IMG/VR virus record: IMGVR_UViG_3300022745_000018
Location: 96,001-160,000 of that record
Direction: 5' to 3' (one strand)
Length of the DNA stretch: 64,000 nt
From: a virus
Below the pieces are notes generated by a model, which saw only the letters and a list, made by a program, of their open reading frames with translations, had not been told where the DNA came from and ran no database searches. The position numbers and the translations under genes are program-made. Shown here one piece after another: positions 1 through 64,000 of this stretch (the stretch's first letter is position 1; every line of letters begins with the position of its first letter).

Positions 1-414
1 CAGCTTGGTAAACAAATCAGATCCCTTTGTTCCCTGTTCGCCGTCGAAGATTGCTTTACGTAGAGAATCGATGATCTGCTTCTCGAACTTATGACCACCG
101 TTACCATTAGAAGCAATCACCAAATCATAGTCAACGTCTTCTATCGTAAAACTGAAACTTGGGAATTTTGAACTGTTTACAGAGATCTCGTTGAACTTGA
201 TTCTTGAGATAGATCCTGGATACGACACCAGGACATCTGGAATGACATCCAGTACATTTACTAGCGGTGGTGTGTTAGTATCTATTGGATGGATCCGATA
301 CTCTCTTGTAGACCCATCTAGACCGATCGTACCAGACTTGGCATAACCGATCCGGTATGAATGTTTCTTGAAAGAGTCATCCAGCCAAGAACCGAAGTCT
401 TTGCGTGAAGGCAT
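1..414 (-). CDS. hypothetical protein, 3' end outside window (MPSRKDFGSWLDDSFKK...)
   Basis: Manual translation: open frame from ATG at 414 to the window edge, abutting the upstream gene's stop. Confidence 0.7.
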   Translation of the reverse strand, partial: MPSRKDFGSWLDDSFKKHSYRIGYAKSGTIGLDGSTREYRIHPIDTNTPPLVNVLDVIPDVLVSYPGSISRIKFNEISVNSSKFPSFSFTIEDVDYDLVIASNGNGGHKFEKQIIDSLRKAIFDGEQGTKGSDLFTKL

Positions 415-576
415 TCAATGGCCGACACCGTTCTTAGCCAACCACCACAACCCAACATTAGAGAATGCATATCCAGAATAGACGATGGCCATAGGGACCG
501 ATGACTTCATGAAGAGTTGCTCAGCCGCGATGTATGCATAGATGAGACCAGTGATAATGATCAATGAAGGTGACAT
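415..576 (-). CDS. small membrane protein, 53 aa
   Basis: Manual translation MSPSLIIITGLIYAYIAAEQLFMKSSVPMAIVYSGYAFSNVGLWWLAKNGVGH; two hydrophobic stretches; fills the gap exactly. Confidence 0.75.
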   Translation of the reverse strand: MSPSLIIITGLIYAYIAAEQLFMKSSVPMAIVYSGYAFSNVGLWWLAKNGVGH

Positions 577-577
577 G

Positions 578-1000
578 TTACTTTACGATTTGTTTGATTG
601 ATAGATCATTTCCAATTGAAGCGATAACTTCGTCGTAGATTCTGAACTTTTCCAAGAAATAGAAGTCCTTTACTCCACATTGGATTAAAAGGTTTGCGCA
701 ATGCTCGCACGGACTATGTGTACAGACAACGATGCCGTTCTTCAAAGAGACACCTCTTCTAGCTGCGTGTGCGATCAGATTCTCTTCAGCATGAATGACG
801 CCTCGTTTGGTTACAAGTTCACCATCAACAAGAACTTCGCATTCATTGTTAGATCCACGGCGTGTACCATTGTAACCATAGCAGATGATATCACCGTCGC
901 TAGTCAATGCAACGGCACCAACTTTCAATCGCTGAGCCTTCGATTCCTGAGCTATTCGTGAAGCAAAGTCAGCAATCAACAAAAGATCATTCTGTCTCAT
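578..1000 (-). CDS. cd: dCMP deaminase
   Basis: KVGAV, GYNG, HAEEN and THSPCEHC zinc-deaminase motifs. Confidence 0.93.
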   Translation of the reverse strand: MRQNDLLLIADFASRIAQESKAQRLKVGAVALTSDGDIICYGYNGTRRGSNNECEVLVDGELVTKRGVIHAEENLIAHAARRGVSLKNGIVVCTHSPCEHCANLLIQCGVKDFYFLEKFRIYDEVIASIGNDLSIKQIVK

Positions 1001-1232
1001 CTGTCAACCAATGTTCTCTAAGGACTGCTTCAGACAATGCAGACAGGATGAATTTTGAAATGTCGGCCTCTAGCATCTCTTGAAACGAATCATGCGGAAA
1101 GAATGGGATCTCTGAGATTTCGTAATTGAAATCCAGATATGTATCCCCATCCGCGGCTTCACGAGTGGTAAAATTCGTCAAATAGACCGTCACACCAGCC
1201 ATTTCATAATCAGTTGGAATAGTAATAATCAT
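987..1232 (-). CDS. hypothetical acidic protein
   Basis: Operon packing, AGG RBS. Confidence 0.65.
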   Translation of the reverse strand: MIITIPTDYEMAGVTVYLTNFTTREAADGDTYLDFNYEISEIPFFPHDSFQEMLEADISKFILSALSEAVLREHWLTDETE

Positions 1233-1234
1233 GA

Positions 1235-1408
1235 TTACCTCACATACCTATAATATTCGTTTGCTTCTTCTTCGTCGTCAAACCCAAATTCCTCTAGGTT
1301 ATCGACATACCGTTTCTTTCTAACGATCTGAGCGATTGTCTTGTGTTCTACGTGACTCTGGTTGTCAAAGTCTCTTTTGTCGTCTTCACGATGACTGAAC
1401 TTCTTCAT
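1235..1408 (-). CDS. hypothetical protein, 57 aa
   Basis: Manual translation MKKFSHREDDKRDFDNQSHVEHKTIAQIVRKKRYVDNLEEFGFDDEEEANEYYRYVR; fills the gap. Confidence 0.6.
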   Translation of the reverse strand: MKKFSHREDDKRDFDNQSHVEHKTIAQIVRKKRYVDNLEEFGFDDEEEANEYYRYVR

Positions 1409-1937
1409 GAACTAAATCTCTGTATTTAGAAGGATTGAAAAATGCACGGTACTTAATGATCTTTTCAATTGGTCGTTTGAGATACAGAACATCTAAATCG
1501 TTCCGCATCTCTGTCAACTCTTTGCAATCAGGATCCCTGCATAAAATATATTCAGGCGGAATCCTATTTGCCATGAATCCAAGAATCAGATTCTGCATGT
1601 TGGACTCGCGGTGCAATTCGTTCATTTCCCTAATGAGATATGAAGCCGAATCTCTTCTACCAATCATGCGATTACTGCATTCTCGTACAGATTCCTTGGA
1701 AGCATATCGCACATCTACATCAGATAGTTCGCACTCAACCGAAGTCAACACCAACATCTCTTTTGTTTTGTACTCATTCGCAAACCATTCAAACTTGAAC
1801 ATCTGTGCCTCTGACATGGATTCAAGTTTCTTATTGATGTTAGCAGTGTTGCATCCATACTTCGCCATTTGATAGGAAAAGTTCTTGAAATGCAAATGAG
1901 TTGCATACCAATACTTGAATGCTTGAAAGCGGTTCAT
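1386..1937 (-). CDS. 59: helicase loader (T4 gp59-like)
   Basis: N-terminal AFKYWYATHLHF..Y...KYG pattern; directly downstream of gp33 as in T4-like synteny. Confidence 0.75.
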   Translation of the reverse strand: MNRFQAFKYWYATHLHFKNFSYQMAKYGCNTANINKKLESMSEAQMFKFEWFANEYKTKEMLVLTSVECELSDVDVRYASKESVRECSNRMIGRRDSASYLIREMNELHRESNMQNLILGFMANRIPPEYILCRDPDCKELTEMRNDLDVLYLKRPIEKIIKYRAFFNPSKYRDLVHEEVQSS

Positions 1938-2185
1938 AGATCATCAATTGCGTTATTTTGACTTTTTGCTAGACCAGATTCAATTGCACATGCTTTCAAT
2001 TTCTCAACAAGAACTGGCGTCATGAATTCAACCAGCTCATCGGGATCTTTATCAGCCTCGTCGGCGAACGCCAACACAGCATCAAAGTAAGACATCCCAG
2101 TCAGAACCATCTCCTCAATCTTCAACGAAAAATTCGCTTTAGATAGAAAGATGTTTTTGTCCAAAGGCTGCTCAATCAATTCCAT
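1934..2185 (-). CDS. 33: late transcription coactivator gp33
   Basis: FSLKIEEMV..MSYFDAV...LVEKLKACA pattern, size and synteny with rnh/59. Confidence 0.88.
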   Translation of the reverse strand: MELIEQPLDKNIFLSKANFSLKIEEMVLTGMSYFDAVLAFADEADKDPDELVEFMTPVLVEKLKACAIESGLAKSQNNAIDDL

Positions 2186-2615
2186 GTTCTTTCCTATATG
2201 TCAGAATTTCAAACAACTTCTTTGCATATCTGTATTTGGCATCAAGTTCTCGCCAGATTCTCCAGCCAGTGAAGTCAATTTCATCCATTGGAAATACTTC
2301 AGAAACTTCTTCGTCGAGTAACATGAAATTCAGAGCGGCTCTGTAACCATTCATGCAAGCTTCCACTTGATTCAATTTCAATGGAGCGATCATTGCTTGA
2401 CTATTACATGCATTCTCTGCCCAATCTTCGCCATCGTTGAATTTTTCAATGGTCAGAATAGGACTGAGGTGCTGAGCCAAGCTCGGATAGATCACTTGAT
2501 TGATTTCACAAGCAACTTGCACGAAATCCGAACTGTCTTCAATAACGGCATTCTTTAGAGAGGACAGAACGAATTTCTCTTTTTCCTTAATCGTCATCTG
2601 TTTAGTTGCGGTCAT
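2172..2615 (-). CDS. hypothetical protein
   Basis: Start reassigned to the ATG overlapping the upstream stop (ATGA). Confidence 0.65.
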   Translation of the reverse strand: MTATKQMTIKEKEKFVLSSLKNAVIEDSSDFVQVACEINQVIYPSLAQHLSPILTIEKFNDGEDWAENACNSQAMIAPLKLNQVEACMNGYRAALNFMLLDEEVSEVFPMDEIDFTGWRIWRELDAKYRYAKKLFEILTYRKEHGID

Positions 2616-3034
2616 TTCTTGATCGAATCCAAAAATGAACACAACACTTCATGAGTCAGCTTCGAGTATTTTGAAGCCAGATCTTTCTTCAGTACGAGGG
2701 CTAGTGCATCGCTCTCATCTTTGTGGAGAATCTGCATCAACCAACCCAGACGATTTGCACGAACGTGTTTGGTGATTTTCATTTCAAACAGATTCTCAAT
2801 AGTCATTGATGTCTGCTTATTGAAAAGGATAGCACCTTCGGTACCGCGAGGATATTCAACACCTTTCACGGTGGCGATATCGAAATCCAACCAACGGTCA
2901 TCGGTGGCCAATTCAATGTAGAACTTAAGATAGTGAGCCTCTTTGGAAGCATTCTTAAGGAATTCAGCTGGATCGGCGCTTTCATTTGCTTTAGCAAGTA
3001 CCTCGTCCAACATATCGTATGCAATCTTGATCAT
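2612..3034 (-). CDS. hypothetical protein of the type often found after rnh in T4-like phages
   Basis: Position and C-terminal LH.DE...L..V..KDL...Y..LT pattern. Confidence 0.65.
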   Translation of the reverse strand: MIKIAYDMLDEVLAKANESADPAEFLKNASKEAHYLKFYIELATDDRWLDFDIATVKGVEYPRGTEGAILFNKQTSMTIENLFEMKITKHVRANRLGWLMQILHKDESDALALVLKKDLASKYSKLTHEVLCSFLDSIKK

Positions 3035-3969
3035 TAGAAAAAATCTCCGATTTTGGTGTATAGTTCTTTCATCCCTCGAGACGAAAGGTGGTTCAAGAGT
3101 TTCATTTTGTTGAAATTTCTTTGATTGGTTGATTCATTATAACATTCAACGATGCCCGTGTAAATTTCTTTTGGGATCCTTCGATAGTCAATGAGAGTTC
3201 TGTTTCTATCGAATCCAGCTCTGATGTCGTCAGGCTGCCCTTCATGTGGCTCACGACCTGCTTTATGAGCGGTAATGAATGATGCACAAAATTTCTCGGT
3301 AATTGGTTTCTGACGGTCGTTGTTGACGAATGTATTATCTCCCATTCGGATGTTGGGGATGTCGTCACCCCCGTCACCACCAATAATCTTCTTCAGTAGA
3401 TAGATGTCGGCTGAGCAATCGCCTTTCACCATCTTCTTCTTGACCGGATGCCATTGCTTGACATTTTTGTATGTCTGCAATTGATAGTGATCTGTGTCGG
3501 AACTGATGATGAGGATTTCTTCTACTTCTGGATCGCCAAAGATGTTGGTGTCTTCGCTAACACGTTCAGAAACACGTTTCACTAAAGCACCGATGATGTC
3601 ATCACCTTCCGCTTTAGGATATTTCACCACAGTGAAAGGATAGAAGTTTTTCAGATCTTCGATGATTGAATTCTGAACTTCTCCAATGAACTTCCAATCG
3701 ATGCCGCTTTCGTCCGAACCACGATTCAAACGACGGCGGTACTTATAGTTCGGAAAATAGTCACGGCGCCATGAACTGTTGTCGCATGCAATCACCATCT
3801 CCGTCCCATATGTTGGTTTGTGTTTGACGAAATTGAAACGCAACGAATTCAAGACAGTGTGAGTTAGAATGTTCTTCGATTCTTCACACGGATTCATTGC
3901 CGCCGACTTCAGAACTCCATCCGTATGAATGGGAGCCAAGAAGATTTGAGAAAAGTCTACGATGATCAT
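3034..3969 (-). CDS. rnh: T4-type RNase H / 5'-3' exonuclease
   Basis: MIIVDFSQI, SWRRDYFPNYK, EGDDIIG, ISSDTDHYQL, GDGGDDIPNI motifs. Confidence 0.95.
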   Translation of the reverse strand: MIIVDFSQIFLAPIHTDGVLKSAAMNPCEESKNILTHTVLNSLRFNFVKHKPTYGTEMVIACDNSSWRRDYFPNYKYRRRLNRGSDESGIDWKFIGEVQNSIIEDLKNFYPFTVVKYPKAEGDDIIGALVKRVSERVSEDTNIFGDPEVEEILIISSDTDHYQLQTYKNVKQWHPVKKKMVKGDCSADIYLLKKIIGGDGGDDIPNIRMGDNTFVNNDRQKPITEKFCASFITAHKAGREPHEGQPDDIRAGFDRNRTLIDYRRIPKEIYTGIVECYNESTNQRNFNKMKLLNHLSSRGMKELYTKIGDFF

Positions 3970-4127
3970 CGTGAAAATACCTTACAGATCAACCAAAACA
4001 CAATAAAGAACTGCCACCATTTTGGTGATCTAATGACAGGATGTGTCGTCTCTGGAAGTTTAGCCGCGAAATGCAACCAACACTTCCACGAAACGTAATA
4101 CAAAATCAAAAACCAAATGTAGGACAT
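3966..4127 (-). CDS. small membrane protein
   Basis: Trp/Phe-rich, two hydrophobic segments; start moved to MSYIWFL. Confidence 0.6.
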   Translation of the reverse strand: MSYIWFLILYYVSWKCWLHFAAKLPETTHPVIRSPKWWQFFIVFWLICKVFSR

Positions 4128-4128
4128 C

Positions 4129-5160
4129 TTAGTCTTTGAATTTTTCCAACCATGCATTGGAAACAGCTTTCACAATTTCCTTACCATCGGTTGATTTGAA
4201 CACCAAGCCTTCACGTAGAGTTCCCGTTGTACCCAAAACAGATTTACCATCCGCCGCTTCAAGAATCTTCTTGATTGTATCGCCGGGTTTGAACTTGAAC
4301 GACACATAATTGAAAATCGGTGCTTGCGGTAGAGCCATCTTTGTCAACAAATCTTGGCGTTCGATTGGTGTCAGGAAATTTCCATTCGATTGCACTGTAA
4401 ACAGAGCTAGATAAGTCTGATTGAGATTGTATTTGTTGCCTTGTACACTGTTGCCGTAGATTTCACCCTGGAGAGCATAACCATCCAGATTGTATGCACG
4501 CATCCGCTGTTCAATCTCATATTCACGAGCAGTCTTCCAGTAGAGATTCTGTTTGTCTTCAACGAGATTGATGTTACGTGAACAGACAATGAATTCGCCA
4601 TCGATCAGAGCAAACGTGACAGACGTTCCGTCGATCTTTTCAGACACTTCCCAAGTCATTTCAGATTCAATCCATTGTTCCAATGAACGATTGAGGTTCT
4701 GAATTCGTTCGCAATCTGTTTTACGGATAGTGGCGGGGAAATTGCCCTTCTGAACTCCAGCCAAACAAGCTGGAATCGGTGGTTCGTATTTGAGGACACC
4801 TAGAAGCTCAGTTACATCGGAACCAGGTTCAAGGAGCGACAATTCTTGCTTGATGGTGATAGGCAACAGCAATCCCTGTGACAGTTCACCGCGGAGACGA
4901 ATTGTCCGCAGTTTTTCACCTTTCACACCACAGTATTCACGCGGTTCTTTTCCTTTAGAGAGGAACGGTGCCAATTCAGTTGGGACCCACGAATCGACTT
5001 CAAAGTAGACCGCGACATCACCAGCTTTGAATTCGCCTTTTCGGATGACGACTTGCCAACCACCAATCATCGCAAGTTCGAGGGAATCCGCATTTGAGTG
5101 AACATTGACTGAATCGATATTCACAATCTTCGCAAGTTTTCGTTTGATTTCATCTTCCAT
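4129..5160 (-). CDS. ATP-dependent RNA ligase, DRB0094 family
   Basis: N-terminal RKLA..NAD.LE..GGWQVV..GEF..GD.AVYFEVDS domain; EKIDGTS adenylation motif; QGEIYG, REGLVFK, KAVSN. Confidence 0.92.
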   Translation of the reverse strand: MEDEIKRKLAKIVNIDSVNVHSNADSLELAMIGGWQVVIRKGEFKAGDVAVYFEVDSWVPTELAPFLSKGKEPREYCGVKGEKLRTIRLRGELSQGLLLPITIKQELSLLEPGSDVTELLGVLKYEPPIPACLAGVQKGNFPATIRKTDCERIQNLNRSLEQWIESEMTWEVSEKIDGTSVTFALIDGEFIVCSRNINLVEDKQNLYWKTAREYEIEQRMRAYNLDGYALQGEIYGNSVQGNKYNLNQTYLALFTVQSNGNFLTPIERQDLLTKMALPQAPIFNYVSFKFKPGDTIKKILEAADGKSVLGTTGTLREGLVFKSTDGKEIVKAVSNAWLEKFKD

Positions 5161-5202
5161 TCACATACTCCTTCATGATGTTAATTTTTTGTCCACGGGA
5201 TG

Positions 5203-5232
5203 ATTGTATCAAGAATCTTTCATGTGGTAGTT
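5203..5232 (-). promoter_or_regulatory. class B promoter (ACCACAT-N13-TACAAT) for RNA ligase
   Basis: Member of a nine-copy motif family; this copy has a 13 nt spacer. Confidence 0.7.
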
Positions 5233-5237
5233 ATCTA

Positions 5238-5897
5238 TCAAACACGGAAAGCAAATCTAATGTCATCGCTGATGGTGCTAAGAGATAGTGACTTGTCTCC
5301 AACAATGATCAAAGAACCTCCGTTCGTTCCGATTGAAAAATGAACGAAGTCCATCATTTCACGCAAATCTCTATCAGATGCTATTGAAGGTTCGTCAATA
5401 GCCAACAGATCAAGTCTCATGCCTCTGGTGGCCGATATTCCAATAGTGTTATAGAAAATCTTTGAATGATTATCAAACCCCATACAAGATGCGCAATTTA
5501 CATCCAATTCGAGCTTCATGAAATCTGGCATATTCTGATGCATGTACCAGATTATCGATCTGATGGCATCACCCATCTTTCGATTCGGTGTAGCGCACAT
5601 GCATATTACGTCTTGTTTGAATCTAGCAAACCAATATACATATGCCGCTAAAATAGTAGTCGTCTCACCGGTCGAACGTTCGGCTTGCCAAACAACTTTC
5701 TTTTCGGTAACAAAGCTCTTGATAACATTCTGTTGCTCATCGGATAGTTTCAAAAGAACTTTAGAGTTTGCGCGATCGTAAATGTTAGACTCGTCTGTAC
5801 CATTCCAAACATAACAATAGTTGCTAATGAAATAGATCGGGTCTTCAGCACACCTCTTAAACTCTATCAGTTCTTCGGTATTAGACACAAATTTCAT
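5238..5897 (-). CDS. truncated terminase large subunit (gp17) ATPase-domain paralog, degenerate Walker A
   Basis: RCAEDPIYF, ERSTGETT (cf. SRQLGKTT), MPDFM, FDNHSKI, RG..DLLAIDE; ends at 219 aa with no nuclease domain. Confidence 0.82.
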   Translation of the reverse strand: MKFVSNTEELIEFKRCAEDPIYFISNYCYVWNGTDESNIYDRANSKVLLKLSDEQQNVIKSFVTEKKVVWQAERSTGETTTILAAYVYWFARFKQDVICMCATPNRKMGDAIRSIIWYMHQNMPDFMKLELDVNCASCMGFDNHSKIFYNTIGISATRGMRLDLLAIDEPSIASDRDLREMMDFVHFSIGTNGGSLIIVGDKSLSLSTISDDIRFAFRV

Positions 5898-6367
5898 TTC
5901 AGAACCTCTGGTGCAAGTCTTTCCATGATATCGTTCAATTCAGTAAACGATAGAGACATCGACAATCTTGTTCCAATGTCCGCATTCTTGACGCGGGCAC
6001 TCAAGTAGATGGTGCTACAGATGGATAGTTTGAAGACGTTATCCAAGATATCTTCTTCTTTTTCCATGACTAAGGACTCTGCTTGAGAAACAATTGCACT
6101 CAATAGAGACAGATTCTTAGCGGCTTCCTTTTCAGGTAGTGTGTACTGTTCGATATTCTTGACGTTGAGGATAACATCGATAGTACCCTCACTAAAGAAG
6201 ACGAACCACCCAATGTCGGATGTAGATAATGAGTCTAGAAGGTCTTGCACCGTATAGTATGTACGATCCTGTAGCATCTTGGCTGCGTGACGAACTAGAA
6301 GCGGTAGAGATGTGTCCGTGATAATCAATTGCGGATTGACGTACATCTGTTCAAAGGAATCACTCAT
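5894..6367 (-). CDS. hypothetical protein
   Basis: Overlapping start/stop packing between gp52 and the terminase-like gene. Confidence 0.7.
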   Translation of the reverse strand: MSDSFEQMYVNPQLIITDTSLPLLVRHAAKMLQDRTYYTVQDLLDSLSTSDIGWFVFFSEGTIDVILNVKNIEQYTLPEKEAAKNLSLLSAIVSQAESLVMEKEEDILDNVFKLSICSTIYLSARVKNADIGTRLSMSLSFTELNDIMERLAPEVLK

Positions 6368-7664
6368 TAAGCATCTCCAAATATCTTTCAGTTGGTGTTA
6401 CCTTTGATAAAGCAGCGAATTCCGATTCGCATTTCTTGATTTCAAGTCTAAGACTCTCCACCTCATCGGTCGTACAGTTATATAACGGAATGCCAGTGAA
6501 CTTACTTCCGTATTCTTGAGTAGTAATGTTTTCTTGAATGTATTCAAGAAGCTGGCTCTTGGACGTCTTCCTAAAATCAATCTTATTGGCGATCACTGCC
6601 TCAATGAATTTGATTTTGTCCTTCAAGAATGCCGAACGGTCACTAAGGTTCTTCAGTTCATATTCAAGTTTCTCAGAAACTTTCTTTGTTCTGTATTGCA
6701 CGAAATAGTGAACGAGTTCAGCGACAGAATTGAAGATCTTCAGTTTCCCATCAACATCGAGTGTTGTTAGATTCTCTGAATGGTTCTTTTCAAGTTTGAA
6801 GTACTTATGCGGGTTCTTTTCAATCTTTGACTTCTGTTCACCAGAGACTCTGACTGTAAACCCAAATCCTTCACCGGAACAATTGTCGGTGTAATCGCGA
6901 ATTAGACCTTCGTTCTCAAGTTCGTTCAAGAACTCAACATATTTTTCACGGTCATATCCGATAGGCAACTCAGTGATTTCGTATGTGTATTTACCGACAT
7001 ACTCAATGATGCCTCTAGTTCTCCAAGAACCGTCTTCATTATCAACAACCTCTCCTCTGAAATGAGGGAATGTTGGTTTGATTGGTTTATTGGCCGCTAA
7101 GTATGCATCGGGGTTCTTGATACATTTCTTGACGGCATCAACAACATCATTGGTGGAATGAGGTAAAATTGTGGATGCGAAACCAACCGCGATCCCTGAT
7201 GTACCATTGATCAAAATCCAAGGGATGATTGGGAGATAGTGAGCTGGTTCTGGATTGTCTTGATCCAAAGCCTTGGGAGCAACTTCGATATCTCTGAACC
7301 ACCGTTTGTAGTTTTCTGATAGAGAAACATAGATGTAACGTGGAGCAGCTGCATCTTGAATCAAACGACTGCCGAAGTTGCCGTGGGCTTGAAAGATTGG
7401 TGCATTGTTTGACCATTCGGCGGCCATACCAATGACAGCACCAATCGCGGACGCTTCTCCGTGATTGTAATTATACCTAGAGATTGAGCCTAAGTCAGCG
7501 CATTTAGTCTTCTTACCACCGTAACCATCAATAGATGCATATAGCAATTTCCTAGTGACGGCTTTCAGTCCATCGATGACATGAGGGATCGCTCTATTCT
7601 CAAGCACATACATTGAGTACTGTCGGTACTCATCGTTGATAATTTCTGAGATTGATTTGTTCAT
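6360..7664 (-). CDS. 52: DNA topoisomerase II medium subunit (GyrA/ParC-like)
   Basis: RAIP..IDGLK..RK, YNHGEAS, GNFGSR, AAPRY catalytic Tyr, LINGTSGIAVGF. Confidence 0.96.
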   Translation of the reverse strand: MNKSISEIINDEYRQYSMYVLENRAIPHVIDGLKAVTRKLLYASIDGYGGKKTKCADLGSISRYNYNHGEASAIGAVIGMAAEWSNNAPIFQAHGNFGSRLIQDAAAPRYIYVSLSENYKRWFRDIEVAPKALDQDNPEPAHYLPIIPWILINGTSGIAVGFASTILPHSTNDVVDAVKKCIKNPDAYLAANKPIKPTFPHFRGEVVDNEDGSWRTRGIIEYVGKYTYEITELPIGYDREKYVEFLNELENEGLIRDYTDNCSGEGFGFTVRVSGEQKSKIEKNPHKYFKLEKNHSENLTTLDVDGKLKIFNSVAELVHYFVQYRTKKVSEKLEYELKNLSDRSAFLKDKIKFIEAVIANKIDFRKTSKSQLLEYIQENITTQEYGSKFTGIPLYNCTTDEVESLRLEIKKCESEFAALSKVTPTERYLEMLNE

Positions 7665-9517
7665 TTCTTGATCATTTCACAGGCAGAAGACAAACCTTCA
7701 CCAACAAGCCATTCTTTTCTAGGTAATGAAGATTCGCCGAATGCCATTTCCAATGGAGCGAAGTCGTCCGCAGTAACTTCCATGATGACTGGGTTGTTAA
7801 TGAATTCCTTGTAGACTTCTTTCGGCATTGTGCCGAGACCTTTGTAATAACTGACGTCCCAACCTTTTGAATTGAAAGCAGCATACTCTTCATGCGTATA
7901 GAAGATCTTCATCTGCTTACCTTTTCGGCAATCATACAGAGGAGCTAACATTCTACAGATTCGTTTCTCAGTGAACAATTCTGGCCAATTGCTAAACAGA
8001 TTGAGTAGCAAACAGAAGATCGCGGCTCCATCGGTATCGCTATCTGTGATGATAGCGATCTTGCCGTAATTCAAATCAGTTGCCTTCTTCCCGAATTCCA
8101 AACCAATGATCGATAGCAATTCAGAGATTTCTTTGTTCTCCATGATTTTTAGAGGGCGCATCCCACGGACATTCATGATCTTACCCTTAAGTGGGTAGCC
8201 GCCAATCTTCTTCGGATCGCGAACGGCAATCAATGGACCGATAGCAGATAGACCCTCAGCGATGCAAAGGATTCTGTTTTCAGGATTCTTATCTGTAGCG
8301 GCAATGTGGTTGACGACAGTAATTCGTTTAGATTGTTTCTGTTTTGCCGCGAGTTCCCTACGTTCAGCCAAGTCCTTCTTATATAGGATAGCCTCAATCA
8401 TCGGATCAATGATTGACGGTGTGGAAACAATCTTTTTGGAAATCGATTCAAAATCAACCGACGCAAAGATAGGACTGACTTCACCCCAAGAATTTGTGAT
8501 GCGCTCCTTCGTCTGAGATTCAAAACGAGGAGCATTGAAATTCCGAACCCAGATCGCAAAAAGTAAATGCTGTTTGATCTGATTCGGAAGAACATCAATC
8601 TTGTGCTTCTTCTTGATAAAAGCACGAAGAGATTCGATGATTTGTTGCAAGCCATAGTCCACATGAGAACCACCCAGCTTCACATGAATACCGTTCAGAT
8701 AACTGTGAACTCGGAATTCTTCATTAGCACCTGATGGAGCCAAGACAAATGCTAGTCCAGAATCTTCGTGATAGATGGCATCATCGTGGAATTTCTTCGC
8801 AATCTGTTTGATGTTCTTGAACTGAATCTTGGTTGTCTCTGAACCGATCGTCAGTTTGAACGTGATCTTTGGATACATAATGGCTGCATTCACCAGACGA
8901 TCACGAATCATGTCAATATGATCCTCAGTGAATTCCTTTAGACCGAATCTAGCCAAATCTGGAATGAACGATACGATGGTACCACGTTCTTTTCCACCGC
9001 TTTCGATTTTCCAATCCATCTCTGCCCGATTGTTCTTACAAAGAAGGACGAGTTTCTTTTTACCGTCACGAGTCTCTCCTCTAAATTCAGTAGAGAAGAT
9101 ATTCGTCAGCGCCGCCCCCATCCCGTTCGTTCCACCGGTGATTCGTTTTGAATCATCGAAGTTAGAACCAGCACGCAACTCAGTCCATGCCCAAACTGGA
9201 CGTGGTTTACCATCAATGATCTCTTGAGGAATGCCACGTCCATTATCTGATACAGTGATCATCGTACCGTTATAGGTATCCGCAATCTCTAGACCAATTT
9301 CTGTAGAGAATTCACCAGAAGTACGAATATGCTCATCAATAGAATTCTGAATGATTTCGTCGATGATCTTCAATAGACCAGGGACTACGATCTTTTTCTG
9401 CCAGACACAATCAATGATGCCTTCATATGGTTCTGCAGTGATAGATCCGATGTAAACACCAGATCTAGCAAGCGCATGCTCACGGTCAGATAATACCTTG
9501 AATTCTTCGGTCGTCAT
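7661..9517 (-). CDS. 39: DNA topoisomerase II large subunit, fused gp39+gp60
   Basis: EIIQNSIDE, DNGRGIP, GSNF, GGTNGMG ATPase motifs; EGLSA, PLKGK, DSDTDG TOPRIM; YYKGLG. Confidence 0.96.
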   Translation of the reverse strand: MTTEEFKVLSDREHALARSGVYIGSITAEPYEGIIDCVWQKKIVVPGLLKIIDEIIQNSIDEHIRTSGEFSTEIGLEIADTYNGTMITVSDNGRGIPQEIIDGKPRPVWAWTELRAGSNFDDSKRITGGTNGMGAALTNIFSTEFRGETRDGKKKLVLLCKNNRAEMDWKIESGGKERGTIVSFIPDLARFGLKEFTEDHIDMIRDRLVNAAIMYPKITFKLTIGSETTKIQFKNIKQIAKKFHDDAIYHEDSGLAFVLAPSGANEEFRVHSYLNGIHVKLGGSHVDYGLQQIIESLRAFIKKKHKIDVLPNQIKQHLLFAIWVRNFNAPRFESQTKERITNSWGEVSPIFASVDFESISKKIVSTPSIIDPMIEAILYKKDLAERRELAAKQKQSKRITVVNHIAATDKNPENRILCIAEGLSAIGPLIAVRDPKKIGGYPLKGKIMNVRGMRPLKIMENKEISELLSIIGLEFGKKATDLNYGKIAIITDSDTDGAAIFCLLLNLFSNWPELFTEKRICRMLAPLYDCRKGKQMKIFYTHEEYAAFNSKGWDVSYYKGLGTMPKEVYKEFINNPVIMEVTADDFAPLEMAFGESSLPRKEWLVGEGLSSACEMIKK

Positions 9518-9996
9518 TTTACCAGCAAAGAGTTGACTTCTTTCTCCAGAATTTTGGAGATGAATGCATGAGAGAAGTCGTACATATTCATATTATCGAC
9601 GACGTTCTTGGATAGAACAAAGCCGATAGAAGAATTTTCCAAAACCAATTGTTTGAATTCAGATAGTTGAATCACACCACATTGATTCCTCGGAGCTTTC
9701 TTTCCAGTCACGTATGCAACCAAACGCTCAAGAGCGGTAGCGCGACCAACCTTCTTATCGTAAGGCAGACGAAGATCTGCACTATGCATCTTTGCGTATG
9801 CAAAGATAATAGAATCATCACAGCGTGCATAAGCAATCGTGAATCTTGGGTATGATGCTTCTTGCGTCACTTCCCATTTTTCAATTGGCAACGACTTTGA
9901 TCTTGGTTGCCACCAAGACTTTGCATGCACATACCGTACTGAAGATGTTTCATATTCAGTGTCATATGCGGCACTTTTGAAGTCACTTTCATTCAT
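9514..9996 (-). CDS. hypothetical protein
   Basis: Operon packing; A..H..D...Y.KKVGR..A..R motif seen in phage proteins. Confidence 0.7.
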   Translation of the reverse strand: MNESDFKSAAYDTEYETSSVRYVHAKSWWQPRSKSLPIEKWEVTQEASYPRFTIAYARCDDSIIFAYAKMHSADLRLPYDKKVGRATALERLVAYVTGKKAPRNQCGVIQLSEFKQLVLENSSIGFVLSKNVVDNMNMYDFSHAFISKILEKEVNSLLVK

Positions 9997-10132
9997 GATC
10001 TACCTTCTTTCTATGTTTCTGATTTCGAGACTTTTCCAAATATTTCTTCCGATTTTTATGTACACCACACCGATTATATTGCCGAGAATGTTTCGCGACA
10101 TAATTTCGTTGTTTTACTTTTGGTGCAGACAT
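9989..10132 (-). CDS. small basic protein, 47 aa
   Basis: Manual translation MSAPKVKQRNYVAKHSRQYNRCGVHKNRKKYLEKSRNQKHRKKVDHE; resembles N.VAK..N....H..RKK small phage proteins. Confidence 0.65.
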   Translation of the reverse strand: MSAPKVKQRNYVAKHSRQYNRCGVHKNRKKYLEKSRNQKHRKKVDHE

Positions 10133-10147
10133 ATCTAAAATTCAATG

Positions 10148-10238
10148 TGGTACCCGAAACCGGACTTGAACCGGTACGCCATCTGATCGTAGCGGCGGAT
10201 TTTAAGTCCGCTGTGTCTACCAATTTCACCATCCGGGC
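10148..10238 (-). tRNA. trnL: tRNA-Leu (anticodon TAA) with encoded CCA
   Basis: GCCCGGA acceptor stem, D-loop TGGTA, anticodon arm GCGGA-CTTAAAA-TCCGC, long variable arm, GGTTCAAGTCC T-arm, 3' ACCA. Confidence 0.96.
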
Positions 10239-10252
10239 ACTATCACAAATCA

Positions 10253-10283
10253 ATTGTACACTATCAGCGATAATGTAGTTGTT
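10253..10283 (-). promoter_or_regulatory. class B promoter (AACAACTACAT-N14-TACAAT) for tRNA-Leu
   Basis: Motif family member 14 nt upstream of the tRNA. Confidence 0.78.
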
Positions 10284-10555
10284 TAAAATGGATGGCTTGA
10301 AGTTTTGTTCAACCGTGAGCCGGGTGCTTCGGCATGTATCTTCTTGAGAACATCGCGGAAGCCATTATCAATTCGCCCATACCCAGAAGTAACTGCTGAG
10401 TACGAAATTGCGGCCGAAGAAACACAACGGGTCAGCGACCCAACTTCATTACATGATGGACATACATCTGTAGCCACCTCATCTCTATCTGAAATCCTTT
10501 TGGATAATTCAGTTCTTGTTCCGCATTTGGAACAAGCATAATCATACAGCGCCAT
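10283..10555 (-). CDS. FmdB-family zinc-ribbon protein
   Basis: YDYACSKCG...CPSC and C-terminal GFRDVLKKI...PGS typical of T4-like FmdB proteins. Confidence 0.88.
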   Translation of the reverse strand: MALYDYACSKCGTRTELSKRISDRDEVATDVCPSCNEVGSLTRCVSSAAISYSAVTSGYGRIDNGFRDVLKKIHAEAPGSRLNKTSSHPF

Positions 10556-10778
10556 CTTGTTTCTCCGTGAGCTTTACTAATTTTGCTGAGAACATCAAGT
10601 CATCGACGATGGCATTCGGTAGAACAAAGAACATTCTAATGAATGCAAATCCCAATCTAATCGTGTTCATGAAGAAATGAAAGAATGTTAAACCGATGGC
10701 TAAAACAGACACAACGAGTTGATCTTTTAGATCTAAATGAACAGACTGAATTTCTTCTCTACTGAATTTCTTTTCCAA
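10542..10778 (-). CDS. hypothetical membrane protein
   Basis: Hydrophobic core, operon packing, GTG start with GAGG RBS. Confidence 0.6.
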   Translation of the reverse strand: MEKKFSREEIQSVHLDLKDQLVVSVLAIGLTFFHFFMNTIRLGFAFIRMFFVLPNAIVDDLMFSAKLVKLTEKQDGAV

Positions 10779-10947
10779 CTGAGTCCTCTTCTGCGGTGTC
10801 TACAATAACCACACTGGATTTATCAACTTCACCACAGACATGACATCTGAAGCCGACGAAAACATAATTTCGATCACGCCAAGTAATGACGTCACCGGTA
10901 TTCGTCTTCATTAGATGTGAGAGCCAATGCTTAAACTTATTGACCAT
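10759..10947 (-). CDS. hypothetical protein (CxxC)
   Basis: Start moved to MVNKFKHW; N.G.V.TW....VFVGFRC..CG pattern. Confidence 0.6.
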   Translation of the reverse strand: MVNKFKHWLSHLMKTNTGDVITWRDRNYVFVGFRCHVCGEVDKSSVVIVDTAEEDSVGKEIQ

Positions 10948-11290
10948 TTCGACCACGTTGATATGCATCTGCTTCTGCTGCACGCTGAATCTCAAGCATA
11001 CGGTCAACTCGACCTTTGCAGTATGCAAGAGCCACGGAATCATTCACATATGCTCCACAGTAATCAACATAGGGTCCATAGGACGGCGGTTGTCGGTTGA
11101 CTTGAACTGGCACAGGGATTCCGATTGGTACACCGGGTGCATAGATGACGGCTGGTTCTGGAGTCTTCGTGACTTGTGTGAATAGACGATAGACGCCTGC
11201 ACCAACAATGGCTGCTTCACCTTCACTCAATCTAGCGTGAGCGAATGTACATGTGAAAATAGTCAGAGCAATCAAAAATTTCTTGAACAT
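10937..11290 (-). CDS. predicted exported protein
   Basis: Start moved to MFKKFLIALTIFTCTFAHA (signal peptide); AAGGA RBS; promoter upstream. Confidence 0.72.
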   Translation of the reverse strand: MFKKFLIALTIFTCTFAHARLSEGEAAIVGAGVYRLFTQVTKTPEPAVIYAPGVPIGIPVPVQVNRQPPSYGPYVDYCGAYVNDSVALAYCKGRVDRMLEIQRAAEADAYQRGRNGQ

Positions 11291-11315
11291 ACAAATCCTT
11301 TCAATGATTTGATCC

Positions 11316-11346
11316 ATTATTGCACATTTAACGAAATGTAGTAGTT
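11316..11346 (-). promoter_or_regulatory. class B promoter (AACTACTACAT-N14-AATAAT)
   Basis: Motif family member. Confidence 0.68.
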
Positions 11347-11438
11347 CGTTAAAATGCCCGATAATGAAATAACACAATTAGATGTGGTATCCAATATCGG
11401 GCATGGATCTAGACGAATCTAAACGATTCTACGACCAA

Positions 11439-12350
11439 TCAATCGTCGTTAACGAGACTGGAGAAGAATGCATCATCGTCATCTTCAGGCATACTAGGTG
11501 TAGGGACAGCCGCGACACGTTTAGCGGGATTTGTTGCTTTAGGTTTCTCAGAAGCAGCCAACTCGGCGAGTGCATCCAATTCAGGATCTTGAGCAGCCTG
11601 TTGAGCACGAGCAGCGCCATTGGATTTACTAACCCCAGTGACCCATTCGAACTTCTTCTTCAATTCGTCATACGATTTGAACTTCTCAGGAGCAACATCA
11701 GCCTTCAGATCATAGCACTTGGCCAAGACGGCATCAATCTTCTTCTTATCACCACCAAACAGGGGTTTAGCGGCACCGAATGTAGAAGTGTCGTAGTTGG
11801 GGAACTTGCTAACGATTGTTCTAACCAGCTTGAAGTCTGCACCAGTCATTGGATCGAATGCGTTGATTGGTTCTGCACCCAAATCTGCATCAGGTTTAGC
11901 AGCAGCAACGATCTTGGCAAACATCTTCTTGGGCATCTTGTACTTAAACACACCACCCTCAGCTTCAGGATTGTTAGTGTCCTTAATCACCAAGATGTTG
12001 ACTGTGTAAGTTTCTTTGCGTTTGCGGCCGCGAACGATCTCCTTGTTCGCTTCTACTTCAGTTTCCCAAAGTTCACGATTGGCTTCGGAGACAGGATCTG
12101 GCAGACCGATAGTTGAAGGACTATCTTCAATATACCAACGATTGGTATTGGCATCTTTGAATGCAAAAGAGAATTTGCGTTGGAATGGGATCTCGTCGAT
12201 GTTCTTGTCAGGCAAGATACGGATCACAGCAGAGGCATTACCAACCTTGTCAGGTGTAGGTCTCCAGTATTCTGAATCCCCTTCATTATTATCGTAGGTT
12301 TTCTTTTGTGAAATTGTGTCAAATTGTTGAAGCAGTTTTGAAAAGTCCAT
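11439..12350 (-). CDS. 32: single-stranded DNA-binding protein gp32
   Basis: W.PT.DKVGN.SAVIR.LP, WYIE..PSTIG..DPV, NILVIKD..NPE.EG.VF.YK, FDP..GADFKL, FKSYDELK, acidic tail. Confidence 0.97.
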   Translation of the reverse strand: MDFSKLLQQFDTISQKKTYDNNEGDSEYWRPTPDKVGNASAVIRILPDKNIDEIPFQRKFSFAFKDANTNRWYIEDSPSTIGLPDPVSEANRELWETEVEANKEIVRGRKRKETYTVNILVIKDTNNPEAEGGVFKYKMPKKMFAKIVAAAKPDADLGAEPINAFDPMTGADFKLVRTIVSKFPNYDTSTFGAAKPLFGGDKKKIDAVLAKCYDLKADVAPEKFKSYDELKKKFEWVTGVSKSNGAARAQQAAQDPELDALAELAASEKPKATNPAKRVAAVPTPSMPEDDDDAFFSSLVNDD

Positions 12351-12410
12351 TTTGATTTCCTTTTTGAAGTTTAGTGAATCCGATTTGTTATTGTCAGATC
12401 GGCAACTGAC
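12351..12410 (-). promoter_or_regulatory. gene 32 translational operator: H-type pseudoknot plus A-rich leader
   Basis: mRNA GUCAG-UUG-CCGAU-CUGAC-AAUAACAA-AUCGG (12410-12380), then an A-rich stretch to the AAGGA RBS. Confidence 0.75.
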
Positions 12411-12432
12411 TATCTATTTATCTCTGTCTAGA

Positions 12433-12470
12433 AAGACAAATGGAGACCGCAGTATTTCGCGGTCTCCATT
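12433..12470 (-). terminator. intrinsic terminator
   Basis: 12 bp stem AATGGAGACCGC/GCGGTCTCCATT, 8 nt loop, T-rich tail on the minus strand. Confidence 0.8.
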
Positions 12471-12483
12471 CAAGATTCTCTAG

Positions 12484-12675
12484 TTACAGAGAATAGCAGG
12501 TCAGACCGGTGCGTGTCTGACTGGTTTGGATTGCCATGCCATGTTCGTAACGCAGATCATAGATTCGAGCAGACAGACGCTGGATGCCCATCTTCTCAGC
12601 TTGAGCTTTGGTCACAGAACGGCCAGCCTCGAACAGAGCAGCCAGTTTTTCCAGTTGAGTTTTGGTTTTCTTCAT
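12484..12675 (-). CDS. small winged helix-turn-helix DNA-binding protein
   Basis: G.SVT..QA...GI.RL.ARIYDLR..G..I pattern; own promoter and terminator. Confidence 0.8.
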   Translation of the reverse strand: MKKTKTQLEKLAALFEAGRSVTKAQAEKMGIQRLSARIYDLRYEHGMAIQTSQTRTGLTCYSL

Positions 12676-12732
12676 TTCATACCTTTCATGTTAAAGAAAA
12701 ATGATGGTGGATAACTGCACCATCTACAGTTT

Positions 12733-12767
12733 ATTTTACACAGCAAAATCGCCATGTAAAATTTTTC
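12733..12767 (-). promoter_or_regulatory. class A sigma70-like early promoter (AAAAATTTTACA-N16-TAAAAT, extended TG)
   Basis: Near-identical to the promoter at 15331-15365. Confidence 0.78.
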
Positions 12768-12905
12768 TTAGCTGAGCGCCGGTAACGTAACCAGAACCAA
12801 CCCGCATAGAATGATCACATCAGAATTCGGTACTTTGAAATAGACACCGACCATACCCATTCCAACCAGTGTTACGCCAGAGACAAATGAGGCAATGTTC
12901 TTCAT
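12768..12905 (-). CDS. small two-helix membrane protein, 45 aa
   Basis: Manual translation MKNIASFVSGVTLVGMGMVGVYFKVPNSDVIILCGLVLVTLPALS. Confidence 0.6.
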   Translation of the reverse strand: MKNIASFVSGVTLVGMGMVGVYFKVPNSDVIILCGLVLVTLPALS

Positions 12906-12916
12906 GATATGTTCTT

Positions 12917-14269
12917 TCATTTTGCTACCGTATCGAACCAAGTGTTAACACCAGCGAAGGCACGTTCACGGATCTCGTCAAACGTTGGCCTGTAAAGAAC
13001 CTTACCGTTTTCGTAGTAAGTAACGAAGTCAGCAGAATCTTGATTTCCGCCCTTCGATTTCTTACCAGGATCCGTGATAGGATTCTTCACTGTTTTGACA
13101 GCCTTGCCACCAATGATCATCTCAGATGTTTTCTGAGCAAACTTGGATGTGTCACGTGTAACGGATTGCAGCAAGCCACCACCTGAGCCTAGCACGACAC
13201 ATTCGGGAGCATACCCGAGGTCAACCACTTTCTGCATTAGCATCAAAGCAGTGGTTGGGTTGATGCCATCGCCTTGAATGATACCGACATTGTTGATCAC
13301 TTTCTTGCCTTTGCTATTGATCTTGTAACCAAACGCATTACTTTGCATTTCAAGCAGAGCAGGCACGACTTCGAACATATCACCTGAATCTGGACGGAAC
13401 ACGACCTTGGCTCCAGAATTCACGATCTGTTCTTTGAACGTCGTACATAGGAGAGCAGCTTCGCGGAAAGTATTGTAACCATCAATCACGATGGAAACAA
13501 TAGAACCAGGTTTCGCATAGACATCAAGCATTCGCTTGAGATATTCATGTTGACCGCCTTCACCGTACGAACATTGGACGCTGTGTTCAGATGCAGGAAC
13601 TGAGAATCCGATCGGACCCTTTGCTCCGTAATAGTGTTTAGCGTACTGCAGAGCAGCGACATTGTCTGTACCGCTAAAGAAAACCAAATGGCCAAGACCG
13701 CCGACACCTGAAGATTCGAACGAGGTGGCGCCACGAGAACCGAAGTCATTCAAAGCAAATGGAAGATTTCCTGGATTGTCTGATGCAATATCATAGAACC
13801 ACTTCAGCGACTTGTAGAGTTCTAGACCCTGAGATGCGATCGTGGTGGGATACCAGACAGATCGCTGCATCGCAGTCTCGATGAACGATGCCAGGGTTGG
13901 GCACTTTGGATCCGTGGAAACAACAGACACAATTGCGGTGTTTGAAGGGACAACTTGACCCTCAGGAATACCACGAACACGAAGAGGTAGGAATCCGCCG
14001 TGTTTGTTGAGGACATGTTCCCACATCGCTCGGTCAAACGGTTCACCGTGTGGAACGATCAGTTCTTCCGCTTCGTCAATGTCAGCTTTTGTGATTGGTG
14101 TTTCCAGCCAGTCCTTGATATAGACACTTAGACCTAAGGGGACGATTCGTTTACCAGAAACACGCGGTTCAATGTACGAATACATCGATTCGGTTCCGTT
14201 TGGATAGACTGCTAAAGTCTGACTGTATTTGTACGAATCTGCACTGAGAACTACATTTTTCTTGAACAT
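12917..14269 (-). CDS. nadV: nicotinamide phosphoribosyltransferase (NAMPT)
   Basis: DSYK, WYPTTIAS, DFGSRG, SVPASEHS, FRPDSGD, IQGDG, GSGGGLLQ..RDT, K.P.TDPGKKSK. Confidence 0.96.
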   Translation of the reverse strand: MFKKNVVLSADSYKYSQTLAVYPNGTESMYSYIEPRVSGKRIVPLGLSVYIKDWLETPITKADIDEAEELIVPHGEPFDRAMWEHVLNKHGGFLPLRVRGIPEGQVVPSNTAIVSVVSTDPKCPTLASFIETAMQRSVWYPTTIASQGLELYKSLKWFYDIASDNPGNLPFALNDFGSRGATSFESSGVGGLGHLVFFSGTDNVAALQYAKHYYGAKGPIGFSVPASEHSVQCSYGEGGQHEYLKRMLDVYAKPGSIVSIVIDGYNTFREAALLCTTFKEQIVNSGAKVVFRPDSGDMFEVVPALLEMQSNAFGYKINSKGKKVINNVGIIQGDGINPTTALMLMQKVVDLGYAPECVVLGSGGGLLQSVTRDTSKFAQKTSEMIIGGKAVKTVKNPITDPGKKSKGGNQDSADFVTYYENGKVLYRPTFDEIRERAFAGVNTWFDTVAK

Positions 14270-14293
14270 TTTTAACTCCTATAGATGTTCGGT

Positions 14294-15298
14294 TTAACAC
14301 ACTTGAGATTTGTAAGCCGGTTCTTGAACCACACCGGTCATTACTGAGATGATGTCTTTATGATCATCAAACATAGCGATACTGTTGAGTGCTTCGGATA
14401 AAGGCACCCATCGGCAACTAGCAGCATCATCACGCCCATTTGCTCTCGGCAGAGAACCATCCTTATCAGGTTGAATTCTAATATGAACAGCAAGGGTGCT
14501 TCTTGGGATCCCCATGCAGCGTGTAGGATCGTCAAATAGACGCGTTCCTACAATCGAACCACGGAGAACTTTTTCTGGGACACGAACATTCGTTTCTTCA
14601 TTGAGTTCGCGGATAGCGCAGTCCAAGAAGGTTTCGTCGCGATTTTTGAAGCCGCCTGGTAAAGCCATCGTTCCTGCGCCGGGTGCAAACTTTCGTTCGA
14701 TCAGAAGGATGTGGCCATTGCATTCCAAGATAGCATCACCACAATTGAAATTGAGTGTATCTGGGTATGGGTATTTAGCGAATGCAACCTTCTCACGTTC
14801 ATAGAAAAGGTAATCACCTAGTACCGTTTCTGGTACAGACCGATCTCGTTCAGCAAACAACTTGTTGCGGATCGTTGTTGCATCTATAGCATGAGATGAT
14901 TCTACGCTACGGAATTCAAATTCCGGGAACCAATTCAAATAATCATTCCCGATCTTGTAATGACCGAACAGAATGACTTTTTCGTCAGGTTTTGCTAACG
15001 AACCAATCGTCATCCTAACATCGGTGAGCCATTGCCCATCCGAATAACGATAGTCGTTCAGCGGAGCAAATTCCACTCTAGAGAGATCGATTTTGCTGTT
15101 TCGCATAGCGACGATTAGTGCTTGTACACGTTCGCTATACGTCCATGGATTTTTGATCGAGCGGCATTGGTTAGCTGAACCAACCAAAACCAGTAAACGA
15201 TCCACTTGAGATGCGGCTACACCCAACAAGTGCATATGGCCAGCATGCGGTTTTCCAGATTGAAACCGCCCAATAACAACTCCTACAGTTTTCTTCAC
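14294..15298 (-). CDS. natV: bifunctional NMN adenylyltransferase / Nudix hydrolase (NadM-Nudix)
   Basis: IGRFQ..HAGH, GSAN..KNPW, AT.IR; ALPGGF...E....AIRELNEET Nudix box; DDA, FDDH; GTG start. Confidence 0.95.
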   Translation of the reverse strand: MKKTVGVVIGRFQSGKPHAGHMHLLGVAASQVDRLLVLVGSANQCRSIKNPWTYSERVQALIVAMRNSKIDLSRVEFAPLNDYRYSDGQWLTDVRMTIGSLAKPDEKVILFGHYKIGNDYLNWFPEFEFRSVESSHAIDATTIRNKLFAERDRSVPETVLGDYLFYEREKVAFAKYPYPDTLNFNCGDAILECNGHILLIERKFAPGAGTMALPGGFKNRDETFLDCAIRELNEETNVRVPEKVLRGSIVGTRLFDDPTRCMGIPRSTLAVHIRIQPDKDGSLPRANGRDDAASCRWVPLSEALNSIAMFDDHKDIISVMTGVVQEPAYKSQVC

Positions 15299-15330
15299 CT
15301 GAACTCCTCAGATATATGATGATAGAATTT

Positions 15331-15365
15331 ATTTTACACAGACTCTAGAGAATGTAAAATTTTTC
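15331..15365 (-). promoter_or_regulatory. class A sigma70-like early promoter for the NAD salvage operon
   Basis: GAAAAATTTTACA-N16-TAAAAT with TGTG before the -10. Confidence 0.78.
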
Positions 15366-16412
15366 TCACAGATGTTTGTAGACATGGTCTACAAACAGTT
15401 CATGACGATGTTTCTGCCAATGTTCGAAGTCGTCTTTGATCAACTGTTCTGTTACTTCCGCCGTTCTAGCGATAATAGCAGACTGATGATATTTTGTACC
15501 ATTCGTCAGATATCTAATGAACTCACCCAATTGCTTTCCGGATAGACCAGTCAGACGACCAACGATATCTCCATTGAATTTCTCTCTAGCCATCAATTGA
15601 AGACTATGACGGCGATGGATCTCGAAATGATCTTGAGCAGCATGTGGGAATTCAGTGAAGATCAGACCGTTCCAGATACGCTTGTCTTCAGGGAATACAT
15701 ACCAATCTTTTTCTCCCAGCGATTCGCACCACTTCAAGAATGCCGTGTATGTTTTGCGCTTCTTATCACGAACGCGGGCAATTGAATTCCGATTCTCCAG
15801 TAAATAGATGGACGGATTGAACAGATCGTTGTCGGCTACGTATTTGAACATCTCCTCGAGCGTCTGGAATCCTTCTAGATGCACTTCAGGATCGTAACCG
15901 ATTAACCGCAAAGCCGCGGAGAAATCTCTCGTGACGACGATGTTTCCGATTCTGTCAGTACCTGCGTTAACTGGCATCCATAGACCGTCATGTCCAAACT
16001 TCAACCCAAGCTTATGGAAAATTCTACCAAGGAGGTTACCACAATCATTGTAGGAGAAGTACCGCAGAGCGAAGTCGTATGATTGACGAGCGATATGAAT
16101 CAGATCAACCTGTACGACACCATCATCCAAAGGAATACCCAATGAAATGATTTTAGATTTCTTGTCTGCCCAAGCAAACTGCGAATGTTCAATTGCACCA
16201 AGTTCTCTATCAATTTGAGTCGTAGAATCCACCGTCTCGTCGAGCATCACGACAATGTCGATATCACCAAAGTCATCCTTGTCTCGGTATGCAGGAATAA
16301 CATCGGCTGTATACCCCAAAGAACGGATTTTCTCTACAACATCAGCAGAGATCGTGATGAACTGTTCTTTGTTCATTCGTTTGGCTTGAAAGCCCAATGC
16401 AGTGCCACCCAT
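15366..16412 (-). CDS. Pol-beta superfamily nucleotidyltransferase
   Basis: YR.K..FGDIDIVV and VQVDL catalytic Asp triad; GLKFGHDGL. Confidence 0.8.
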   Translation of the reverse strand: MGGTALGFQAKRMNKEQFITISADVVEKIRSLGYTADVIPAYRDKDDFGDIDIVVMLDETVDSTTQIDRELGAIEHSQFAWADKKSKIISLGIPLDDGVVQVDLIHIARQSYDFALRYFSYNDCGNLLGRIFHKLGLKFGHDGLWMPVNAGTDRIGNIVVTRDFSAALRLIGYDPEVHLEGFQTLEEMFKYVADNDLFNPSIYLLENRNSIARVRDKKRKTYTAFLKWCESLGEKDWYVFPEDKRIWNGLIFTEFPHAAQDHFEIHRRHSLQLMAREKFNGDIVGRLTGLSGKQLGEFIRYLTNGTKYHQSAIIARTAEVTEQLIKDDFEHWQKHRHELFVDHVYKHL

Positions 16413-16413
16413 A

Positions 16414-16929
16414 TCATTTCCTTACTACTGAAAGCATCATGACGATGTAGTCTGAACCACACCAATACACAGAGTGTTCTTTCCGAGGATTGAAGATAAG
16501 CGCTCTTTCATAAAGAGCACCATAACTCTTCTTACTTGTCACTGAATCGTAATACTGAAATCTTGGTAGATCGCAGTAGATAGTTTTTGAGTTTCGCTCT
16601 TCATTGACAACTGCAATCGGTAGTACGAAGAAATGGATTTTCGGATGAATATCATCGGTATGCGGAGTAACCGATATTGTGTGCATCTGAAATTCTACAC
16701 AACCTGAAGGTATGTGATCGATGTACTTTCGATTCTTGTTGTAGTCATCACCAACCAATTCAAACCCATCATCCGACACGGACTCAATGATGAAGCATTG
16801 AAGTTCTTTCGGTAATTCAGAGAACTCCATCAAAGGGCCGCTAAATGAATTTACTTCATAAGTACATTGGTCAAATTTCGACCAAATCGACTTTGCAAAA
16901 TCTTCAGATACAAGTGGAGAGTGAATCAT
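16414..16929 (-). CDS. putative 2OG-Fe(II) oxygenase / cupin-fold protein
   Basis: PHTD (HxD) and distal IFNPRKEHSV His; start moved to MIHSPL. Confidence 0.55.
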   Translation of the reverse strand: MIHSPLVSEDFAKSIWSKFDQCTYEVNSFSGPLMEFSELPKELQCFIIESVSDDGFELVGDDYNKNRKYIDHIPSGCVEFQMHTISVTPHTDDIHPKIHFFVLPIAVVNEERNSKTIYCDLPRFQYYDSVTSKKSYGALYERALIFNPRKEHSVYWCGSDYIVMMLSVVRK

Positions 16930-17192
16930 AGCGATCTCCAAAACATCAAACGGCGGGCGAGGCGACGATACCATTGATCACGACGGACTTCAGTGATGCT
17001 CGCTGTCTGTCGTTTGAATTCAGAACACTGCTTCTTCCAATCACCCGGCATATAATGAACTCTGTAGTAATGGCCATGATTGATTGCACCTGGCCAAATG
17101 TAACGGCCACCAGTCTCACACAGAATAGAATGAAACTTGGTGAAGTGCTCAGCTGGAATATTCTCAGATACTATATGCATGCTTATCCTCAA
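16926..17192 (-). CDS. hypothetical protein
   Basis: Operon packing. Confidence 0.6.
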   Translation of the reverse strand: MRISMHIVSENIPAEHFTKFHSILCETGGRYIWPGAINHGHYYRVHYMPGDWKKQCSEFKRQTASITEVRRDQWYRRLARRLMFWRSL

Positions 17193-17688
17193 CAGGCAAA
17201 CAAAGTCTCAATGTAACGCCACAACGAAGGCAAGAATACCTCTTACCCTCAGCGATTCGTTTAGCGACGATAGGTCCAACCGGTTGAATACAGCAATGGC
17301 ATTCAGCCCGCTGACGATTTGAATTAGTATTTGAACTAAACTCTCGAGAAATAAACCGAGATGGTTTACCACCAATAGACGCAACAATGCGCTTCCATTC
17401 TTTACCATGCGACTGTTTTGCTTCTGGATGTAGACAAGCAGTAATTACATGAGCGACTTCATGACGCACAATTTCGTCTAAGAACGGTTCACCGTAGAGT
17501 TTGAGTCTGGTTTCGTTGATCTGAATCTTACAGATCTTCTTATCAATCAAATGATCATCAAAGAAAGCACGACCGACTACATGTTTACGATTCATGTAAG
17601 ACAGCTGAACGGTGAAATCTGCAGTTTGAGAATAGCGCTTTAGTAATTCATTGGCTAAAGCAATACACTTGTCATGATATTGATTCAT
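17164..17688 (-). CDS. SprT-family zinc metalloprotease
   Basis: GRA, HEVAH, HGKEWK motifs and C-terminal CxC / CxxC zinc ribbon. Confidence 0.9.
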   Translation of the reverse strand: MNQYHDKCIALANELLKRYSQTADFTVQLSYMNRKHVVGRAFFDDHLIDKKICKIQINETRLKLYGEPFLDEIVRHEVAHVITACLHPEAKQSHGKEWKRIVASIGGKPSRFISREFSSNTNSNRQRAECHCCIQPVGPIVAKRIAEGKRYSCLRCGVTLRLCLPVEDKHAYSI

Positions 17689-17721
17689 TTTGAAAACTAC
17701 ATTTTGTTTGTCGATGGATGA

Positions 17722-17752
17722 ATTTTATCCAACCATCGATCATGTAGTTATT
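17722..17752 (-). promoter_or_regulatory. class B promoter (AATAACTACAT-N14-TAAAAT)
   Basis: Motif family member heading the SprT operon. Confidence 0.78.
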
Positions 17753-18302
17753 TCAATCCAATGAATTTGGATACCGATAGAAGTTTCTTGGCGATGTATC
17801 CACCGACAGTAGTTGAATCGGTCATGCTAGATATCGGTTTGTCCCAGATTGTTTCGACGGCCAATTTTGTCTCTAAGATAGATGCTTGTTTTGCGATAAT
17901 TGACGAATTTTCAATTTCGGCCAATGTTGCACCTGAACCACCAGAGGTATTTACTGTCTGTGCTTGCACGGGAACAACAGATCTTATTAGAACATTGTAG
18001 GTACCCAAAGTTGGGACTAACGGATCTCCACCGCCATCAACGAATAGATTGCCGGTAATCGTCAGTGTATGCGATGCTTCCATCGGGCGAACACGCCAAC
18101 CATTCTGAAGAAAGTAATACGGAGGAATTGAGATGCCACCACCCAAGTCATCACCACCCACCGTCTTGAATGCAGGTAAGTATTTAGAATTGTCGCCAAT
18201 AGTTATCCAATCAACCCACCTAGAATATATTTCAGCGGCGCTGACTGTTGCGCTATCCAAGACAATTCTTTTAGATGCTGGGTCGAAAAGAATGGCCATC
18301 AC
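17748..18302 (-). CDS. putative virion structural protein
   Basis: Last gene of the late-looking module; N-terminus resembles that of the 450 aa neighbour. Confidence 0.6.
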   Translation of the reverse strand: MMAILFDPASKRIVLDSATVSAAEIYSRWVDWITIGDNSKYLPAFKTVGGDDLGGGISIPPYYFLQNGWRVRPMEASHTLTITGNLFVDGGGDPLVPTLGTYNVLIRSVVPVQAQTVNTSGGSGATLAEIENSSIIAKQASILETKLAVETIWDKPISSMTDSTTVGGYIAKKLLSVSKFIGLK

Positions 18303-18320
18303 TAATCGTTCATGAAAACA

Positions 18321-18343
18321 ATAAAGGGATTTAACCCTCTATT
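18321..18343 (-). terminator. possible weak terminator hairpin
   Basis: ATAGAGGG-TTAAAT-CCCTTTAT followed by TGTTTT on the minus strand. Confidence 0.4.
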
Positions 18344-18347
18344 GTGC

Positions 18348-19700
18348 TTACGAGTAAACCCTGTCCTGCTCAGCGACTAGAGATAACGTAATTGTTTTAG
18401 ATCTTGTTAGTGTTCCTGTTGTCACCACAAACTTTCCGGAACCTGGCTTAATACCAATCAGAGTAACTGCTCTATCCGTTCCACCAGTAAATCCGCCCTG
18501 CGTATTGCCATCGTAGTCATATGTAAACGAGATAGAACCTGAAGAAATTGTACCAGTGATAGGTGTACCGGATGCATCATTAACTGTGATTGCACCGGAT
18601 TCGCCGTAATCATTACCAGTGCCGGGAGGAGATGTGAACATCAGACGATATGACGAACCTGCACCAATCAGAGGTGAATTAGCACTAATCACACCAGAAG
18701 AACTGTATGGGTTAGTGCGCTTTGTATTTGAATCGTCGTAGAACTCAACTCTGTTACTATCAGCAGAGGCAACGTTATCAATGTAGACCGATTGGCTAGT
18801 GACCAACGTATCACCAACGAATGTTAGCAAGTCTGGTTGAATCTTACCAATCTTTGCACCAGCTGTACCGGAAGAATTGATATCTGATGACTGTCTCAGC
18901 AGATACTGAATCTTCGTGTAAATCTGTTCCAAAGATGCACCATTGCCATTGATGATGATCTTGAAATTATACGAAGTACCACCAATCGTCCTTGATTGGT
19001 TTGCCGTGTAATATGACACAGTGATACCTGAATACGGTGAACCCGTCATTGCCCCGTCGGCAGCTTGAATCTTCAAGTCATCTTCGTTGGCGATCAAGAA
19101 GTTAACTTTGTAAGCACCTGTACCAGTCGCACCGGTATCAGCCAAGATAGATGACTTGTACTTTTTACCATATTCACGAACGAATGTCTTGGCGTATGTT
19201 CGTTTATCTAGGTTGCCGTTCGTTGCATCACCAAACACTTGAACACCGACGTTGAATTGGTCAGTGAATGGGAAGTTGATTGGGGAATCAGTGGCACCTA
19301 GGTGGTAATACGGTTGAGCACCAACGTTGATAGAACCCAAGCCAATGAAACCGGCATATTGACGTTGCAGCAAACCAGCAGACGAATACTCTGACCAACC
19401 ACCATCACGTAACATATTGCGAGTGGTATCATCAAACCAAGTCCAACCTGAATACGTTGCACCATCAGTACCCAACTGAAACTGACCTGACAATGCGTCA
19501 ATCGCATACATCGGGAACGGTGAATCTTGATACGTTACAGTCGCCCACGAGTCCACCAATTTCGAATAGACGGCCTGCAGTGTAACGCCGTCTTTCGCAA
19601 CCAAGTTGCCAGTTGCGACTAATCTAATCGTCTTTGCAGTTTCGTCGATGATGATCTCTGTGCCGACGTTTAGCAGGGACTTATTTGTAATTTTTGCCAT
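18348..19700 (-). CDS. putative virion structural protein, 450 aa
   Basis: Thr/Gly/Ser-rich beta-type composition; GAGG RBS; AATAAATA upstream. Confidence 0.65.
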   Translation of the reverse strand: MAKITNKSLLNVGTEIIIDETAKTIRLVATGNLVAKDGVTLQAVYSKLVDSWATVTYQDSPFPMYAIDALSGQFQLGTDGATYSGWTWFDDTTRNMLRDGGWSEYSSAGLLQRQYAGFIGLGSINVGAQPYYHLGATDSPINFPFTDQFNVGVQVFGDATNGNLDKRTYAKTFVREYGKKYKSSILADTGATGTGAYKVNFLIANEDDLKIQAADGAMTGSPYSGITVSYYTANQSRTIGGTSYNFKIIINGNGASLEQIYTKIQYLLRQSSDINSSGTAGAKIGKIQPDLLTFVGDTLVTSQSVYIDNVASADSNRVEFYDDSNTKRTNPYSSSGVISANSPLIGAGSSYRLMFTSPPGTGNDYGESGAITVNDASGTPITGTISSGSISFTYDYDGNTQGGFTGGTDRAVTLIGIKPGSGKFVVTTGTLTRSKTITLSLVAEQDRVYS

Positions 19701-19729
19701 GTTTCAATCCTCTAATTTCAAGTATTTAT

Positions 19730-22525
19730 TTACGAATAGTTTCTATCGACAACTAAACTAACTGGTATCGTTGAATTTGTTGTCGTGAGGGCCAGGTTGC
19801 GAATATAGTAAGGTACATACCCGGCTTTAATGAAACCTACATCGATGTTCTGAGTACCAGAATATGTATATGTATACGAAGACGTTGAATTTGCATCCAC
19901 GCTCGCAAGAATTGTTGTCGTGCCACTTGATAAGATCACGACATCGCACCCAGTTGGTAAACCAGTGAACGTTACTGTGTTGGAGTCAAGCGCATAGTAA
20001 TTAGCTTGCGCGGTTGCCGTTGAAATGGTATTGACATAGAACGATGTGATCGCCGTGGTATTGGTGACGGTCGTTGTTATCTTTAGACGCAACTTCACGC
20101 CTTTTGTTGGATCTAATACACCCAAGCCGTTGAGTGCTGTACCAAGTGTCGTTGCTGTGTAGTTGGCTGTAGTCATTGTTGACCAACCAACGCCATCGTT
20201 TTTATCTACAGAGAAGTTGTAGTTATAGTTAGTTGCAGTACCACCAGCCATGACCGCTGCTGAGTTGGTGAATTGTGTATGACCGAGGGCATAGTACAGC
20301 ATTTCAAAGGTTGCAGTTTGCCCGATGGTTGGCATGTATAGACCGCCAGCTGCAGTGAACGCAGAACCATTTGTCAACGCAACTTGCGAAGCAGTCGCCG
20401 TTGTCGCCTCATTCATTAGAATCGCAATTCTACCAGTTGTGGTTGCGGTGAAATGATCAAACCAATGTGTCCCGTACACGGCAGTTTGTGCAGCGTATGT
20501 AGGTGTAGAACCACAACCGCGCGTCGTCATATTCAACATACTATTAACCGGGGCATCAGCATAATCACCCATACAATTATCCGAGAAGATAAATGTTGAT
20601 GAGTTGTCACCAGAATATAAATTCGTCCTCGTCCCTGAACAGAACAACCTTTGCATATAGATATATGAAGCAGCGGCACCAGCGCCGATGGCGCAAACAG
20701 TACCAGTCTGATTCACAGAACCCAAAGATAATTGAGACAATGGGGAAGTCCCAATATTGCGTAATTTGATCCTAGTGCAACCAGCAGCGTTGATTGATAG
20801 AATGGCGGTATAAGGATGAGCATCAGCTAAACCACCGAAAGTTAAGCCATCAAACATGCAATCTGACGTAGCTAAGGCAGTCTCCCATACTGACATTGGG
20901 TTTGTTATTGCTGTTGCTACACCGGAATCGTAATACACTGCATTAGTGAACTTTAGATTATTACATGCCGTTAATAGATATCTTCCATGACCTATCACTG
21001 GCTTCGTCCAAGTGCACGATCCCACACGAGTTAGCGTTGCGCAACCAGTCGTCGCATTGGCTCTAATGACAAATGAGAATTCTTTACACGAATTGAAGTT
21101 AAACCCCGTCATGTCGGATAAGGATGACACGTATCTACCAGCAAGTGCAAGTGTAGCTGACGTGAAGACGCAGCCATTAAAATCACCACCAGCGAAACAC
21201 AGAGACATCAGTAAACCGAATTGAGCATTAGCTGCTTCTTGTCCAACAGCAACACGATATATCTTCATTGGCTGAGCGATCTCAGATAGAGACAATTGTG
21301 TAGCCACTGCAGCAAATCTCATCTCTACTGAGTACGACTGGCTGAATGACGGATACCAATTCAATAGTACCTTGTTCATCTTAGTCACTCCACCACCGGT
21401 AGTAGTAAAGTCAAATCGCGTCGCTAATGTTGCGTTCGGTAAAACGTTAGCGGTTCTAGCAGCCGTCGTATTATTTGCCGTAATGATGTTAGGGATTCTA
21501 ACTCTTCTACCCGATGTAGGTACATAACCAACAGTGTTTGTACCGTCGGAACCAAATCTCAGAACGCCAGCGGTAGATACCCAACAGACTTTTCCACGAA
21601 CCGCATCCGTTGGTGTAGACGCAGCAGCCAAAAGAGAACCTGCACATGGGTATGCTTCAGGCACAACAGCTGAACCGCCGGAAACATATGTGCCTGGATT
21701 TGCACTGGTGACGGTGAATGATGTAGATGTCACTGCGGTGATTTCTAAATCAGCTACGTTGTACCCAGATGGTGAAGCACCAGTCACGGTGACTTCGTCT
21801 CCGACTAAGAATGTGTTGCTTGAACACTGGTATGTGATGGAACCACCGGAATATGAAGCACCAGTGATAGTGACCACATCTGAATCGACATAGACGGCTG
21901 GGTAATACTGAATACCACCGTTAGTCGGTAATTGATATGTTGTTGTTGATAGACCAGATGTCGTACCGGCTGAATACCATGCACCATAGATCTCAACTGA
22001 ACCGAGGCGGTTCACTATGAACCCAGCCGACTCATCACCATTTACTTCAATGAATCCAATTGTGGGTGCACCAGAAATAGTGAATGTGAAACCTGCCTGT
22101 GTGAATGTGCCACTTGATGGCAATGTGCCAGAAACATTGGTGACTTTAAGGAAACCTGTTGCCACACCTGTTAAAACTGGAGCAACGTTGACGGCTGAAT
22201 ATAAACCGATTGTGTTTGCAGTTGTCGTGGATAAAGTAATTGGCGCACCTGCGGTCAATGAACCAGAACCAGCAGTGAATGGGATCAACCAGACCTTCGT
22301 TGCATCGATGATAAACTTACCACCCTTTGATGCATTGATGGTAATGTTCCCCCATGTTGTTGAAGTAGTGCCGCCTAAACCATACCGGCTATCCTGATCT
22401 TGAGTGACAGTCCAACCGTTCGTATCAATAGTGTCACCGCCAGTTCTAGCAGTAGCGACACCCCAAATTGCGGCATTACCTACATCTCGTAGGGTACCGT
22501 TGCCGGCCATGGTAAAAGCAGTCAT
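19730..22525 (-). CDS. large putative fibre/spike protein with beta-helix-like middle, 931 aa
   Basis: Very Thr/Ala/Gly-rich; repetitive beta-strand spacing in the central region. Confidence 0.65.
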   Translation of the reverse strand: MTAFTMAGNGTLRDVGNAAIWGVATARTGGDTIDTNGWTVTQDQDSRYGLGGTTSTTWGNITINASKGGKFIIDATKVWLIPFTAGSGSLTAGAPITLSTTTANTIGLYSAVNVAPVLTGVATGFLKVTNVSGTLPSSGTFTQAGFTFTISGAPTIGFIEVNGDESAGFIVNRLGSVEIYGAWYSAGTTSGLSTTTYQLPTNGGIQYYPAVYVDSDVVTITGASYSGGSITYQCSSNTFLVGDEVTVTGASPSGYNVADLEITAVTSTSFTVTSANPGTYVSGGSAVVPEAYPCAGSLLAAASTPTDAVRGKVCWVSTAGVLRFGSDGTNTVGYVPTSGRRVRIPNIITANNTTAARTANVLPNATLATRFDFTTTGGGVTKMNKVLLNWYPSFSQSYSVEMRFAAVATQLSLSEIAQPMKIYRVAVGQEAANAQFGLLMSLCFAGGDFNGCVFTSATLALAGRYVSSLSDMTGFNFNSCKEFSFVIRANATTGCATLTRVGSCTWTKPVIGHGRYLLTACNNLKFTNAVYYDSGVATAITNPMSVWETALATSDCMFDGLTFGGLADAHPYTAILSINAAGCTRIKLRNIGTSPLSQLSLGSVNQTGTVCAIGAGAAASYIYMQRLFCSGTRTNLYSGDNSSTFIFSDNCMGDYADAPVNSMLNMTTRGCGSTPTYAAQTAVYGTHWFDHFTATTTGRIAILMNEATTATASQVALTNGSAFTAAGGLYMPTIGQTATFEMLYYALGHTQFTNSAAVMAGGTATNYNYNFSVDKNDGVGWSTMTTANYTATTLGTALNGLGVLDPTKGVKLRLKITTTVTNTTAITSFYVNTISTATAQANYYALDSNTVTFTGLPTGCDVVILSSGTTTILASVDANSTSSYTYTYSGTQNIDVGFIKAGYVPYYIRNLALTTTNSTIPVSLVVDRNYS

Positions 22526-22529
22526 CTAA

Positions 22530-22757
22530 TTAACCTAAAAGAATCGCGAAATTTTGATCTATGAGTTTAGCATCAATAAGTATAGCAGATTGGTCGATCA
22601 AAGACAGTTCCTTTAAGAACTCTTCGATGTATGAGAACTGACTCGTCTGAATCCAATTATTGACATTCGTCTCGTTCATATCAGTGATGCTTGATGTGAT
22701 ATACGACCAATCCAATTGAATCCAACCGTCTGGAAAAACTAACAGAATGTCACTCAT
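22530..22757 (-). CDS. hypothetical acidic protein
   Basis: Operon packing. Confidence 0.6.
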   Translation of the reverse strand: MSDILLVFPDGWIQLDWSYITSSITDMNETNVNNWIQTSQFSYIEEFLKELSLIDQSAILIDAKLIDQNFAILLG

Positions 22758-22951
22758 TTCTCAACCCTCGCATAAATGCCATACGAACGCAGCTCAGTGA
22801 GCAGCAGTGAATCTGGATTTTCCAGAGATAGAGAAAGTTCTACACCCTTTGCAGTCGACTTGTACTTTATTGATGTTACCCCAGGAAGCACCTTACCTTT
22901 CCAGTAAAAATACTTCCCAACTATTGCATAATTATTACTTACAATGTTCAT
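22754..22951 (-). CDS. hypothetical protein
   Basis: Strong GGGAGG RBS; late-type promoter upstream. Confidence 0.7.
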   Translation of the reverse strand: MNIVSNNYAIVGKYFYWKGKVLPGVTSIKYKSTAKGVELSLSLENPDSLLLTELRSYGIYARVEK

Positions 22952-22976
22952 TCAACCTCCCTGTTGATTACAATTG

Positions 22977-22984
22977 AATTTAAT
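22977..22984 (-). promoter_or_regulatory. putative gp55 late promoter (ATTAAATT)
   Basis: Recurs in intergenic positions upstream of structural genes. Confidence 0.6.
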
Positions 22985-22991
22985 CAAGGGA

Positions 22992-23726
22992 TTATGAATA
23001 TGTGTACGACGATCTATCGGTCCAACGGCATAAGAAGTCAGATGAGCCGTTCGCCCATGTTTCTGTTACATCACCTTCGGCATTTATCAGGATTTTGCGA
23101 ATTCTCCATGAAGGGGAACCCTCGGCTGTTCCGGGAGCAGCTTCTCCTTTATAAAGCAGTTCGTCGCTCACAGTATCAATTCTCTTTGAATATAACATTT
23201 CTTCCTCTGATGTAGATGATCCTGGTGTTTGGTAGATGAACTTTCGTTTAGATGACGACCAGACCAAAGTCTGACCGTCCATTGGATTACCTACAACATC
23301 ATCCATTCGTGTGATCTGGACTTCACCAGAACCTACACCGGATATCATGGTGGGTATCGACTTCACGTCTCGTTCAATCATCTGAAGTTGACGGCGAAGA
23401 ACCTCAAGTTCATCCTTCAGTTTCTTTACACTATCGTTGGCGATAGCATCGGTTTCATTGGCTGTCTTTTCAAGTTTTTCCTGAACATCCGCGACAGCTT
23501 CTTCAAGTTGAGATTCTAGAGTTTTTACTAATTCGACAACAGTTTCTTTACCAATTGGTTTAGAAGCTTCTTTTACTTTCTTGGCTTCTTTTACTGTATC
23601 AAATAACTCAGATAGTAAAGGACCTACACTTTCTTTCTTCCGCTCTAATTCCGCTGCTTCTTTTGCAGCTTTTTCTTCATTTGCTTTTTTGATTAAAGCA
23701 GCGAAATCTTTTAACTTTTCTGTCAT
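22992..23726 (-). CDS. coiled-coil protein with C-terminal phage virion-type domain
   Basis: Lys/Glu coiled coil, GVGSGEV linker, C-terminal Y.GEA.PG.....WRI.KI...WA.G..DF...W.DR..YTYS. Confidence 0.7.
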   Translation of the reverse strand: MTEKLKDFAALIKKANEEKAAKEAAELERKKESVGPLLSELFDTVKEAKKVKEASKPIGKETVVELVKTLESQLEEAVADVQEKLEKTANETDAIANDSVKKLKDELEVLRRQLQMIERDVKSIPTMISGVGSGEVQITRMDDVVGNPMDGQTLVWSSSKRKFIYQTPGSSTSEEEMLYSKRIDTVSDELLYKGEAAPGTAEGSPSWRIRKILINAEGDVTETWANGSSDFLCRWTDRSSYTYS

Positions 23727-23728
23727 AG

Positions 23729-24343
23729 TTATTCGTTAAGGATAAAGGTTGTTGAATCTAACGGTTCAGCAATTCCCTTATTCATTTTTCTGTATTCTAT
23801 CAAAGACTTCATTCTTGATTTAGTTTCTTCTGCCGAAAACCAAATCTCTACACCTTTACTAATATCAGCAAGCTCTTCGTCTGTTAGAAAACCAGAATAA
23901 GTCTTTCTTTCGATGTTTCTCCAGATTTCATGAAAACTATTGGCATTCTTCTTTACATTAGTCACATGACTAACCGGTGGACTGTAATGAGCAGAATGAC
24001 ACATTATCGCTGCAGAGTCAGTAATAGTCACTTTGTCTGAATTCAACATTATCAATGTACCAGCTGACATACATTCGCCTTCGATGATAGAATGAATTTT
24101 GGCTTTAGACCTATTCATTGCCTCAATGATACCCAAAGCAGCATATACATTGCCACCTTCTGTATTGATGTAGAAAATGACCTCATCATTTTCTGTGGCG
24201 GTGTTCAATAGATGCTTCAGCTGTCTGTAATGGCTGGCTCCGACGATCGGTTCGTCCAGAAAGACATGATACTGCTTATTGACGTTTTCATGGATTTCGA
24301 TGTACCCATCAGTGGATTCTTCGTCTTCGTACTCTTCTGCCAT
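23729..24343 (-). CDS. ClpP-like serine protease (peptidase S14)
   Basis: YINTEGG, CMSAGT (catalytic Ser), IMCH (His), WFSAEE. Confidence 0.88.
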   Translation of the reverse strand: MAEEYEDEESTDGYIEIHENVNKQYHVFLDEPIVGASHYRQLKHLLNTATENDEVIFYINTEGGNVYAALGIIEAMNRSKAKIHSIIEGECMSAGTLIMLNSDKVTITDSAAIMCHSAHYSPPVSHVTNVKKNANSFHEIWRNIERKTYSGFLTDEELADISKGVEIWFSAEETKSRMKSLIEYRKMNKGIAEPLDSTTFILNE

Positions 24344-24363
24344 CGTTCAACTCCTAGTCCATG

Positions 24364-24371
24364 AATTTAAT
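24364..24371 (-). promoter_or_regulatory. putative late promoter (ATTAAATT)
   Basis: Upstream of the AGGAG RBS of the protease gene. Confidence 0.6.
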
Positions 24372-24476
24372 CACATCCAGCATCATCAAATCATGAAAAT
24401 ATTTGTAACTAAGTGTAACAAACTATCATCAAAATCATCCAAAGCCATATCCAGATTCACTTTCGATGCTCGCTAA

Positions 24477-24511
24477 AAAAATTTTACATTTCTTGAAGCA
24501 CTCGTTATAAT
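24477..24511 (+). promoter_or_regulatory. class A sigma70-like promoter (TTTACA-N17-TATAAT) firing into non-coding DNA
   Basis: A-tract, near-consensus hexamers, 17 bp spacer. Confidence 0.8.
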
Positions 24512-24638
24512 ATTCATATAGAAGCCCTAAAAGTGATCTATTTTCGCTGCGCTCAAAGAGATCGTGTTCTAAATCTATGAGACTTGAATGATATCTAGAA
24601 CTGTACTAGATGTCGTAATAGACCTATAACTAATGAAA

Positions 24639-24673
24639 TTGCATGCGTAGCATGCAAATGTGCGTAGCACATT
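24639..24673 (+). repeat. two adjacent hairpins with GCGTAGC (GNA triloop) cores
   Basis: TTGCATGC-GTA-GCATGCAA and AATGTGC-GTA-GCACATT. Confidence 0.85.
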
Positions 24674-24749
24674 CATAGATCTCATCTGTAATTATGAATA
24701 TCTTAAAGAATATCTAGACGCGTACATGCATGCGCGTAGAGAATCAACG

Positions 24750-24837
24750 ATCCAGTGTTTCCAGACACTCCAGAAGATCATACCAATGGTATCCAACAGA
24801 CAAGTACTATTGAAGTGAATCCAGATGCATCCAGATG
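24750..24837 (+). repeat. phased TCCAG repeats
   Basis: Copies at 24751, 24760, 24769, 24820, 24830. Confidence 0.6.
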
Positions 24838-24887
24838 TTACTACAGTCCATATCATCTGATAGTATGGATGTAGATTAAATTTATTC

Positions 24888-25364
24888 ATGAAATCCGTCA
24901 AACGAAAGTCCAGATACAAACAAGGTGTCTATAATCCAAAGTACCCAGAAAAGTATCAAGGTACAGTACCAATCATCTACAGATCATCCTGGGAGAAACG
25001 GTTCATGGTTTACTTAGACTTAGAACCATCAGTCATTCTATGGGCATCTGAGTCATTAGTAGTTCCATACATCAGTCCAGTAGATAACAGACCACATCGT
25101 TATTTCGTTGACTTTTTGGCTCAAATGAAAAGAAAAGATGGTTCAGTGAAAAATTATGCAATTGAATTGAAACCTAAAAAAGAAATGATGGAACCAAAGC
25201 AACCAAAAAAGATTCCCAGAGATGCAAAGAAGATTGAACGTTTGATCACAGAAGCAAATACCTATTCAGTCAATAAAGCAAAATGGGAAGCTGCTGACGA
25301 ATATTGCAGAAAAAGAAACGTGACTTTCATTGTCCTAAATGAAGAAGATATTGGAATAGTATGA
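24888..25364 (+). CDS. 4: head completion nuclease gp4 (TnsA-like)
   Basis: PEKY.G....IYRSSWE, WASE...PY.SPVD...HRYF.DF, IELKP, VNKAKWEAA. Confidence 0.95.
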   Translation: MKSVKRKSRYKQGVYNPKYPEKYQGTVPIIYRSSWEKRFMVYLDLEPSVILWASESLVVPYISPVDNRPHRYFVDFLAQMKRKDGSVKNYAIELKPKKEMMEPKQPKKIPRDAKKIERLITEANTYSVNKAKWEAADEYCRKRNVTFIVLNEEDIGIV

Positions 25365-25984
25365 ATCAGCAAAACAGAAACCAGTCGATCTTTGAACAGA
25401 TTAAGCAGAATCCAGATTTTCATCAGAAGAATGCCATCAATTGGTTTAAGAAGATCATCAAAGAATTGGGTGATTACGATAAAGCAGCTTTACTTAGGAC
25501 TACGAAAGACATTCAGACATCCAGACTTTTTCCTGGTGCAATGAACTTTTATGTATATGATCCAAAGACAAAAGAGAAATTGCCCTATTATGACAAATTC
25601 CCGTTGGTTCTGATAATTGGGATTACTGATAAGGGATTCTCTGGTATCAATTTCCATTACTTACCAATACCAATCAGAATCAAATTGTATGAAAAGATTG
25701 ATGCTCTGTCGAAGATGAAGAAGTATTCTCAGCAAAGGATTCTTCAATTGACTTGGGAAACCTTATTGAATGCGTCGAGATTCCCTGAGGTTAGACCGGC
25801 AATCAAACAGTACTTGTTTGGTCACATCAGATCACGAATCATCAAAGTTCCGTTAGAAGACTGGAAGACAGCTCTGATGTTGCCTAACGAGGACTTCGCT
25901 AAAGTATCCACCGCTACAGTTCATCGCATCTCTGCTGCATCATTGTCAAGAAGACCATCGAGACGTGCTAAAGGTAGACTGTGA
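25361..25984 (+). CDS. 2: DNA end protector gp2
   Basis: YDPKTKEKLPYYDKFPLV, GINFHYLP, K.YL..H.RS, W..A..LP. Confidence 0.94.
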   Translation: MNQQNRNQSIFEQIKQNPDFHQKNAINWFKKIIKELGDYDKAALLRTTKDIQTSRLFPGAMNFYVYDPKTKEKLPYYDKFPLVLIIGITDKGFSGINFHYLPIPIRIKLYEKIDALSKMKKYSQQRILQLTWETLLNASRFPEVRPAIKQYLFGHIRSRIIKVPLEDWKTALMLPNEDFAKVSTATVHRISAASLSRRPSRRAKGRL

Positions 25985-25987
25985 ACT

Positions 25988-26021
25988 AAAATTTTACATT
26001 TGAATTTGTGGTAGTTATAAT
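25988..26021 (+). promoter_or_regulatory. class A sigma70-like promoter for 55-47-46
   Basis: AAAATTTTACA-N17-TATAAT. Confidence 0.8.
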
Positions 26022-26047
26022 TGAATTATTTGTGAAACTCTTTATCA

Positions 26048-26674
26048 ATGTCGTACGTAAAAAACAAAGATCTATATGAAGCTTATGTTGCATTCAAACG
26101 CGACATTAAAGAAGCTGAATCAAACGGCGAACCTCTACCACCAATTCCAAGATTCATTGCTGAATCGTTCACGAAGATTGCGACCAAGCTATCGCATAGT
26201 TACAATTTCGTGAACTATCCATATAGGGATGAGATGATTGCTGAGGCGGTCTTGAAGTGCGTCAAGAAGGCATACAAGTTTGATCCAGATGCTTCACAGA
26301 ATCCATTTGCGTACTATATGCAGACATGCTGGAACGAATTTCTTGTAGTGATCAAGCGAGAGCAAAAAGAGACATCAATCAAAGCAAAGATGCTCCGCAA
26401 TACGGATATGTCAGTCTATGCAGAGCATGCTCAACATGATGATGAGGGTGGTAATGCATTCGTCGAGTTCCTGAAGGAAAACGATGTCTATGTCGATTAC
26501 ATTGAACAATCGAAGCAGAATAGAGCTGAAAAGAATTCCACTGGTCAACTCCATCCGTCTTTGCGCCATCGTAACCTAACTCCTTATAAAAAGAAGGAAG
26601 CTGTTGTTACTGAAGTAGTTCCTCCGGTTATTGACGATGATGACATTGTTGATCTATGGGGGAGTGATGAATGA
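26048..26674 (+). CDS. 55: late sigma factor gp55
   Basis: YV.NK, IA..LS...NF.NYPYRDEMI, FDP....NPFAY..Q. Confidence 0.96.
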   Translation: MSYVKNKDLYEAYVAFKRDIKEAESNGEPLPPIPRFIAESFTKIATKLSHSYNFVNYPYRDEMIAEAVLKCVKKAYKFDPDASQNPFAYYMQTCWNEFLVVIKREQKETSIKAKMLRNTDMSVYAEHAQHDDEGGNAFVEFLKENDVYVDYIEQSKQNRAEKNSTGQLHPSLRHRNLTPYKKKEAVVTEVVPPVIDDDDIVDLWGSDE

Positions 26675-27729
26675 CGAAAGCTATCGTTCTGGGTGACACT
26701 CATTGGGGTGCGAACAACGATTCAACTGTGATGCACTCCCATTTTGAGAAGTTCTACAAAGAACTTTTTGAATATGTTGATCTCCACAAAATCAAACACG
26801 TCATTCAAACCGGTGATCTGTTTGACAAACGCAAAGCAGTCAATTTCTTGACATTGCAGAGATCGAACGAACAGTTCTTTAAACCCTTGCAAGATAGGGG
26901 CATGTCACTTTATGTGATTGCTGGTAATCACGATTGTACATATAAGAATACCAATTCAATCAATTCGGTGAATCTGCTGGTCAACAAACCTCAGATGTAC
27001 GCTGTTACTCAATATCCAGCGACGCTTATGGTTGGAGATCAAATGGTTGATTTCTTTCCATGGGTGAATGAATCGAACATCAAAGAAACGCTTGAGAAGG
27101 CATCGTCGCCATCATCGAAGATTGCTGTTGGACATTTCGAATTCTCATCGTTCCCAATGTATCCCGGTATCATGGCCGATGCTGGTATGAACCACAAACT
27201 GTTTGAGAAATACACTTCGGTTTATTCTGGTCATTATCATACAATTTCCACTAAGGACAACATTGTCTACACCGGGATTCCGTATGAATTGACTTGGGGT
27301 GATTACGACGATCCTAAGGGCTTCTGGGTGGTTGACTTGGCGAAGCCCAAGAACAAACCGAAATTCATTGAGAATAAGAATACTCTGTTCGTCAAAATTC
27401 AGTATGACGATTCTATTGAGAACGGAGTACCAGATGTCGATGTTGAGAACAAATATGTAAAAGTCTATGTCGTCTCAAAGAACGACCAATATCAGTTCGA
27501 TAGTTACATCGCGAACCTTTCAGCAAAGAAGCCCTATAACATCCAAGTTATAGATGTTGATGTAGCCAATGCAGTTCAAGATGCTCTTGCTGCAAAGGCT
27601 GAATTCAAATCAACGATTGACATGATAAACCATGTTGTGGATCAGATGGATATGAATGTGGACAAACAGAAATTGAAAACGATGATCACAGAAGTGTATA
27701 GTGAAGCCATGGAGATGGTGTCTCTATGA
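26671..27729 (+). CDS. 47: recombination nuclease gp47 (Mre11/SbcD-like)
   Basis: GDTHWG, GDLFD, GNHD, GHFE, SGHYH motifs. Confidence 0.96.
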   Translation: MTKAIVLGDTHWGANNDSTVMHSHFEKFYKELFEYVDLHKIKHVIQTGDLFDKRKAVNFLTLQRSNEQFFKPLQDRGMSLYVIAGNHDCTYKNTNSINSVNLLVNKPQMYAVTQYPATLMVGDQMVDFFPWVNESNIKETLEKASSPSSKIAVGHFEFSSFPMYPGIMADAGMNHKLFEKYTSVYSGHYHTISTKDNIVYTGIPYELTWGDYDDPKGFWVVDLAKPKNKPKFIENKNTLFVKIQYDDSIENGVPDVDVENKYVKVYVVSKNDQYQFDSYIANLSAKKPYNIQVIDVDVANAVQDALAAKAEFKSTIDMINHVVDQMDMNVDKQKLKTMITEVYSEAMEMVSL

Positions 27730-29450
27730 TCTTAAAGAAAGTGCGTGGCAAGAACTTTTTCAACATCGGCAATGCCTTTCTTGAATTTGATATCGCAAAA
27801 CATCATACAGCGGTCGTTGGTGGCAAGAACGGATCTGGTAAAAGTTCTTTGGTGAACATGATCACGTTTGCTCTATTCAATCAGACAATCAAGAATGTTA
27901 CGAAACCACAAATCGTTAATTCAGTAAATGGTAAGAACTGTTTAGTTGAGATTGAATTCAGTGCCAATGGTAAAGAATATTTAGTTCGCCGTGGGGTGAA
28001 GCCAAACGTCTTTGAGATCATTGAAGATGGTGTTGCACTGAATCAATCTGCTGCTACTGATTTTCAAGAGATGTTGGAGAAGACGATCCTGAAGACAAAC
28101 TTCAAGACATTCTCTCAGACTTCCGTTCTATCAGTTGAGAATTACAAACCGTTCATGTCAATGCGAGCTTATGAGCGTCGCCAATTTGTTGAAGATATTC
28201 TGGACATCCGCGTCTTCACATTCATGAATCAGATTGTGAAACAAAGATTGACGAAGTCTAAAGAAGAACTGAAAATCTTGGACATCAAGCTAACCTCTTC
28301 AAAAGAAAAGGCAATGCTGCAGAAGAAACATTTAGACCGTTTGCAGAACTTGGTAGATGAATCAACTGCAGAACAGAGTTCCAAGTTGCAAGAACTAACT
28401 ACTCAACGAGATTCAAAAGCAGCATTAGTCCTTAGTATGTCCAGTGAAGTTGACGTGTCAGCCAAGGAACTTAGCAGCCTTTCGTCGCGGGCATCTGAAA
28501 TCAACAATACTCAGACGAAGATCAATAAGATTGTTGGTGCAATTGAGAAAATTTCTAGCGACATTGAATCTCTTCACGAAACGGGCAACTGTCCTACATG
28601 CAAACAGGACATTTCCGATGCCCCAATCTTCGAAGAAATGGAGAACAATCGTAGTCGTCTGAAGCGGATGATGTCTGATCTATCTGAAACGATCAAGGAT
28701 GGCGACGACGTGTTTGCTAGAGTGAAGACTCTATCAGAAGTCATCTCATCTACCGAATCTAAAATCTTCTTAAACCAAGAGGCCGTCATTTCATTAGACG
28801 AAGAGATTCAGAAACTATTGGATACCGATTCATCCAAGATCAATTCAAAAATCAACGAAATTGCTGAACTGAAATCGGATCTGAGAATCGTTGCTAAAGA
28901 AGTGTTAGATCTTAGAGCAAGACAGTCCGAAATCAAGACGGACTTTGATTATTTGGACACGATGATTGAACTGTTTAAGGACACTGGCGTGAAATCCAAA
29001 ATCGTTTCACAGTACATCCCTATCATCAATCAGACTATCAACGAATACTTGGACAAATTAGACTTCTTCGTCTCGTTTGAACTCGATGAGAATTTTTCTG
29101 AGGTCATTAAGTCGCGCCATCGTGATAACTTCTCATATGATAGCTTTTCAGCTGGTGAGAAACAGCGCATCGATTTGGCCCTGATGTTTACATTTAGGAA
29201 ACTTGCGGCCATCCGCAATTCCATTCAATGCAACATGCTGTTTTTAGACGAACTGATGGATGCATCGATGGATGCCGCTGGAATCGAATCTATGCTAAAG
29301 ATATTTGATGCCCCAGAACTCCGGCAGTCAAACATTATAGTTATATCACATAGGAATCGCGATGTGCTAGAGGATGCATTCGAGGGCTCCTACGAGGTAT
29401 ATCGTGAGCAAGGCTTCTCGCAGATTCGAGATGTCAACGAATCTAAGTGA
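27726..29450 (+). CDS. 46: recombination ATPase gp46 (Rad50/SbcC-like)
   Basis: GKNGSGKS, coiled coil with CPTC hook, FSAGE, LFLDE, ISH. Confidence 0.96.
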   Translation: MILKKVRGKNFFNIGNAFLEFDIAKHHTAVVGGKNGSGKSSLVNMITFALFNQTIKNVTKPQIVNSVNGKNCLVEIEFSANGKEYLVRRGVKPNVFEIIEDGVALNQSAATDFQEMLEKTILKTNFKTFSQTSVLSVENYKPFMSMRAYERRQFVEDILDIRVFTFMNQIVKQRLTKSKEELKILDIKLTSSKEKAMLQKKHLDRLQNLVDESTAEQSSKLQELTTQRDSKAALVLSMSSEVDVSAKELSSLSSRASEINNTQTKINKIVGAIEKISSDIESLHETGNCPTCKQDISDAPIFEEMENNRSRLKRMMSDLSETIKDGDDVFARVKTLSEVISSTESKIFLNQEAVISLDEEIQKLLDTDSSKINSKINEIAELKSDLRIVAKEVLDLRARQSEIKTDFDYLDTMIELFKDTGVKSKIVSQYIPIINQTINEYLDKLDFFVSFELDENFSEVIKSRHRDNFSYDSFSAGEKQRIDLALMFTFRKLAAIRNSIQCNMLFLDELMDASMDAAGIESMLKIFDAPELRQSNIIVISHRNRDVLEDAFEGSYEVYREQGFSQIRDVNESK

Positions 29451-29461
29451 TCGATTACGGT

Positions 29462-30916
29462 TTATGCCGTCTTTGACCAATAGTCCTGCATCTGGACTTT
29501 GGAGAATGAAGATTCGTTGTTTCTGACCATCAGAATACCATCTGGTTGACTTGATGATCCGTTAGATCCAACGATAGTTGGTGGACTAGACACGATGATC
29601 GGTTGTTGATTCTGAGTGGCTGGTCTCATGACAACTGAATCTCTTTGTTGGTTCAGGTTATCAATAGACTGGACAAAGTTTCCTTTTGATGGAGTGATTG
29701 CTTTTTGTCCAGCATCTTCATTAAGCAGATCGTAGATAGCTCCACCAAATGTATTCTGTCTGCCAGACACCACTGACGACAGTGCATCCAACCCTGGTGC
29801 TACAACACTAGATCCTAGACCAAAGCCAGCCATTCCAGCGGCACCTAAACCGATTGCTGGGATCTGAGCTATTGATGATAGAGTGCTCATTATTCCACCC
29901 ACCATCGTTGACCCCTCTGCTGCAGCAATACCGGTTTCAGCCGTCCCTTTCGGTAGCAACTTCTCTAGAGTTTTTGCGACGGTAGAGTCGACGACATCTG
30001 AACCAAACGTTCTTGCGGGTTTGATCATGCTATCGTTGACCATATCAATTGATCTGTCCACGATGGCTTTACCGGCGGAATAGGTTTTCGTCCCTTTCGC
30101 CTTCGTCTTTATTAACGAAACGATTTTATCAACGAATGTTGGTTTGTCGTCTTTCTTTGGTTGCTTCTCAACCACATCCGTGACGTCATTTTTATTTGTT
30201 CGAGACGCCAGCGTCTTTAAGACTTCGTCTTGTTTTCCAAACAAACCAGATTCAATTTTCTCTCTTTGATGTTCATAACGCAATTCTGGGTTGCGCTCTT
30301 CGATGGTATCATCCATCTCAATCATCAACTGATCTAACTGTTGCAGTTGACCTGACATCGTCTTCAGAGTTAGCGATGCTTCTTTAGTGTTCGTCGCGAT
30401 ACTAGTCAGTTGCTTCAGTTCGGCTTGACCGGTTGCACTTTGTGTCTGTTGAATTTGTTTTACGGATAGACCATCGCGCTTTAGGAAAGCATCGTACTTT
30501 TCATAGACTTCCTTGTGCTGCTCTCGATGTGCCGCAAAGTCTTTTGCATTCATCTTCCTACCAGAACTGAGGATCTTAACGATCTCGGATTTTCGTTCGT
30601 TTGCTTTTTCTGGTGTAGACGATTTTGTCTCGGTATCTGCAAACCGAGACTCTTTTGCTAAAGCTCTGTAGTTTTCTAGAATCTGAGCGGCAAGATCTCC
30701 CAAGACTGGTGATCTATCTGCTATGGAGTTCACTAGTCTGTCACCAAGCGGCGACATCATTAGAGATTTGAATGCACTCTCTAATGTAGGTTTCTTGATG
30801 ATATCTTCAATCGTGCCCTTTGTACCAGCCAGTTTTTCGCTGAACAGTTCTTTATGGGAATTGAAGATGTTTTTAGCGGTTAGACTAAGTGCTTCCCTAA
30901 TCAGTGCTGCACTCAT
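29462..30916 (-). CDS. helical virion protein, candidate tape measure (gp29-like)
   Basis: Helical N-terminus, Gly/Ala-rich hydrophobic segment, Gln/Pro/Ser tail; last gene of the baseplate operon; no direct motif match. Confidence 0.5.
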   Translation of the reverse strand: MSAALIREALSLTAKNIFNSHKELFSEKLAGTKGTIEDIIKKPTLESAFKSLMMSPLGDRLVNSIADRSPVLGDLAAQILENYRALAKESRFADTETKSSTPEKANERKSEIVKILSSGRKMNAKDFAAHREQHKEVYEKYDAFLKRDGLSVKQIQQTQSATGQAELKQLTSIATNTKEASLTLKTMSGQLQQLDQLMIEMDDTIEERNPELRYEHQREKIESGLFGKQDEVLKTLASRTNKNDVTDVVEKQPKKDDKPTFVDKIVSLIKTKAKGTKTYSAGKAIVDRSIDMVNDSMIKPARTFGSDVVDSTVAKTLEKLLPKGTAETGIAAAEGSTMVGGIMSTLSSIAQIPAIGLGAAGMAGFGLGSSVVAPGLDALSSVVSGRQNTFGGAIYDLLNEDAGQKAITPSKGNFVQSIDNLNQQRDSVVMRPATQNQQPIIVSSPPTIVGSNGSSSQPDGILMVRNNESSFSKVQMQDYWSKTA

Positions 30917-30928
30917 TTGAATCCAATC

Positions 30929-31255
30929 TTAAATTGGGTACAACATGTACGAAGCTAATACATCAACTGAGGCTGCTACGGATGATTTTACTTTAAGTGA
31001 ATCGCCAGACTCCAAAACCAATTTCTGATCTGCCCCCGATGGTACAACAGATCTACCAGGAAGTAGATCTGTACCTTTTAGCAAATAGTAATCGGTACCG
31101 GCTCTAGTGATGTAAACGTCAACTAAGATGATGCCGTTTGTTATGTTGGATACAGTCAGTCCGATGATGGTTGTTGAATTACCAGCAGTGCCATCCAAGA
31201 CACTTACTCCAGATGTCCCGATAGAACCTGTTGGTTTTAGTTTGAATGCTGTCAT
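30929..31255 (-). CDS. small virion structural protein
   Basis: TTIIGL.VSN...KLVLE.GD.L.V pattern common in myovirus tail regions. Confidence 0.7.
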   Translation of the reverse strand: MTAFKLKPTGSIGTSGVSVLDGTAGNSTTIIGLTVSNITNGIILVDVYITRAGTDYYLLKGTDLLPGRSVVPSGADQKLVLESGDSLKVKSSVAASVDVLASYMLYPI

Positions 31256-31264
31256 TTATTTTCC

Positions 31265-31477
31265 TTAACTAAGAGCTACCGCTAAAGCCAAGGCATTGTC
31301 AGCCAATGTCGTTGCAGTCGTCGAGAACGTTGTCATAGTTACTCGAGTTTGGATATCGTCGTTGATGCTCTTCAGATTGGCATCAAATTCGGCATTCGTC
31401 AACGGCAAACCCTTCACCGCATCTGGTGCAGGTGGAGTCGTCCCGGAATTCGTTTCTCTGTATAGAATGTTAGCCAT
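31265..31477 (-). CDS. small virion/fibre-anchor protein
   Basis: KG.PLT.AE.D.N motif and C-terminal ALALAVALS. Confidence 0.7.
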   Translation of the reverse strand: MANILYRETNSGTTPPAPDAVKGLPLTNAEFDANLKSINDDIQTRVTMTTFSTTATTLADNALALAVALS

Positions 31478-31478
31478 C

Positions 31479-31703
31479 TTAGACCTTATTGATCAATGCT
31501 TGCAACATTGATTCTATTTTTGTTAATCTATCATCCAATTTATTCACTTTGGAATGCAGTTCTTGTTGTTGGATTGCTTTAGCCATTTTGATGTCATGGG
31601 TGTATCTAGCATGATCGTCGTCTACCACCACCAACCCGGTATCTGTTCTGAAATGACCTGGGATTGGTACTCCATCTAAGCCAACAACTTTTACTGTTTT
31701 CAT
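31479..31703 (-). CDS. small baseplate-associated coiled-coil protein
   Basis: Size and position after the DUF4815 gene; C-terminal I..ML..LI pattern. Confidence 0.65.
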   Translation of the reverse strand: MKTVKVVGLDGVPIPGHFRTDTGLVVVDDDHARYTHDIKMAKAIQQQELHSKVNKLDDRLTKIESMLQALINKV

Positions 31704-33904
31704 TAGCTTAACATGATTGCTCTGTAATCAGATATGATTGGTGGATCATATTGAGTATCTGACGTGAGAACGAACTTGATAGTGAATGTATCGAATTCAG
31801 AAATATCATCCAAGTAGAATTCGTACTCTTTAAATTCACCCTTCTTGGTTGATCTATTTCGTGTCACATCACAGTTCATCTTCTGCCAAGCAAATGTATT
31901 GTGAATCGTTCCAGTACTTGAATTGGATGTTCTCAAGTAGATATCGAATCCAGAAGAACTGTTGCTATATGCAGTCGCGATGATCCGTGCACCTTTTGAT
32001 GTCTGACTTAGTGTTTCTTGCTTAGTGACGTATCTGGATTCGGCTTTCTTGACTGTCGCTGATGTATCTGATGTCAATTCAGTAGAACCTACATCGGTGC
32101 TATTGTTGATGTAATTTGCAATGAATAGACCGCGTGAATGGTTGAAGTCAATCACAGGACTGACATTTGGATTATGCTGCGCTGCTGTATCGGCGAACGT
32201 AACTTCAAGTGCAGTTGCTGCGGAACCAGCCAATAGAGTCGTTTCGTTTGCACGTGATACTAACATCAGATCGTCGTCAATCTGATTGTCCTTCTTCAAG
32301 TCTACGCTGTATGTTTTACCTGGGCTATAGTCTGTCTTGGTTGTTGACAGATATGCGTTCACGTTCGTTCCTGGTGGTGTTAACACAGAAACAGATGGGT
32401 TGAACCTATGATAGAGTCTATTCGTTGAGATGGTGAATTTCTCGTCAGTCAGCACGTAGAATGTAGCAGATCCTGATACGGTAACCGCGGGTGCGCTTGT
32501 ATAACCGGAACCATGATTTGTGACGATGACATCAACAATCTTTCCACCGGATACAACTGCAGTCACTGTTGCTTGGACACCACTGCTGGGTGGTGAAACG
32601 ATTAGCGTTGGTGCCACTGCATATCCGCTACCACCGTCTTTTACTTGGATGTCTACGACGCGGCCACCAGTCACGATAGACCCTGTAGATGTCGCTGAAG
32701 CGCCGATGACGTTGAGATCCACAGTATAATCGTCTATGACTGAGTTGACCGTTAGAACGACATTGTGAATAAGTGAACCGGTGATACCGTTATATGTAGC
32801 GCTGGGATCACATGCAATTTGTACTCTTGAGTTGCCGTCCAAAGAATGTTTGAAAGGTAACTTGGCGCGGATGACACTTGATCCAGTCGTTGTGCTAATT
32901 GTGTTGCAGTTGATAGCAACGGGAGATGCAGCCATAGCGATATTTAGCACTGGTGCAGTTTGTGGATCAACGAAGACTGCTTTGTTTAGTGTGAACTTGA
33001 TATCTTCATTTTGCTCAGCAGTCCAAGTCATGTTGTTTTCTGACTTAAACAATGAACCGGAATATGGTTGATCGAAAACGACCTTACCAGTTTCTTTAGC
33101 GACTTCGCCCATTCGTGAAGTCCATAGACTGTACTTGTCTGAGTTTGATCTGACGACGAAGCAGTAGTCACTATCTTGTTTCAGATAGATTGGGCTGCTG
33201 AATTGGAATTTTGTTGCTACCGCTCCCGTCGAAGATGTATTTACATTCGCTGCTGGTAAACTAAGCACTGCATTCGGTGCAACGAATTTCTTCGACGGAT
33301 ACCCATTCTCCATTTCGCGGACTTCCACCCACACTGGCATATTAGTTGCGGTGTCTTTGGTCGCGAAATACAGATCAAGTGAAGTAATGAAACAGCCACC
33401 CTGAACGCCGTAAGTGAAGAACGACTGAGCTAAAGGATCTCCACCGCCATCCGGTGCAACGAACACTGGATAAGGTACTTCAATCCGCACATTCTGTTCG
33501 ATGGTCGTGGACGATACGTTAGAGACTGTTGTCTGATACCGCTCAGTGATTCCAGTTGCAGAGAAATTCGCCACGGCATACACATCAGTATTACCTAATG
33601 TATCGATGACTACATATTCGCTGCTTTGCTGAAGAACGAATTTCTTAGTACCAACGGTAAATGTTTTACCAGGGATCGTAAATGTACCATTCACCGTCCC
33701 TGAAGAATTGGTGATGAGTGCCCCACCCAAGACTCCACCTGATGGAGTCACGAATCTATCGACATTCACGCCATCAAAGAAAGCATGAAGTGTTGTGTTC
33801 GGTTTTAGGTTTGTTGCTCTGAATGAAATCGTCAGCGGGCGCATGAAAGTCGCCGCTGACTTGTCAATCAGTTGTGTAGTTCTATCTATTCTTTGTGTAG
33901 CCAT
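31703..33904 (-). CDS. DUF4815/VrlC-like baseplate protein, C-terminal part
   Basis: LKPNT....FFDG, DPLAQSF, GSLFKS.N..TWT..Q.EDIKF, F.IKFVL.S...PP...D.RAI; GSGY repeats. Confidence 0.85.
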   Translation of the reverse strand: MATQRIDRTTQLIDKSAATFMRPLTISFRATNLKPNTTLHAFFDGVNVDRFVTPSGGVLGGALITNSSGTVNGTFTIPGKTFTVGTKKFVLQQSSEYVVIDTLGNTDVYAVANFSATGITERYQTTVSNVSSTTIEQNVRIEVPYPVFVAPDGGGDPLAQSFFTYGVQGGCFITSLDLYFATKDTATNMPVWVEVREMENGYPSKKFVAPNAVLSLPAANVNTSSTGAVATKFQFSSPIYLKQDSDYCFVVRSNSDKYSLWTSRMGEVAKETGKVVFDQPYSGSLFKSENNMTWTAEQNEDIKFTLNKAVFVDPQTAPVLNIAMAASPVAINCNTISTTTGSSVIRAKLPFKHSLDGNSRVQIACDPSATYNGITGSLIHNVVLTVNSVIDDYTVDLNVIGASATSTGSIVTGGRVVDIQVKDGGSGYAVAPTLIVSPPSSGVQATVTAVVSGGKIVDVIVTNHGSGYTSAPAVTVSGSATFYVLTDEKFTISTNRLYHRFNPSVSVLTPPGTNVNAYLSTTKTDYSPGKTYSVDLKKDNQIDDDLMLVSRANETTLLAGSAATALEVTFADTAAQHNPNVSPVIDFNHSRGLFIANYINNSTDVGSTELTSDTSATVKKAESRYVTKQETLSQTSKGARIIATAYSNSSSGFDIYLRTSNSSTGTIHNTFAWQKMNCDVTRNRSTKKGEFKEYEFYLDDISEFDTFTIKFVLTSDTQYDPPIISDYRAIMLS

Positions 33905-33925
33905 GTTTTGATTTATTGACTCGTA

Positions 33926-36900
33926 TTAGGTTGGGGAAACCCAGACACCGGTCTGGTTTACACTAAGAACAGTCTGTTGAACGGACGTAATGTTCGTCAC
34001 CGATGGTGAAATTGCTGGGGCAGATGTAAACCATTCCCACCAATTCGACGTGTTGTATGGAACAGGTACTCTCTGTTGGTGGATAACAGTTACTGTCTCG
34101 GAAACATTTCTAGCGATTTCCGGTAGCATCTCCGCATCAACGAAGTTGTCGACCGCAGGTGTCATTGTCATTTCACCACGCCATGAGAAGACCAAGAATG
34201 GGTTCAAATTGGTCGTTCTTGTTGATAGCGGTTGGTTGATTAGAGGAGTTTCTGTGTAATCCAACATCACTTTACCGTCGATGATTTTGTAACCACTGCT
34301 CGGTGTCAATAGAGCCAATTCAGTGTCATGCGGATCCACTGCGGAAGACATGTTCCGTTCGGTAAAACTGACGGTATTCTGTGCATTGTAGTAGTCACAG
34401 ATTGTTGTAGGATTCTCAAAGTTATCAACCAGATATCCAGTTTTGAATCTATTCAGACCGGTTGCTGCGTCAATGACTTCGTATTGGAGAAGACTGTTCT
34501 CAACTGCATTGAGTGTCGAAAAGTATTCCACATTGGAGATTCTATCAGCCAACTTATGGATATCTGCCATCGTATATCGCTGATTCTTCTCAGCAATTTG
34601 GATCACAGTGTCTAAATTGGACGTGTATGGTGGCAGAGTCACATGATGCAATGGCAGCACGTCATCGGGGACAGAGACCTTGACTGGATTCAATGAAGGG
34701 ATGCCTTTAGCAACAAGTACTTCACCAGACTTGTTCAAGTAGACGGTATCAACCCTACCCATGTAGTATTTGATGGACGAGGTTATGATGTTATCAATGA
34801 CAGCCGATCCAGAATACAATCCAGCGGTAGTAGTGAAACCACCCACGGTTTTCTTCGGTCTGAAATCAAGAACTTGAGATAACTTAATGGCTTGGTTGGA
34901 GTTGCTTGGTGTGTATGAAGGAATCTGCTGCAGATACGAAGCACCCAGCGTCGTGTAACTATCTACAGAGAAATAGTCAGAAGAACCTGAATGGTCGAAG
35001 TAAGAGAACTGCACCGAAATTGATGTCGTTCCGACTGGTAGAGCAGCGGATCTTGAAATTGACCCGATGTCATAATAGAAGTCTCGCTGTCCATTGTCCA
35101 ATGTGTATAGTGAAGTTACATCTGCACCAGCATTGGTTGTGACTGAGATCAACTTGTAGATATCTGCTTGTGCTAAACTGACGGTCGTTCCTACTCCAAG
35201 ACCAGAAGTTGTTGTGGTCACTAGAGTTTTCGTTTTCGCGGGCTGGGTGCTTCGCTTAACTTGAGCCAATACAGTTACCGTCGTGGACACGATGGGTGAA
35301 CCAGAGATGCTTAGAACGTTATTAGACGGTCTTGTCAAGTACTGCAAGAAGTTGTGGCCAGCAGAATCCAATGCAACAACGGTTCCGGCTTCTGGAACCA
35401 CGAATTCTCCGATTGATGTAGTTACTGAACCGGCTCCAGCACCATCTAACGTAATTGTGTAGACATCCCAGATTGTGTATTCGATATCCGCAGTCCCACC
35501 GGCATTCTTCACAGAAGCAACGACTTCAGCTGGAATTTGGAACAGAGGGATGCCAGAAGATGTTTTGCCGTTTGTAGTCCCAGACACAATCGCTGTACCA
35601 GATGCCGCAGTGACGATATCACCAGTCTTCGGTACATACTTAGCCGCATTGCTTCTGTAAATGAACAGATCACCGGTTGCGATGTAGTGTTTCCAAACCG
35701 TCGCCTCTCGATTGCCTGTACCGGACAGCACATCACCAGATGTTAGAGTATTTGAAGCATTGTACGTACTCAGTCTCGTTAGCACTTTCGATGAGAAAGA
35801 TGTACCAGTGACCGTCTTCGCCATCGAAATTGATTGTCCAACAGTGAGGTTCAGATCATGATAATACAACTTATAGATTGTAGTGTTGTCTGTTGTATCA
35901 CCGGAATGGTAATCCAGCGCAATTGCGTTGCATGTACCGATGGTTACGTTTGACGGGTCTTTTAGTTGAACTTGTTCATGTAATTTGAACGAAGGTAATC
36001 CATGAACATCAGTGATGTAAATGTAGTTGGCATAATCGGTATAGTGTGACATCGATGTCACCGCGATATGCTCAGGAGTTCTTGCTTTGTCTACGTCGAT
36101 TCGTTTATCAGAGATCGTCTCTACTTCAAATCCTTGAATGTATGCTTTACCGGGAGAAACTGTATAAGTGATCTTATCTTCGTCACCGTTGGTATATAGA
36201 CCGTTATTCCAAGCAGTCTTGAGATTTTCGTTTAGTGAAAGAGCAAGACCATCGACTCTGTAGTTACCAGATTCGTCATGCGTTCTTCTTGCTAGCGACT
36301 TCTCCAATTCAGAGTACTTAGAATATCTCGAATATTCCAATAGAGTACCGGAATCAAACTTCATTAGATCGATGTAGTCTTCGCTGACTGCATCGCTAGC
36401 AGATCTTTTAACCAAAGTCAGAGTGATCTTTACACGATCTGCACCCGGGGCTCCGTAGTTGTATGAGCCTTGTGCCGGATCCAATAGAGTATCGTCTTCG
36501 TTATAATCAATGACAGTCTCATCAATCTTCAGAGAGACAATACATGTAGGTGTGCTAGTGTATTTTGAAGCAACGACTGATTGCTTCGCGACTTCGACGA
36601 ATGTCCCACTGACATAGTAGACACCCACATTAACGTATGCAAGTGAACCGAACCCAGAATGAGAAGACGAAATTGTGGTGGCTCTTAATGAACTATTGTC
36701 AAGAGCATAGAATTCGGTGTTGGCATCGATGATGTCTGAACCACCAGCCGAGCCAGAAATGTACGTTAAGTACAATGTGATTGGGTCGGAATCCTCAGCA
36801 TTGGCTGTCTTCTTCACAACGGCTTTGACTGAACCGGCAACGATCGTTTTACCTTCAAATGCCGCGGCTGAAACTGGCAAACCATCAAATGTAGCATTAA

Positions 36901-37126
36901 CTTTGATGTATGGAACTTTCAGTTCGTAGTAACTATTTCCTGGGATTACAACTGAACCATGTTTGAAGATATGATTACCAAACTTCGCAATCTGATCTCG
37001 CAGAATCGTCTGGAGTTGAGTCAACTCTCGTGACTGAACGGCCAACCCTGGATTGAACAGAATTTGATGATAGTTCTTAGACGAATCGAAATCATCATTC
37101 CAAGGTGTTTTGTTGTAATTTTTCAT
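33926..37126 (-). CDS. DUF4815/VrlC-like baseplate protein, N-terminal part
   Basis: P..DDFD..KNY..ILF.PG.AVQ.RELTQLQ, APGADR, ARRT.DESG.Y, LDNGQRD, DFRP, YTM.DI, RFK.G..VD.F. Confidence 0.9.
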   Translation of the reverse strand: MKNYNKTPWNDDFDSSKNYHQILFNPGLAVQSRELTQLQTILRDQIAKFGNHIFKHGSVVIPGNSYYELKVPYIKVNATFDGLPVSAAAFEGKTIVAGSVKAVVKKTANAEDSDPITLYLTYISGSAGGSDIIDANTEFYALDNSSLRATTISSSHSGFGSLAYVNVGVYYVSGTFVEVAKQSVVASKYTSTPTCIVSLKIDETVIDYNEDDTLLDPAQGSYNYGAPGADRVKITLTLVKRSASDAVSEDYIDLMKFDSGTLLEYSRYSKYSELEKSLARRTHDESGNYRVDGLALSLNENLKTAWNNGLYTNGDEDKITYTVSPGKAYIQGFEVETISDKRIDVDKARTPEHIAVTSMSHYTDYANYIYITDVHGLPSFKLHEQVQLKDPSNVTIGTCNAIALDYHSGDTTDNTTIYKLYYHDLNLTVGQSISMAKTVTGTSFSSKVLTRLSTYNASNTLTSGDVLSGTGNREATVWKHYIATGDLFIYRSNAAKYVPKTGDIVTAASGTAIVSGTTNGKTSSGIPLFQIPAEVVASVKNAGGTADIEYTIWDVYTITLDGAGAGSVTTSIGEFVVPEAGTVVALDSAGHNFLQYLTRPSNNVLSISGSPIVSTTVTVLAQVKRSTQPAKTKTLVTTTTSGLGVGTTVSLAQADIYKLISVTTNAGADVTSLYTLDNGQRDFYYDIGSISRSAALPVGTTSISVQFSYFDHSGSSDYFSVDSYTTLGASYLQQIPSYTPSNSNQAIKLSQVLDFRPKKTVGGFTTTAGLYSGSAVIDNIITSSIKYYMGRVDTVYLNKSGEVLVAKGIPSLNPVKVSVPDDVLPLHHVTLPPYTSNLDTVIQIAEKNQRYTMADIHKLADRISNVEYFSTLNAVENSLLQYEVIDAATGLNRFKTGYLVDNFENPTTICDYYNAQNTVSFTERNMSSAVDPHDTELALLTPSSGYKIIDGKVMLDYTETPLINQPLSTRTTNLNPFLVFSWRGEMTMTPAVDNFVDAEMLPEIARNVSETVTVIHQQRVPVPYNTSNWWEWFTSAPAISPSVTNITSVQQTVLSVNQTGVWVSPT

Positions 37127-37131
37127 GTTCT

Positions 37132-39236
37132 TCAGAATTTGATGTAGGTCTTGATGACGATTGCTTGTTCGTCAGTGAAAACGAAAGGATCTTCGTTCGA
37201 GACATATAGGAGTTTCCCAGAGTATTTATCAACGGTTGGCTGAGAAATGATCTGATGTACAGTGTAAGTTCTTGATGGCGATGCAATTGCTTGCAGTGTA
37301 CCTGTTGGTGGTGTAGGGTTAATGGAAAGACTTTGTAGTTTCACATTAAGACCGCTAACATCCACAACTCTGAATCTGATGTTCTCCACGGATAGAATTT
37401 CGTCCTCAATCAACCCAGTCGTATCATAGAAAGTCACGTTATGGGTAATTAGTTGCGAATTTTCTTTGAAGACATCCTTCGTGATGATGTGTCGTGGATT
37501 GTTTAGCAACCCGAACTGTCTATAATCTTGTCCTAAGCCATTGATCGTATAATCAGATTTCAAGTAACTATTGATGGACAGCGTGTCGGCATACAATTCA
37601 GATACTGCATCTGCACCGTGACCACCAACTGGAGGCATAATCGGCGTCGCTTGAAAATCGATTGCCCCCGCGGTGATTCTACCGGGACATGATACCGAAA
37701 CAGTCGCATGAGTGTATCCCTGGCCAGGTGTTAGCACATTCAGTTTGATGATCTTACCAGATACAACAATTGGTTCAACCGTGCAACCAGAACCATCGCC
37801 AGTGACGGTGACCACCGTGTTCGTTGGAGCCATTAAAGTGTTGGACAAGTAGTTTGTACCAGCTTCTTGATATTCCATGCATGGATCTCACCAGGAACGG
37901 CTACCTGTTCGACTGTAGACTGATTTGATTTGAAATCGTTTTCAGAAAAGTTGACTGAAACTGTTGCATTTGAACCAGACCCAACGACGATAGCATTTGC
38001 TGTCGTGTATCCTTCACCACTAGATTCAACATAGACGTCAATGATTCTTCCACCGTAAACAACTGGACGAAGAATCGCACCTGTGCCATCACCAGTGACG
38101 GTGATTGTTGTTGTTCCTGAGTACGGATAGTTGATGCCAGGATCGATGATCGCCGCAGTAACCAATTGCCCGTTATGAAACAAACCGCTAAAGACCGCGG
38201 TTGCATTTCCATATTTTCCTGTTCCTGGTGTTTGCCCCACACCAACACCGACCATCAATGTGCATGCACCAGTGTAACCAACGCCAGCATTCGCGATCGT
38301 CAACTTCTCAATAGAACCTGTTGTGGAATTGACAGATGGAATCACGACAGCTCCACCGACGCTGAATGATAGTGTATCACCAATGCTATAACCTACACCA
38401 CCCGCAACGATCGTTAGACCAGTTACTACACCAGCAGTCCTTGTTGCCGTAATTGATGCTCCGACTCCAGTACCAGAAACTACACCAACGTTTACACCCA
38501 GTGTGTAACCGGTTCCACCTGAACCAATCGTTAGACCAGTGATAGCTCCGTTGATGTTGACTGCTGAAACCGTTGCTGTTGCACCGGATCCTGTTGTTGT
38601 CCCAATCACATTGACGATGGTGGCTGAATCGCTAGAGTAACCTGTACCATTAGAGATGACTGTTGCACCAGTGATAACACCAGTGCCATAGAAACTATCT
38701 GATAGAGATTTCTGTACTGGGATGTAGACCGAATTCGCGAATCGTGAATATTTGAACGATGGGATGTCGTACATGAATTTCCACAGATATCCATCAGCCG
38801 TTCTAACAGCACTCAGACTCTTTCCAGCGGGCTTGACTGTGGAGAGTGGTATATTACCGTCGTATGTTTTACCGTTATCCAGACACTTATAGACACTGTA
38901 TTCGCCGCTATTGTTCACGACACAATAGAAGTTAGATGCAGACATCTGAGCCGAGTCATCCCATCTGTCCCACTGCTGCCCAGTAACCCAGTCGTGTCTA
39001 GTTGTCACTAGCGACACATCGTTTTGATTGATCTTCTTGCAATAGACCGCGTTACTACGAATCAGTAAATCTTGGTTTGGAGAGTCTGCTTGAATTGTAC
39101 CGGGTGCAGTATCAGCACCACCCCAAGACTCGATCTTACCAATAAAGTAATAGAGGTTGGATCTTCTGAACTGAATGTCGCTTACAACAGTCGATGCCAG
39201 GTCTGTATGAAAATCTTTACGAATTGCTTGTGTCAT
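37132..39236 (-). CDS. 8: baseplate wedge protein gp8 with GxGY repeats, split by a one-base frameshift near 37865 (ORFs 37833-39236 and 37132-37878)
   Basis: VYKCLDN, DGYLWKFMY in the first ORF; P..GHG.D...EL, DYRQ.G...NP, SG.LLY..N in the second. Confidence 0.82.
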
Positions 39237-39237
39237 T

Positions 39238-39672
39238 TTAGTTTATCTTGATTTTCCATTGGATTGTGACCGTGTCGGCTACCGACTTTTCGAAGGCTGG
39301 AAAAATTGTTCGTGCCAACATGGTACCACCTGTACTGGCATTGAACAGACCGGCTTCAGTTAGATCTCCAGTACCGATGCCTGGTGCAAATGTCGCGGTA
39401 TAGACGACTTCGTTGGTATTGTTGTATGTAGTGACGACGGTTGTTCTACCGACTTGAGAAGCCAATGCAGTGTTTGTTGATGACGGAGCGGTTTGGTCGA
39501 TACCGACACCCATATGTGAAATGACGGTGCCATAACCAGCCAATCTAGCCGCAATAAGATTGGTCCCGGTCGTTACAACAAGATTTTTGCCTTCATATTC
39601 ATGAGTGATGACGCCATCACGCAATCTTCTGATTTGTAGTTCACCAGTAACTTTTACACTATCCGTTAACAT
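39238..39672 (-). CDS. tail/baseplate protein (tail-fibre N-terminal-like)
   Basis: NLVV..G...IA.RL, HMGVG, EAGLFN...G.MLAR. Confidence 0.75.
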   Translation of the reverse strand: MLTDSVKVTGELQIRRLRDGVITHEYEGKNLVVTTGTNLIAARLAGYGTVISHMGVGIDQTAPSSTNTALASQVGRTTVVTTYNNTNEVVYTATFAPGIGTGDLTEAGLFNASTGGTMLARTIFPAFEKSVADTVTIQWKIKIN

Positions 39673-39689
39673 TCAAGTCTCCTTGATTG

Positions 39690-39697
39690 AATTTAAC
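39690..39697 (-). promoter_or_regulatory. putative late promoter (GTTAAATT)
   Basis: Upstream of an AAGGAG RBS; one mismatch to ATTAAATT. Confidence 0.5.
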
Positions 39698-41102
39698 CAA
39701 CAGATACTTCAGTTGATGTTGTGTATGAAAGTGTATCTGTGAACGTCTTGTTGAGATTGACGAATCGTTTCGTGCCGGCTGGATGCAATACATTCAGAGT
39801 AGCCGTGTAGTTTCCAATACTAACCGTCGTATCAATTAAGTACGAGAACGCTTGGTAGTAGAAGTTATCCTGCAAACGGATACTTTGATGAGAGATCAAA
39901 CCGTCTTCTGTCTTGTAATATCCCTTTGTTTTCACAATGACTTGGTTCTCTAAAGTCAGGTTCATTAGAGAATCTCGCCATTCTTCAATGGTCAATCCGT
40001 AGTCGATGTTCGCAATCTGGACGTCGAATGTCTGAGATGCGTTTGAGATGACTTTGTACCCCAGATAACCAAGAACGAGATAATCTGTCTCAAAGTATGC
40101 AGTACCTTCACCGTACTTTTGCCACTTATAGCCGAGAATCTCTTCCGATGTAAAGTTTGTACCATCAGTGATAGTCATATCAAAGTCATAGACTAAAGGA
40201 GATTCAGATACGATGTTGGTCACCAATTGAGTCGTGGTGCCTGGCGGCTTGCCGCGGTGTGGGCTAACCACGAATGTACAGTTCTCTTGCATGAACCAGC
40301 CATATGCAATGATCTCTGCGCTTGAACAGACACCACCAGGGTCTACAGCAGTAACTTTGCATAACGTATCTACATTGCTACCGATTAGTCTGAAGATTTG
40401 ACCAAGTTTCCAATTCATACCACCATCGGTGATCTTGATTTTGGATGGCACGGATCTTGCTTGTCCGCCGAAGATCGCCTCATCATTGTTATTGTAGATG
40501 ACGATTTCTTGGTTCGCGGAGATTTTGATTTTAGATGATGATGCGAAGAAAAATCTTACATGAGTGGAGTCCAAGATTTCAACCGAATCCACACGGACTT
40601 CATAGTCGATGTCTTCTGATTCAACGATCATCGAAAAAGGTGCAGATGGTATTGACGCTGTTGTGAATGCACCAGTCGCCTCAACAGAAACGAAGCTCTG
40701 CTGAACCCATCTACCATCAGATGATCTCAGAACTCGTTCACCAGGATATGAGATGTCGATCTCTTCGCCAAATAGTCCTCTGAATAGCAATCTGTATGCT
40801 TTAGCAGTTCCCTTAGCATCGTAGATCTGATTAAGAAGTTTCAGAAATTTCCTACGGTCCATTGCGATGTCAACTGGAATCTTGTCACCATGCATCGCAT
40901 AGAACTTATTGATGTATTCTGGTAACGTTCTATCGATGTCTAAGTTGGCTTCATGATTGAAGATCAATCCACCACCCTTGGTTCTCTGATCTACATATTC
41001 ATAGTACGTTTCCAAAAAGTCAGGTAAAAGACTACCTGACTCAAGCACATGTTGAGGTAATTGTGAAGGGACGAATTGACTAACAGTTGTTACTTGAGAC
41101 AT
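39693..41102 (-). CDS. 7: baseplate wedge initiator gp7-like (short form)
   Basis: Y.AKGT..AY.LLFR.LFGE, SDG.W, LQDNFYYQ.FSY, HPAG; follows gp6. Confidence 0.8.
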   Translation of the reverse strand: MSQVTTVSQFVPSQLPQHVLESGSLLPDFLETYYEYVDQRTKGGGLIFNHEANLDIDRTLPEYINKFYAMHGDKIPVDIAMDRRKFLKLLNQIYDAKGTAKAYRLLFRGLFGEEIDISYPGERVLRSSDGRWVQQSFVSVEATGAFTTASIPSAPFSMIVESEDIDYEVRVDSVEILDSTHVRFFFASSSKIKISANQEIVIYNNNDEAIFGGQARSVPSKIKITDGGMNWKLGQIFRLIGSNVDTLCKVTAVDPGGVCSSAEIIAYGWFMQENCTFVVSPHRGKPPGTTTQLVTNIVSESPLVYDFDMTITDGTNFTSEEILGYKWQKYGEGTAYFETDYLVLGYLGYKVISNASQTFDVQIANIDYGLTIEEWRDSLMNLTLENQVIVKTKGYYKTEDGLISHQSIRLQDNFYYQAFSYLIDTTVSIGNYTATLNVLHPAGTKRFVNLNKTFTDTLSYTTSTEVSVG

Positions 41103-42886
41103 TAGACCAATTCCAGTGTTACTTCGTTAGAATCAGATAGAGCAATAACTGAATCGCTACCAACATCACTCAAACGAATGATCTGATTTCTAGACATTTC
41201 GATGTCTGGATTCTGTAGGTAGCATCTAATCGCAACGAATCTGTTCGTAGAAAGATATCTAGACACATTCAGATTCACATTGATTTTGCCGGTTGAATAT
41301 TCAACTGTACCGATTGATTGAACGAGCGTGGATGTCTGTACATCGTAGATACCAAGTTCATTTGTGCTGGGGATCTCTTTGATTTGGACAATGCGCTCAG
41401 TTGAGCCATCCAAGATAGCAAACTTGGTTGATGAGATGCTGCCCTTGACGATGCCGTTACTCAATGTTCTGATGTAATTTGTGTCTACACCAACCAACGG
41501 AGTCAGGTCAATACCGACATTCTTCGTGATGTAAACTGAAGTAATGCCTGGGTCTAAATCAGCGATCAAACGAATGAGATCGGATTCAACATATTGCTCA
41601 TTGAATTCGGAAATCGATTCTGTGTAATTCACGATAGCGGTTCTAATCATACCGACTACAGTGGAAGCAGATGTGTTCGTTAGACTCTGTTTGAACTTGA
41701 TCTGTGTCCTATACTCAACATTCACATATTCAGGATCGACGAACTCTGGTTTGATCGTCATCATGTTCATTGATCTGATATAAGGCAATAGCACATCTGT
41801 CTTGACTGTATCAGATACGGTTAGACCAGAAACTGGTTGCGGTGAAATGAATACTTTACCGTACTGAGGAGGATCGTTATCTTCACCACCCCAGACAGCA
41901 ACCGACTTAATGAAAGGGAAACCTTCCTTCAACAGATATTCGTAATCTGAATCACTAACTGCCCTACGTTTTGATGTGTTAGATAGTTTGGCATTTGCTC
42001 TGATGGAATCAAGCGATTCTCGATCTTCACCACCGAAAGAAACTTGAGTTGTTGTGATACCGAATGTAGTTCCTGCCCCGAACGATCCGTTGTACGAGAA
42101 TAGACGGCATTCGTTTGCGATCGTTGGGTCATCTGCCACGACTACATATGAAATTTCCACCACATTGCCGTCTGACGGTTCCAAACCAATCAGATTATCA
42201 CCGAACACGATCTGGTAGTATCCATCATACGATTCTTCTAAGTAAAACACCGCCGAGTCGTACTTATAGTCGTATGAATTGAAGCCTCTAATGAATGTCC
42301 TTTTATTTAGAGATGAACCGGATTCTCTAACAGTGACTTCAAGTGTAGTGATGTCAATGTTCTTGTTAGGGATCTTTAGAATACCGGATGGGTTGAGTGT
42401 AGAATTGACGGTATATGTGTTCGATGCCATCTTACCAGCAACAATCTTCATGGATGAGAATGTTGTCTGTGTACCAGAAGGAACCGATAGAGTTTCTGCA
42501 ACCAAAACGAAGTTGTGAGCTCCGCTATCATTACTTGACGTGAACTCGGTTCCTCTTGACATCTGTAGGATAGTACCAGCCGTTAGACCAGATACTGTCA
42601 GATTGATGTATGCAGTCGATCCAACCATGGAATGTGGTACATACCCAAGCTCTTTCGCTCTCGACACGACCGATGCTCTTTTCTGAGCAGTATCCAAGAA
42701 GCTTTCGTTGTGTAGCATATTGGCATAGTACGCGGTGTTATGTGCATTGTATGCCAAGATATCCATGATGCCGTTTAGAGCAGAACCTTCAAAGTTGTAA
42801 TCGGTGAAGGTTGGATTCGTTTTGATGTGAGCAATCAGTTCTGCCTTAAGGGCATCAAAATCTAACTGAGTTACTGGTGTCGTCAT
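41102..42886 (-). CDS. 6: baseplate wedge subunit gp6
   Basis: LDFD.LK, FTDYNFEGS, LAYN.H, ESFLDTA..R.SVVS.AK.LGY.P, RAV...DY, WGGEDN.PP.YGKVFIS. Confidence 0.96.
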   Translation of the reverse strand: MTTPVTQLDFDALKAELIAHIKTNPTFTDYNFEGSALNGIMDILAYNAHNTAYYANMLHNESFLDTAQKRASVVSRAKELGYVPHSMVGSTAYINLTVSGLTAGTILQMSRGTEFTSSNDSGAHNFVLVAETLSVPSGTQTTFSSMKIVAGKMASNTYTVNSTLNPSGILKIPNKNIDITTLEVTVRESGSSLNKRTFIRGFNSYDYKYDSAVFYLEESYDGYYQIVFGDNLIGLEPSDGNVVEISYVVVADDPTIANECRLFSYNGSFGAGTTFGITTTQVSFGGEDRESLDSIRANAKLSNTSKRRAVSDSDYEYLLKEGFPFIKSVAVWGGEDNDPPQYGKVFISPQPVSGLTVSDTVKTDVLLPYIRSMNMMTIKPEFVDPEYVNVEYRTQIKFKQSLTNTSASTVVGMIRTAIVNYTESISEFNEQYVESDLIRLIADLDPGITSVYITKNVGIDLTPLVGVDTNYIRTLSNGIVKGSISSTKFAILDGSTERIVQIKEIPSTNELGIYDVQTSTLVQSIGTVEYSTGKINVNLNVSRYLSTNRFVAIRCYLQNPDIEMSRNQIIRLSDVGSDSVIALSDSNEVTLELV

Positions 42887-42896
42887 GTTTGTTCCG

Positions 42897-43301
42897 TTAT
42901 CTTATTCTGTTCACGAAATACACAATCGTGAATGGTTCTGTTGTATTGACCAATGTACCTTCCAATTCACATTTAATGGTGTGAGCATCTGGGAATGAAA
43001 CGGTGACATTCGTCACGACATATCTTGGCTCGTTTGCACTAATGTACTTTTCCACTTCGGATTCAAGAATCATCCTGATCGCTGGTGTACTAAGTTCAAA
43101 CAGATAATCGTAGATTGGTGACGAGATCTCTGGGTGGAAGGGTTTGTCCCATTTTCTCAATTGAAGCAGATTCAGGACGGATTGCTTTACGGCATTCTGC
43201 TTCTTCTTGAGCATTACGTTGCCTGTCTCTGGGTGTCTGGTGAACATCTGGTCGATGTCTACAAATTCTCTTGATGGTAACTGAACGATAATCTCAGCCA
43301 T
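42897..43301 (-). CDS. 25: baseplate wedge subunit gp25
   Basis: D.D..F..HP.TG, AVKQSV.NL, PF.P, LFE, EPR. Confidence 0.92.
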   Translation of the reverse strand: MAEIIVQLPSREFVDIDQMFTRHPETGNVMLKKKQNAVKQSVLNLLQLRKWDKPFHPEISSPIYDYLFELSTPAIRMILESEVEKYISANEPRYVVTNVTVSFPDAHTIKCELEGTLVNTTEPFTIVYFVNRIR

Positions 43302-43302
43302 G

Positions 43303-45828
43303 TTATGCCTCTAGTTTATGCAAACCGTCACCGAACTTTCTATGATTCATATAAGTCAGGACTTTATTGTTGTTTCCGCCATAGACAAAGGAAATATGAA
43401 TCCATGGCTGTCTTGTTTCCGTAGTTTTGTATTCCAAGATGAGTTTGTCGAATGGGACGTTATCACGAATCCATTGAGCGATCTCAAAGTATTCGGATTT
43501 AGTTCTTCCTGGGAACTGCATATCCGCAGCTTGACCCAGTGTATGCTGTGAAGAATTGTTTCCTGCTCTGAACCCAGATGTAACAATCATCTCTGGATAT
43601 TGAGCTTTGATCTTATCCAAACAATTCTCAGCCAAGCTCTTCAGGTTGCATGCGATCTCGGAATCTGTTAGATTGTTATTGTCAATGATCCTGTACTTCG
43701 AAACGATCGCTTTCGACGATAGCATATCCAAACTGTAATACTTCGAAATCTGTAGGGTATCATTGATATTACCTTTGACGAACATCGCACACGATTTCGC
43801 AATTTCAGATTTAGAGAATGCTTCTTTGGTATCCGTTTCTATAGATGAGGCTGCTTTCCCTTCGTCGATTTCACGCTGAGTGATGGTGCCTGAACTGATT
43901 GCTTTCGAGATACCTTCAGCTGCTTCTGACTCATCCAAACCATCAAGTTCGAGTGTGGTGGCTCCCAAGAAGTTTTCCGGTATCTGCTTCTCGAAGTCAA
44001 TACCACTTGCATATCGCTTGGAATTCCCTATAGCCGTAGACAAACCGGAATTCCAATGGACCTGTGATCCGTCCAATGAAATGAGGTTATCGGATCTAAC
44101 AGATACACCCTCGGCAGTATCAACCAACAGTTTCCCACCGGATTTCAACATGATGTCGCCACCAGCATCCACGGTCATATGACCATCGACTTCCATGTTG
44201 ACGTTGCCACCAACTACAAGATCGCAATCTCCACCGATCGTCACTCTTGCTTTACCTGCGATAGAGATGTACCCATTCCTATCAACGATTGTGTATCCGT
44301 CACCAATGATCTTGGTAACTTTGTTCCCAAAACGATCCGTTTCTTCGTATCCGCCCTTTGTATGAAAGAAATGAATACGTTCATTCCCTGGTGTGTCATC
44401 TAACTCAATTGTATGACCAGATTCAGTTGTCTTAACTAGATTGTACGGATATTTGGCATTGTATGCAGGTTGGGGCTCGTCAAATGTACCTCCAATCGTC
44501 CGGATACCCACGGTACGATTATCCATTCGTTTCTCTATCGCAGTGTTTCTAGTGTTCCTTCTAGACAATCTGTTGGTATCCTGTTCGCCAAGATATTCCT
44601 CCAACGGATAGACTCCGTTTGGATCTGCGAAACCGTCACGAGTCGCTGTTCTCTGAGAATTGATTTCTTCAGCTGACTTGGATGAGTTGATTCTGTTAGA
44701 CGGATCTACTGGATTCTTGGCAGTTTCGTTAGCAATCTTCGTCGCCGCTACACCATCCTCATCGGCGATCTTGCACATACTAGCGAACGATCTAACCTTT
44801 GAGATGTCTATAGAATACCCATTTGGATTGATCTTCTTCGTGATTGCTGATAGTGCATCTTCAAGTGTAGCGAATTTGAGACGATTGGCTCCACCAAAAC
44901 GAATGATGATGTATTGGATCGCTGCTTTCACAGCGACATCCGCTTCGAGGATTCTATCAGGAGATGTCGCCAAGTCTACACCAACTTGTTTACCAATAGT
45001 CAAGTAATTGTTCTTGAAAGAGATCTGTAACAGACCTCCTCCACGATATTTCCAACCATCACCGGAATCAACTGACCCATTACCCATCGTTCCAGCATAG
45101 ACGAAGTTCGCCAATTTCTCTGGTTGATTGACATATAGGATTGCTTGTTCGTCTGGCATTGAACCGAATTTTGAACTGAAGACTGTACGTAATCTAGCAA
45201 CAGATGAATAGTTCATCGATTCTCTGATTGACTCGAACCCGGATTCTTTAGCAATGTTAGATAGAATTGCGATGATAGCATAAGGATCTTTGATGCCATA
45301 ATCGCAGCAGGTTTTACAGACCAAATCTACTGTGGAGCCATATCTATTAGACAGTTCAGATGCATCTACTCCAGAACAACATCCGGTGATTGTCTCCGTG
45401 GCTGTTTCTGTGGTGATCGGTTTGCCGTAATTGTCAAGTAGAGTATCTTCATTCGCTGATGCAACCAACGAATATGACTGAGCACTGACATTTGCCGCCA
45501 AGATTGCTTGCAGATCCGCGGCAAAAGAACTCTTTGCGATTGGGTATCCATGAGCAGAGCCGATGATCACTGGGCACTGTTTCGATTCACCGTCATGAAA
45601 GAAAAGGAATACCAATGACCCTTCAAGGTATTTTGCACCAGACGTACCAATGCCAGACAATGAAGGTGAATCTGCTGGTTGAAGGCAAATTGCCCACGGG
45701 AGATCCTCAGTTGGCACGTCTTCTTTGAATTCGGGATGAACCCCGAACACTCTAACTTGAACTCTACCAAGTAGTAGAGGATCCATCCTCGATTCTACGA
45801 TACCAACATAAAAACTTGATTGGTTCAT
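43303..45828 (-). CDS. 5: baseplate hub/spike gp5 with GH19 glycosidase and C-terminal M15 peptidase
   Basis: OB fold DPL.LGRV.VRVFG.H...LPWA; GH19 GDGWKYRGGGLLQI; YPYN...TESGH..E.DDTPG.ERI; M15 TSGFR..SQH..GQAAD...WIHISF. Confidence 0.92.
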   Translation of the reverse strand: MNQSSFYVGIVESRMDPLLLGRVQVRVFGVHPEFKEDVPTEDLPWAICLQPADSPSLSGIGTSGAKYLEGSLVFLFFHDGESKQCPVIIGSAHGYPIAKSSFAADLQAILAANVSAQSYSLVASANEDTLLDNYGKPITTETATETITGCCSGVDASELSNRYGSTVDLVCKTCCDYGIKDPYAIIAILSNIAKESGFESIRESMNYSSVARLRTVFSSKFGSMPDEQAILYVNQPEKLANFVYAGTMGNGSVDSGDGWKYRGGGLLQISFKNNYLTIGKQVGVDLATSPDRILEADVAVKAAIQYIIIRFGGANRLKFATLEDALSAITKKINPNGYSIDISKVRSFASMCKIADEDGVAATKIANETAKNPVDPSNRINSSKSAEEINSQRTATRDGFADPNGVYPLEEYLGEQDTNRLSRRNTRNTAIEKRMDNRTVGIRTIGGTFDEPQPAYNAKYPYNLVKTTESGHTIELDDTPGNERIHFFHTKGGYEETDRFGNKVTKIIGDGYTIVDRNGYISIAGKARVTIGGDCDLVVGGNVNMEVDGHMTVDAGGDIMLKSGGKLLVDTAEGVSVRSDNLISLDGSQVHWNSGLSTAIGNSKRYASGIDFEKQIPENFLGATTLELDGLDESEAAEGISKAISSGTITQREIDEGKAASSIETDTKEAFSKSEIAKSCAMFVKGNINDTLQISKYYSLDMLSSKAIVSKYRIIDNNNLTDSEIACNLKSLAENCLDKIKAQYPEMIVTSGFRAGNNSSQHTLGQAADMQFPGRTKSEYFEIAQWIRDNVPFDKLILEYKTTETRQPWIHISFVYGGNNNKVLTYMNHRKFGDGLHKLEA

Positions 45829-47075
45829 TCTATTCTTGTGTTAAAACTGTCGTTCACCAATTCCATGTGCATAGAGTGTTGGTTGAATTTGAATTGGTGC
45901 CTAATTGCCGTGACTAAGTATCTACCAGAGTAGTAATCAGATTTCACATCCGATAAGATAGATTCTTTACCTATCTGTCTATTATCAGGTATCGAAAATT
46001 TAACAACGTCACCAACTTTCATGTCCGTTCTACCATATGTCTTGACATTGATCTTGACGGTATTCAGTAGAGACACTATAGCAGCCCGCTTCAAATATCC
46101 GGAATCGAATGGTGTCTTGACTGGTCTACCGGATACATATTCATTCTTCAGTACGAAGTTGAAATTTGATTTCTTTGATCGTTTCAACTCAGATGATCTC
46201 AATGGATATTTGTTCAGGTGGCTGCTTGAATCGAAATCATTTAGATAGTCGAATTCATGTAGAGCAGCTGCTCTAGTGGTTACATCAAATGTGTATAGGT
46301 AACTGGCGTTTGCTCCAGCTGATTGAATGCGCATATAATCAAATGTTGTCTGGTCTTCCACTAATTCAACAACACGATATTTCTGTTCGTAGTCGCCATT
46401 AGGACCAAAAGAAGTTGCGGAATCAACATCGCCAAATACGTAATCGCGTTTCGTCTCACCCTTCAATAGAGATGAGATCGTTCTGAAGTTGTACTTTTCG
46501 CGATCTTGATAGAAGATGAAGTCAGTATCACCTGCTACGGATACAGCCCTTGTTGAAAGCCAATTGATCGTTTCAAGCGGCGACCAATAAGGTGCAATGA
46601 ACTTGATGTTGTTCTTTGTTCTCTCGGTGTATAGTGTCTTGTCTGAACCTAGATACCTTTCATCCTTGAAGATGGATGAGACCAAAGTAGATGCTTCGCC
46701 ATTGAAACTTTTCGCGATTGTGTTATTGAGCGAATTGATCTGTTCAGTGGAACAGAAATTCAATGAATATGCTGCAGAACGAAACTTCCTAGAAAGAACG
46801 GTCATCTTGTAGATGTAGAACGTATGGACGATTCTTTCAGATAGAGTCGGCGTTCTATATGAAACTGATAGCAATTCCTGACCGATCATCGGTAGACTAT
46901 CGATCAAACCAACTGCATCGTTGATCACGATATACCCAGATGATGTTGTAGCAAACATGTCCTCAAAAATAACGACATCCTCAGCCAACCCAGACACATC
47001 AATCTCTTTCCCAGAATGAGAAATAATTTTGATCGTATCTACAAAGACTTCACCCGGGAATTTCAGACTTTCCAT
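45825..47075 (-). CDS. baseplate hub protein (gp27-like)
   Basis: I.ED.F...SG.I.I.D...L...LP.IG.E; SGRYLVTAIRH; lies between gp53 and gp5. Confidence 0.78.
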   Translation of the reverse strand: MESLKFPGEVFVDTIKIISHSGKEIDVSGLAEDVVIFEDMFATTSSGYIVINDAVGLIDSLPMIGQELLSVSYRTPTLSERIVHTFYIYKMTVLSRKFRSAAYSLNFCSTEQINSLNNTIAKSFNGEASTLVSSIFKDERYLGSDKTLYTERTKNNIKFIAPYWSPLETINWLSTRAVSVAGDTDFIFYQDREKYNFRTISSLLKGETKRDYVFGDVDSATSFGPNGDYEQKYRVVELVEDQTTFDYMRIQSAGANASYLYTFDVTTRAAALHEFDYLNDFDSSSHLNKYPLRSSELKRSKKSNFNFVLKNEYVSGRPVKTPFDSGYLKRAAIVSLLNTVKINVKTYGRTDMKVGDVVKFSIPDNRQIGKESILSDVKSDYYSGRYLVTAIRHQFKFNQHSMHMELVNDSFNTRIE

Positions 47076-47659
47076 TAAGCACCACCAATTGATTGCTCAA
47101 ACTGAGTCACGAATTCATTTAGCATTTCGGGTCTAAGCAGTCTGATTAGACGTTTCTGTTCATTCAGTGCAAACTCGTGTTCATAGAATGTGACTGGTAG
47201 AGCAGTGATGTCTGTGTTTGTTGGTGGTACCCATGTAGAGATGTTGTAACATTCTCTGAATTCACCAACCACAATATCGTCCTTCTTGTAATACCAAACC
47301 TTGTTCATATTGGGTACTTCTTCAGTTTCGCCGTCTGGTACAAATGTACCAGGGTATTGAATTTTACAGAAGTCATATAGCATCTGATCTGTCATTGGCC
47401 AATCGGTGTATGAAGAATGAAGTTCATTGAACAACATCACGACCCAAAACAACTTCGGTGAACCGTAGATGGCAGCCGCAACTGACTCTGGACTATCGCC
47501 TGACTTGATTGTGTAAGGTAGATAGACATCTGAATAGTTCTTTACATTTGAGATGAACTTTGATCGACGTAGGATGCCACGGACGACATCCATTCTTCTC
47601 TGTCTACCTATCACGGTGACATATGTACCAAATGGCATTGATGCGAAGTAGCCGTTCAT
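47075..47659 (-). CDS. 53: baseplate wedge subunit gp53 (LysM-like)
   Basis: YF...P, Y.IK.GD.PE.VA...YG...L.WVV...N, DWP, E...NE.KR.I.LL.P. Confidence 0.93.
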   Translation of the reverse strand: MNGYFASMPFGTYVTVIGRQRRMDVVRGILRRSKFISNVKNYSDVYLPYTIKSGDSPESVAAAIYGSPKLFWVVMLFNELHSSYTDWPMTDQMLYDFCKIQYPGTFVPDGETEEVPNMNKVWYYKKDDIVVGEFRECYNISTWVPPTNTDITALPVTFYEHEFALNEQKRLIRLLRPEMLNEFVTQFEQSIGGA

Positions 47660-48619
47660 TTAGAATCCAGAAATAATAGGTTGATCTTTTGTGTAGACAC
47701 GACGTCTATCAATGAGTTCAAGTTCCTTGAATGTAAGACTTAATGTCTTGACGACAGGTGAACCATCTGGTAAAGTTGCCCACTGCCCCATCGGACTGTA
47801 GTTGGTCGAAACGTTCGTGCATGCACAGGTTGCAATTCTGGGAACGTTTGGGTTATCTTTACTACCATGAATGAAACTGATTTCAAATTCACCAGGGAAC
47901 AGATAGAACATCCTATTTGCCTCAAGTTCGGGTAGCGAATAGAAACGGAATGTCTCAATGATTCGATTGACTGCTTCCGATTCTTGCTGCGATTTTGGGG
48001 CTAACATGAATCTAAAGTTGAATGTCCTTCTAGAGAAACCGTTATAAAGCAGTTCCTTCTTGGGATTCACGATGTTTCTGTTTGCAGCCAATAGATCTCT
48101 CGACGACGTTATCTGACCTGCGCCTACTGCTCCACCAACAGCATTGAACCCTTTCTGCTGCAGATCGTAGATGATGGACTTGGCCAAACCACCAACAGTA
48201 TTCCCAACACCAACGTTGGCGGTATCCGCGAATTTTGTTAGAGCAGATTGATCGTGTTCCTGATACTCGATGTTAGTCTCAACCGAATGGTCTTCTGGCA
48301 TCGGTAGAATGATGGATTTTTCGACACGGACCATTTCCTTCTGTTGCACCCATCGTGTCGCGATTACTGAATTTGTGTCATATTTCTCTAAGACTGTTTT
48401 ATCAGCGGGCATTCTATATGTAGGCACTGACGAAATACCAGTACCCAAACGTTCCGTCGTAACGAATACTGGTTGCTCACTAGTATCATCCCTCAACTTG
48501 GATGCCGATGTAGTATTGTTAATTTTGAATAGCACATACTGAGCTGGATTGCCGACTGTGTCAATGTCAGAATGTCCTAGTGTCAGTGGATAGCTTAGGA
48601 TTTTGGAAGTGTTAGTCAT
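47660..48619 (-). CDS. 48: baseplate tail-tube cap gp48
   Basis: I.LPMP, NP..ELLY.G...R.F.F.F...PKS..E, L.F.E.E. Confidence 0.9.
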   Translation of the reverse strand: MTNTSKILSYPLTLGHSDIDTVGNPAQYVLFKINNTTSASKLRDDTSEQPVFVTTERLGTGISSVPTYRMPADKTVLEKYDTNSVIATRWVQQKEMVRVEKSIILPMPEDHSVETNIEYQEHDQSALTKFADTANVGVGNTVGGLAKSIIYDLQQKGFNAVGGAVGAGQITSSRDLLAANRNIVNPKKELLYNGFSRRTFNFRFMLAPKSQQESEAVNRIIETFRFYSLPELEANRMFYLFPGEFEISFIHGSKDNPNVPRIATCACTNVSTNYSPMGQWATLPDGSPVVKTLSLTFKELELIDRRRVYTKDQPIISGF

Positions 48620-48627
48620 TATTGACC

Positions 48628-48662
48628 ATTAAATTTTGTTATAGTACTATAGAGAATTTAAT
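48628..48662. promoter_or_regulatory. divergent late promoter pair (ATTAAATT on both strands) around palindrome TATAGTACTATA
   Basis: Plus copy 48628-48635, minus copy 48655-48662, between divergent genes 48 and 54. Confidence 0.68.
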
Positions 48663-48668
48663 AGGATC

Positions 48669-49310
48669 ATGTCAAGTTTCAAAGAATTTCGAGCTGAATT
48701 GTCGAAGCGCAATGTAGCTCGGTTGAATCAATATGAGGTTGTGATCAATCCACCTCCAGGGTTTGCGGTAGATTCTGACATCCTGAAGTTGATCAATATG
48801 TGGTGTTCGTTTGCGTCTACCCCACAGACCAGCATCTTCACAAATGATTCGTATGTTGAAGCTGGTAATCGTCGGAAGTTTGCATATAACCATGATACGA
48901 ATAATCTCTTCTTGCACTTCTATGGCGATCAAGACAACAAGATCAAAGACTTTTTCAACCAATGGATTGATTCAATTACTCCAAGGAATCGCAGATTTGC
49001 ATGGCCAGATTCATATACGTCTGACTCAATCGTTGTCTATGTTCTAAACCGCGAAAGCGAAAGAGTCTATCAGTACAAATATGCTCGTTGTTTTCCGAAG
49101 ATGATCACATCCGTTGAATTCGGTCACGGATCAAACAATCATGCATTGCAGTTCGGTGTGGAGTTTGTCTTTGAATGGGTCGAATGCAATGACATGGGTC
49201 CGAAAGATCTTCTACCGAGAACGATGCCGAGTAAATCAGAAAACATCGAAGTCCAGCAGACTCAACCGATGCCAGATTATCGTGACTATAACTATCTAAA
49301 TGGAGCTTAA
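48669..49310 (+). CDS. 54: tail tube initiator gp54 (gp19-fold)
   Basis: AR.N.YEV.I, C.....P, F..W.D.I, FP..I; precedes gp26. Confidence 0.75.
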   Translation: MSSFKEFRAELSKRNVARLNQYEVVINPPPGFAVDSDILKLINMWCSFASTPQTSIFTNDSYVEAGNRRKFAYNHDTNNLFLHFYGDQDNKIKDFFNQWIDSITPRNRRFAWPDSYTSDSIVVYVLNRESERVYQYKYARCFPKMITSVEFGHGSNNHALQFGVEFVFEWVECNDMGPKDLLPRTMPSKSENIEVQQTQPMPDYRDYNYLNGA

Positions 49311-49314
49311 GTGA

Positions 49315-50004
49315 ATGACCAAGATTATTCAACCGACATACGTGACAACTCAACCATCGACTGGTAAGAAGATTCAATATAGACCTTATACCATCAAAGA
49401 AGAGAAGGCTCTACTATATGCTTTGCAAGACGGCTCTCTAGATGCCATCGTTGCCGCCATCAAGAATACCGTAAATGCTTGCACTGAGGGTGCACTGGAT
49501 CCATCTATTGCGCCTTACTACGACGCTGAATATGTATTCCTGCAGATCAGATCAAAGTCAGTTGGCGAAGTGGTGGACCTGAAGGGTGGATGTGACGAAG
49601 GTAAACCCGGCGAAACGGATTTCACGGTCGACATTCAAGATATCGTGATTGAACCTAAACCGGAAAGTCATATCGTCATCAAGATTCCACAATCGAACTA
49701 CACCGTCAAGTTCAGACATCCAACAATTGACGAATTTGCTAGCATCTATGAATCTGGTGGTGAAAATGCTAGTGATGTCATTGCATCATGTTTGGTATCT
49801 GTTTATACCGACGACGAATCGTTCGACTGGTCCACTCAAGAGAAGATTGATTTTGTGGATTCCATGAATCCGATCCAGCAGAAACAGATCGCCGCTTGGA
49901 TGGCGAACATGCCGAAGATCAAACTGACTGGGTCTTACACATGTAAGGGTTGCGGCAAACTACACACAAAAACGGTTTCTGGATTCCAGAATTTTTTCGT
50001 CTAA
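49315..50004 (+). CDS. 26: baseplate hub assembly protein gp26
   Basis: P.Y....PSTGK.I.YRP...KEEK.LL, D.EY.FL.IRSKSVGE, CxxC, C-terminal G.QNFF. Confidence 0.93.
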   Translation: MTKIIQPTYVTTQPSTGKKIQYRPYTIKEEKALLYALQDGSLDAIVAAIKNTVNACTEGALDPSIAPYYDAEYVFLQIRSKSVGEVVDLKGGCDEGKPGETDFTVDIQDIVIEPKPESHIVIKIPQSNYTVKFRHPTIDEFASIYESGGENASDVIASCLVSVYTDDESFDWSTQEKIDFVDSMNPIQQKQIAAWMANMPKIKLTGSYTCKGCGKLHTKTVSGFQNFFV

Positions 50005-50186
50005 CGGTTGATAGAATTTCTTTGAGTGATAGTCTATCAGCCGCTCACATCTTACGTTATCACTTCAAGTATGATGGTCAGACAATTGACCAGATGCTGC
50101 CATGGGAAATGGATGTGGAACTGTCCATGATTCATAGATCATTGAAACAAGAATTAGCTGCTCGTGGTGTTGGTGTAGACGGTTGA
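49992..50186 (+). CDS. 51: baseplate hub assembly chaperone gp51-like (start uncertain, possibly reached by -1 frameshift)
   Basis: H..Y....I..M.PWE.D motif; follows gp26; no AUG before the conserved region. Confidence 0.78.
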   Translation, partial: FFRLTVDRISLSDSLSAAHILRYHFKYDGQTIDQMLPWEMDVELSMIHRSLKQELAARGVGVDG

Positions 50187-50284
50187 TAGAGACATCCAGA
50201 ATCTCACCAGATCACATCCAGAATTCTGTATGATAGATACCATCGGTACAATTCGTGAGCCTCTAGAACTCATCTAGAAAAAGC

Positions 50285-50318
50285 AAAAAAAAAACGGAGT
50301 CAGTTTCCCAACTCCGTT
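50285..50318 (-). terminator. intrinsic terminator
   Basis: AACGGAGT/ACTCCGTT stem followed by a 10 nt T run on the minus strand. Confidence 0.85.
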
Positions 50319-50354
50319 AAAGGCCAGTTTTACCTGGCATCGACAACTAACAAC

Positions 50355-51281
50355 TCATTCGTTCGTCAGAACGTAATCCACCATCGATTCAAAGTCTGGG
50401 TGCTTCTCATATGTTTGAGCGATTCGCACGACTTGAATCAAAGAACGCAGCGACAGATCCTTGACATTGTCCTTGTATTTGTATTTGTATAGAACATCCA
50501 GAGCAAGTTTCTTGATATTCTGATCGGCTTCCGGCATGAAGTCTTGTTCGTAAGCAATCTTGGTCATCCGGATCATCTTCTCTTCAGTTGTCATAGACAC
50601 ATCGATGACGATAGACCGAGTACGGAGAGCTTGCGAAAGCTTGCGTTTGTCCATGTTCGTGATAAAGATGATGCCGCCAGTGAATCGGAACGAACGTGGC
50701 AGATCATCACCGAAGATTGATTCTGCATTCCACGAAACGATACGTTCGTCACAAGAATCGCATACGGCTTTCAGAAGATTGGAAGCAGTTTCGTCGCGGA
50801 GAACAGAATCACAATCATCGAATAGAAGAATGGAATCTTTGTTTTCGTAGAGAGTGCGATAGAGTGCTTTTGCAGTTGAATGTCCTTTCACTGCACGGAA
50901 ACGTTTGTGTGGAAGACGTTCACCTGCATTAAACGATTCGGTGTTAGAAACATCTGTCAGACCAGCAGCTTTCAGTGCTTTTATGACGGTGACTGATTTT
51001 CCGAGACCACCGGGTCCTGCGATGATGACGGACGGTTGACTCTTATCGGCAACCATCGTAACGAAGTTGGTGATGAATTGGAAGCGGAGGTTGACATCAT
51101 ATTTGTTGGATGTCATGTCTTCCTCAAAGCTTTCCTTTGAAGCTTGGACCGTTTCACCGGATCCGTCAATCTGACTTGCTCGCCATGTGATGTACGATTC
51201 ACGTTTAGACGAATAGCGTTTGCCGTTAGGAGCAACGCAGAACCATTCGCCGGTTTTGTTATCAAATTGAACTTTAGCCAT
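50355..51281 (-). CDS. AAA+ family ATPase
   Basis: GPGGLGKS Walker A, LLFDDCD Walker B, IIFITN sensor 1, ALRTRS Arg finger, SLR sensor 2. Confidence 0.9.
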   Translation of the reverse strand: MAKVQFDNKTGEWFCVAPNGKRYSSKRESYITWRASQIDGSGETVQASKESFEEDMTSNKYDVNLRFQFITNFVTMVADKSQPSVIIAGPGGLGKSVTVIKALKAAGLTDVSNTESFNAGERLPHKRFRAVKGHSTAKALYRTLYENKDSILLFDDCDSVLRDETASNLLKAVCDSCDERIVSWNAESIFGDDLPRSFRFTGGIIFITNMDKRKLSQALRTRSIVIDVSMTTEEKMIRMTKIAYEQDFMPEADQNIKKLALDVLYKYKYKDNVKDLSLRSLIQVVRIAQTYEKHPDFESMVDYVLTNE

Positions 51282-51314
51282 TTTGCAATTCCTTGTTTGT
51301 TTGTCGATAGGTGA

Positions 51315-51345
51315 ATTGTATATTGACTATCTTTATGTAGTTGTT
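51315..51345 (-). promoter_or_regulatory. class B promoter (AACAACTACAT-N14-TACAAT)
   Basis: Motif family member. Confidence 0.8.
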
Positions 51346-51586
51346 ATGTTCGATGGTTCCACTTTTCTACGCACTCAGCTTCGGTATCTCCATTCATCTG
51401 TGCACCACATCCACCATGAATTTCCAAACAATTCATTGTATAGCACCATTGTTCTTTTGGTGCATCTCTAAACGAAACATATTCACGGCCGTTAGAGTTC
51501 TCGATCCAACCGACACCCGAAGGATGCAGGGTGTCTCTGTCGGTCATGTCGTCTGGTTCTTTACCGCAGAATGGGCAATTTTTCAT
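51344..51586 (-). CDS. Lar-family (restriction alleviation-like) zinc-finger protein
   Basis: CPFCG ... C....GGCGA ... KWN.R; start moved to MKNCPFCG. Confidence 0.75.
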   Translation of the reverse strand: MKNCPFCGKEPDDMTDRDTLHPSGVGWIENSNGREYVSFRDAPKEQWCYTMNCLEIHGGCGAQMNGDTEAECVEKWNHRT

Positions 51587-51942
51587 TTCAGCAGAATCTT
51601 TGCGTTGTTTGCAACTGCACCGCATGTAATTGCATTGGCGATCAAGCGGCTCTCATCGTTCACTTTGTCTGATGCTAGAGCCCAAGCGATCGCGGCTTTA
51701 AATGCAACGAAAACACCAAAGCCGTGAGACATCAAACCTTTCATTAGAGGATTACCCTCTACACCAACTCCAGAAGAAATTGCTAATTTGGTGGTGATCA
51801 CGTCAGCTGCTTGGCATCCAACTGCAGCTTCTTTGCTACCGCCAATTCTAACAACTGATTGAGTTAGTGTTTCGTTTGGTGGTACACTCCCACAGCCAAA
51901 CAAGAATAGGGATAGTAAGATGACTGTGATAACTTTTTTCAT
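51583..51942 (-). CDS. lipoprotein with DUF5658-like membrane domain
   Basis: Lipobox LFGC; D..TT......G.E.NP.M motif; GGAGG RBS; ATTAAATT upstream at 51962-51969. Confidence 0.7.
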   Translation of the reverse strand: MKKVITVILLSLFLFGCGSVPPNETLTQSVVRIGGSKEAAVGCQAADVITTKLAISSGVGVEGNPLMKGLMSHGFGVFVAFKAAIAWALASDKVNDESRLIANAITCGAVANNAKILLK

Positions 51943-51968
51943 TTGATGCCTCCGATCACGAAATTTAA

Positions 51969-52397
51969 TCAGTCTCGTAGCCAAACATTCCAGTTATCAC
52001 CATCGTCATCGTCCTCATCGTATTCTGAAGAATCATCAATGTAGATTTCATTCCCAAATTCGATTTTACTGGCTCGGACAAGTTCAAAGTCTTCCTTGAA
52101 TTCGTAGACGGTCCCATATGAATTTAGATCACCAAAATCATCGCATGCATCCCATTCTTTCAAATCATCGAACAAGATGCAGCCAATGGAACCAGAATCA
52201 ACTGCGAAACGAATCCCCAAATTTGATACATAGAGTCCATCACCGTTTTGTGTAGAAACCATCGCGAATTTGCGACCATCCGGCAATTCATATTCATTGT
52301 TTTCATTCTGCTTGAGGAAGAACGTCCCATGAACAGCATCCCACCCGGTAGGGAAAACATAACAGAGATCACCAACGAAATATTTACCAGCTTTCAT
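51969..52397 (-). CDS. acidic hypothetical phage protein
   Basis: G.YFVGD.CYV, T..GDG.Y, VDSG.IG.I pattern. Confidence 0.75.
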   Translation of the reverse strand: MKAGKYFVGDLCYVFPTGWDAVHGTFFLKQNENNEYELPDGRKFAMVSTQNGDGLYVSNLGIRFAVDSGSIGCILFDDLKEWDACDDFGDLNSYGTVYEFKEDFELVRASKIEFGNEIYIDDSSEYDEDDDDGDNWNVWLRD

Positions 52398-52399
52398 TT

Positions 52400-52906
52400 T
52401 CAGACTCCTTTGGAAAAATCAACGGGCGAAACTTCAATTCTTGGCGTCTGATTGACGATCTTCACCAATGCTTCTATTTTAGTATCAGAGGCATAGAAGT
52501 TGGTCCAACTATCGAACATCTCATCATCAAGTTGAGCTTCAAATTCTTGCTGACGTAAGATGGTCGCTTTTTCTTTGTTCGTGTACTTGACGCCATGAAT
52601 GAATTCTGCGAAAGTGAACTGATCTTGTTCATGCTTCTTGATTTCCGCAATTACTTTATGTGAGAATTTGAATAGACGAACATTCATCAAATCATCAACA
52701 TACATCCAACCACCGAACTTACTCTTGTTGGAACCAGCACACACTTTCCATCCGTGGTTGTGACATTTCTTGTCATAGTACGGTTTGCCGAAAACATCAA
52801 CGATTTCATACCAGTAATGACCGCGGTAGTTGACGACACAGCGAATGTATTTACCAGCCTTGAGAGTTTTTTGCGTTACTGGTTTCAAGTATTTTGGTTT
52901 AGACAT
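52400..52906 (-). CDS. hypothetical protein
   Basis: AAGGAG RBS, operon packing. Confidence 0.7.
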   Translation of the reverse strand: MSKPKYLKPVTQKTLKAGKYIRCVVNYRGHYWYEIVDVFGKPYYDKKCHNHGWKVCAGSNKSKFGGWMYVDDLMNVRLFKFSHKVIAEIKKHEQDQFTFAEFIHGVKYTNKEKATILRQQEFEAQLDDEMFDSWTNFYASDTKIEALVKIVNQTPRIEVSPVDFSKGV

Positions 52907-53123
52907 TTTGAACTCCTTGGGAAACCTTCAAGCAATCTTCGCATGAACACGGAATGACTTCCGCTTTGATTGCTGCACGCATTTCTGACTCGGTATCAAA
53001 TCCGCGAGTGTGTACGACTTCGTCGCTGAAACGAAACCCGCGAGGTAGATTCAAGATGATTGAACCCGGCTCGTCTGTATCAACATCACGAGCGAAATTC
53101 AGTTTGTACTTTGGGGCTTTCAT
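52899..53123 (-). CDS. hypothetical protein
   Basis: First gene after a class B promoter; CxCxxC at the C-terminus. Confidence 0.7.
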   Translation of the reverse strand: MKAPKYKLNFARDVDTDEPGSIILNLPRGFRFSDEVVHTRGFDTESEMRAAIKAEVIPCSCEDCLKVSQGVQNV

Positions 53124-53150
53124 AATTCAATCCTTGTTGTCGATGATTGA

Positions 53151-53181
53151 ATTATATTTAGTCTTAGATTATGTAGTTGTT
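53151..53181 (-). promoter_or_regulatory. class B promoter (AACAACTACAT-N14-TATAAT)
   Basis: Motif family member. Confidence 0.8.
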
Positions 53182-53447
53182 TGAGGAGCCGCCTTCACCA
53201 TCGCCATGTAAATGATTGTAGCTCGTGTACCTTTGGATGGTACTGAATCAAGATTCTTCATTTCCGGCTCTTCTTTCAACCAATCTGGAATTTGACGGCC
53301 GCAAAGGCGAAGGTGCTCAAAGAGATTTCGTGGAGTCTTCTTGCCACCGCCTTCGTACATGTCCATCCACATGACGATGTCTCTAGCAAGCCCACCCCAT
53401 CGTTCTTCGGTTGGGGCGATCGGTACGAGTTTCATTTCATTAGACAT
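53169..53447 (-). CDS. hypothetical protein
   Basis: KLVP..PTE ... Y.AM..AAP flanks typical of small phage accessory proteins. Confidence 0.7.
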   Translation of the reverse strand: MSNEMKLVPIAPTEERWGGLARDIVMWMDMYEGGGKKTPRNLFEHLRLCGRQIPDWLKEEPEMKNLDSVPSKGTRATIIYMAMVKAAPQTTT

Positions 53448-53716
53448 TTTGGTGTATATCCGTTCTTCAGTTTGCCGGTTGTTTTATCGATGTTTTCGTG
53501 AATTCCTAGAATGTCACTTCTAAATGTCTTTGAATCAGAATTCAATAGACCTTCAAGATCTAACTTGGAACCATTGCAATGGCATGCTTCGATGGCCATC
53601 ATTAGTCCCAATTTACTGATACTTGATACATACTCACGGCAGTTCCTATCCACTATTTTGTTGATAATCACTGCTTCCACCTCGGTTGCTTCAAAACGAA
53701 CTGTCATTCTAATCAC
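53432..53716 (-). CDS. DUF6874-like protein
   Basis: ACH.NG..LDL..LL..D...F..DI.GI..NID..TG.L pattern. Confidence 0.7.
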   Translation of the reverse strand: MIRMTVRFEATEVEAVIINKIVDRNCREYVSSISKLGLMMAIEACHCNGSKLDLEGLLNSDSKTFRSDILGIHENIDKTTGKLKNGYTPKCLMK

Positions 53717-54228
53717 TTCCCGAGTACTTTTGGTTCGGCTGCTTTCTCAAAATCGTCGTGTAATTTGTTCACTATACCAGCGATCGCTTCTTGTCTACCG
53801 AGTTTTCGCGCACCACGAACGGTGTTTGTAATATATTCACCGAAGTTTTCGTTCGTCAAATTGAACGTATCCCAACCACACCATGTACGAGCTTTTTCTA
53901 GACTCTCTTGAGCCCAACTCATAACAGAGATCATGTTCATGTTGATCTCAGATGCAGTTTTGTGCTGTTGAATGGATTGGATGATCGAGTGATAGATGTC
54001 ACAGAGTTTTGGATTTGTCGCAGCTTTTTCGCCATCAAGAGCAACCGCGATCTCTTTCACCATTCGATCGATGTCTTCTGCTTTATACCAACGTCCTTCA
54101 CTGATTTCGTCAAGTTCATCACTACGAATATCTACAGCGAACTTAAGCAGCTGTTCTTCAGTCATGACATAGATCGGTTGTCCACCCACAAGTTGTGACT
54201 TTGGTGCATGTTTAAGATAGTCTGTCAT
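53713..54228 (-). CDS. hypothetical protein
   Basis: AAGGA RBS, ATGA overlap. Confidence 0.7.
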   Translation of the reverse strand: MTDYLKHAPKSQLVGGQPIYVMTEEQLLKFAVDIRSDELDEISEGRWYKAEDIDRMVKEIAVALDGEKAATNPKLCDIYHSIIQSIQQHKTASEINMNMISVMSWAQESLEKARTWCGWDTFNLTNENFGEYITNTVRGARKLGRQEAIAGIVNKLHDDFEKAAEPKVLGK

Positions 54229-54656
54229 TTCAGTTCCTTATTTTCTATTTGTGCTGCTGAATGTTTTGATCTGATGGCATCAACCAAATCAGCAGCGGCA
54301 GCAAGCTTCTTTAGATTCCGTTCACGAAGTTTTCTTTCAATTGCATTGAGATTGTCTCGCATGAAATCGATTGTCGGTAGTTCGCTGTTGTCTTGAGCTT
54401 CACCATCATCCATGTATGGCTTGTTTGCCGTCGCCACACAGAGCATTCTACGAAGACGTTTCTCTCGAGCAACTTGATCGGCCATCAGAATTTCTAATTT
54501 TTCGATAGCATCAGCTGCTTCACGGACAAGAGCAACATTGAATTCATAGCTGGGTTGAGCAACTTTACCACCTAGATCTTGCAGAAACACGACATCGTAC
54601 TCGCAAGATTTGAGAGCATCCACCACAACACCAATCAGTTTTTCTGCTTCTTTCAT
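54225..54656 (-). CDS. hypothetical protein
   Basis: Contains YMDDGEAQD...IDF.RD motif seen in phage accessory proteins. Confidence 0.7.
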   Translation of the reverse strand: MKEAEKLIGVVVDALKSCEYDVVFLQDLGGKVAQPSYEFNVALVREAADAIEKLEILMADQVAREKRLRRMLCVATANKPYMDDGEAQDNSELPTIDFMRDNLNAIERKLRERNLKKLAAAADLVDAIRSKHSAAQIENKELK

Positions 54657-55060
54657 TCCAGTTCCTTCAATTGTTTTTCCAACGAAACGATCAATTCACC
54701 ATATCGTTTCACTTCATCGTTAGCCTTTTGGAGACACCGTGCAGCAACACCACGTTGTTCTTGAAGTGAATAGATTTCCGCGGCTTTAATCGGATCATCT
54801 GCAATAATGACTGAAATCGGGACGTACATTGAATTGGACGAATAACAACCGCGAACGAAGTACGAAGTATCAATAAGAACTTCATTGTCACCGATTTCAA
54901 TGGCAACTACAGTATCACTACAGATACGTGGTTCACCGAGAGCACGCAAGACATCATCAATTCTGTTAATCCACTCACCGATATCAGGATATCTGTATTT
55001 GGCTACTTGATCTGCTGCCTCTCTAGTCAGTTCGTATAAAGTTTTAGTTTCTGATGTCAT
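54653..55060 (-). CDS. hypothetical protein
   Basis: ATGA overlaps on both sides. Confidence 0.7.
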   Translation of the reverse strand: MTSETKTLYELTREAADQVAKYRYPDIGEWINRIDDVLRALGEPRICSDTVVAIEIGDNEVLIDTSYFVRGCYSSNSMYVPISVIIADDPIKAAEIYSLQEQRGVAARCLQKANDEVKRYGELIVSLEKQLKELE

Positions 55061-55440
55061 TTTGATCCCCGAGCAGAGAGTGAATAACCATGACCGTCTT
55101 TAGTCAGACCAGATGATGACATCAGCCACCCAGCCTCTCGCAAAATCAGCACAACTTCTGGCAATACTTTACGCTCAAGACGAACAAACAATTTGCATCT
55201 GGAAAGGCATTCTTGAATTTGGTCGACTTGGGTTCTAATAAGTGCGTCGTAAAATTCTTTGGGGCTGATGATTTTCGTTGGAGATTCTTTTGTTGTAGAC
55301 TCTCCACGAGCTGACTCTACACCCGCCTTAAATGCATCACAATACAAATCATCAAGTACTTGTAATTGAATGATGGCTGTGTTTACATTAGCTATCTCAG
55401 CTTGAGCTGCTAAGATACGATCAATTCTTTCTTGACTCAT
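55057..55440 (-). CDS. hypothetical protein
   Basis: First gene after a class B promoter. Confidence 0.7.
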   Translation of the reverse strand: MSQERIDRILAAQAEIANVNTAIIQLQVLDDLYCDAFKAGVESARGESTTKESPTKIISPKEFYDALIRTQVDQIQECLSRCKLFVRLERKVLPEVVLILREAGWLMSSSGLTKDGHGYSLSARGSK

Positions 55441-55465
55441 TTCGTACTTTCGTTGACATGAATGA

Positions 55466-55496
55466 ATTTTATTTCATTCATCAACATGTGGTTGAA
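55466..55496 (-). promoter_or_regulatory. class B promoter (TTCAACCACAT-N14-TAAAAT)
   Basis: Motif family member. Confidence 0.75.
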
Positions 55497-55674
55497 TCTC
55501 ACCACTCTTAAACTTGTCTATGCGCCGATCCAATTCAGCATCAATATGATCTTTCAGCGCCGCCAACAAATCAAACTTTGCCAATTGGAGGCTTCTTTCG
55601 GTGACTGTAATGGCAAAGCTGATCTCATCCGTCCACGAATCGTCGGTGCCAATTAGCATATATGTTCGCATCAA
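55474..55674 (-). CDS. hypothetical protein
   Basis: GAGG RBS, operon packing. Confidence 0.6.
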   Translation of the reverse strand: MMRTYMLIGTDDSWTDEISFAITVTERSLQLAKFDLLAALKDHIDAELDRRIDKFKSGEIQPHVDE

Positions 55675-56090
55675 ACCTCAACCCATTTTTCATTCACCAC
55701 TTTGCGAGCAACGACTCTACACACATCAACGATTTCTGGAGAAGACTCTTCAGATGAGATTCTGTGTGTGATTTTCCGGTGCTCGTTAGTTGGTTTGTGA
55801 AGCACTACAGTTTCACCTCTTCGTTCCCTACCAACATTGCTGTAATGAAACCAGGGACCTTCGTTGACGATTTCAATGGAATCTGACTCAGCCTCGTAAA
55901 GAGTGACGATGTCGTCTTCTGCAATATCAGAATGAGTCACTTCTTGATTGTTGGTGAATCCGTTCTTCTTCAAGAACTCATCAATAACTCTTGAAGCAAA
56001 AACATCGGCAAATTCTCGAATACCGCACATCCCAGAGTCAATTAGTTCTATTTCCTCTGGTGTTAGATGGATGAATTTAGTCATAGTCAT
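55671..56090 (-). CDS. hypothetical protein
   Basis: Operon packing. Confidence 0.65.
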   Translation of the reverse strand: MTMTKFIHLTPEEIELIDSGMCGIREFADVFASRVIDEFLKKNGFTNNQEVTHSDIAEDDIVTLYEAESDSIEIVNEGPWFHYSNVGRERRGETVVLHKPTNEHRKITHRISSEESSPEIVDVCRVVARKVVNEKWVEV

Positions 56091-56796
56091 TTAGCGATCT
56101 GATGATGGCGAGGAATGTACCGCGAGTGAGTGCCACTGCTTGAGCACTAGGACGAGTCTCAAAGAACTTTGATGCATCGCCCAATTCGCGTTGTTGTAGT
56201 TCCGTTAAGCGATTTATTAGAGGCCAATAATCCACAATTGCGGTGAATGAACCATCATCGTTCTTCTCGACTTTAACCACCGGTACACTAGTGGATCTGG
56301 TTATCATACCATCTTCATATCTACATTCTACCCATATTTCTGGTAAATTTTCGGAATCAACGATGCGTAAAACCGCAGAATCTGCGATTTGTTTGACGAG
56401 TTCGTGGTGCTTAAATTCCCAAAACTCAGCTCGTTCTTTCCAGAAATCAGTTTGAGATTGCGGTTTCTTGCTCTTGATCTGCTCGAGTTCTTCAAGTTCG
56501 TCTTCGATCCTAGCAGCTAACAAGAATCCTTCTCGTTTCTTTGGTTGTGCCTCTAAATTGCAAAACTCCAGAATGGCATTCTTTGCCGAAGTTAATGCAT
56601 CGATGATCGTCTCGATTTTTGGACCATCCCCGTTAACATCATCGGTAATGACTTTATTGATTTTACCGCGGCTGATATTCGCTTGGGATTTCACAAAGTC
56701 AAATGCACCATCCAACCCAGTGTTTTTGCAATGAGCACTATCTGCTTCATTGATCCAAAGTAGAGTTTCTGTTAATAGATCTATATTGAGTTTCAT
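56077..56796 (-). CDS. hypothetical protein
   Basis: Start moved to MKLNIDLL (ATGA overlap with the upstream extended frame). Confidence 0.65.
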   Translation of the reverse strand: MKLNIDLLTETLLWINEADSAHCKNTGLDGAFDFVKSQANISRGKINKVITDDVNGDGPKIETIIDALTSAKNAILEFCNLEAQPKKREGFLLAARIEDELEELEQIKSKKPQSQTDFWKERAEFWEFKHHELVKQIADSAVLRIVDSENLPEIWVECRYEDGMITRSTSVPVVKVEKNDDGSFTAIVDYWPLINRLTELQQRELGDASKFFETRPSAQAVALTRGTFLAIIRSLNDYD

Positions 56797-57137
56797 TTGA
56801 ATCCGATCATGAAGTGATATGCGAGAATTAGACATGTCAGGTGTACTGCTTGATCAACACCAATAACAACGAAAAACCAATGGCGCTCATTTGATAACTA
56901 GAGCTTCTTAGATACACGGCTAGTGCACCAGTCTGTGATGAAATGCAGTACCATATTGACCAGAGCAAAAGTCAATCCAGCCCACAGAAAGCATAGACTA
57001 TAGAGTGCTACATGTAAAGAGAGCGCTTGGTTGTCGGAACTTTTCGCTAAAGCGATCTCATCAGACTGAAGAATGAAGTCTGCAAACCAATGAACCCAAA
57101 CCAACAGCATCAAGACAATGATGGCATTCACTTGCAT
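56793..57137 (-). pseudogene. DUF3307-like membrane protein interrupted by an in-frame TAG at 56898-56900
   Basis: HWFADFILQ..H...H..D before the stop; HWFFVVIGVDQAVH continues in frame after it. Confidence 0.75.
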
Positions 57138-57370
57138 CCATCCTCGATCGTGCTAGCCAAGCGAAGGCTAGCATAGTAAGCTTGACTTGAACACTGCTTA
57201 ACGACTTCCGCCCAATCGCTCTGTCCGGTAACCACTGGTCCAGTCGGTACGGCTTTCAAGCATTCATTGAACTGTTCTCGACGTAGGCATTGATCAACAA
57301 CAGTGACATTTTGGTTTACATTGCATGCTGAGAGCAGTGCAGCGACCAAGATGATGAGGATAGTTTTCAT
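57128..57370 (-). CDS. small lipoprotein
   Basis: MKTILIILVAALLSAC lipobox; DQCLRRE.F..C motif. Confidence 0.75.
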   Translation of the reverse strand: MKTILIILVAALLSACNVNQNVTVVDQCLRREQFNECLKAVPTGPVVTGQSDWAEVVKQCSSQAYYASLRLASTIEDGCK

Positions 57371-57871
57371 TCTGAATTCTCTTTCTTGACAATGACGAGA
57401 TCTTTGTTCTTCGCCCAAACACATTCATTCATGATGATGCCATTAGAGACGGTGCCTTCAGATAGAATGCGAAATAGACTTTTGACGGTGATCTCAAATT
57501 CAACACCACGCGGATCCATGACTCTGAACAATTTGTTGCCTCTTTCACGGCTCACTGTGTTAACTAATTTGAACCCAGACAGAGGAACGTTGTCCCAAAT
57601 TCGCGGTGCATACTTCGGATCCAATGGTCTTTCCCAGACTACCTTCGGTGTTGTATACCAGCCATCGGTACACTTTGACCACCATTCACCGTTTTCTTTT
57701 TGCCAGACTTTAAAAGCTGACCTGCCGTAAGCCCAATCCGTCTGAGTCTTTTTTACGGTTTGCATCAGAAGACTGCTTCGGCTGATGCGGATGCAGAAAA
57801 CCCAAATCGACGTCATGAGACCATTGAGCTTTTCGCACAACAACGAAGAGTTGTTTCGGAATTGCAGCCAT
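57367..57871 (-). pseudogene. hypothetical phage protein with a one-base frameshift in an A6 run (57749-57754)
   Basis: MAAIPKQLFVV..LGFL frame switches to TQTDWAY..DN.PL.GFK..DPRG.EFEI frame. Confidence 0.65.
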
Positions 57872-58131
57872 CACGCTACCCAGCGGTTAACGACGTTCTT
57901 CTTGACGCCATGAGTCTTGAACAGGCCATTGCGACCAACCAAATTGGTGCAATAGTACCCACGATTGACGCGCTTACGAACATTCTTTCCACGAGTGAAA
58001 TCGTAGACGGTTTCAAACTCGTCGTAATTGCGGCCATTGAGTTCAACAATGAATCGTTGAATTTCACCAAAAGAGCGACCGTAGAGACCACCTTCTTTAA
58101 TGAAACCGAGAATTTGTTTAGTCTTTGTCAT
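57871..58131 (-). CDS. hypothetical basic protein
   Basis: AAGGA RBS; first gene after a class B promoter. Confidence 0.7.
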   Translation of the reverse strand: MTKTKQILGFIKEGGLYGRSFGEIQRFIVELNGRNYDEFETVYDFTRGKNVRKRVNRGYYCTNLVGRNGLFKTHGVKKNVVNRWVA

Positions 58132-58155
58132 GAGGATTTCCTTTCAATTTGAGTT

Positions 58156-58186
58156 ATTCTATATCCGTGACGATCATGTGGTTATT
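58156..58186 (-). promoter_or_regulatory. class B promoter (AATAACCACAT-N14-TAGAAT)
   Basis: Motif family member. Confidence 0.78.
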
Positions 58187-58449
58187 TTAGACTCCAAAGT
58201 ATCCAGGATGTTATCAATGGCTCTTAGTGCACTACCGTCACCACCATTGTACCATTGAGCATGCCGTTCCCATATACAGGTCTTCTTGACTTCTTTCATG
58301 ATAGATGCCGCGGATGGTTCTTCGTTCCGAATGAGTTCAACGAATTTCACCAAACTATCTAAAGAGAACACCGCCTCACCGCAGACTTCGCCGCCACCAG
58401 CTCTTACCAAATCAACGATTCTATCGGCATCCATTTTATGCTTTTTCAT
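58174..58449 (-). CDS. hypothetical protein
   Basis: AAGGA RBS. Confidence 0.65.
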   Translation of the reverse strand: MKKHKMDADRIVDLVRAGGGEVCGEAVFSLDSLVKFVELIRNEEPSAASIMKEVKKTCIWERHAQWYNGGDGSALRAIDNILDTLESKITT

Positions 58450-59128
58450 GTCGTTCCTTGATGTAGTCGATCACTGCGTTCAGAGCAGATGATCTGACAG
58501 CCAATTCACCAATCTGTTGCTCGAATACTGGCGGCAATCTCGTGTCATTCATTTCAGCCATTAACAATTCAGCTTCTATCATTGAGATACACCGAATGAT
58601 TAAGAGGGCTTCAGATGGCTCATCACTTTCTTTTCTTGACTGTTTCGACCGAGTGGATATAAATCCTTCAAGAGCTTCTTTACTCCAAGCACCAATCCAG
58701 CCATCTGGTGTATCTACCATCCATCGCACGATGCAATTAGTTGAACCAGCGTCATTTGGTGGATAGATCTCAAATTCCGAGTTTTGTGATTTCGCGATGT
58801 GTTGGCGCTCACGGATGAAAGCCATCACGTCTCGTAATGTATCGCCATCAGCTTCAAACATCAAAGCCGTTCTGGCATCATTAGACATTCTATCAAGTAG
58901 AGATTGTAATCTCGAAACCAATTCATGTTCATGTGTCATGTTAGTATCCTTTGAAATAAGATTCAGGTCATCATCGAAGAAAATCTTCAGAGCATCGGCG
59001 ATCCGCTGTACCTCAAGAGCATCAAATGATTTCCAAGGGCCTAGGGATGGTATTTCACGCCGCACAGCTTCGTACACGGTCTGTGCCATAGCTGCTCGTA
59101 GAGTAACGTTGATTACGACGTTATTCAT
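58436..59128 (-). CDS. hypothetical protein
   Basis: Operon packing. Confidence 0.65.
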   Translation of the reverse strand: MNNVVINVTLRAAMAQTVYEAVRREIPSLGPWKSFDALEVQRIADALKIFFDDDLNLISKDTNMTHEHELVSRLQSLLDRMSNDARTALMFEADGDTLRDVMAFIRERQHIAKSQNSEFEIYPPNDAGSTNCIVRWMVDTPDGWIGAWSKEALEGFISTRSKQSRKESDEPSEALLIIRCISMIEAELLMAEMNDTRLPPVFEQQIGELAVRSSALNAVIDYIKERHEKA

Positions 59129-59348
59129 GATAACGCTCTGGTGTAGGTGACCCTAACGCACAGGCTAGATTATACCAAAAGTCCCATCCCTCTTTGGTAC
59201 CAATCCAAGCAGTGAAGTTCCAAACTGCAGCTGTTGGAGTCGCGTACTTAACGTAAGTTATTGCCTGATCCGCCATCGATTTGGAAACGTCTTCGCTCAA
59301 CCCAAGTTCTTGGAGATGTTCGATGTATTCTGCTTCAGTCATTCTCAT
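59121..59348 (-). CDS. hypothetical protein
   Basis: W..T.EG.DFW motif; operon packing. Confidence 0.65.
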   Translation of the reverse strand: MRMTEAEYIEHLQELGLSEDVSKSMADQAITYVKYATPTAAVWNFTAWIGTKEGWDFWYNLACALGSPTPERYHE

Positions 59349-59743
59349 CCTTCTCTAGTGATTTCATGTGTATGTTGGTCAAGAAACGGGTTCAACTTTT
59401 CCTGCAACTTTTTGATGTGTCTTTCTTGAGCTTCGACCAATTCCCAGACGCTACTTACTTGATAGTAGTTAAACAAATCCAAGAAACGTTTGGCTTCACG
59501 CAAATGGTTAGCACTGATAGCATCGTAGATCATCAAATCTTCGGGTGTCGCCTCTAAAGACGGTAATGGAGTTACACGAGGTGGTTTGTCAGCCTCACAA
59601 TCAAGATCTTTCCTGAATATTGTGGTTGGTTTGCACTGCCCTTGTCTGTTTGGATTGTCTTTTGAATATTTTGGAGGTGTACCGTCGTACTCAAATGCAG
59701 ACCAATCAAAACGATGCTCCCCAATTGTTTTCTGTTCGTTCAT
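59345..59743 (-). CDS. hypothetical protein
   Basis: L..FY.V....LV.AQ..HI.KLQ.KL-like C-terminal module. Confidence 0.65.
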   Translation of the reverse strand: MNEQKTIGEHRFDWSAFEYDGTPPKYSKDNPNRQGQCKPTTIFRKDLDCEADKPPRVTPLPSLEATPEDLMIYDAISANHLREAKRFLDLFNYYQVSSVWELVEAQERHIKKLQEKLNPFLDQHTHEITREG

Positions 59744-59754
59744 GATAAGCTTCC

Positions 59755-59979
59755 TCAGAATCCAGTAAATTCAAGAAGTTCATTAAATTCTTGTTCACTC
59801 AAGTAAACATCCTTTGTCATGTAATTCGTATCCTCACCATCTGTTTCGTGAAACTTACGGACCTCTTGTGGTTTCATTACACAATGCGTGCCGTCCAAAC
59901 TGATGCGTACATATTGCTTACGTGGATTGCCATGTTTATCAAACATCAATCCATTTGATTGGCAGATTTGTTCATTCAT
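59755..59979 (-). CDS. hypothetical protein
   Basis: C-terminal EF..L.EF.GF motif common in small phage proteins. Confidence 0.65.
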   Translation of the reverse strand: MNEQICQSNGLMFDKHGNPRKQYVRISLDGTHCVMKPQEVRKFHETDGEDTNYMTKDVYLSEQEFNELLEFTGF

Positions 59980-60018
59980 GATTCAGATTCTCTATTCGTT
60001 CAATTGAGGATTACACGG

Positions 60019-60246
60019 TCATGCAAGTACGGTAACCGTGTATTCAAGTTTGGAGTCATCGAGCCCTAGCGAGACCTTATTGGCGGGGATTCCGTGCTCA
60101 CGGAGATACTTAATCACATATTCGTCTGATCCAACCTCGACTCCATAAGAGAGGCCATATAAGCATCTATCGCAATGAGCATCCGCTTGCTCTTGAGAGT
60201 AAGGGACTCTATAACGATTCGGTCCTATTTGTTCAATGATGCTCAT
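60019..60246 (-). CDS. hypothetical protein
   Basis: GAGG RBS, ATGA overlap. Confidence 0.65.
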   Translation of the reverse strand: MSIIEQIGPNRYRVPYSQEQADAHCDRCLYGLSYGVEVGSDEYVIKYLREHGIPANKVSLGLDDSKLEYTVTVLA

Positions 60247-60638
60247 TTGGTGCCTCTTGCACGAATGATGTTGATTAGATTTCCTTCTGGGTTGATTATG
60301 TTCAATTGAATTAAGTGGTTTATCACCGCATCGCGTTCTCTCAGCACGGCGGCTGCTAGTTGGTCGGTGGTGTAGATTTTTGCGTCTGTCGTGATTGCGA
60401 CATAACCCAAAAAGGTAGTTATATGAACGCCGATGTCGTTGACGTGCGACCAGCCAAAGTTAGCCACTGGCTCCCCACTCCCCGCAAGAAGCTCTGCTCG
60501 GTAGTCGTCTCGCATGAGTTGGGCGAAGGTTTGCAATTGATCTTCGTCGGTAGTCCAATACGGATCAGCAATCTCCAGAATGTTGGTGCAGTCACCAAAT
60601 GCAATGTTTGCAAATTCAATTACTTTTTGTTTATCCAT
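60243..60638 (-). CDS. hypothetical protein
   Basis: Start moved to MDKQKVIEF; EPVA and IRARG modules. Confidence 0.65.
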   Translation of the reverse strand: MDKQKVIEFANIAFGDCTNILEIADPYWTTDEDQLQTFAQLMRDDYRAELLAGSGEPVANFGWSHVNDIGVHITTFLGYVAITTDAKIYTTDQLAAAVLRERDAVINHLIQLNIINPEGNLINIIRARGTK

Positions 60639-60816
60639 CGCTTTTCTCCCCAATTTTGCACTCAAATACTTTCTCACCAACATAGAATGTCCCCAGTTTT
60701 TCGCAGTCTTCAACAACTGCACCGCGAGCGTATGCCCAGCTAAACACCCACACCACGGTAGCGATAACCGTGGCGGCTAAAGTTGCCAATACGATCCCCA
60801 GTGTGTCTTTATCCAT
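60631..60816 (-). CDS. small membrane protein
   Basis: N-terminal hydrophobic helix; CEKLG.FYVG.K.F.C motif. Confidence 0.7.
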   Translation of the reverse strand: MDKDTLGIVLATLAATVIATVVWVFSWAYARGAVVEDCEKLGTFYVGEKVFECKIGEKSDG

Positions 60817-61003
60817 GATTCAGTTCCTTCAAATCTTCTTTTGTCGTTTGTCTGATAGCATGCGCCCTACCATGAAGCACCTCCATAGCATCTCTAAAAC
60901 GATACCAAAACGAAAACGCACAGTCCGCTAACGCGGGTTCCCAGTGTTTTCCATCTAGAGACGAAGAAATTGGACTTTGAATTAAGTCTTTAACGGTCAG
61001 CAT
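60809..61003 (-). CDS. hypothetical protein
   Basis: W.PA...R..DA..VL.G.A.A motif; AAGGAG RBS. Confidence 0.7.
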   Translation of the reverse strand: MLTVKDLIQSPISSSLDGKHWEPALADCAFSFWYRFRDAMEVLHGRAHAIRQTTKEDLKELNHG

Positions 61004-61787
61004 TATTCAGCTCCTTGAGTTTGGATTCGATGGCGCGGAATGCCACCGGCACATTTGGCGGCTTCAGGTGATACCTGTCAGCAACTTCTTTCATTTCGTC
61101 AGTTGTCAGCCCAACCCACTCACGTTTAGGCGCTGGTTCGATACTCGTATCAAACGTGTAGGTCTTCTCAAAAATCTCGCGCCCAATTGGGTATTCTTCG
61201 CCAGAGACGCCTCGCATGATTAAGTCATCCGGCTTCACTGGTGTAATACCCTCTCTGGTTGAAACGTGTTTTTCACCCTCGCGCTGGTTTCTTACGTGGA
61301 CAACCACTGGCAACTTCATGCACGGAGTCCATTCGCTTCCAAGTTGGGTGCATTTTGGCGCTGGTTCGCTGGCTTGCGCTTTGGCGATGGCTGCGCGGGC
61401 ATGTTCCCAAGGTGAAAGTTCAACCTCGCCACACCACTGCATCTCTCCGCATTGCTGCGTATCATCGATCAGCCTTAACAACGCATCCAGCAACTCGTCC
61501 CGCTGCACCTCAAGTGCCTGCAGCTTCTTCGCCAATTCCTCGGCTTGTGAGTAAAACTGGCTCACGCCTTGGCCTTTGGCGCGCTCACTCGTCAAGGCTA
61601 CAGCGGCTTTTGCACCAAGATCGAAGGCAATCCAACGGTGTCTAACTGCAATTGCGTTGAGTCTGTATTGTGGGTTGTTTTCAGACAATTCCAACAAACC
61701 AATGTCTGATGGATATAGTTTAGCAAACGCGGCTCTAACCTGCGCATCAAAGTTCTCATCGGACTGTTTGGTTTGTTCTTCTTTCAT
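60990..61787 (-). CDS. mosaic accessory protein with PGDYG-like domain
   Basis: K.PVVV...T.EG....D.I.RGV.GE.YP....F.KTY domain; C-terminal WVGLT.DE..AIE.KLKE.N module. Confidence 0.72.
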   Translation of the reverse strand: MKEEQTKQSDENFDAQVRAAFAKLYPSDIGLLELSENNPQYRLNAIAVRHRWIAFDLGAKAAVALTSERAKGQGVSQFYSQAEELAKKLQALEVQRDELLDALLRLIDDTQQCGEMQWCGEVELSPWEHARAAIAKAQASEPAPKCTQLGSEWTPCMKLPVVVHVRNQREGEKHVSTREGITPVKPDDLIMRGVSGEEYPIGREIFEKTYTFDTSIEPAPKREWVGLTTDEMKEVADRYHLKPPNVPVAFRAIESKLKELNNADR

Positions 61788-61816
61788 TGTATGCTCTTGT
61801 GTAATTTTGTATTCAA

Positions 61817-61984
61817 TTAGTGTGATGAATCTTCTTTGGGGATTTGTTTTTCAGCGAGCTTCCACAGATCATTGAAATCTTTGACTTGTCTACTTTCGAT
61901 ACCCATTCGCATAATACGTTCCACGATTCTACCGCGAGCACGTGCTCGCTCTTCGCTGAGACGTTTGACTGATTCTTCTTTCAT
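61817..61984 (-). CDS. hypothetical protein, 55 aa
   Basis: Manual translation MKEESVKRLSEERARARGRIVERIMR...; fills the gap. Confidence 0.55.
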   Translation of the reverse strand: MKEESVKRLSEERARARGRIVERIMRMGIESRQVKDFNDLWKLAEKQIPKEDSSH

Positions 61985-61988
61985 TTCT

Positions 61989-62219
61989 TCACTCTAGTGT
62001 TGGTTTCGTATTTCCGTGCCCGATATCAATCACTGTGTAAGTAAATGCACAGTGATTGATAGATAGGATCGCATCAGCGAACGATAGAACCGCTGCTCTT
62101 TGCACTGGTCCAATCTCAGACCATTCTTTTAGACGCTCGCATCCTTCGCTATTAAGTAACGTCAAGATATCCTTTTCGGATGCGGTTGATGATGGTCTTT
62201 TATGACATGAGTCATTCAT
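61989..62219 (-). CDS. hypothetical protein
   Basis: Start moved to MNDSCHKR. Confidence 0.55.
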   Translation of the reverse strand: MNDSCHKRPSSTASEKDILTLLNSEGCERLKEWSEIGPVQRAAVLSFADAILSINHCAFTYTVIDIGHGNTKPTLE

Positions 62220-62370
62220 ACAACTTCTCCACGTCGATTCCAATCGGTTCACTGATTACTTCGTCAACAGACTTGAAGATATCTTCGAACATCCTATCAC
62301 GAACCACGTATGCGTCTTCGTAGCTCTCTGCTTCAATCTCTACACTAAATGAAACTGTGTAAATGGGCAT
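62212..62370 (-). CDS. hypothetical acidic protein, 52 aa
   Basis: Manual translation MPIYTVSFSVEIEAESYEDA...; AAGGAG RBS. Confidence 0.6.
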   Translation of the reverse strand: MPIYTVSFSVEIEAESYEDAYVVRDRMFEDIFKSVDEVISEPIGIDVEKLYE

Positions 62371-62433
62371 ATCATTCACTCCTTAATATCGAGGTATCTA
62401 GGGCTTGTCTAAGAGTACTAATGTTCATTGATA

Positions 62434-62763
62434 TCACCAGTGAATGTGAATGCCGAAGTTTTGGTGTTGAGGACCGTTGCCATCTAAATCTTTGAGACCC
62501 ATTGGGATGTATGGATCGCCGTATGGTTTGATCTCAGCACGATAACCCAAACCAAGTAATTTTTGAACAACTGCTTTCTGAAGAGGTTTAACCTCACCCT
62601 GAAAATGTCCAATGGTCCGGAAAGTACCTAAGTAAACAATGACGGAAAGCTTACCTTCTTTTGCTGCCGCAGTGACTTTGGGTTCGACTTCAGTCTTCAG
62701 AAAGACTTCTGATTGATGACCAGAATCATCATACAGTTTCTTTGCTTCTTGTGCAGTGATCAT
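62434..62763 (-). CDS. hypothetical protein
   Basis: MITA.EA...L..LGY...Y.P.GL.D...I.W pattern. Confidence 0.72.
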   Translation of the reverse strand: MITAQEAKKLYDDSGHQSEVFLKTEVEPKVTAAAKEGKLSVIVYLGTFRTIGHFQGEVKPLQKAVVQKLLGLGYRAEIKPYGDPYIPMGLKDLDGNGPQHQNFGIHIHW

Positions 62764-62987
62764 TTTGATTCTTGCTCCGCGTAGGGATGAACATACAGGG
62801 CTCTGATTTCGTACACAGGACGCCCATCATATTCAAATGAACGAATCTCTGCAAGCCGACTTTCAATGTTTGGATGATCACGTAATGTAACCGTCTTCCA
62901 CCCAGAATCACTCGATCTTACAAATTTTCTTGGTGTACGATTCAGACATCGATATTCATACTTTACTGGTTTTTGTCCCATGAACAA
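62760..62987 (-). CDS. hypothetical protein
   Basis: PV.Y.YR ... YE.RALY..P module. Confidence 0.65.
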   Translation of the reverse strand: MFMGQKPVKYEYRCLNRTPRKFVRSSDSGWKTVTLRDHPNIESRLAEIRSFEYDGRPVYEIRALYVHPYAEQESK

Positions 62988-63229
62988 TTCCCTAAAACGA
63001 TGACTTTCGACCGACGGCTATTCACGCACTGAGGCTGGTACATCATCCGCACCGCGTCACGTGCATCCGTTTCACATGAAAACTCCGTAGAATATGATCG
63101 AAACACACTCCAGAAGTCAGCTTCTTTAACCAAGTACATCCAATCAAAAAAGAAAAACGAAAACTTTCTAACATAGAACTTGTCTTTGTATGTAATGATG
63201 TGTGGTTTGAATGGATTGTAAAATTTCAT
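62963..63229 (-). CDS. hypothetical protein
   Basis: MKFYNPFKPHI....F.VRK pattern; GGAG RBS. Confidence 0.68.
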   Translation of the reverse strand: MKFYNPFKPHIITYKDKFYVRKFSFFFFDWMYLVKEADFWSVFRSYSTEFSCETDARDAVRMMYQPQCVNSRRSKVIVLGNCSWDKNQ

Positions 63230-63639
63230 TTCTGATCTCCGGACATTGCTTTAAAAGCCACCAAGTAAGCTTCGGCCCCTTCTTTTGTAGCATGGATGAA
63301 ACCAAGTTGTAGGAGCCAATGAAGATTCAGGTTTTTGTCGGTTGCACTGCGAATAGATACGATATCTGAAATGAAGACTTGCACGATAAACATGTCTTCG
63401 CCGACTAATGGCCATTCTTTCAATGGCTCTGGGTACTCGTAGTTGACATCATTGACTGTCACTTTGATCGTCTTTGGTTTGCGACGATAAGAGATATCAT
63501 CCTCCCACTCTGGCTGTGACGCTAATTGAATCCATCCAACACCGCGTAGATACCATTCCCATCGTTTCCAGGGTTCGCTAGTCTCTAATGCATCTTCTGC
63601 ATAGAGACGCATATTTTCTGCATGTACATGAGCTGGCAT
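63226..63639 (-). CDS. hypothetical phage protein
   Basis: H.HAE.M..YA.DA.ET..PW..WE ... YRRKP.TI ... PEPL pattern. Confidence 0.75.
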   Translation of the reverse strand: MPAHVHAENMRLYAEDALETSEPWKRWEWYLRGVGWIQLASQPEWEDDISYRRKPKTIKVTVNDVNYEYPEPLKEWPLVGEDMFIVQVFISDIVSIRSATDKNLNLHWLLQLGFIHATKEGAEAYLVAFKAMSGDQK

Positions 63640-63668
63640 TTTCGAACCTTCCGTTTAATTATGAATTG

Positions 63669-63699
63669 ATTGTACATTCTATTTGAATTTGTGGTTGAT
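63669..63699 (-). promoter_or_regulatory. class B promoter (ATCAACCACAA-N14-TACAAT)
   Basis: Motif family member. Confidence 0.72.
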
Positions 63700-64000
63700 T
63701 GAATGTGTCCAAATTGCAGCTGCTACTCTAACAATCGCAAAACGTGTCGCTGCTTCTTTATCTCCATCATGTTTCAAAACACACTCTTCGAATCGGCACG
63801 ATTCATTGTATGGGTAGAACCTAACAACTGCGGTTGGTTCCGCATCTGGGAAGAAGACGTGGAGACCTAATTTTGCAGCCAAACAGAATGCATCGTGGTT
63901 GCTTCTGACGGGATCCCACGTGTAAGTTCGCATTGGGTTTTCCCAAGCGGCTAACCCTAGAGAACCATCATAGTCTTCGGTTGGTTTGATGTAAGGTAAT
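63679..64000 (-). CDS. hypothetical protein, start probably outside window
   Basis: Frame stays open to the window edge; W.P.....DA..LA.KL ... ATR.AIVR.AA.I pattern. Confidence 0.68.
   Translation of the reverse strand, partial: LPYIKPTEDYDGSLGLAAWENPMRTYTWDPVRSNHDAFCLAAKLGLHVFFPDAEPTAVVRFYPYNESCRFEECVLKHDGDKEAATRFAIVRVAAAIWTHSINHKFK

Follow-up and report, generated by a model that had tools for sequence, protein, structure and literature searches.

Why should a phage with a complete set of packaging genes also carry, among its replication genes, a second and seemingly dead copy of the ATPase core of its terminase? Few phage proteins are as conserved and as well studied as the large terminase (TerL), which is also a main target of bacterial pattern-recognition immunity. 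Despite this prominence, no role has been assigned to a large family of stand-alone, often dead copies of its ATPase core. The copy considered here, P0001, lies in a 64-kb window, by which we mean the whole stretch of DNA analysed (G000:C1:96001-160000), of a 171,909-bp viral record that is 99% complete and has a GC content of 42.8%. The same DNA was found in several freshwater metagenome runs, and its source is a freshwater T4-like phage. An earlier note on the window had described a 219-aa ORF at 5238-5897 as a dead terminase ATPase domain, and the ORF is indeed present, on the minus strand. P0001 and its neighbours, in window coordinates, are:

5238..5897, minus strand: mini-TerL gene P0001 (219 aa), which encodes ATPase subdomain I of a gp17-type terminase as a protein of its own
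5894..5897, minus strand: ATGA at which P0001 is translationally coupled, its start codon overlapping the stop codon of the orphan ORF before it
5894..6367, minus strand: orphan 157-aa ORF (orf157), coupled 5' of P0001
6360..7664, minus strand: gp52-like topoisomerase II subunit
7661..9517, minus strand: gp39-like topoisomerase II large subunit, first in the overlapping chain
4129..5160, minus strand: RNA ligase gene, separated from the end of P0001 by 77 nt

Four of these genes form an overlapping chain that runs from the gp39-like gene through the gp52-like gene (4-nt overlap) and orf157 (8-nt overlap with the gp52-like gene) to P0001, the last. The earlier note had placed P0001 in translational coupling downstream of topoisomerase II; the coupled chain stands, but the direct partner across the ATGA is orf157 and not the topoisomerase. 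For orf157 itself, no homologue was found in 5.8 billion proteins, no family matched and no confident fold was obtained (poor Atlas model). Two consecutive stops end P0001 and the RNA ligase gene follows after the 77-nt gap, so that a nuclease domain would not fit in behind P0001 and nothing has been lost from it through a nearby frameshift. Its GC content (0.397 vs 0.426 +/- 0.024 for the genome), GC3 and codon score, the last two less than 1 sd off, give no sign of a recent foreign import, and GC and codon usage taken together deviate from the genome means by no more than about 1.2 sd. Other freshwater runs contain identical pieces, a megablast search of phages with the region gave no match, and a word-based protein search returned P0001 itself as the single match. 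P0001 is a real, maintained accessory gene, because a frame of 219 codons has stayed open at no more than 38% identity to anything, the ATGA is in place, the composition is native-like and identical pieces occur elsewhere.

The kinship of this protein with TerL is clear at the level of both sequence and structure. The best PHROGs match is phrog_5989, 'terminase large subunit' (E 1.9e-26), no TerS family matches, and Pfam gives sub-threshold hits only, to AAA_30 (23.1 bits, cut-off 27) and AAA_19 (18.2 bits, cut-off 25.1). Against T4 gp17 the P0001 sequence alone reaches E 1.7e-5 and the family profile E 2e-67. An AlphaFold2 model built with 72 relatives (pLDDT 91.7, pTM 0.90) has the gp17 ATPase domain as its top Foldseek match (TMq 0.82, E 1.7e-15), and VIA-align superposes residues 1-219 of the model on gp17 98-311 with Z 25.8 and an rmsd of 2.1 A over 207 residues, vs a Z of only about 14 for DEAD-box helicase domains; the identification with the gp17 ATPase domain, first made from motifs, thus holds in the structure comparison. 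P0001 and T4 gp17 (PDB 2o0h, 2o0j, 3cpe) have in common the fold of the N-terminal ATPase subdomain I and the order of the motifs, namely the KC..DP.YF helix, the P-loop Arg-x-x-Gly and the Walker B hhhhDE, at 19% identity. Most of the 14 nearly invariant positions of the family, about 11 by hand count, are kept in P0001. The model ends at gp17 residue 311, with neither subdomain II nor the nuclease domain, and this together with the double stop upholds the claim of a stand-alone ORF without a nuclease. In gp17, N-subdomain I reportedly ends at about residue 313, at its border to subdomain II (Sun et al., 2007). With this boundary, the modelled P0001 would be one complete subdomain rather than a stump cut off at random. 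The protein is also acidic (pI 5.3), unlike the basic gp17 type; the corresponding stretch of the TerL of this phage has a pI of 9.35.

The catalytic motifs tell a different story from the fold, and lie as follows:

5658..5678, minus strand: degenerate Walker A, R-S-T-G-E-T-T, residues 74-80, with the Lys-to-Glu codon GAG at 5664-5666
5391..5408, minus strand: Walker B, L-L-A-I-D-E, residues 164-169, with Asp168 and Glu169 kept
5292..5300, minus strand: position of the coupling (C) motif, G-D-K where full-length relatives have S-T-P

All three had been read in the same way in the earlier note, that is, Walker A Lys replaced by Glu, the coupling motif after LIIV lost and Walker B kept, and each reading is borne out. 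The P-loop region, Q-A-E-R-S-T-G-E-T-T, holds neither the Lys of the classic G-K-[ST] nor a deviant Lys. One clade of full-length relatives has K-S-R-Q-x-G-[ILMV]-S in place of the classic Lys motif, presumably the lambda-gpA-type deviant Walker A with its Lys two residues before the Arg, and this position is Ala in P0001. The C motif is [ST][ST] in 51 of 59 long relatives. The GAG codon has its support from the source assembly only, at depth 16; contigs from other runs are identical where they overlap, the nearest beginning at 5667, one base short of the codon. Judged by these motifs, P0001 almost certainly does not hydrolyse ATP.

The phage has a packaging ATPase besides P0001. In record coordinates, the true terL gene lies at C1:58869-63562 with an intact Walker A (R-Q-A-G-K-S), and a gp16-like small terminase gene (TerS) at C1:32497-32907 follows gp14 and gp15 (phrog_445, E 1e-20 and 8e-22). 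A separate gp17 elsewhere in the genome, which the earlier note had asked for, is therefore at hand, and 'far from packaging genes' is a fitting description of P0001, with terL 42 kb and terS 69 kb away. The resident TerL is catalytically intact; in silico splicing gives a protein of 545 aa, whose nearest relative, P0149, is 64% identical. A split terminase in which P0001 would be the ATPase half is ruled out, the terL gene having its own intact ATPase exteins and its own nuclease domain. A recent duplication of the resident terL is ruled out as well, both by the identity of 31% over 158 aa and by a starred clade of the resident TerL and P0149 that leaves P0001 out. Replacement of TerS is ruled out here and in Xanthomonas phage Xoo-sp13, each of which encodes a gp16-like TerS besides its short TerL copy (phrog_445, E 8e-22 and 7e-18, respectively); Serratia phage BF gave no phrog_445 match, hence this exclusion is not extended to it. 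P0001 is an extra copy beside a complete canonical terminase set.

P0001, treated in the earlier note as a single case, has many relatives. An exhaustive HMMER scan of 1.84 billion representatives returned 1035 relatives, the closest just 38% identical, and among the best 150, which were analysed further, 76 are short stand-alone proteins of no more than 290 aa (mini-TerLs). P0001 scores 203.9 bits against a profile made from the short relatives, in an alignment that contained P0001 itself. No P-loop Lys of either kind is present in 29 of the 76 minis, and 26 of these 29 have also lost the Walker B Glu, whereas the Lys is kept in 55 of 58 full-length TerLs, the other three being alignment gaps caused by inteins. 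Short relatives with intact motifs, e.g., P0134, may be contig-end fragments or intein-split pieces; the dead minis cannot be. The uncultured minis (within P0002-P0150) consist of the same domain in 180-290 aa, at no more than 38% identity to P0001. Nearest to it in motifs are P0062, which likewise has no Lys, keeps Asp-Glu and reads G-D-x at the C-motif position, and P0077, which ends in I-I-V-G-D-D.

All the genomic contexts of minis that could be read are packaging modules, and the mini is nearly always beside terL: directly upstream of the full gene in L005, L006, L007/L008 and L013, directly downstream in L004, and after gp15 and the portal gene in L014. P0080 and P0077 are encoded directly before terL and P0070 in a gp15-gp20 module; P0001 is in neither setting. 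The same arrangement is found in cultured phages, since in both Xoo-sp13 and Serratia BF the mini is directly beside the full terL, and CRJP21 gp_354, annotated 'helicase' in the same slot, has by eye a similar Lys-less P-loop. Members of the family are variously annotated as 'small terminase', 'large terminase' or 'helicase'. Xoo-sp13 gp242, for instance, is named 'terminase small subunit' and matches the mini-TerL profile with E 2e-44; it reads R-E-S-G-T-S and L-L-D-V, with neither P-loop Lys nor Walker B Glu, and its phage, like that of P0001, has a separate gp16-like TerS. Unlike P0001, it is 231 aa long, also has the subdomain II part and occupies the slot just before terL.

Truncated TerL paralogues have been noted before, in a passing remark only and with their role unexplained. 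The 2017 genome paper on phage CBB described CBB_274 as a truncated gp17 in addition to the terminase, found also in the rest of the Rak2-like jumbo phages, in PhiM12 and in PhiN3, and deemed such copies unusual (PMC5259590). CBB_274, Serratia BF gp272, Yersinia fHe-Yen9-04 g267 and the copies of Sinorhizobium phages PhiM12 and PhiN3 are all, like P0001, nuclease-less stand-alone paralogues in addition to a full TerL. Loss of catalytic residues is frequent in this group, as in Serratia BF gp272 (R-E-C-G-I-T and F-D-D), and g267 ends soon past the C-motif position, as does P0001. The relation of P0001 to the Rak2-like and PhiM12-type minis is nevertheless distant: these sit immediately upstream of terL, whereas P0001 is 42 kb off in a topoisomerase/RNA-ligase operon, and P0001 keeps its Walker B Glu. 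P0001 is a divergent, relocated member of this truncated TerL family, and what is new in it is the lack of linkage to terL, the reduction to one subdomain and the Glu for Lys with Walker B kept.

How such copies evolve bears on what they may do. In a FastTree phylogeny, P0001 has a long branch of 1.22 and is placed, with no starred support, next to two short proteins, P0080 and P0070; 58 of the 76 minis fall in one half of the tree, away from the TerLs. The minis may have arisen more than once, because P0002, P0003 and P0005 group by sequence with TerLs, those of L004 and L007; the gene for P0002 lies next to the L004 terL. The earlier note had named neutral decay of the homologues as an outcome that would speak against its reading; the minis are instead retained in synteny and persist over long evolutionary distances. 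Between the syntenic loci L005 and L013, identity is 37.5% for the minis and 43% for the TerLs, and since one of the two minis looks dead and the other intact, catalysis appears to be dispensable. Two phages of Eneladusvirus have flanking genes and TerLs that are 90-95% identical (TerL 93%) with a dN of about 0.04 (TerL 0.044), vs 46% identity and a dN of 0.44 for their minis, which differ in length (236 vs 185 aa); in this genus the minis thus evolve about tenfold faster than TerL. The dN/dS of this pair of minis, which serves as a stand-in for P0001, itself without orthologue, is about 0.3 with dS near saturation.

The site of P0001 is itself variable. In relatives with a gp52 52-65% identical, as in three IMG/VR relatives with a gp52 37-39% identical, neither a TerL-like ORF nor orf157 was found after gp52; what occupies this slot instead is a set of small unrelated ORFs, in one relative ADP-ribosyltransferases. 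The slot is thus accessory and variable, and P0001 with orf157 is an insert specific to this lineage.

The TerL fold, the missing Lys and C motif, the absence of subdomain II and nuclease, the acidic charge and the complete terminase set elsewhere in the genome together argue for an inert protein, which probably acts by binding and not by catalysis. Separation from terL, coexistence with TerS and TerL and the trim to one subdomain likewise point away from a TerS substitute and towards a binding mimic. P0001 would be unable to hydrolyse ATP, to translocate or cut DNA or to dock on the portal, and would act by mimicking the structure of the TerL ATPase core. As for the partner, the phage's own terminase (TerL and/or TerS) is a tentative candidate, because the mini family sits beside terL. 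P0001 would then restrain or time the assembly or the activity of the terminase, being probably made with the replication genes, before packaging starts. For this whole chain, a non-catalytic mimic of the TerL core that restrains or times the phage's own terminase, we estimate a probability of about one in three (0.33). Regarding expression signals, the T4 late consensus TATAAATA has no occurrence in the 64-kb window, and sigma-70-like matches are fewer than the shuffle expectation. Motifs resembling ATAAAT[AT] are overrepresented ahead of structural genes, with none at 1600-12400 on the strand of P0001, and one contig from an RNA library ends at 5212, short of the gene.

Several observations weigh on the identity of the partner. 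The argument from adjacency covers the relatives and not P0001, which is unlinked to terL and terS, and a mini at 46% identity where TerL is at 93%, as in Eneladusvirus, is hard to reconcile with a tight partnership with the conserved TerL. Most T4-like phages package their DNA without any mini-TerL, and the relatives with a gp52 52-65% identical have no orthologue of P0001; both facts count against a role with the phage's own terminase. A complex prediction for P0001 with the three extein pieces of TerL returned 'no answer' (score 0.00) and is neutral on binding.

A gene that is unlinked to terL, fast-evolving, optional and located in an accessory slot keeps alive the roles in conflict between phages and hosts or between phages. 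P0001, and perhaps dead minis in general, would then be a mimic that soaks up TerL-sensing receptors or caps the motors of rivals, which we consider rather unlikely. If true, this would be the first case in which a phage encodes a protein decoy of a conserved viral PAMP.

That P0001 has no function at all, being a captured fragment of a terminase gene that drifts towards loss in a variable region, is unlikely. A singleton without orthologue in relatives, beside an orphan ORF, with lost catalytic residues and a long branch in the tree, is what such a relic would look like, and the C-terminal length of the minis varies even within one genus (236 vs 185 aa). The 219-codon frame is intact, however, with a chance of staying open by luck of around 1e-6 (a rough composition estimate), and the protein ends exactly at the subdomain boundary. 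It also keeps most of the nearly invariant positions and yields a confident model, the ATGA coupling is preserved, the composition has ameliorated to that of the genome, and even a dead mini, that of Eneladusvirus, still has a dN/dS of about 0.3.

The first of the two conflict roles, proposed in the earlier note, is that of an immune decoy: an inert look-alike, made early, would occupy the Avs1-3 sensors without activating them and shield the phage once TerL appears. Such a role would fit a protein that keeps the TerL ATPase fold while its catalytic site is lost, and whose model aligns structurally with TerL in the Avs3 complex (chain 8dgc_E) at Z 19. It would also fit the fast evolution of the family, the variable accessory slot next to the RNA ligase gene, where one relative has ADP-ribosyltransferases, and the position in the replication operon, which suggests synthesis ahead of the late genes. 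AlphaFold-Multimer predicted a contact between a phage TerL ATPase domain and the KpAvs2 sensor, and co-purification confirmed that TerL binds KpAvs2 (PMC11564622). However, Avs proteins are activated by binding of their target, and the phage protein Ksap2 triggers KpAvs2 instead of blocking it (PMC11564622). Ksap2 is a small stand-alone protein that, by its published description, has a weakly TerL-ATPase-like fold with no detectable sequence homology to TerL; it activates KpAvs2 and is in this sense an immune trigger (PMC11564622). Avs sensors, moreover, envelop the core of their target (PMC13581612), of which P0001 has neither subdomain II nor the nuclease domain. There is no precedent for such a decoy, and most relatives are beside terL and conserved in that slot, unlike the content of typical anti-defence islands, which makes this role quite unlikely for P0001.

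Still less can be said for the second conflict role, a poison subunit that would join or cap the terminase of co-infecting phages or satellites and block their packaging. The accessory slot, the lack of an orthologue in relatives and the fast evolution of the family agree with it, and an inert copy of an oligomerising motor domain would be a plausible poison. In T4, subdomain II faces the portal, and this is the part that is absent from P0001. With 31% identity to its own TerL and no more than 38% to any TerL, the protein has no defined specificity for a competitor, and no satellite or competitor is known; a poison role is very unlikely.

Least probable is a RecA-like enzyme or nucleic-acid handler that would work in replication or repair by a non-canonical nucleotide chemistry, together with the adjoining topoisomerase or RNA ligase: P0001 does keep Asp-Glu in Walker B as well as Arg and Gly in the P-loop, there are weak matches to AAA_30 and AAA_19 and the gene is co-transcribed and coupled with replication genes, but the phosphate-binding Lys is Glu with no alternative Lys, the protein is acidic (pI 5.3), helicase domains fall far behind gp17 in the superposition (Z about 14 vs 25.8) and a single RecA-like subdomain stands there without a second lobe.

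Whether the mimic of the TerL core restrains the phage's own terminase or serves in conflict, either outcome would be new biology, namely a third terminase component or regulator in the one case and an immune or competitor decoy in the other. P0001 shows that a mini can be uncoupled from terL, placed in a replication operon, made to coexist with a normal TerS and TerL and trimmed to exactly one subdomain, and the cultured phages that carry relatives make the role of mini-TerLs testable.

The resident terL gene is of interest in its own right. Two atypical split inteins break it into three ORFs, the first at Walker B and the second at the junction of the ATPase and nuclease domains, with N-fragments of 45 and 31 aa and C-fragments of 125 and 104 aa, both inteins having Cys1 and a +1 Cys. 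Genes for free-standing HNH/NUMOD3 endonucleases lie between the pieces, the second of them spread over two overlapping frames. This layout is that of the 'fractured gene' of Dassa et al. (2009), who also described a terminase intein that breaks at an unusual point (PMC2677866), and the inteins belong to the AceL-TerL/GOS-TerL class of atypical split inteins (PMC11766414). Two inteins of the AceL-TerL type from a single terL gene are useful parts for protein engineering.

The real large terminase gene (terL) of the phage is a "fractured gene", made up of three ORFs that are joined by two atypical split inteins, one positioned at Walker B and the other at the junction between the ATPase and nuclease domains. 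The pieces of this locus lie in L018, the stretch G000:C1:58501-64000 of the same genome:

L018 369-1043, 1012-2235, 2165-2911, 2931-3948 and 3926-5062: ORFs and pieces of the fractured terL locus
L018 2931-3296 and 3187-3948: second endonuclease of the locus, in two frames

The intein fragments are short on the N-terminal side (IntN 45 and 31 aa) and longer on the C-terminal side (IntC 125 and 104 aa), and both Cys1 and the +1 Cys are present. Between the halves of each intein sits one free-standing HNH/NUMOD3 endonuclease gene. The fractured gene is similar to AceL-TerL/GOS-TerL and to the odd terminase locus described by Dassa (2009). The second endonuclease is a homologue of the first, but it is spread over two overlapping frames of 121 and 253 aa, and is either frameshifted and decaying or dependent on a recoding event.

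In T4, gene 16 occupies the place directly upstream of the large-terminase gene. Here, that slot holds a small ORF, which by eye looks PAAR-like:

L003 1135-1407 (G000:C1:58593-58865): 90-aa Gly/Ser/Cys-rich ORF directly 5' of terL

The small terminase gene follows gp15, 26 kb from this slot, and the packaging genes are therefore dispersed in this genome.

In other phages, the slot before terL can hold a mini-TerL, a short stand-alone paralogue of the TerL ATPase domain. Two genes in this slot are listed with their names in public annotation, together with a mini-TerL pair:

L020 3241-3936: Xoo-sp13 gp242, slot before terL, annotated "terminase small subunit"
L024 2235-2939: CRJP21 gp_354, slot before terL, annotated "helicase"
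L021 2220-2930 and L023 2257-2814: the mini-TerL pair compared between two Eneladusvirus phages

Xoo-sp13 gp242 matches the mini-TerL profile at E 2e-44, and a genuine gp16-like TerS is also encoded in that phage, ~7 kb from gp242; CRJP21 gp_354 was assessed by eye only. The Eneladusvirus pair is 46% identical (236 versus 185 aa), whereas TerL and the neighbouring genes are 90-95% identical, a roughly ten-fold rate acceleration limited to one gene, the mini-TerL.

Among full-length gp17-like terminases, one clade (P0012, P0016, P0029, P0040, P0076, P0107, P0121, P0122, P0140 and P0143) carries K-S-R-Q-x-G-[ILMV]-S in place of G-K-[ST]. This form of Walker A is deviant, its lysine being shifted upstream, and it must be allowed for when terminases are called "dead".

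The T4 late promoter TATAAATA does not occur in the window. The motif ATAAAT[AT]/ATTAAAT, a candidate late promoter of this phage's lineage, is enriched across the whole genome shortly 5' of many genes, most strongly before the structural genes at C1:17-33 kb. Its sites in the window are listed with other genes found there:

12421, 15332, 19729, 22984 and 24371, minus strand: ATAAAT[AT]/ATTAAAT motif
12917-15298, minus strand: NAD salvage pair, nicotinamide phosphoribosyltransferase and bifunctional adenylyltransferase/NUDIX protein
18348-22525, minus strand: two large ORFs of 450 and 931 aa

Such a salvage pair is known from KVP40-like and other large T4-like phages. Neither large ORF matched a PHROG family. 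In the phage database, the 931-aa protein has a single relative, 45% identical, from an uncultured Caudoviricetes contig of Manatee Spring.

Contig pieces 100% identical to window 4900-5817 occur in three more freshwater runs from different studies, which shows that this phage recurs in freshwater habitats. One of these runs is an RNA library, the piece of which spans 4900-5212, the 5' part of the RNA ligase gene.
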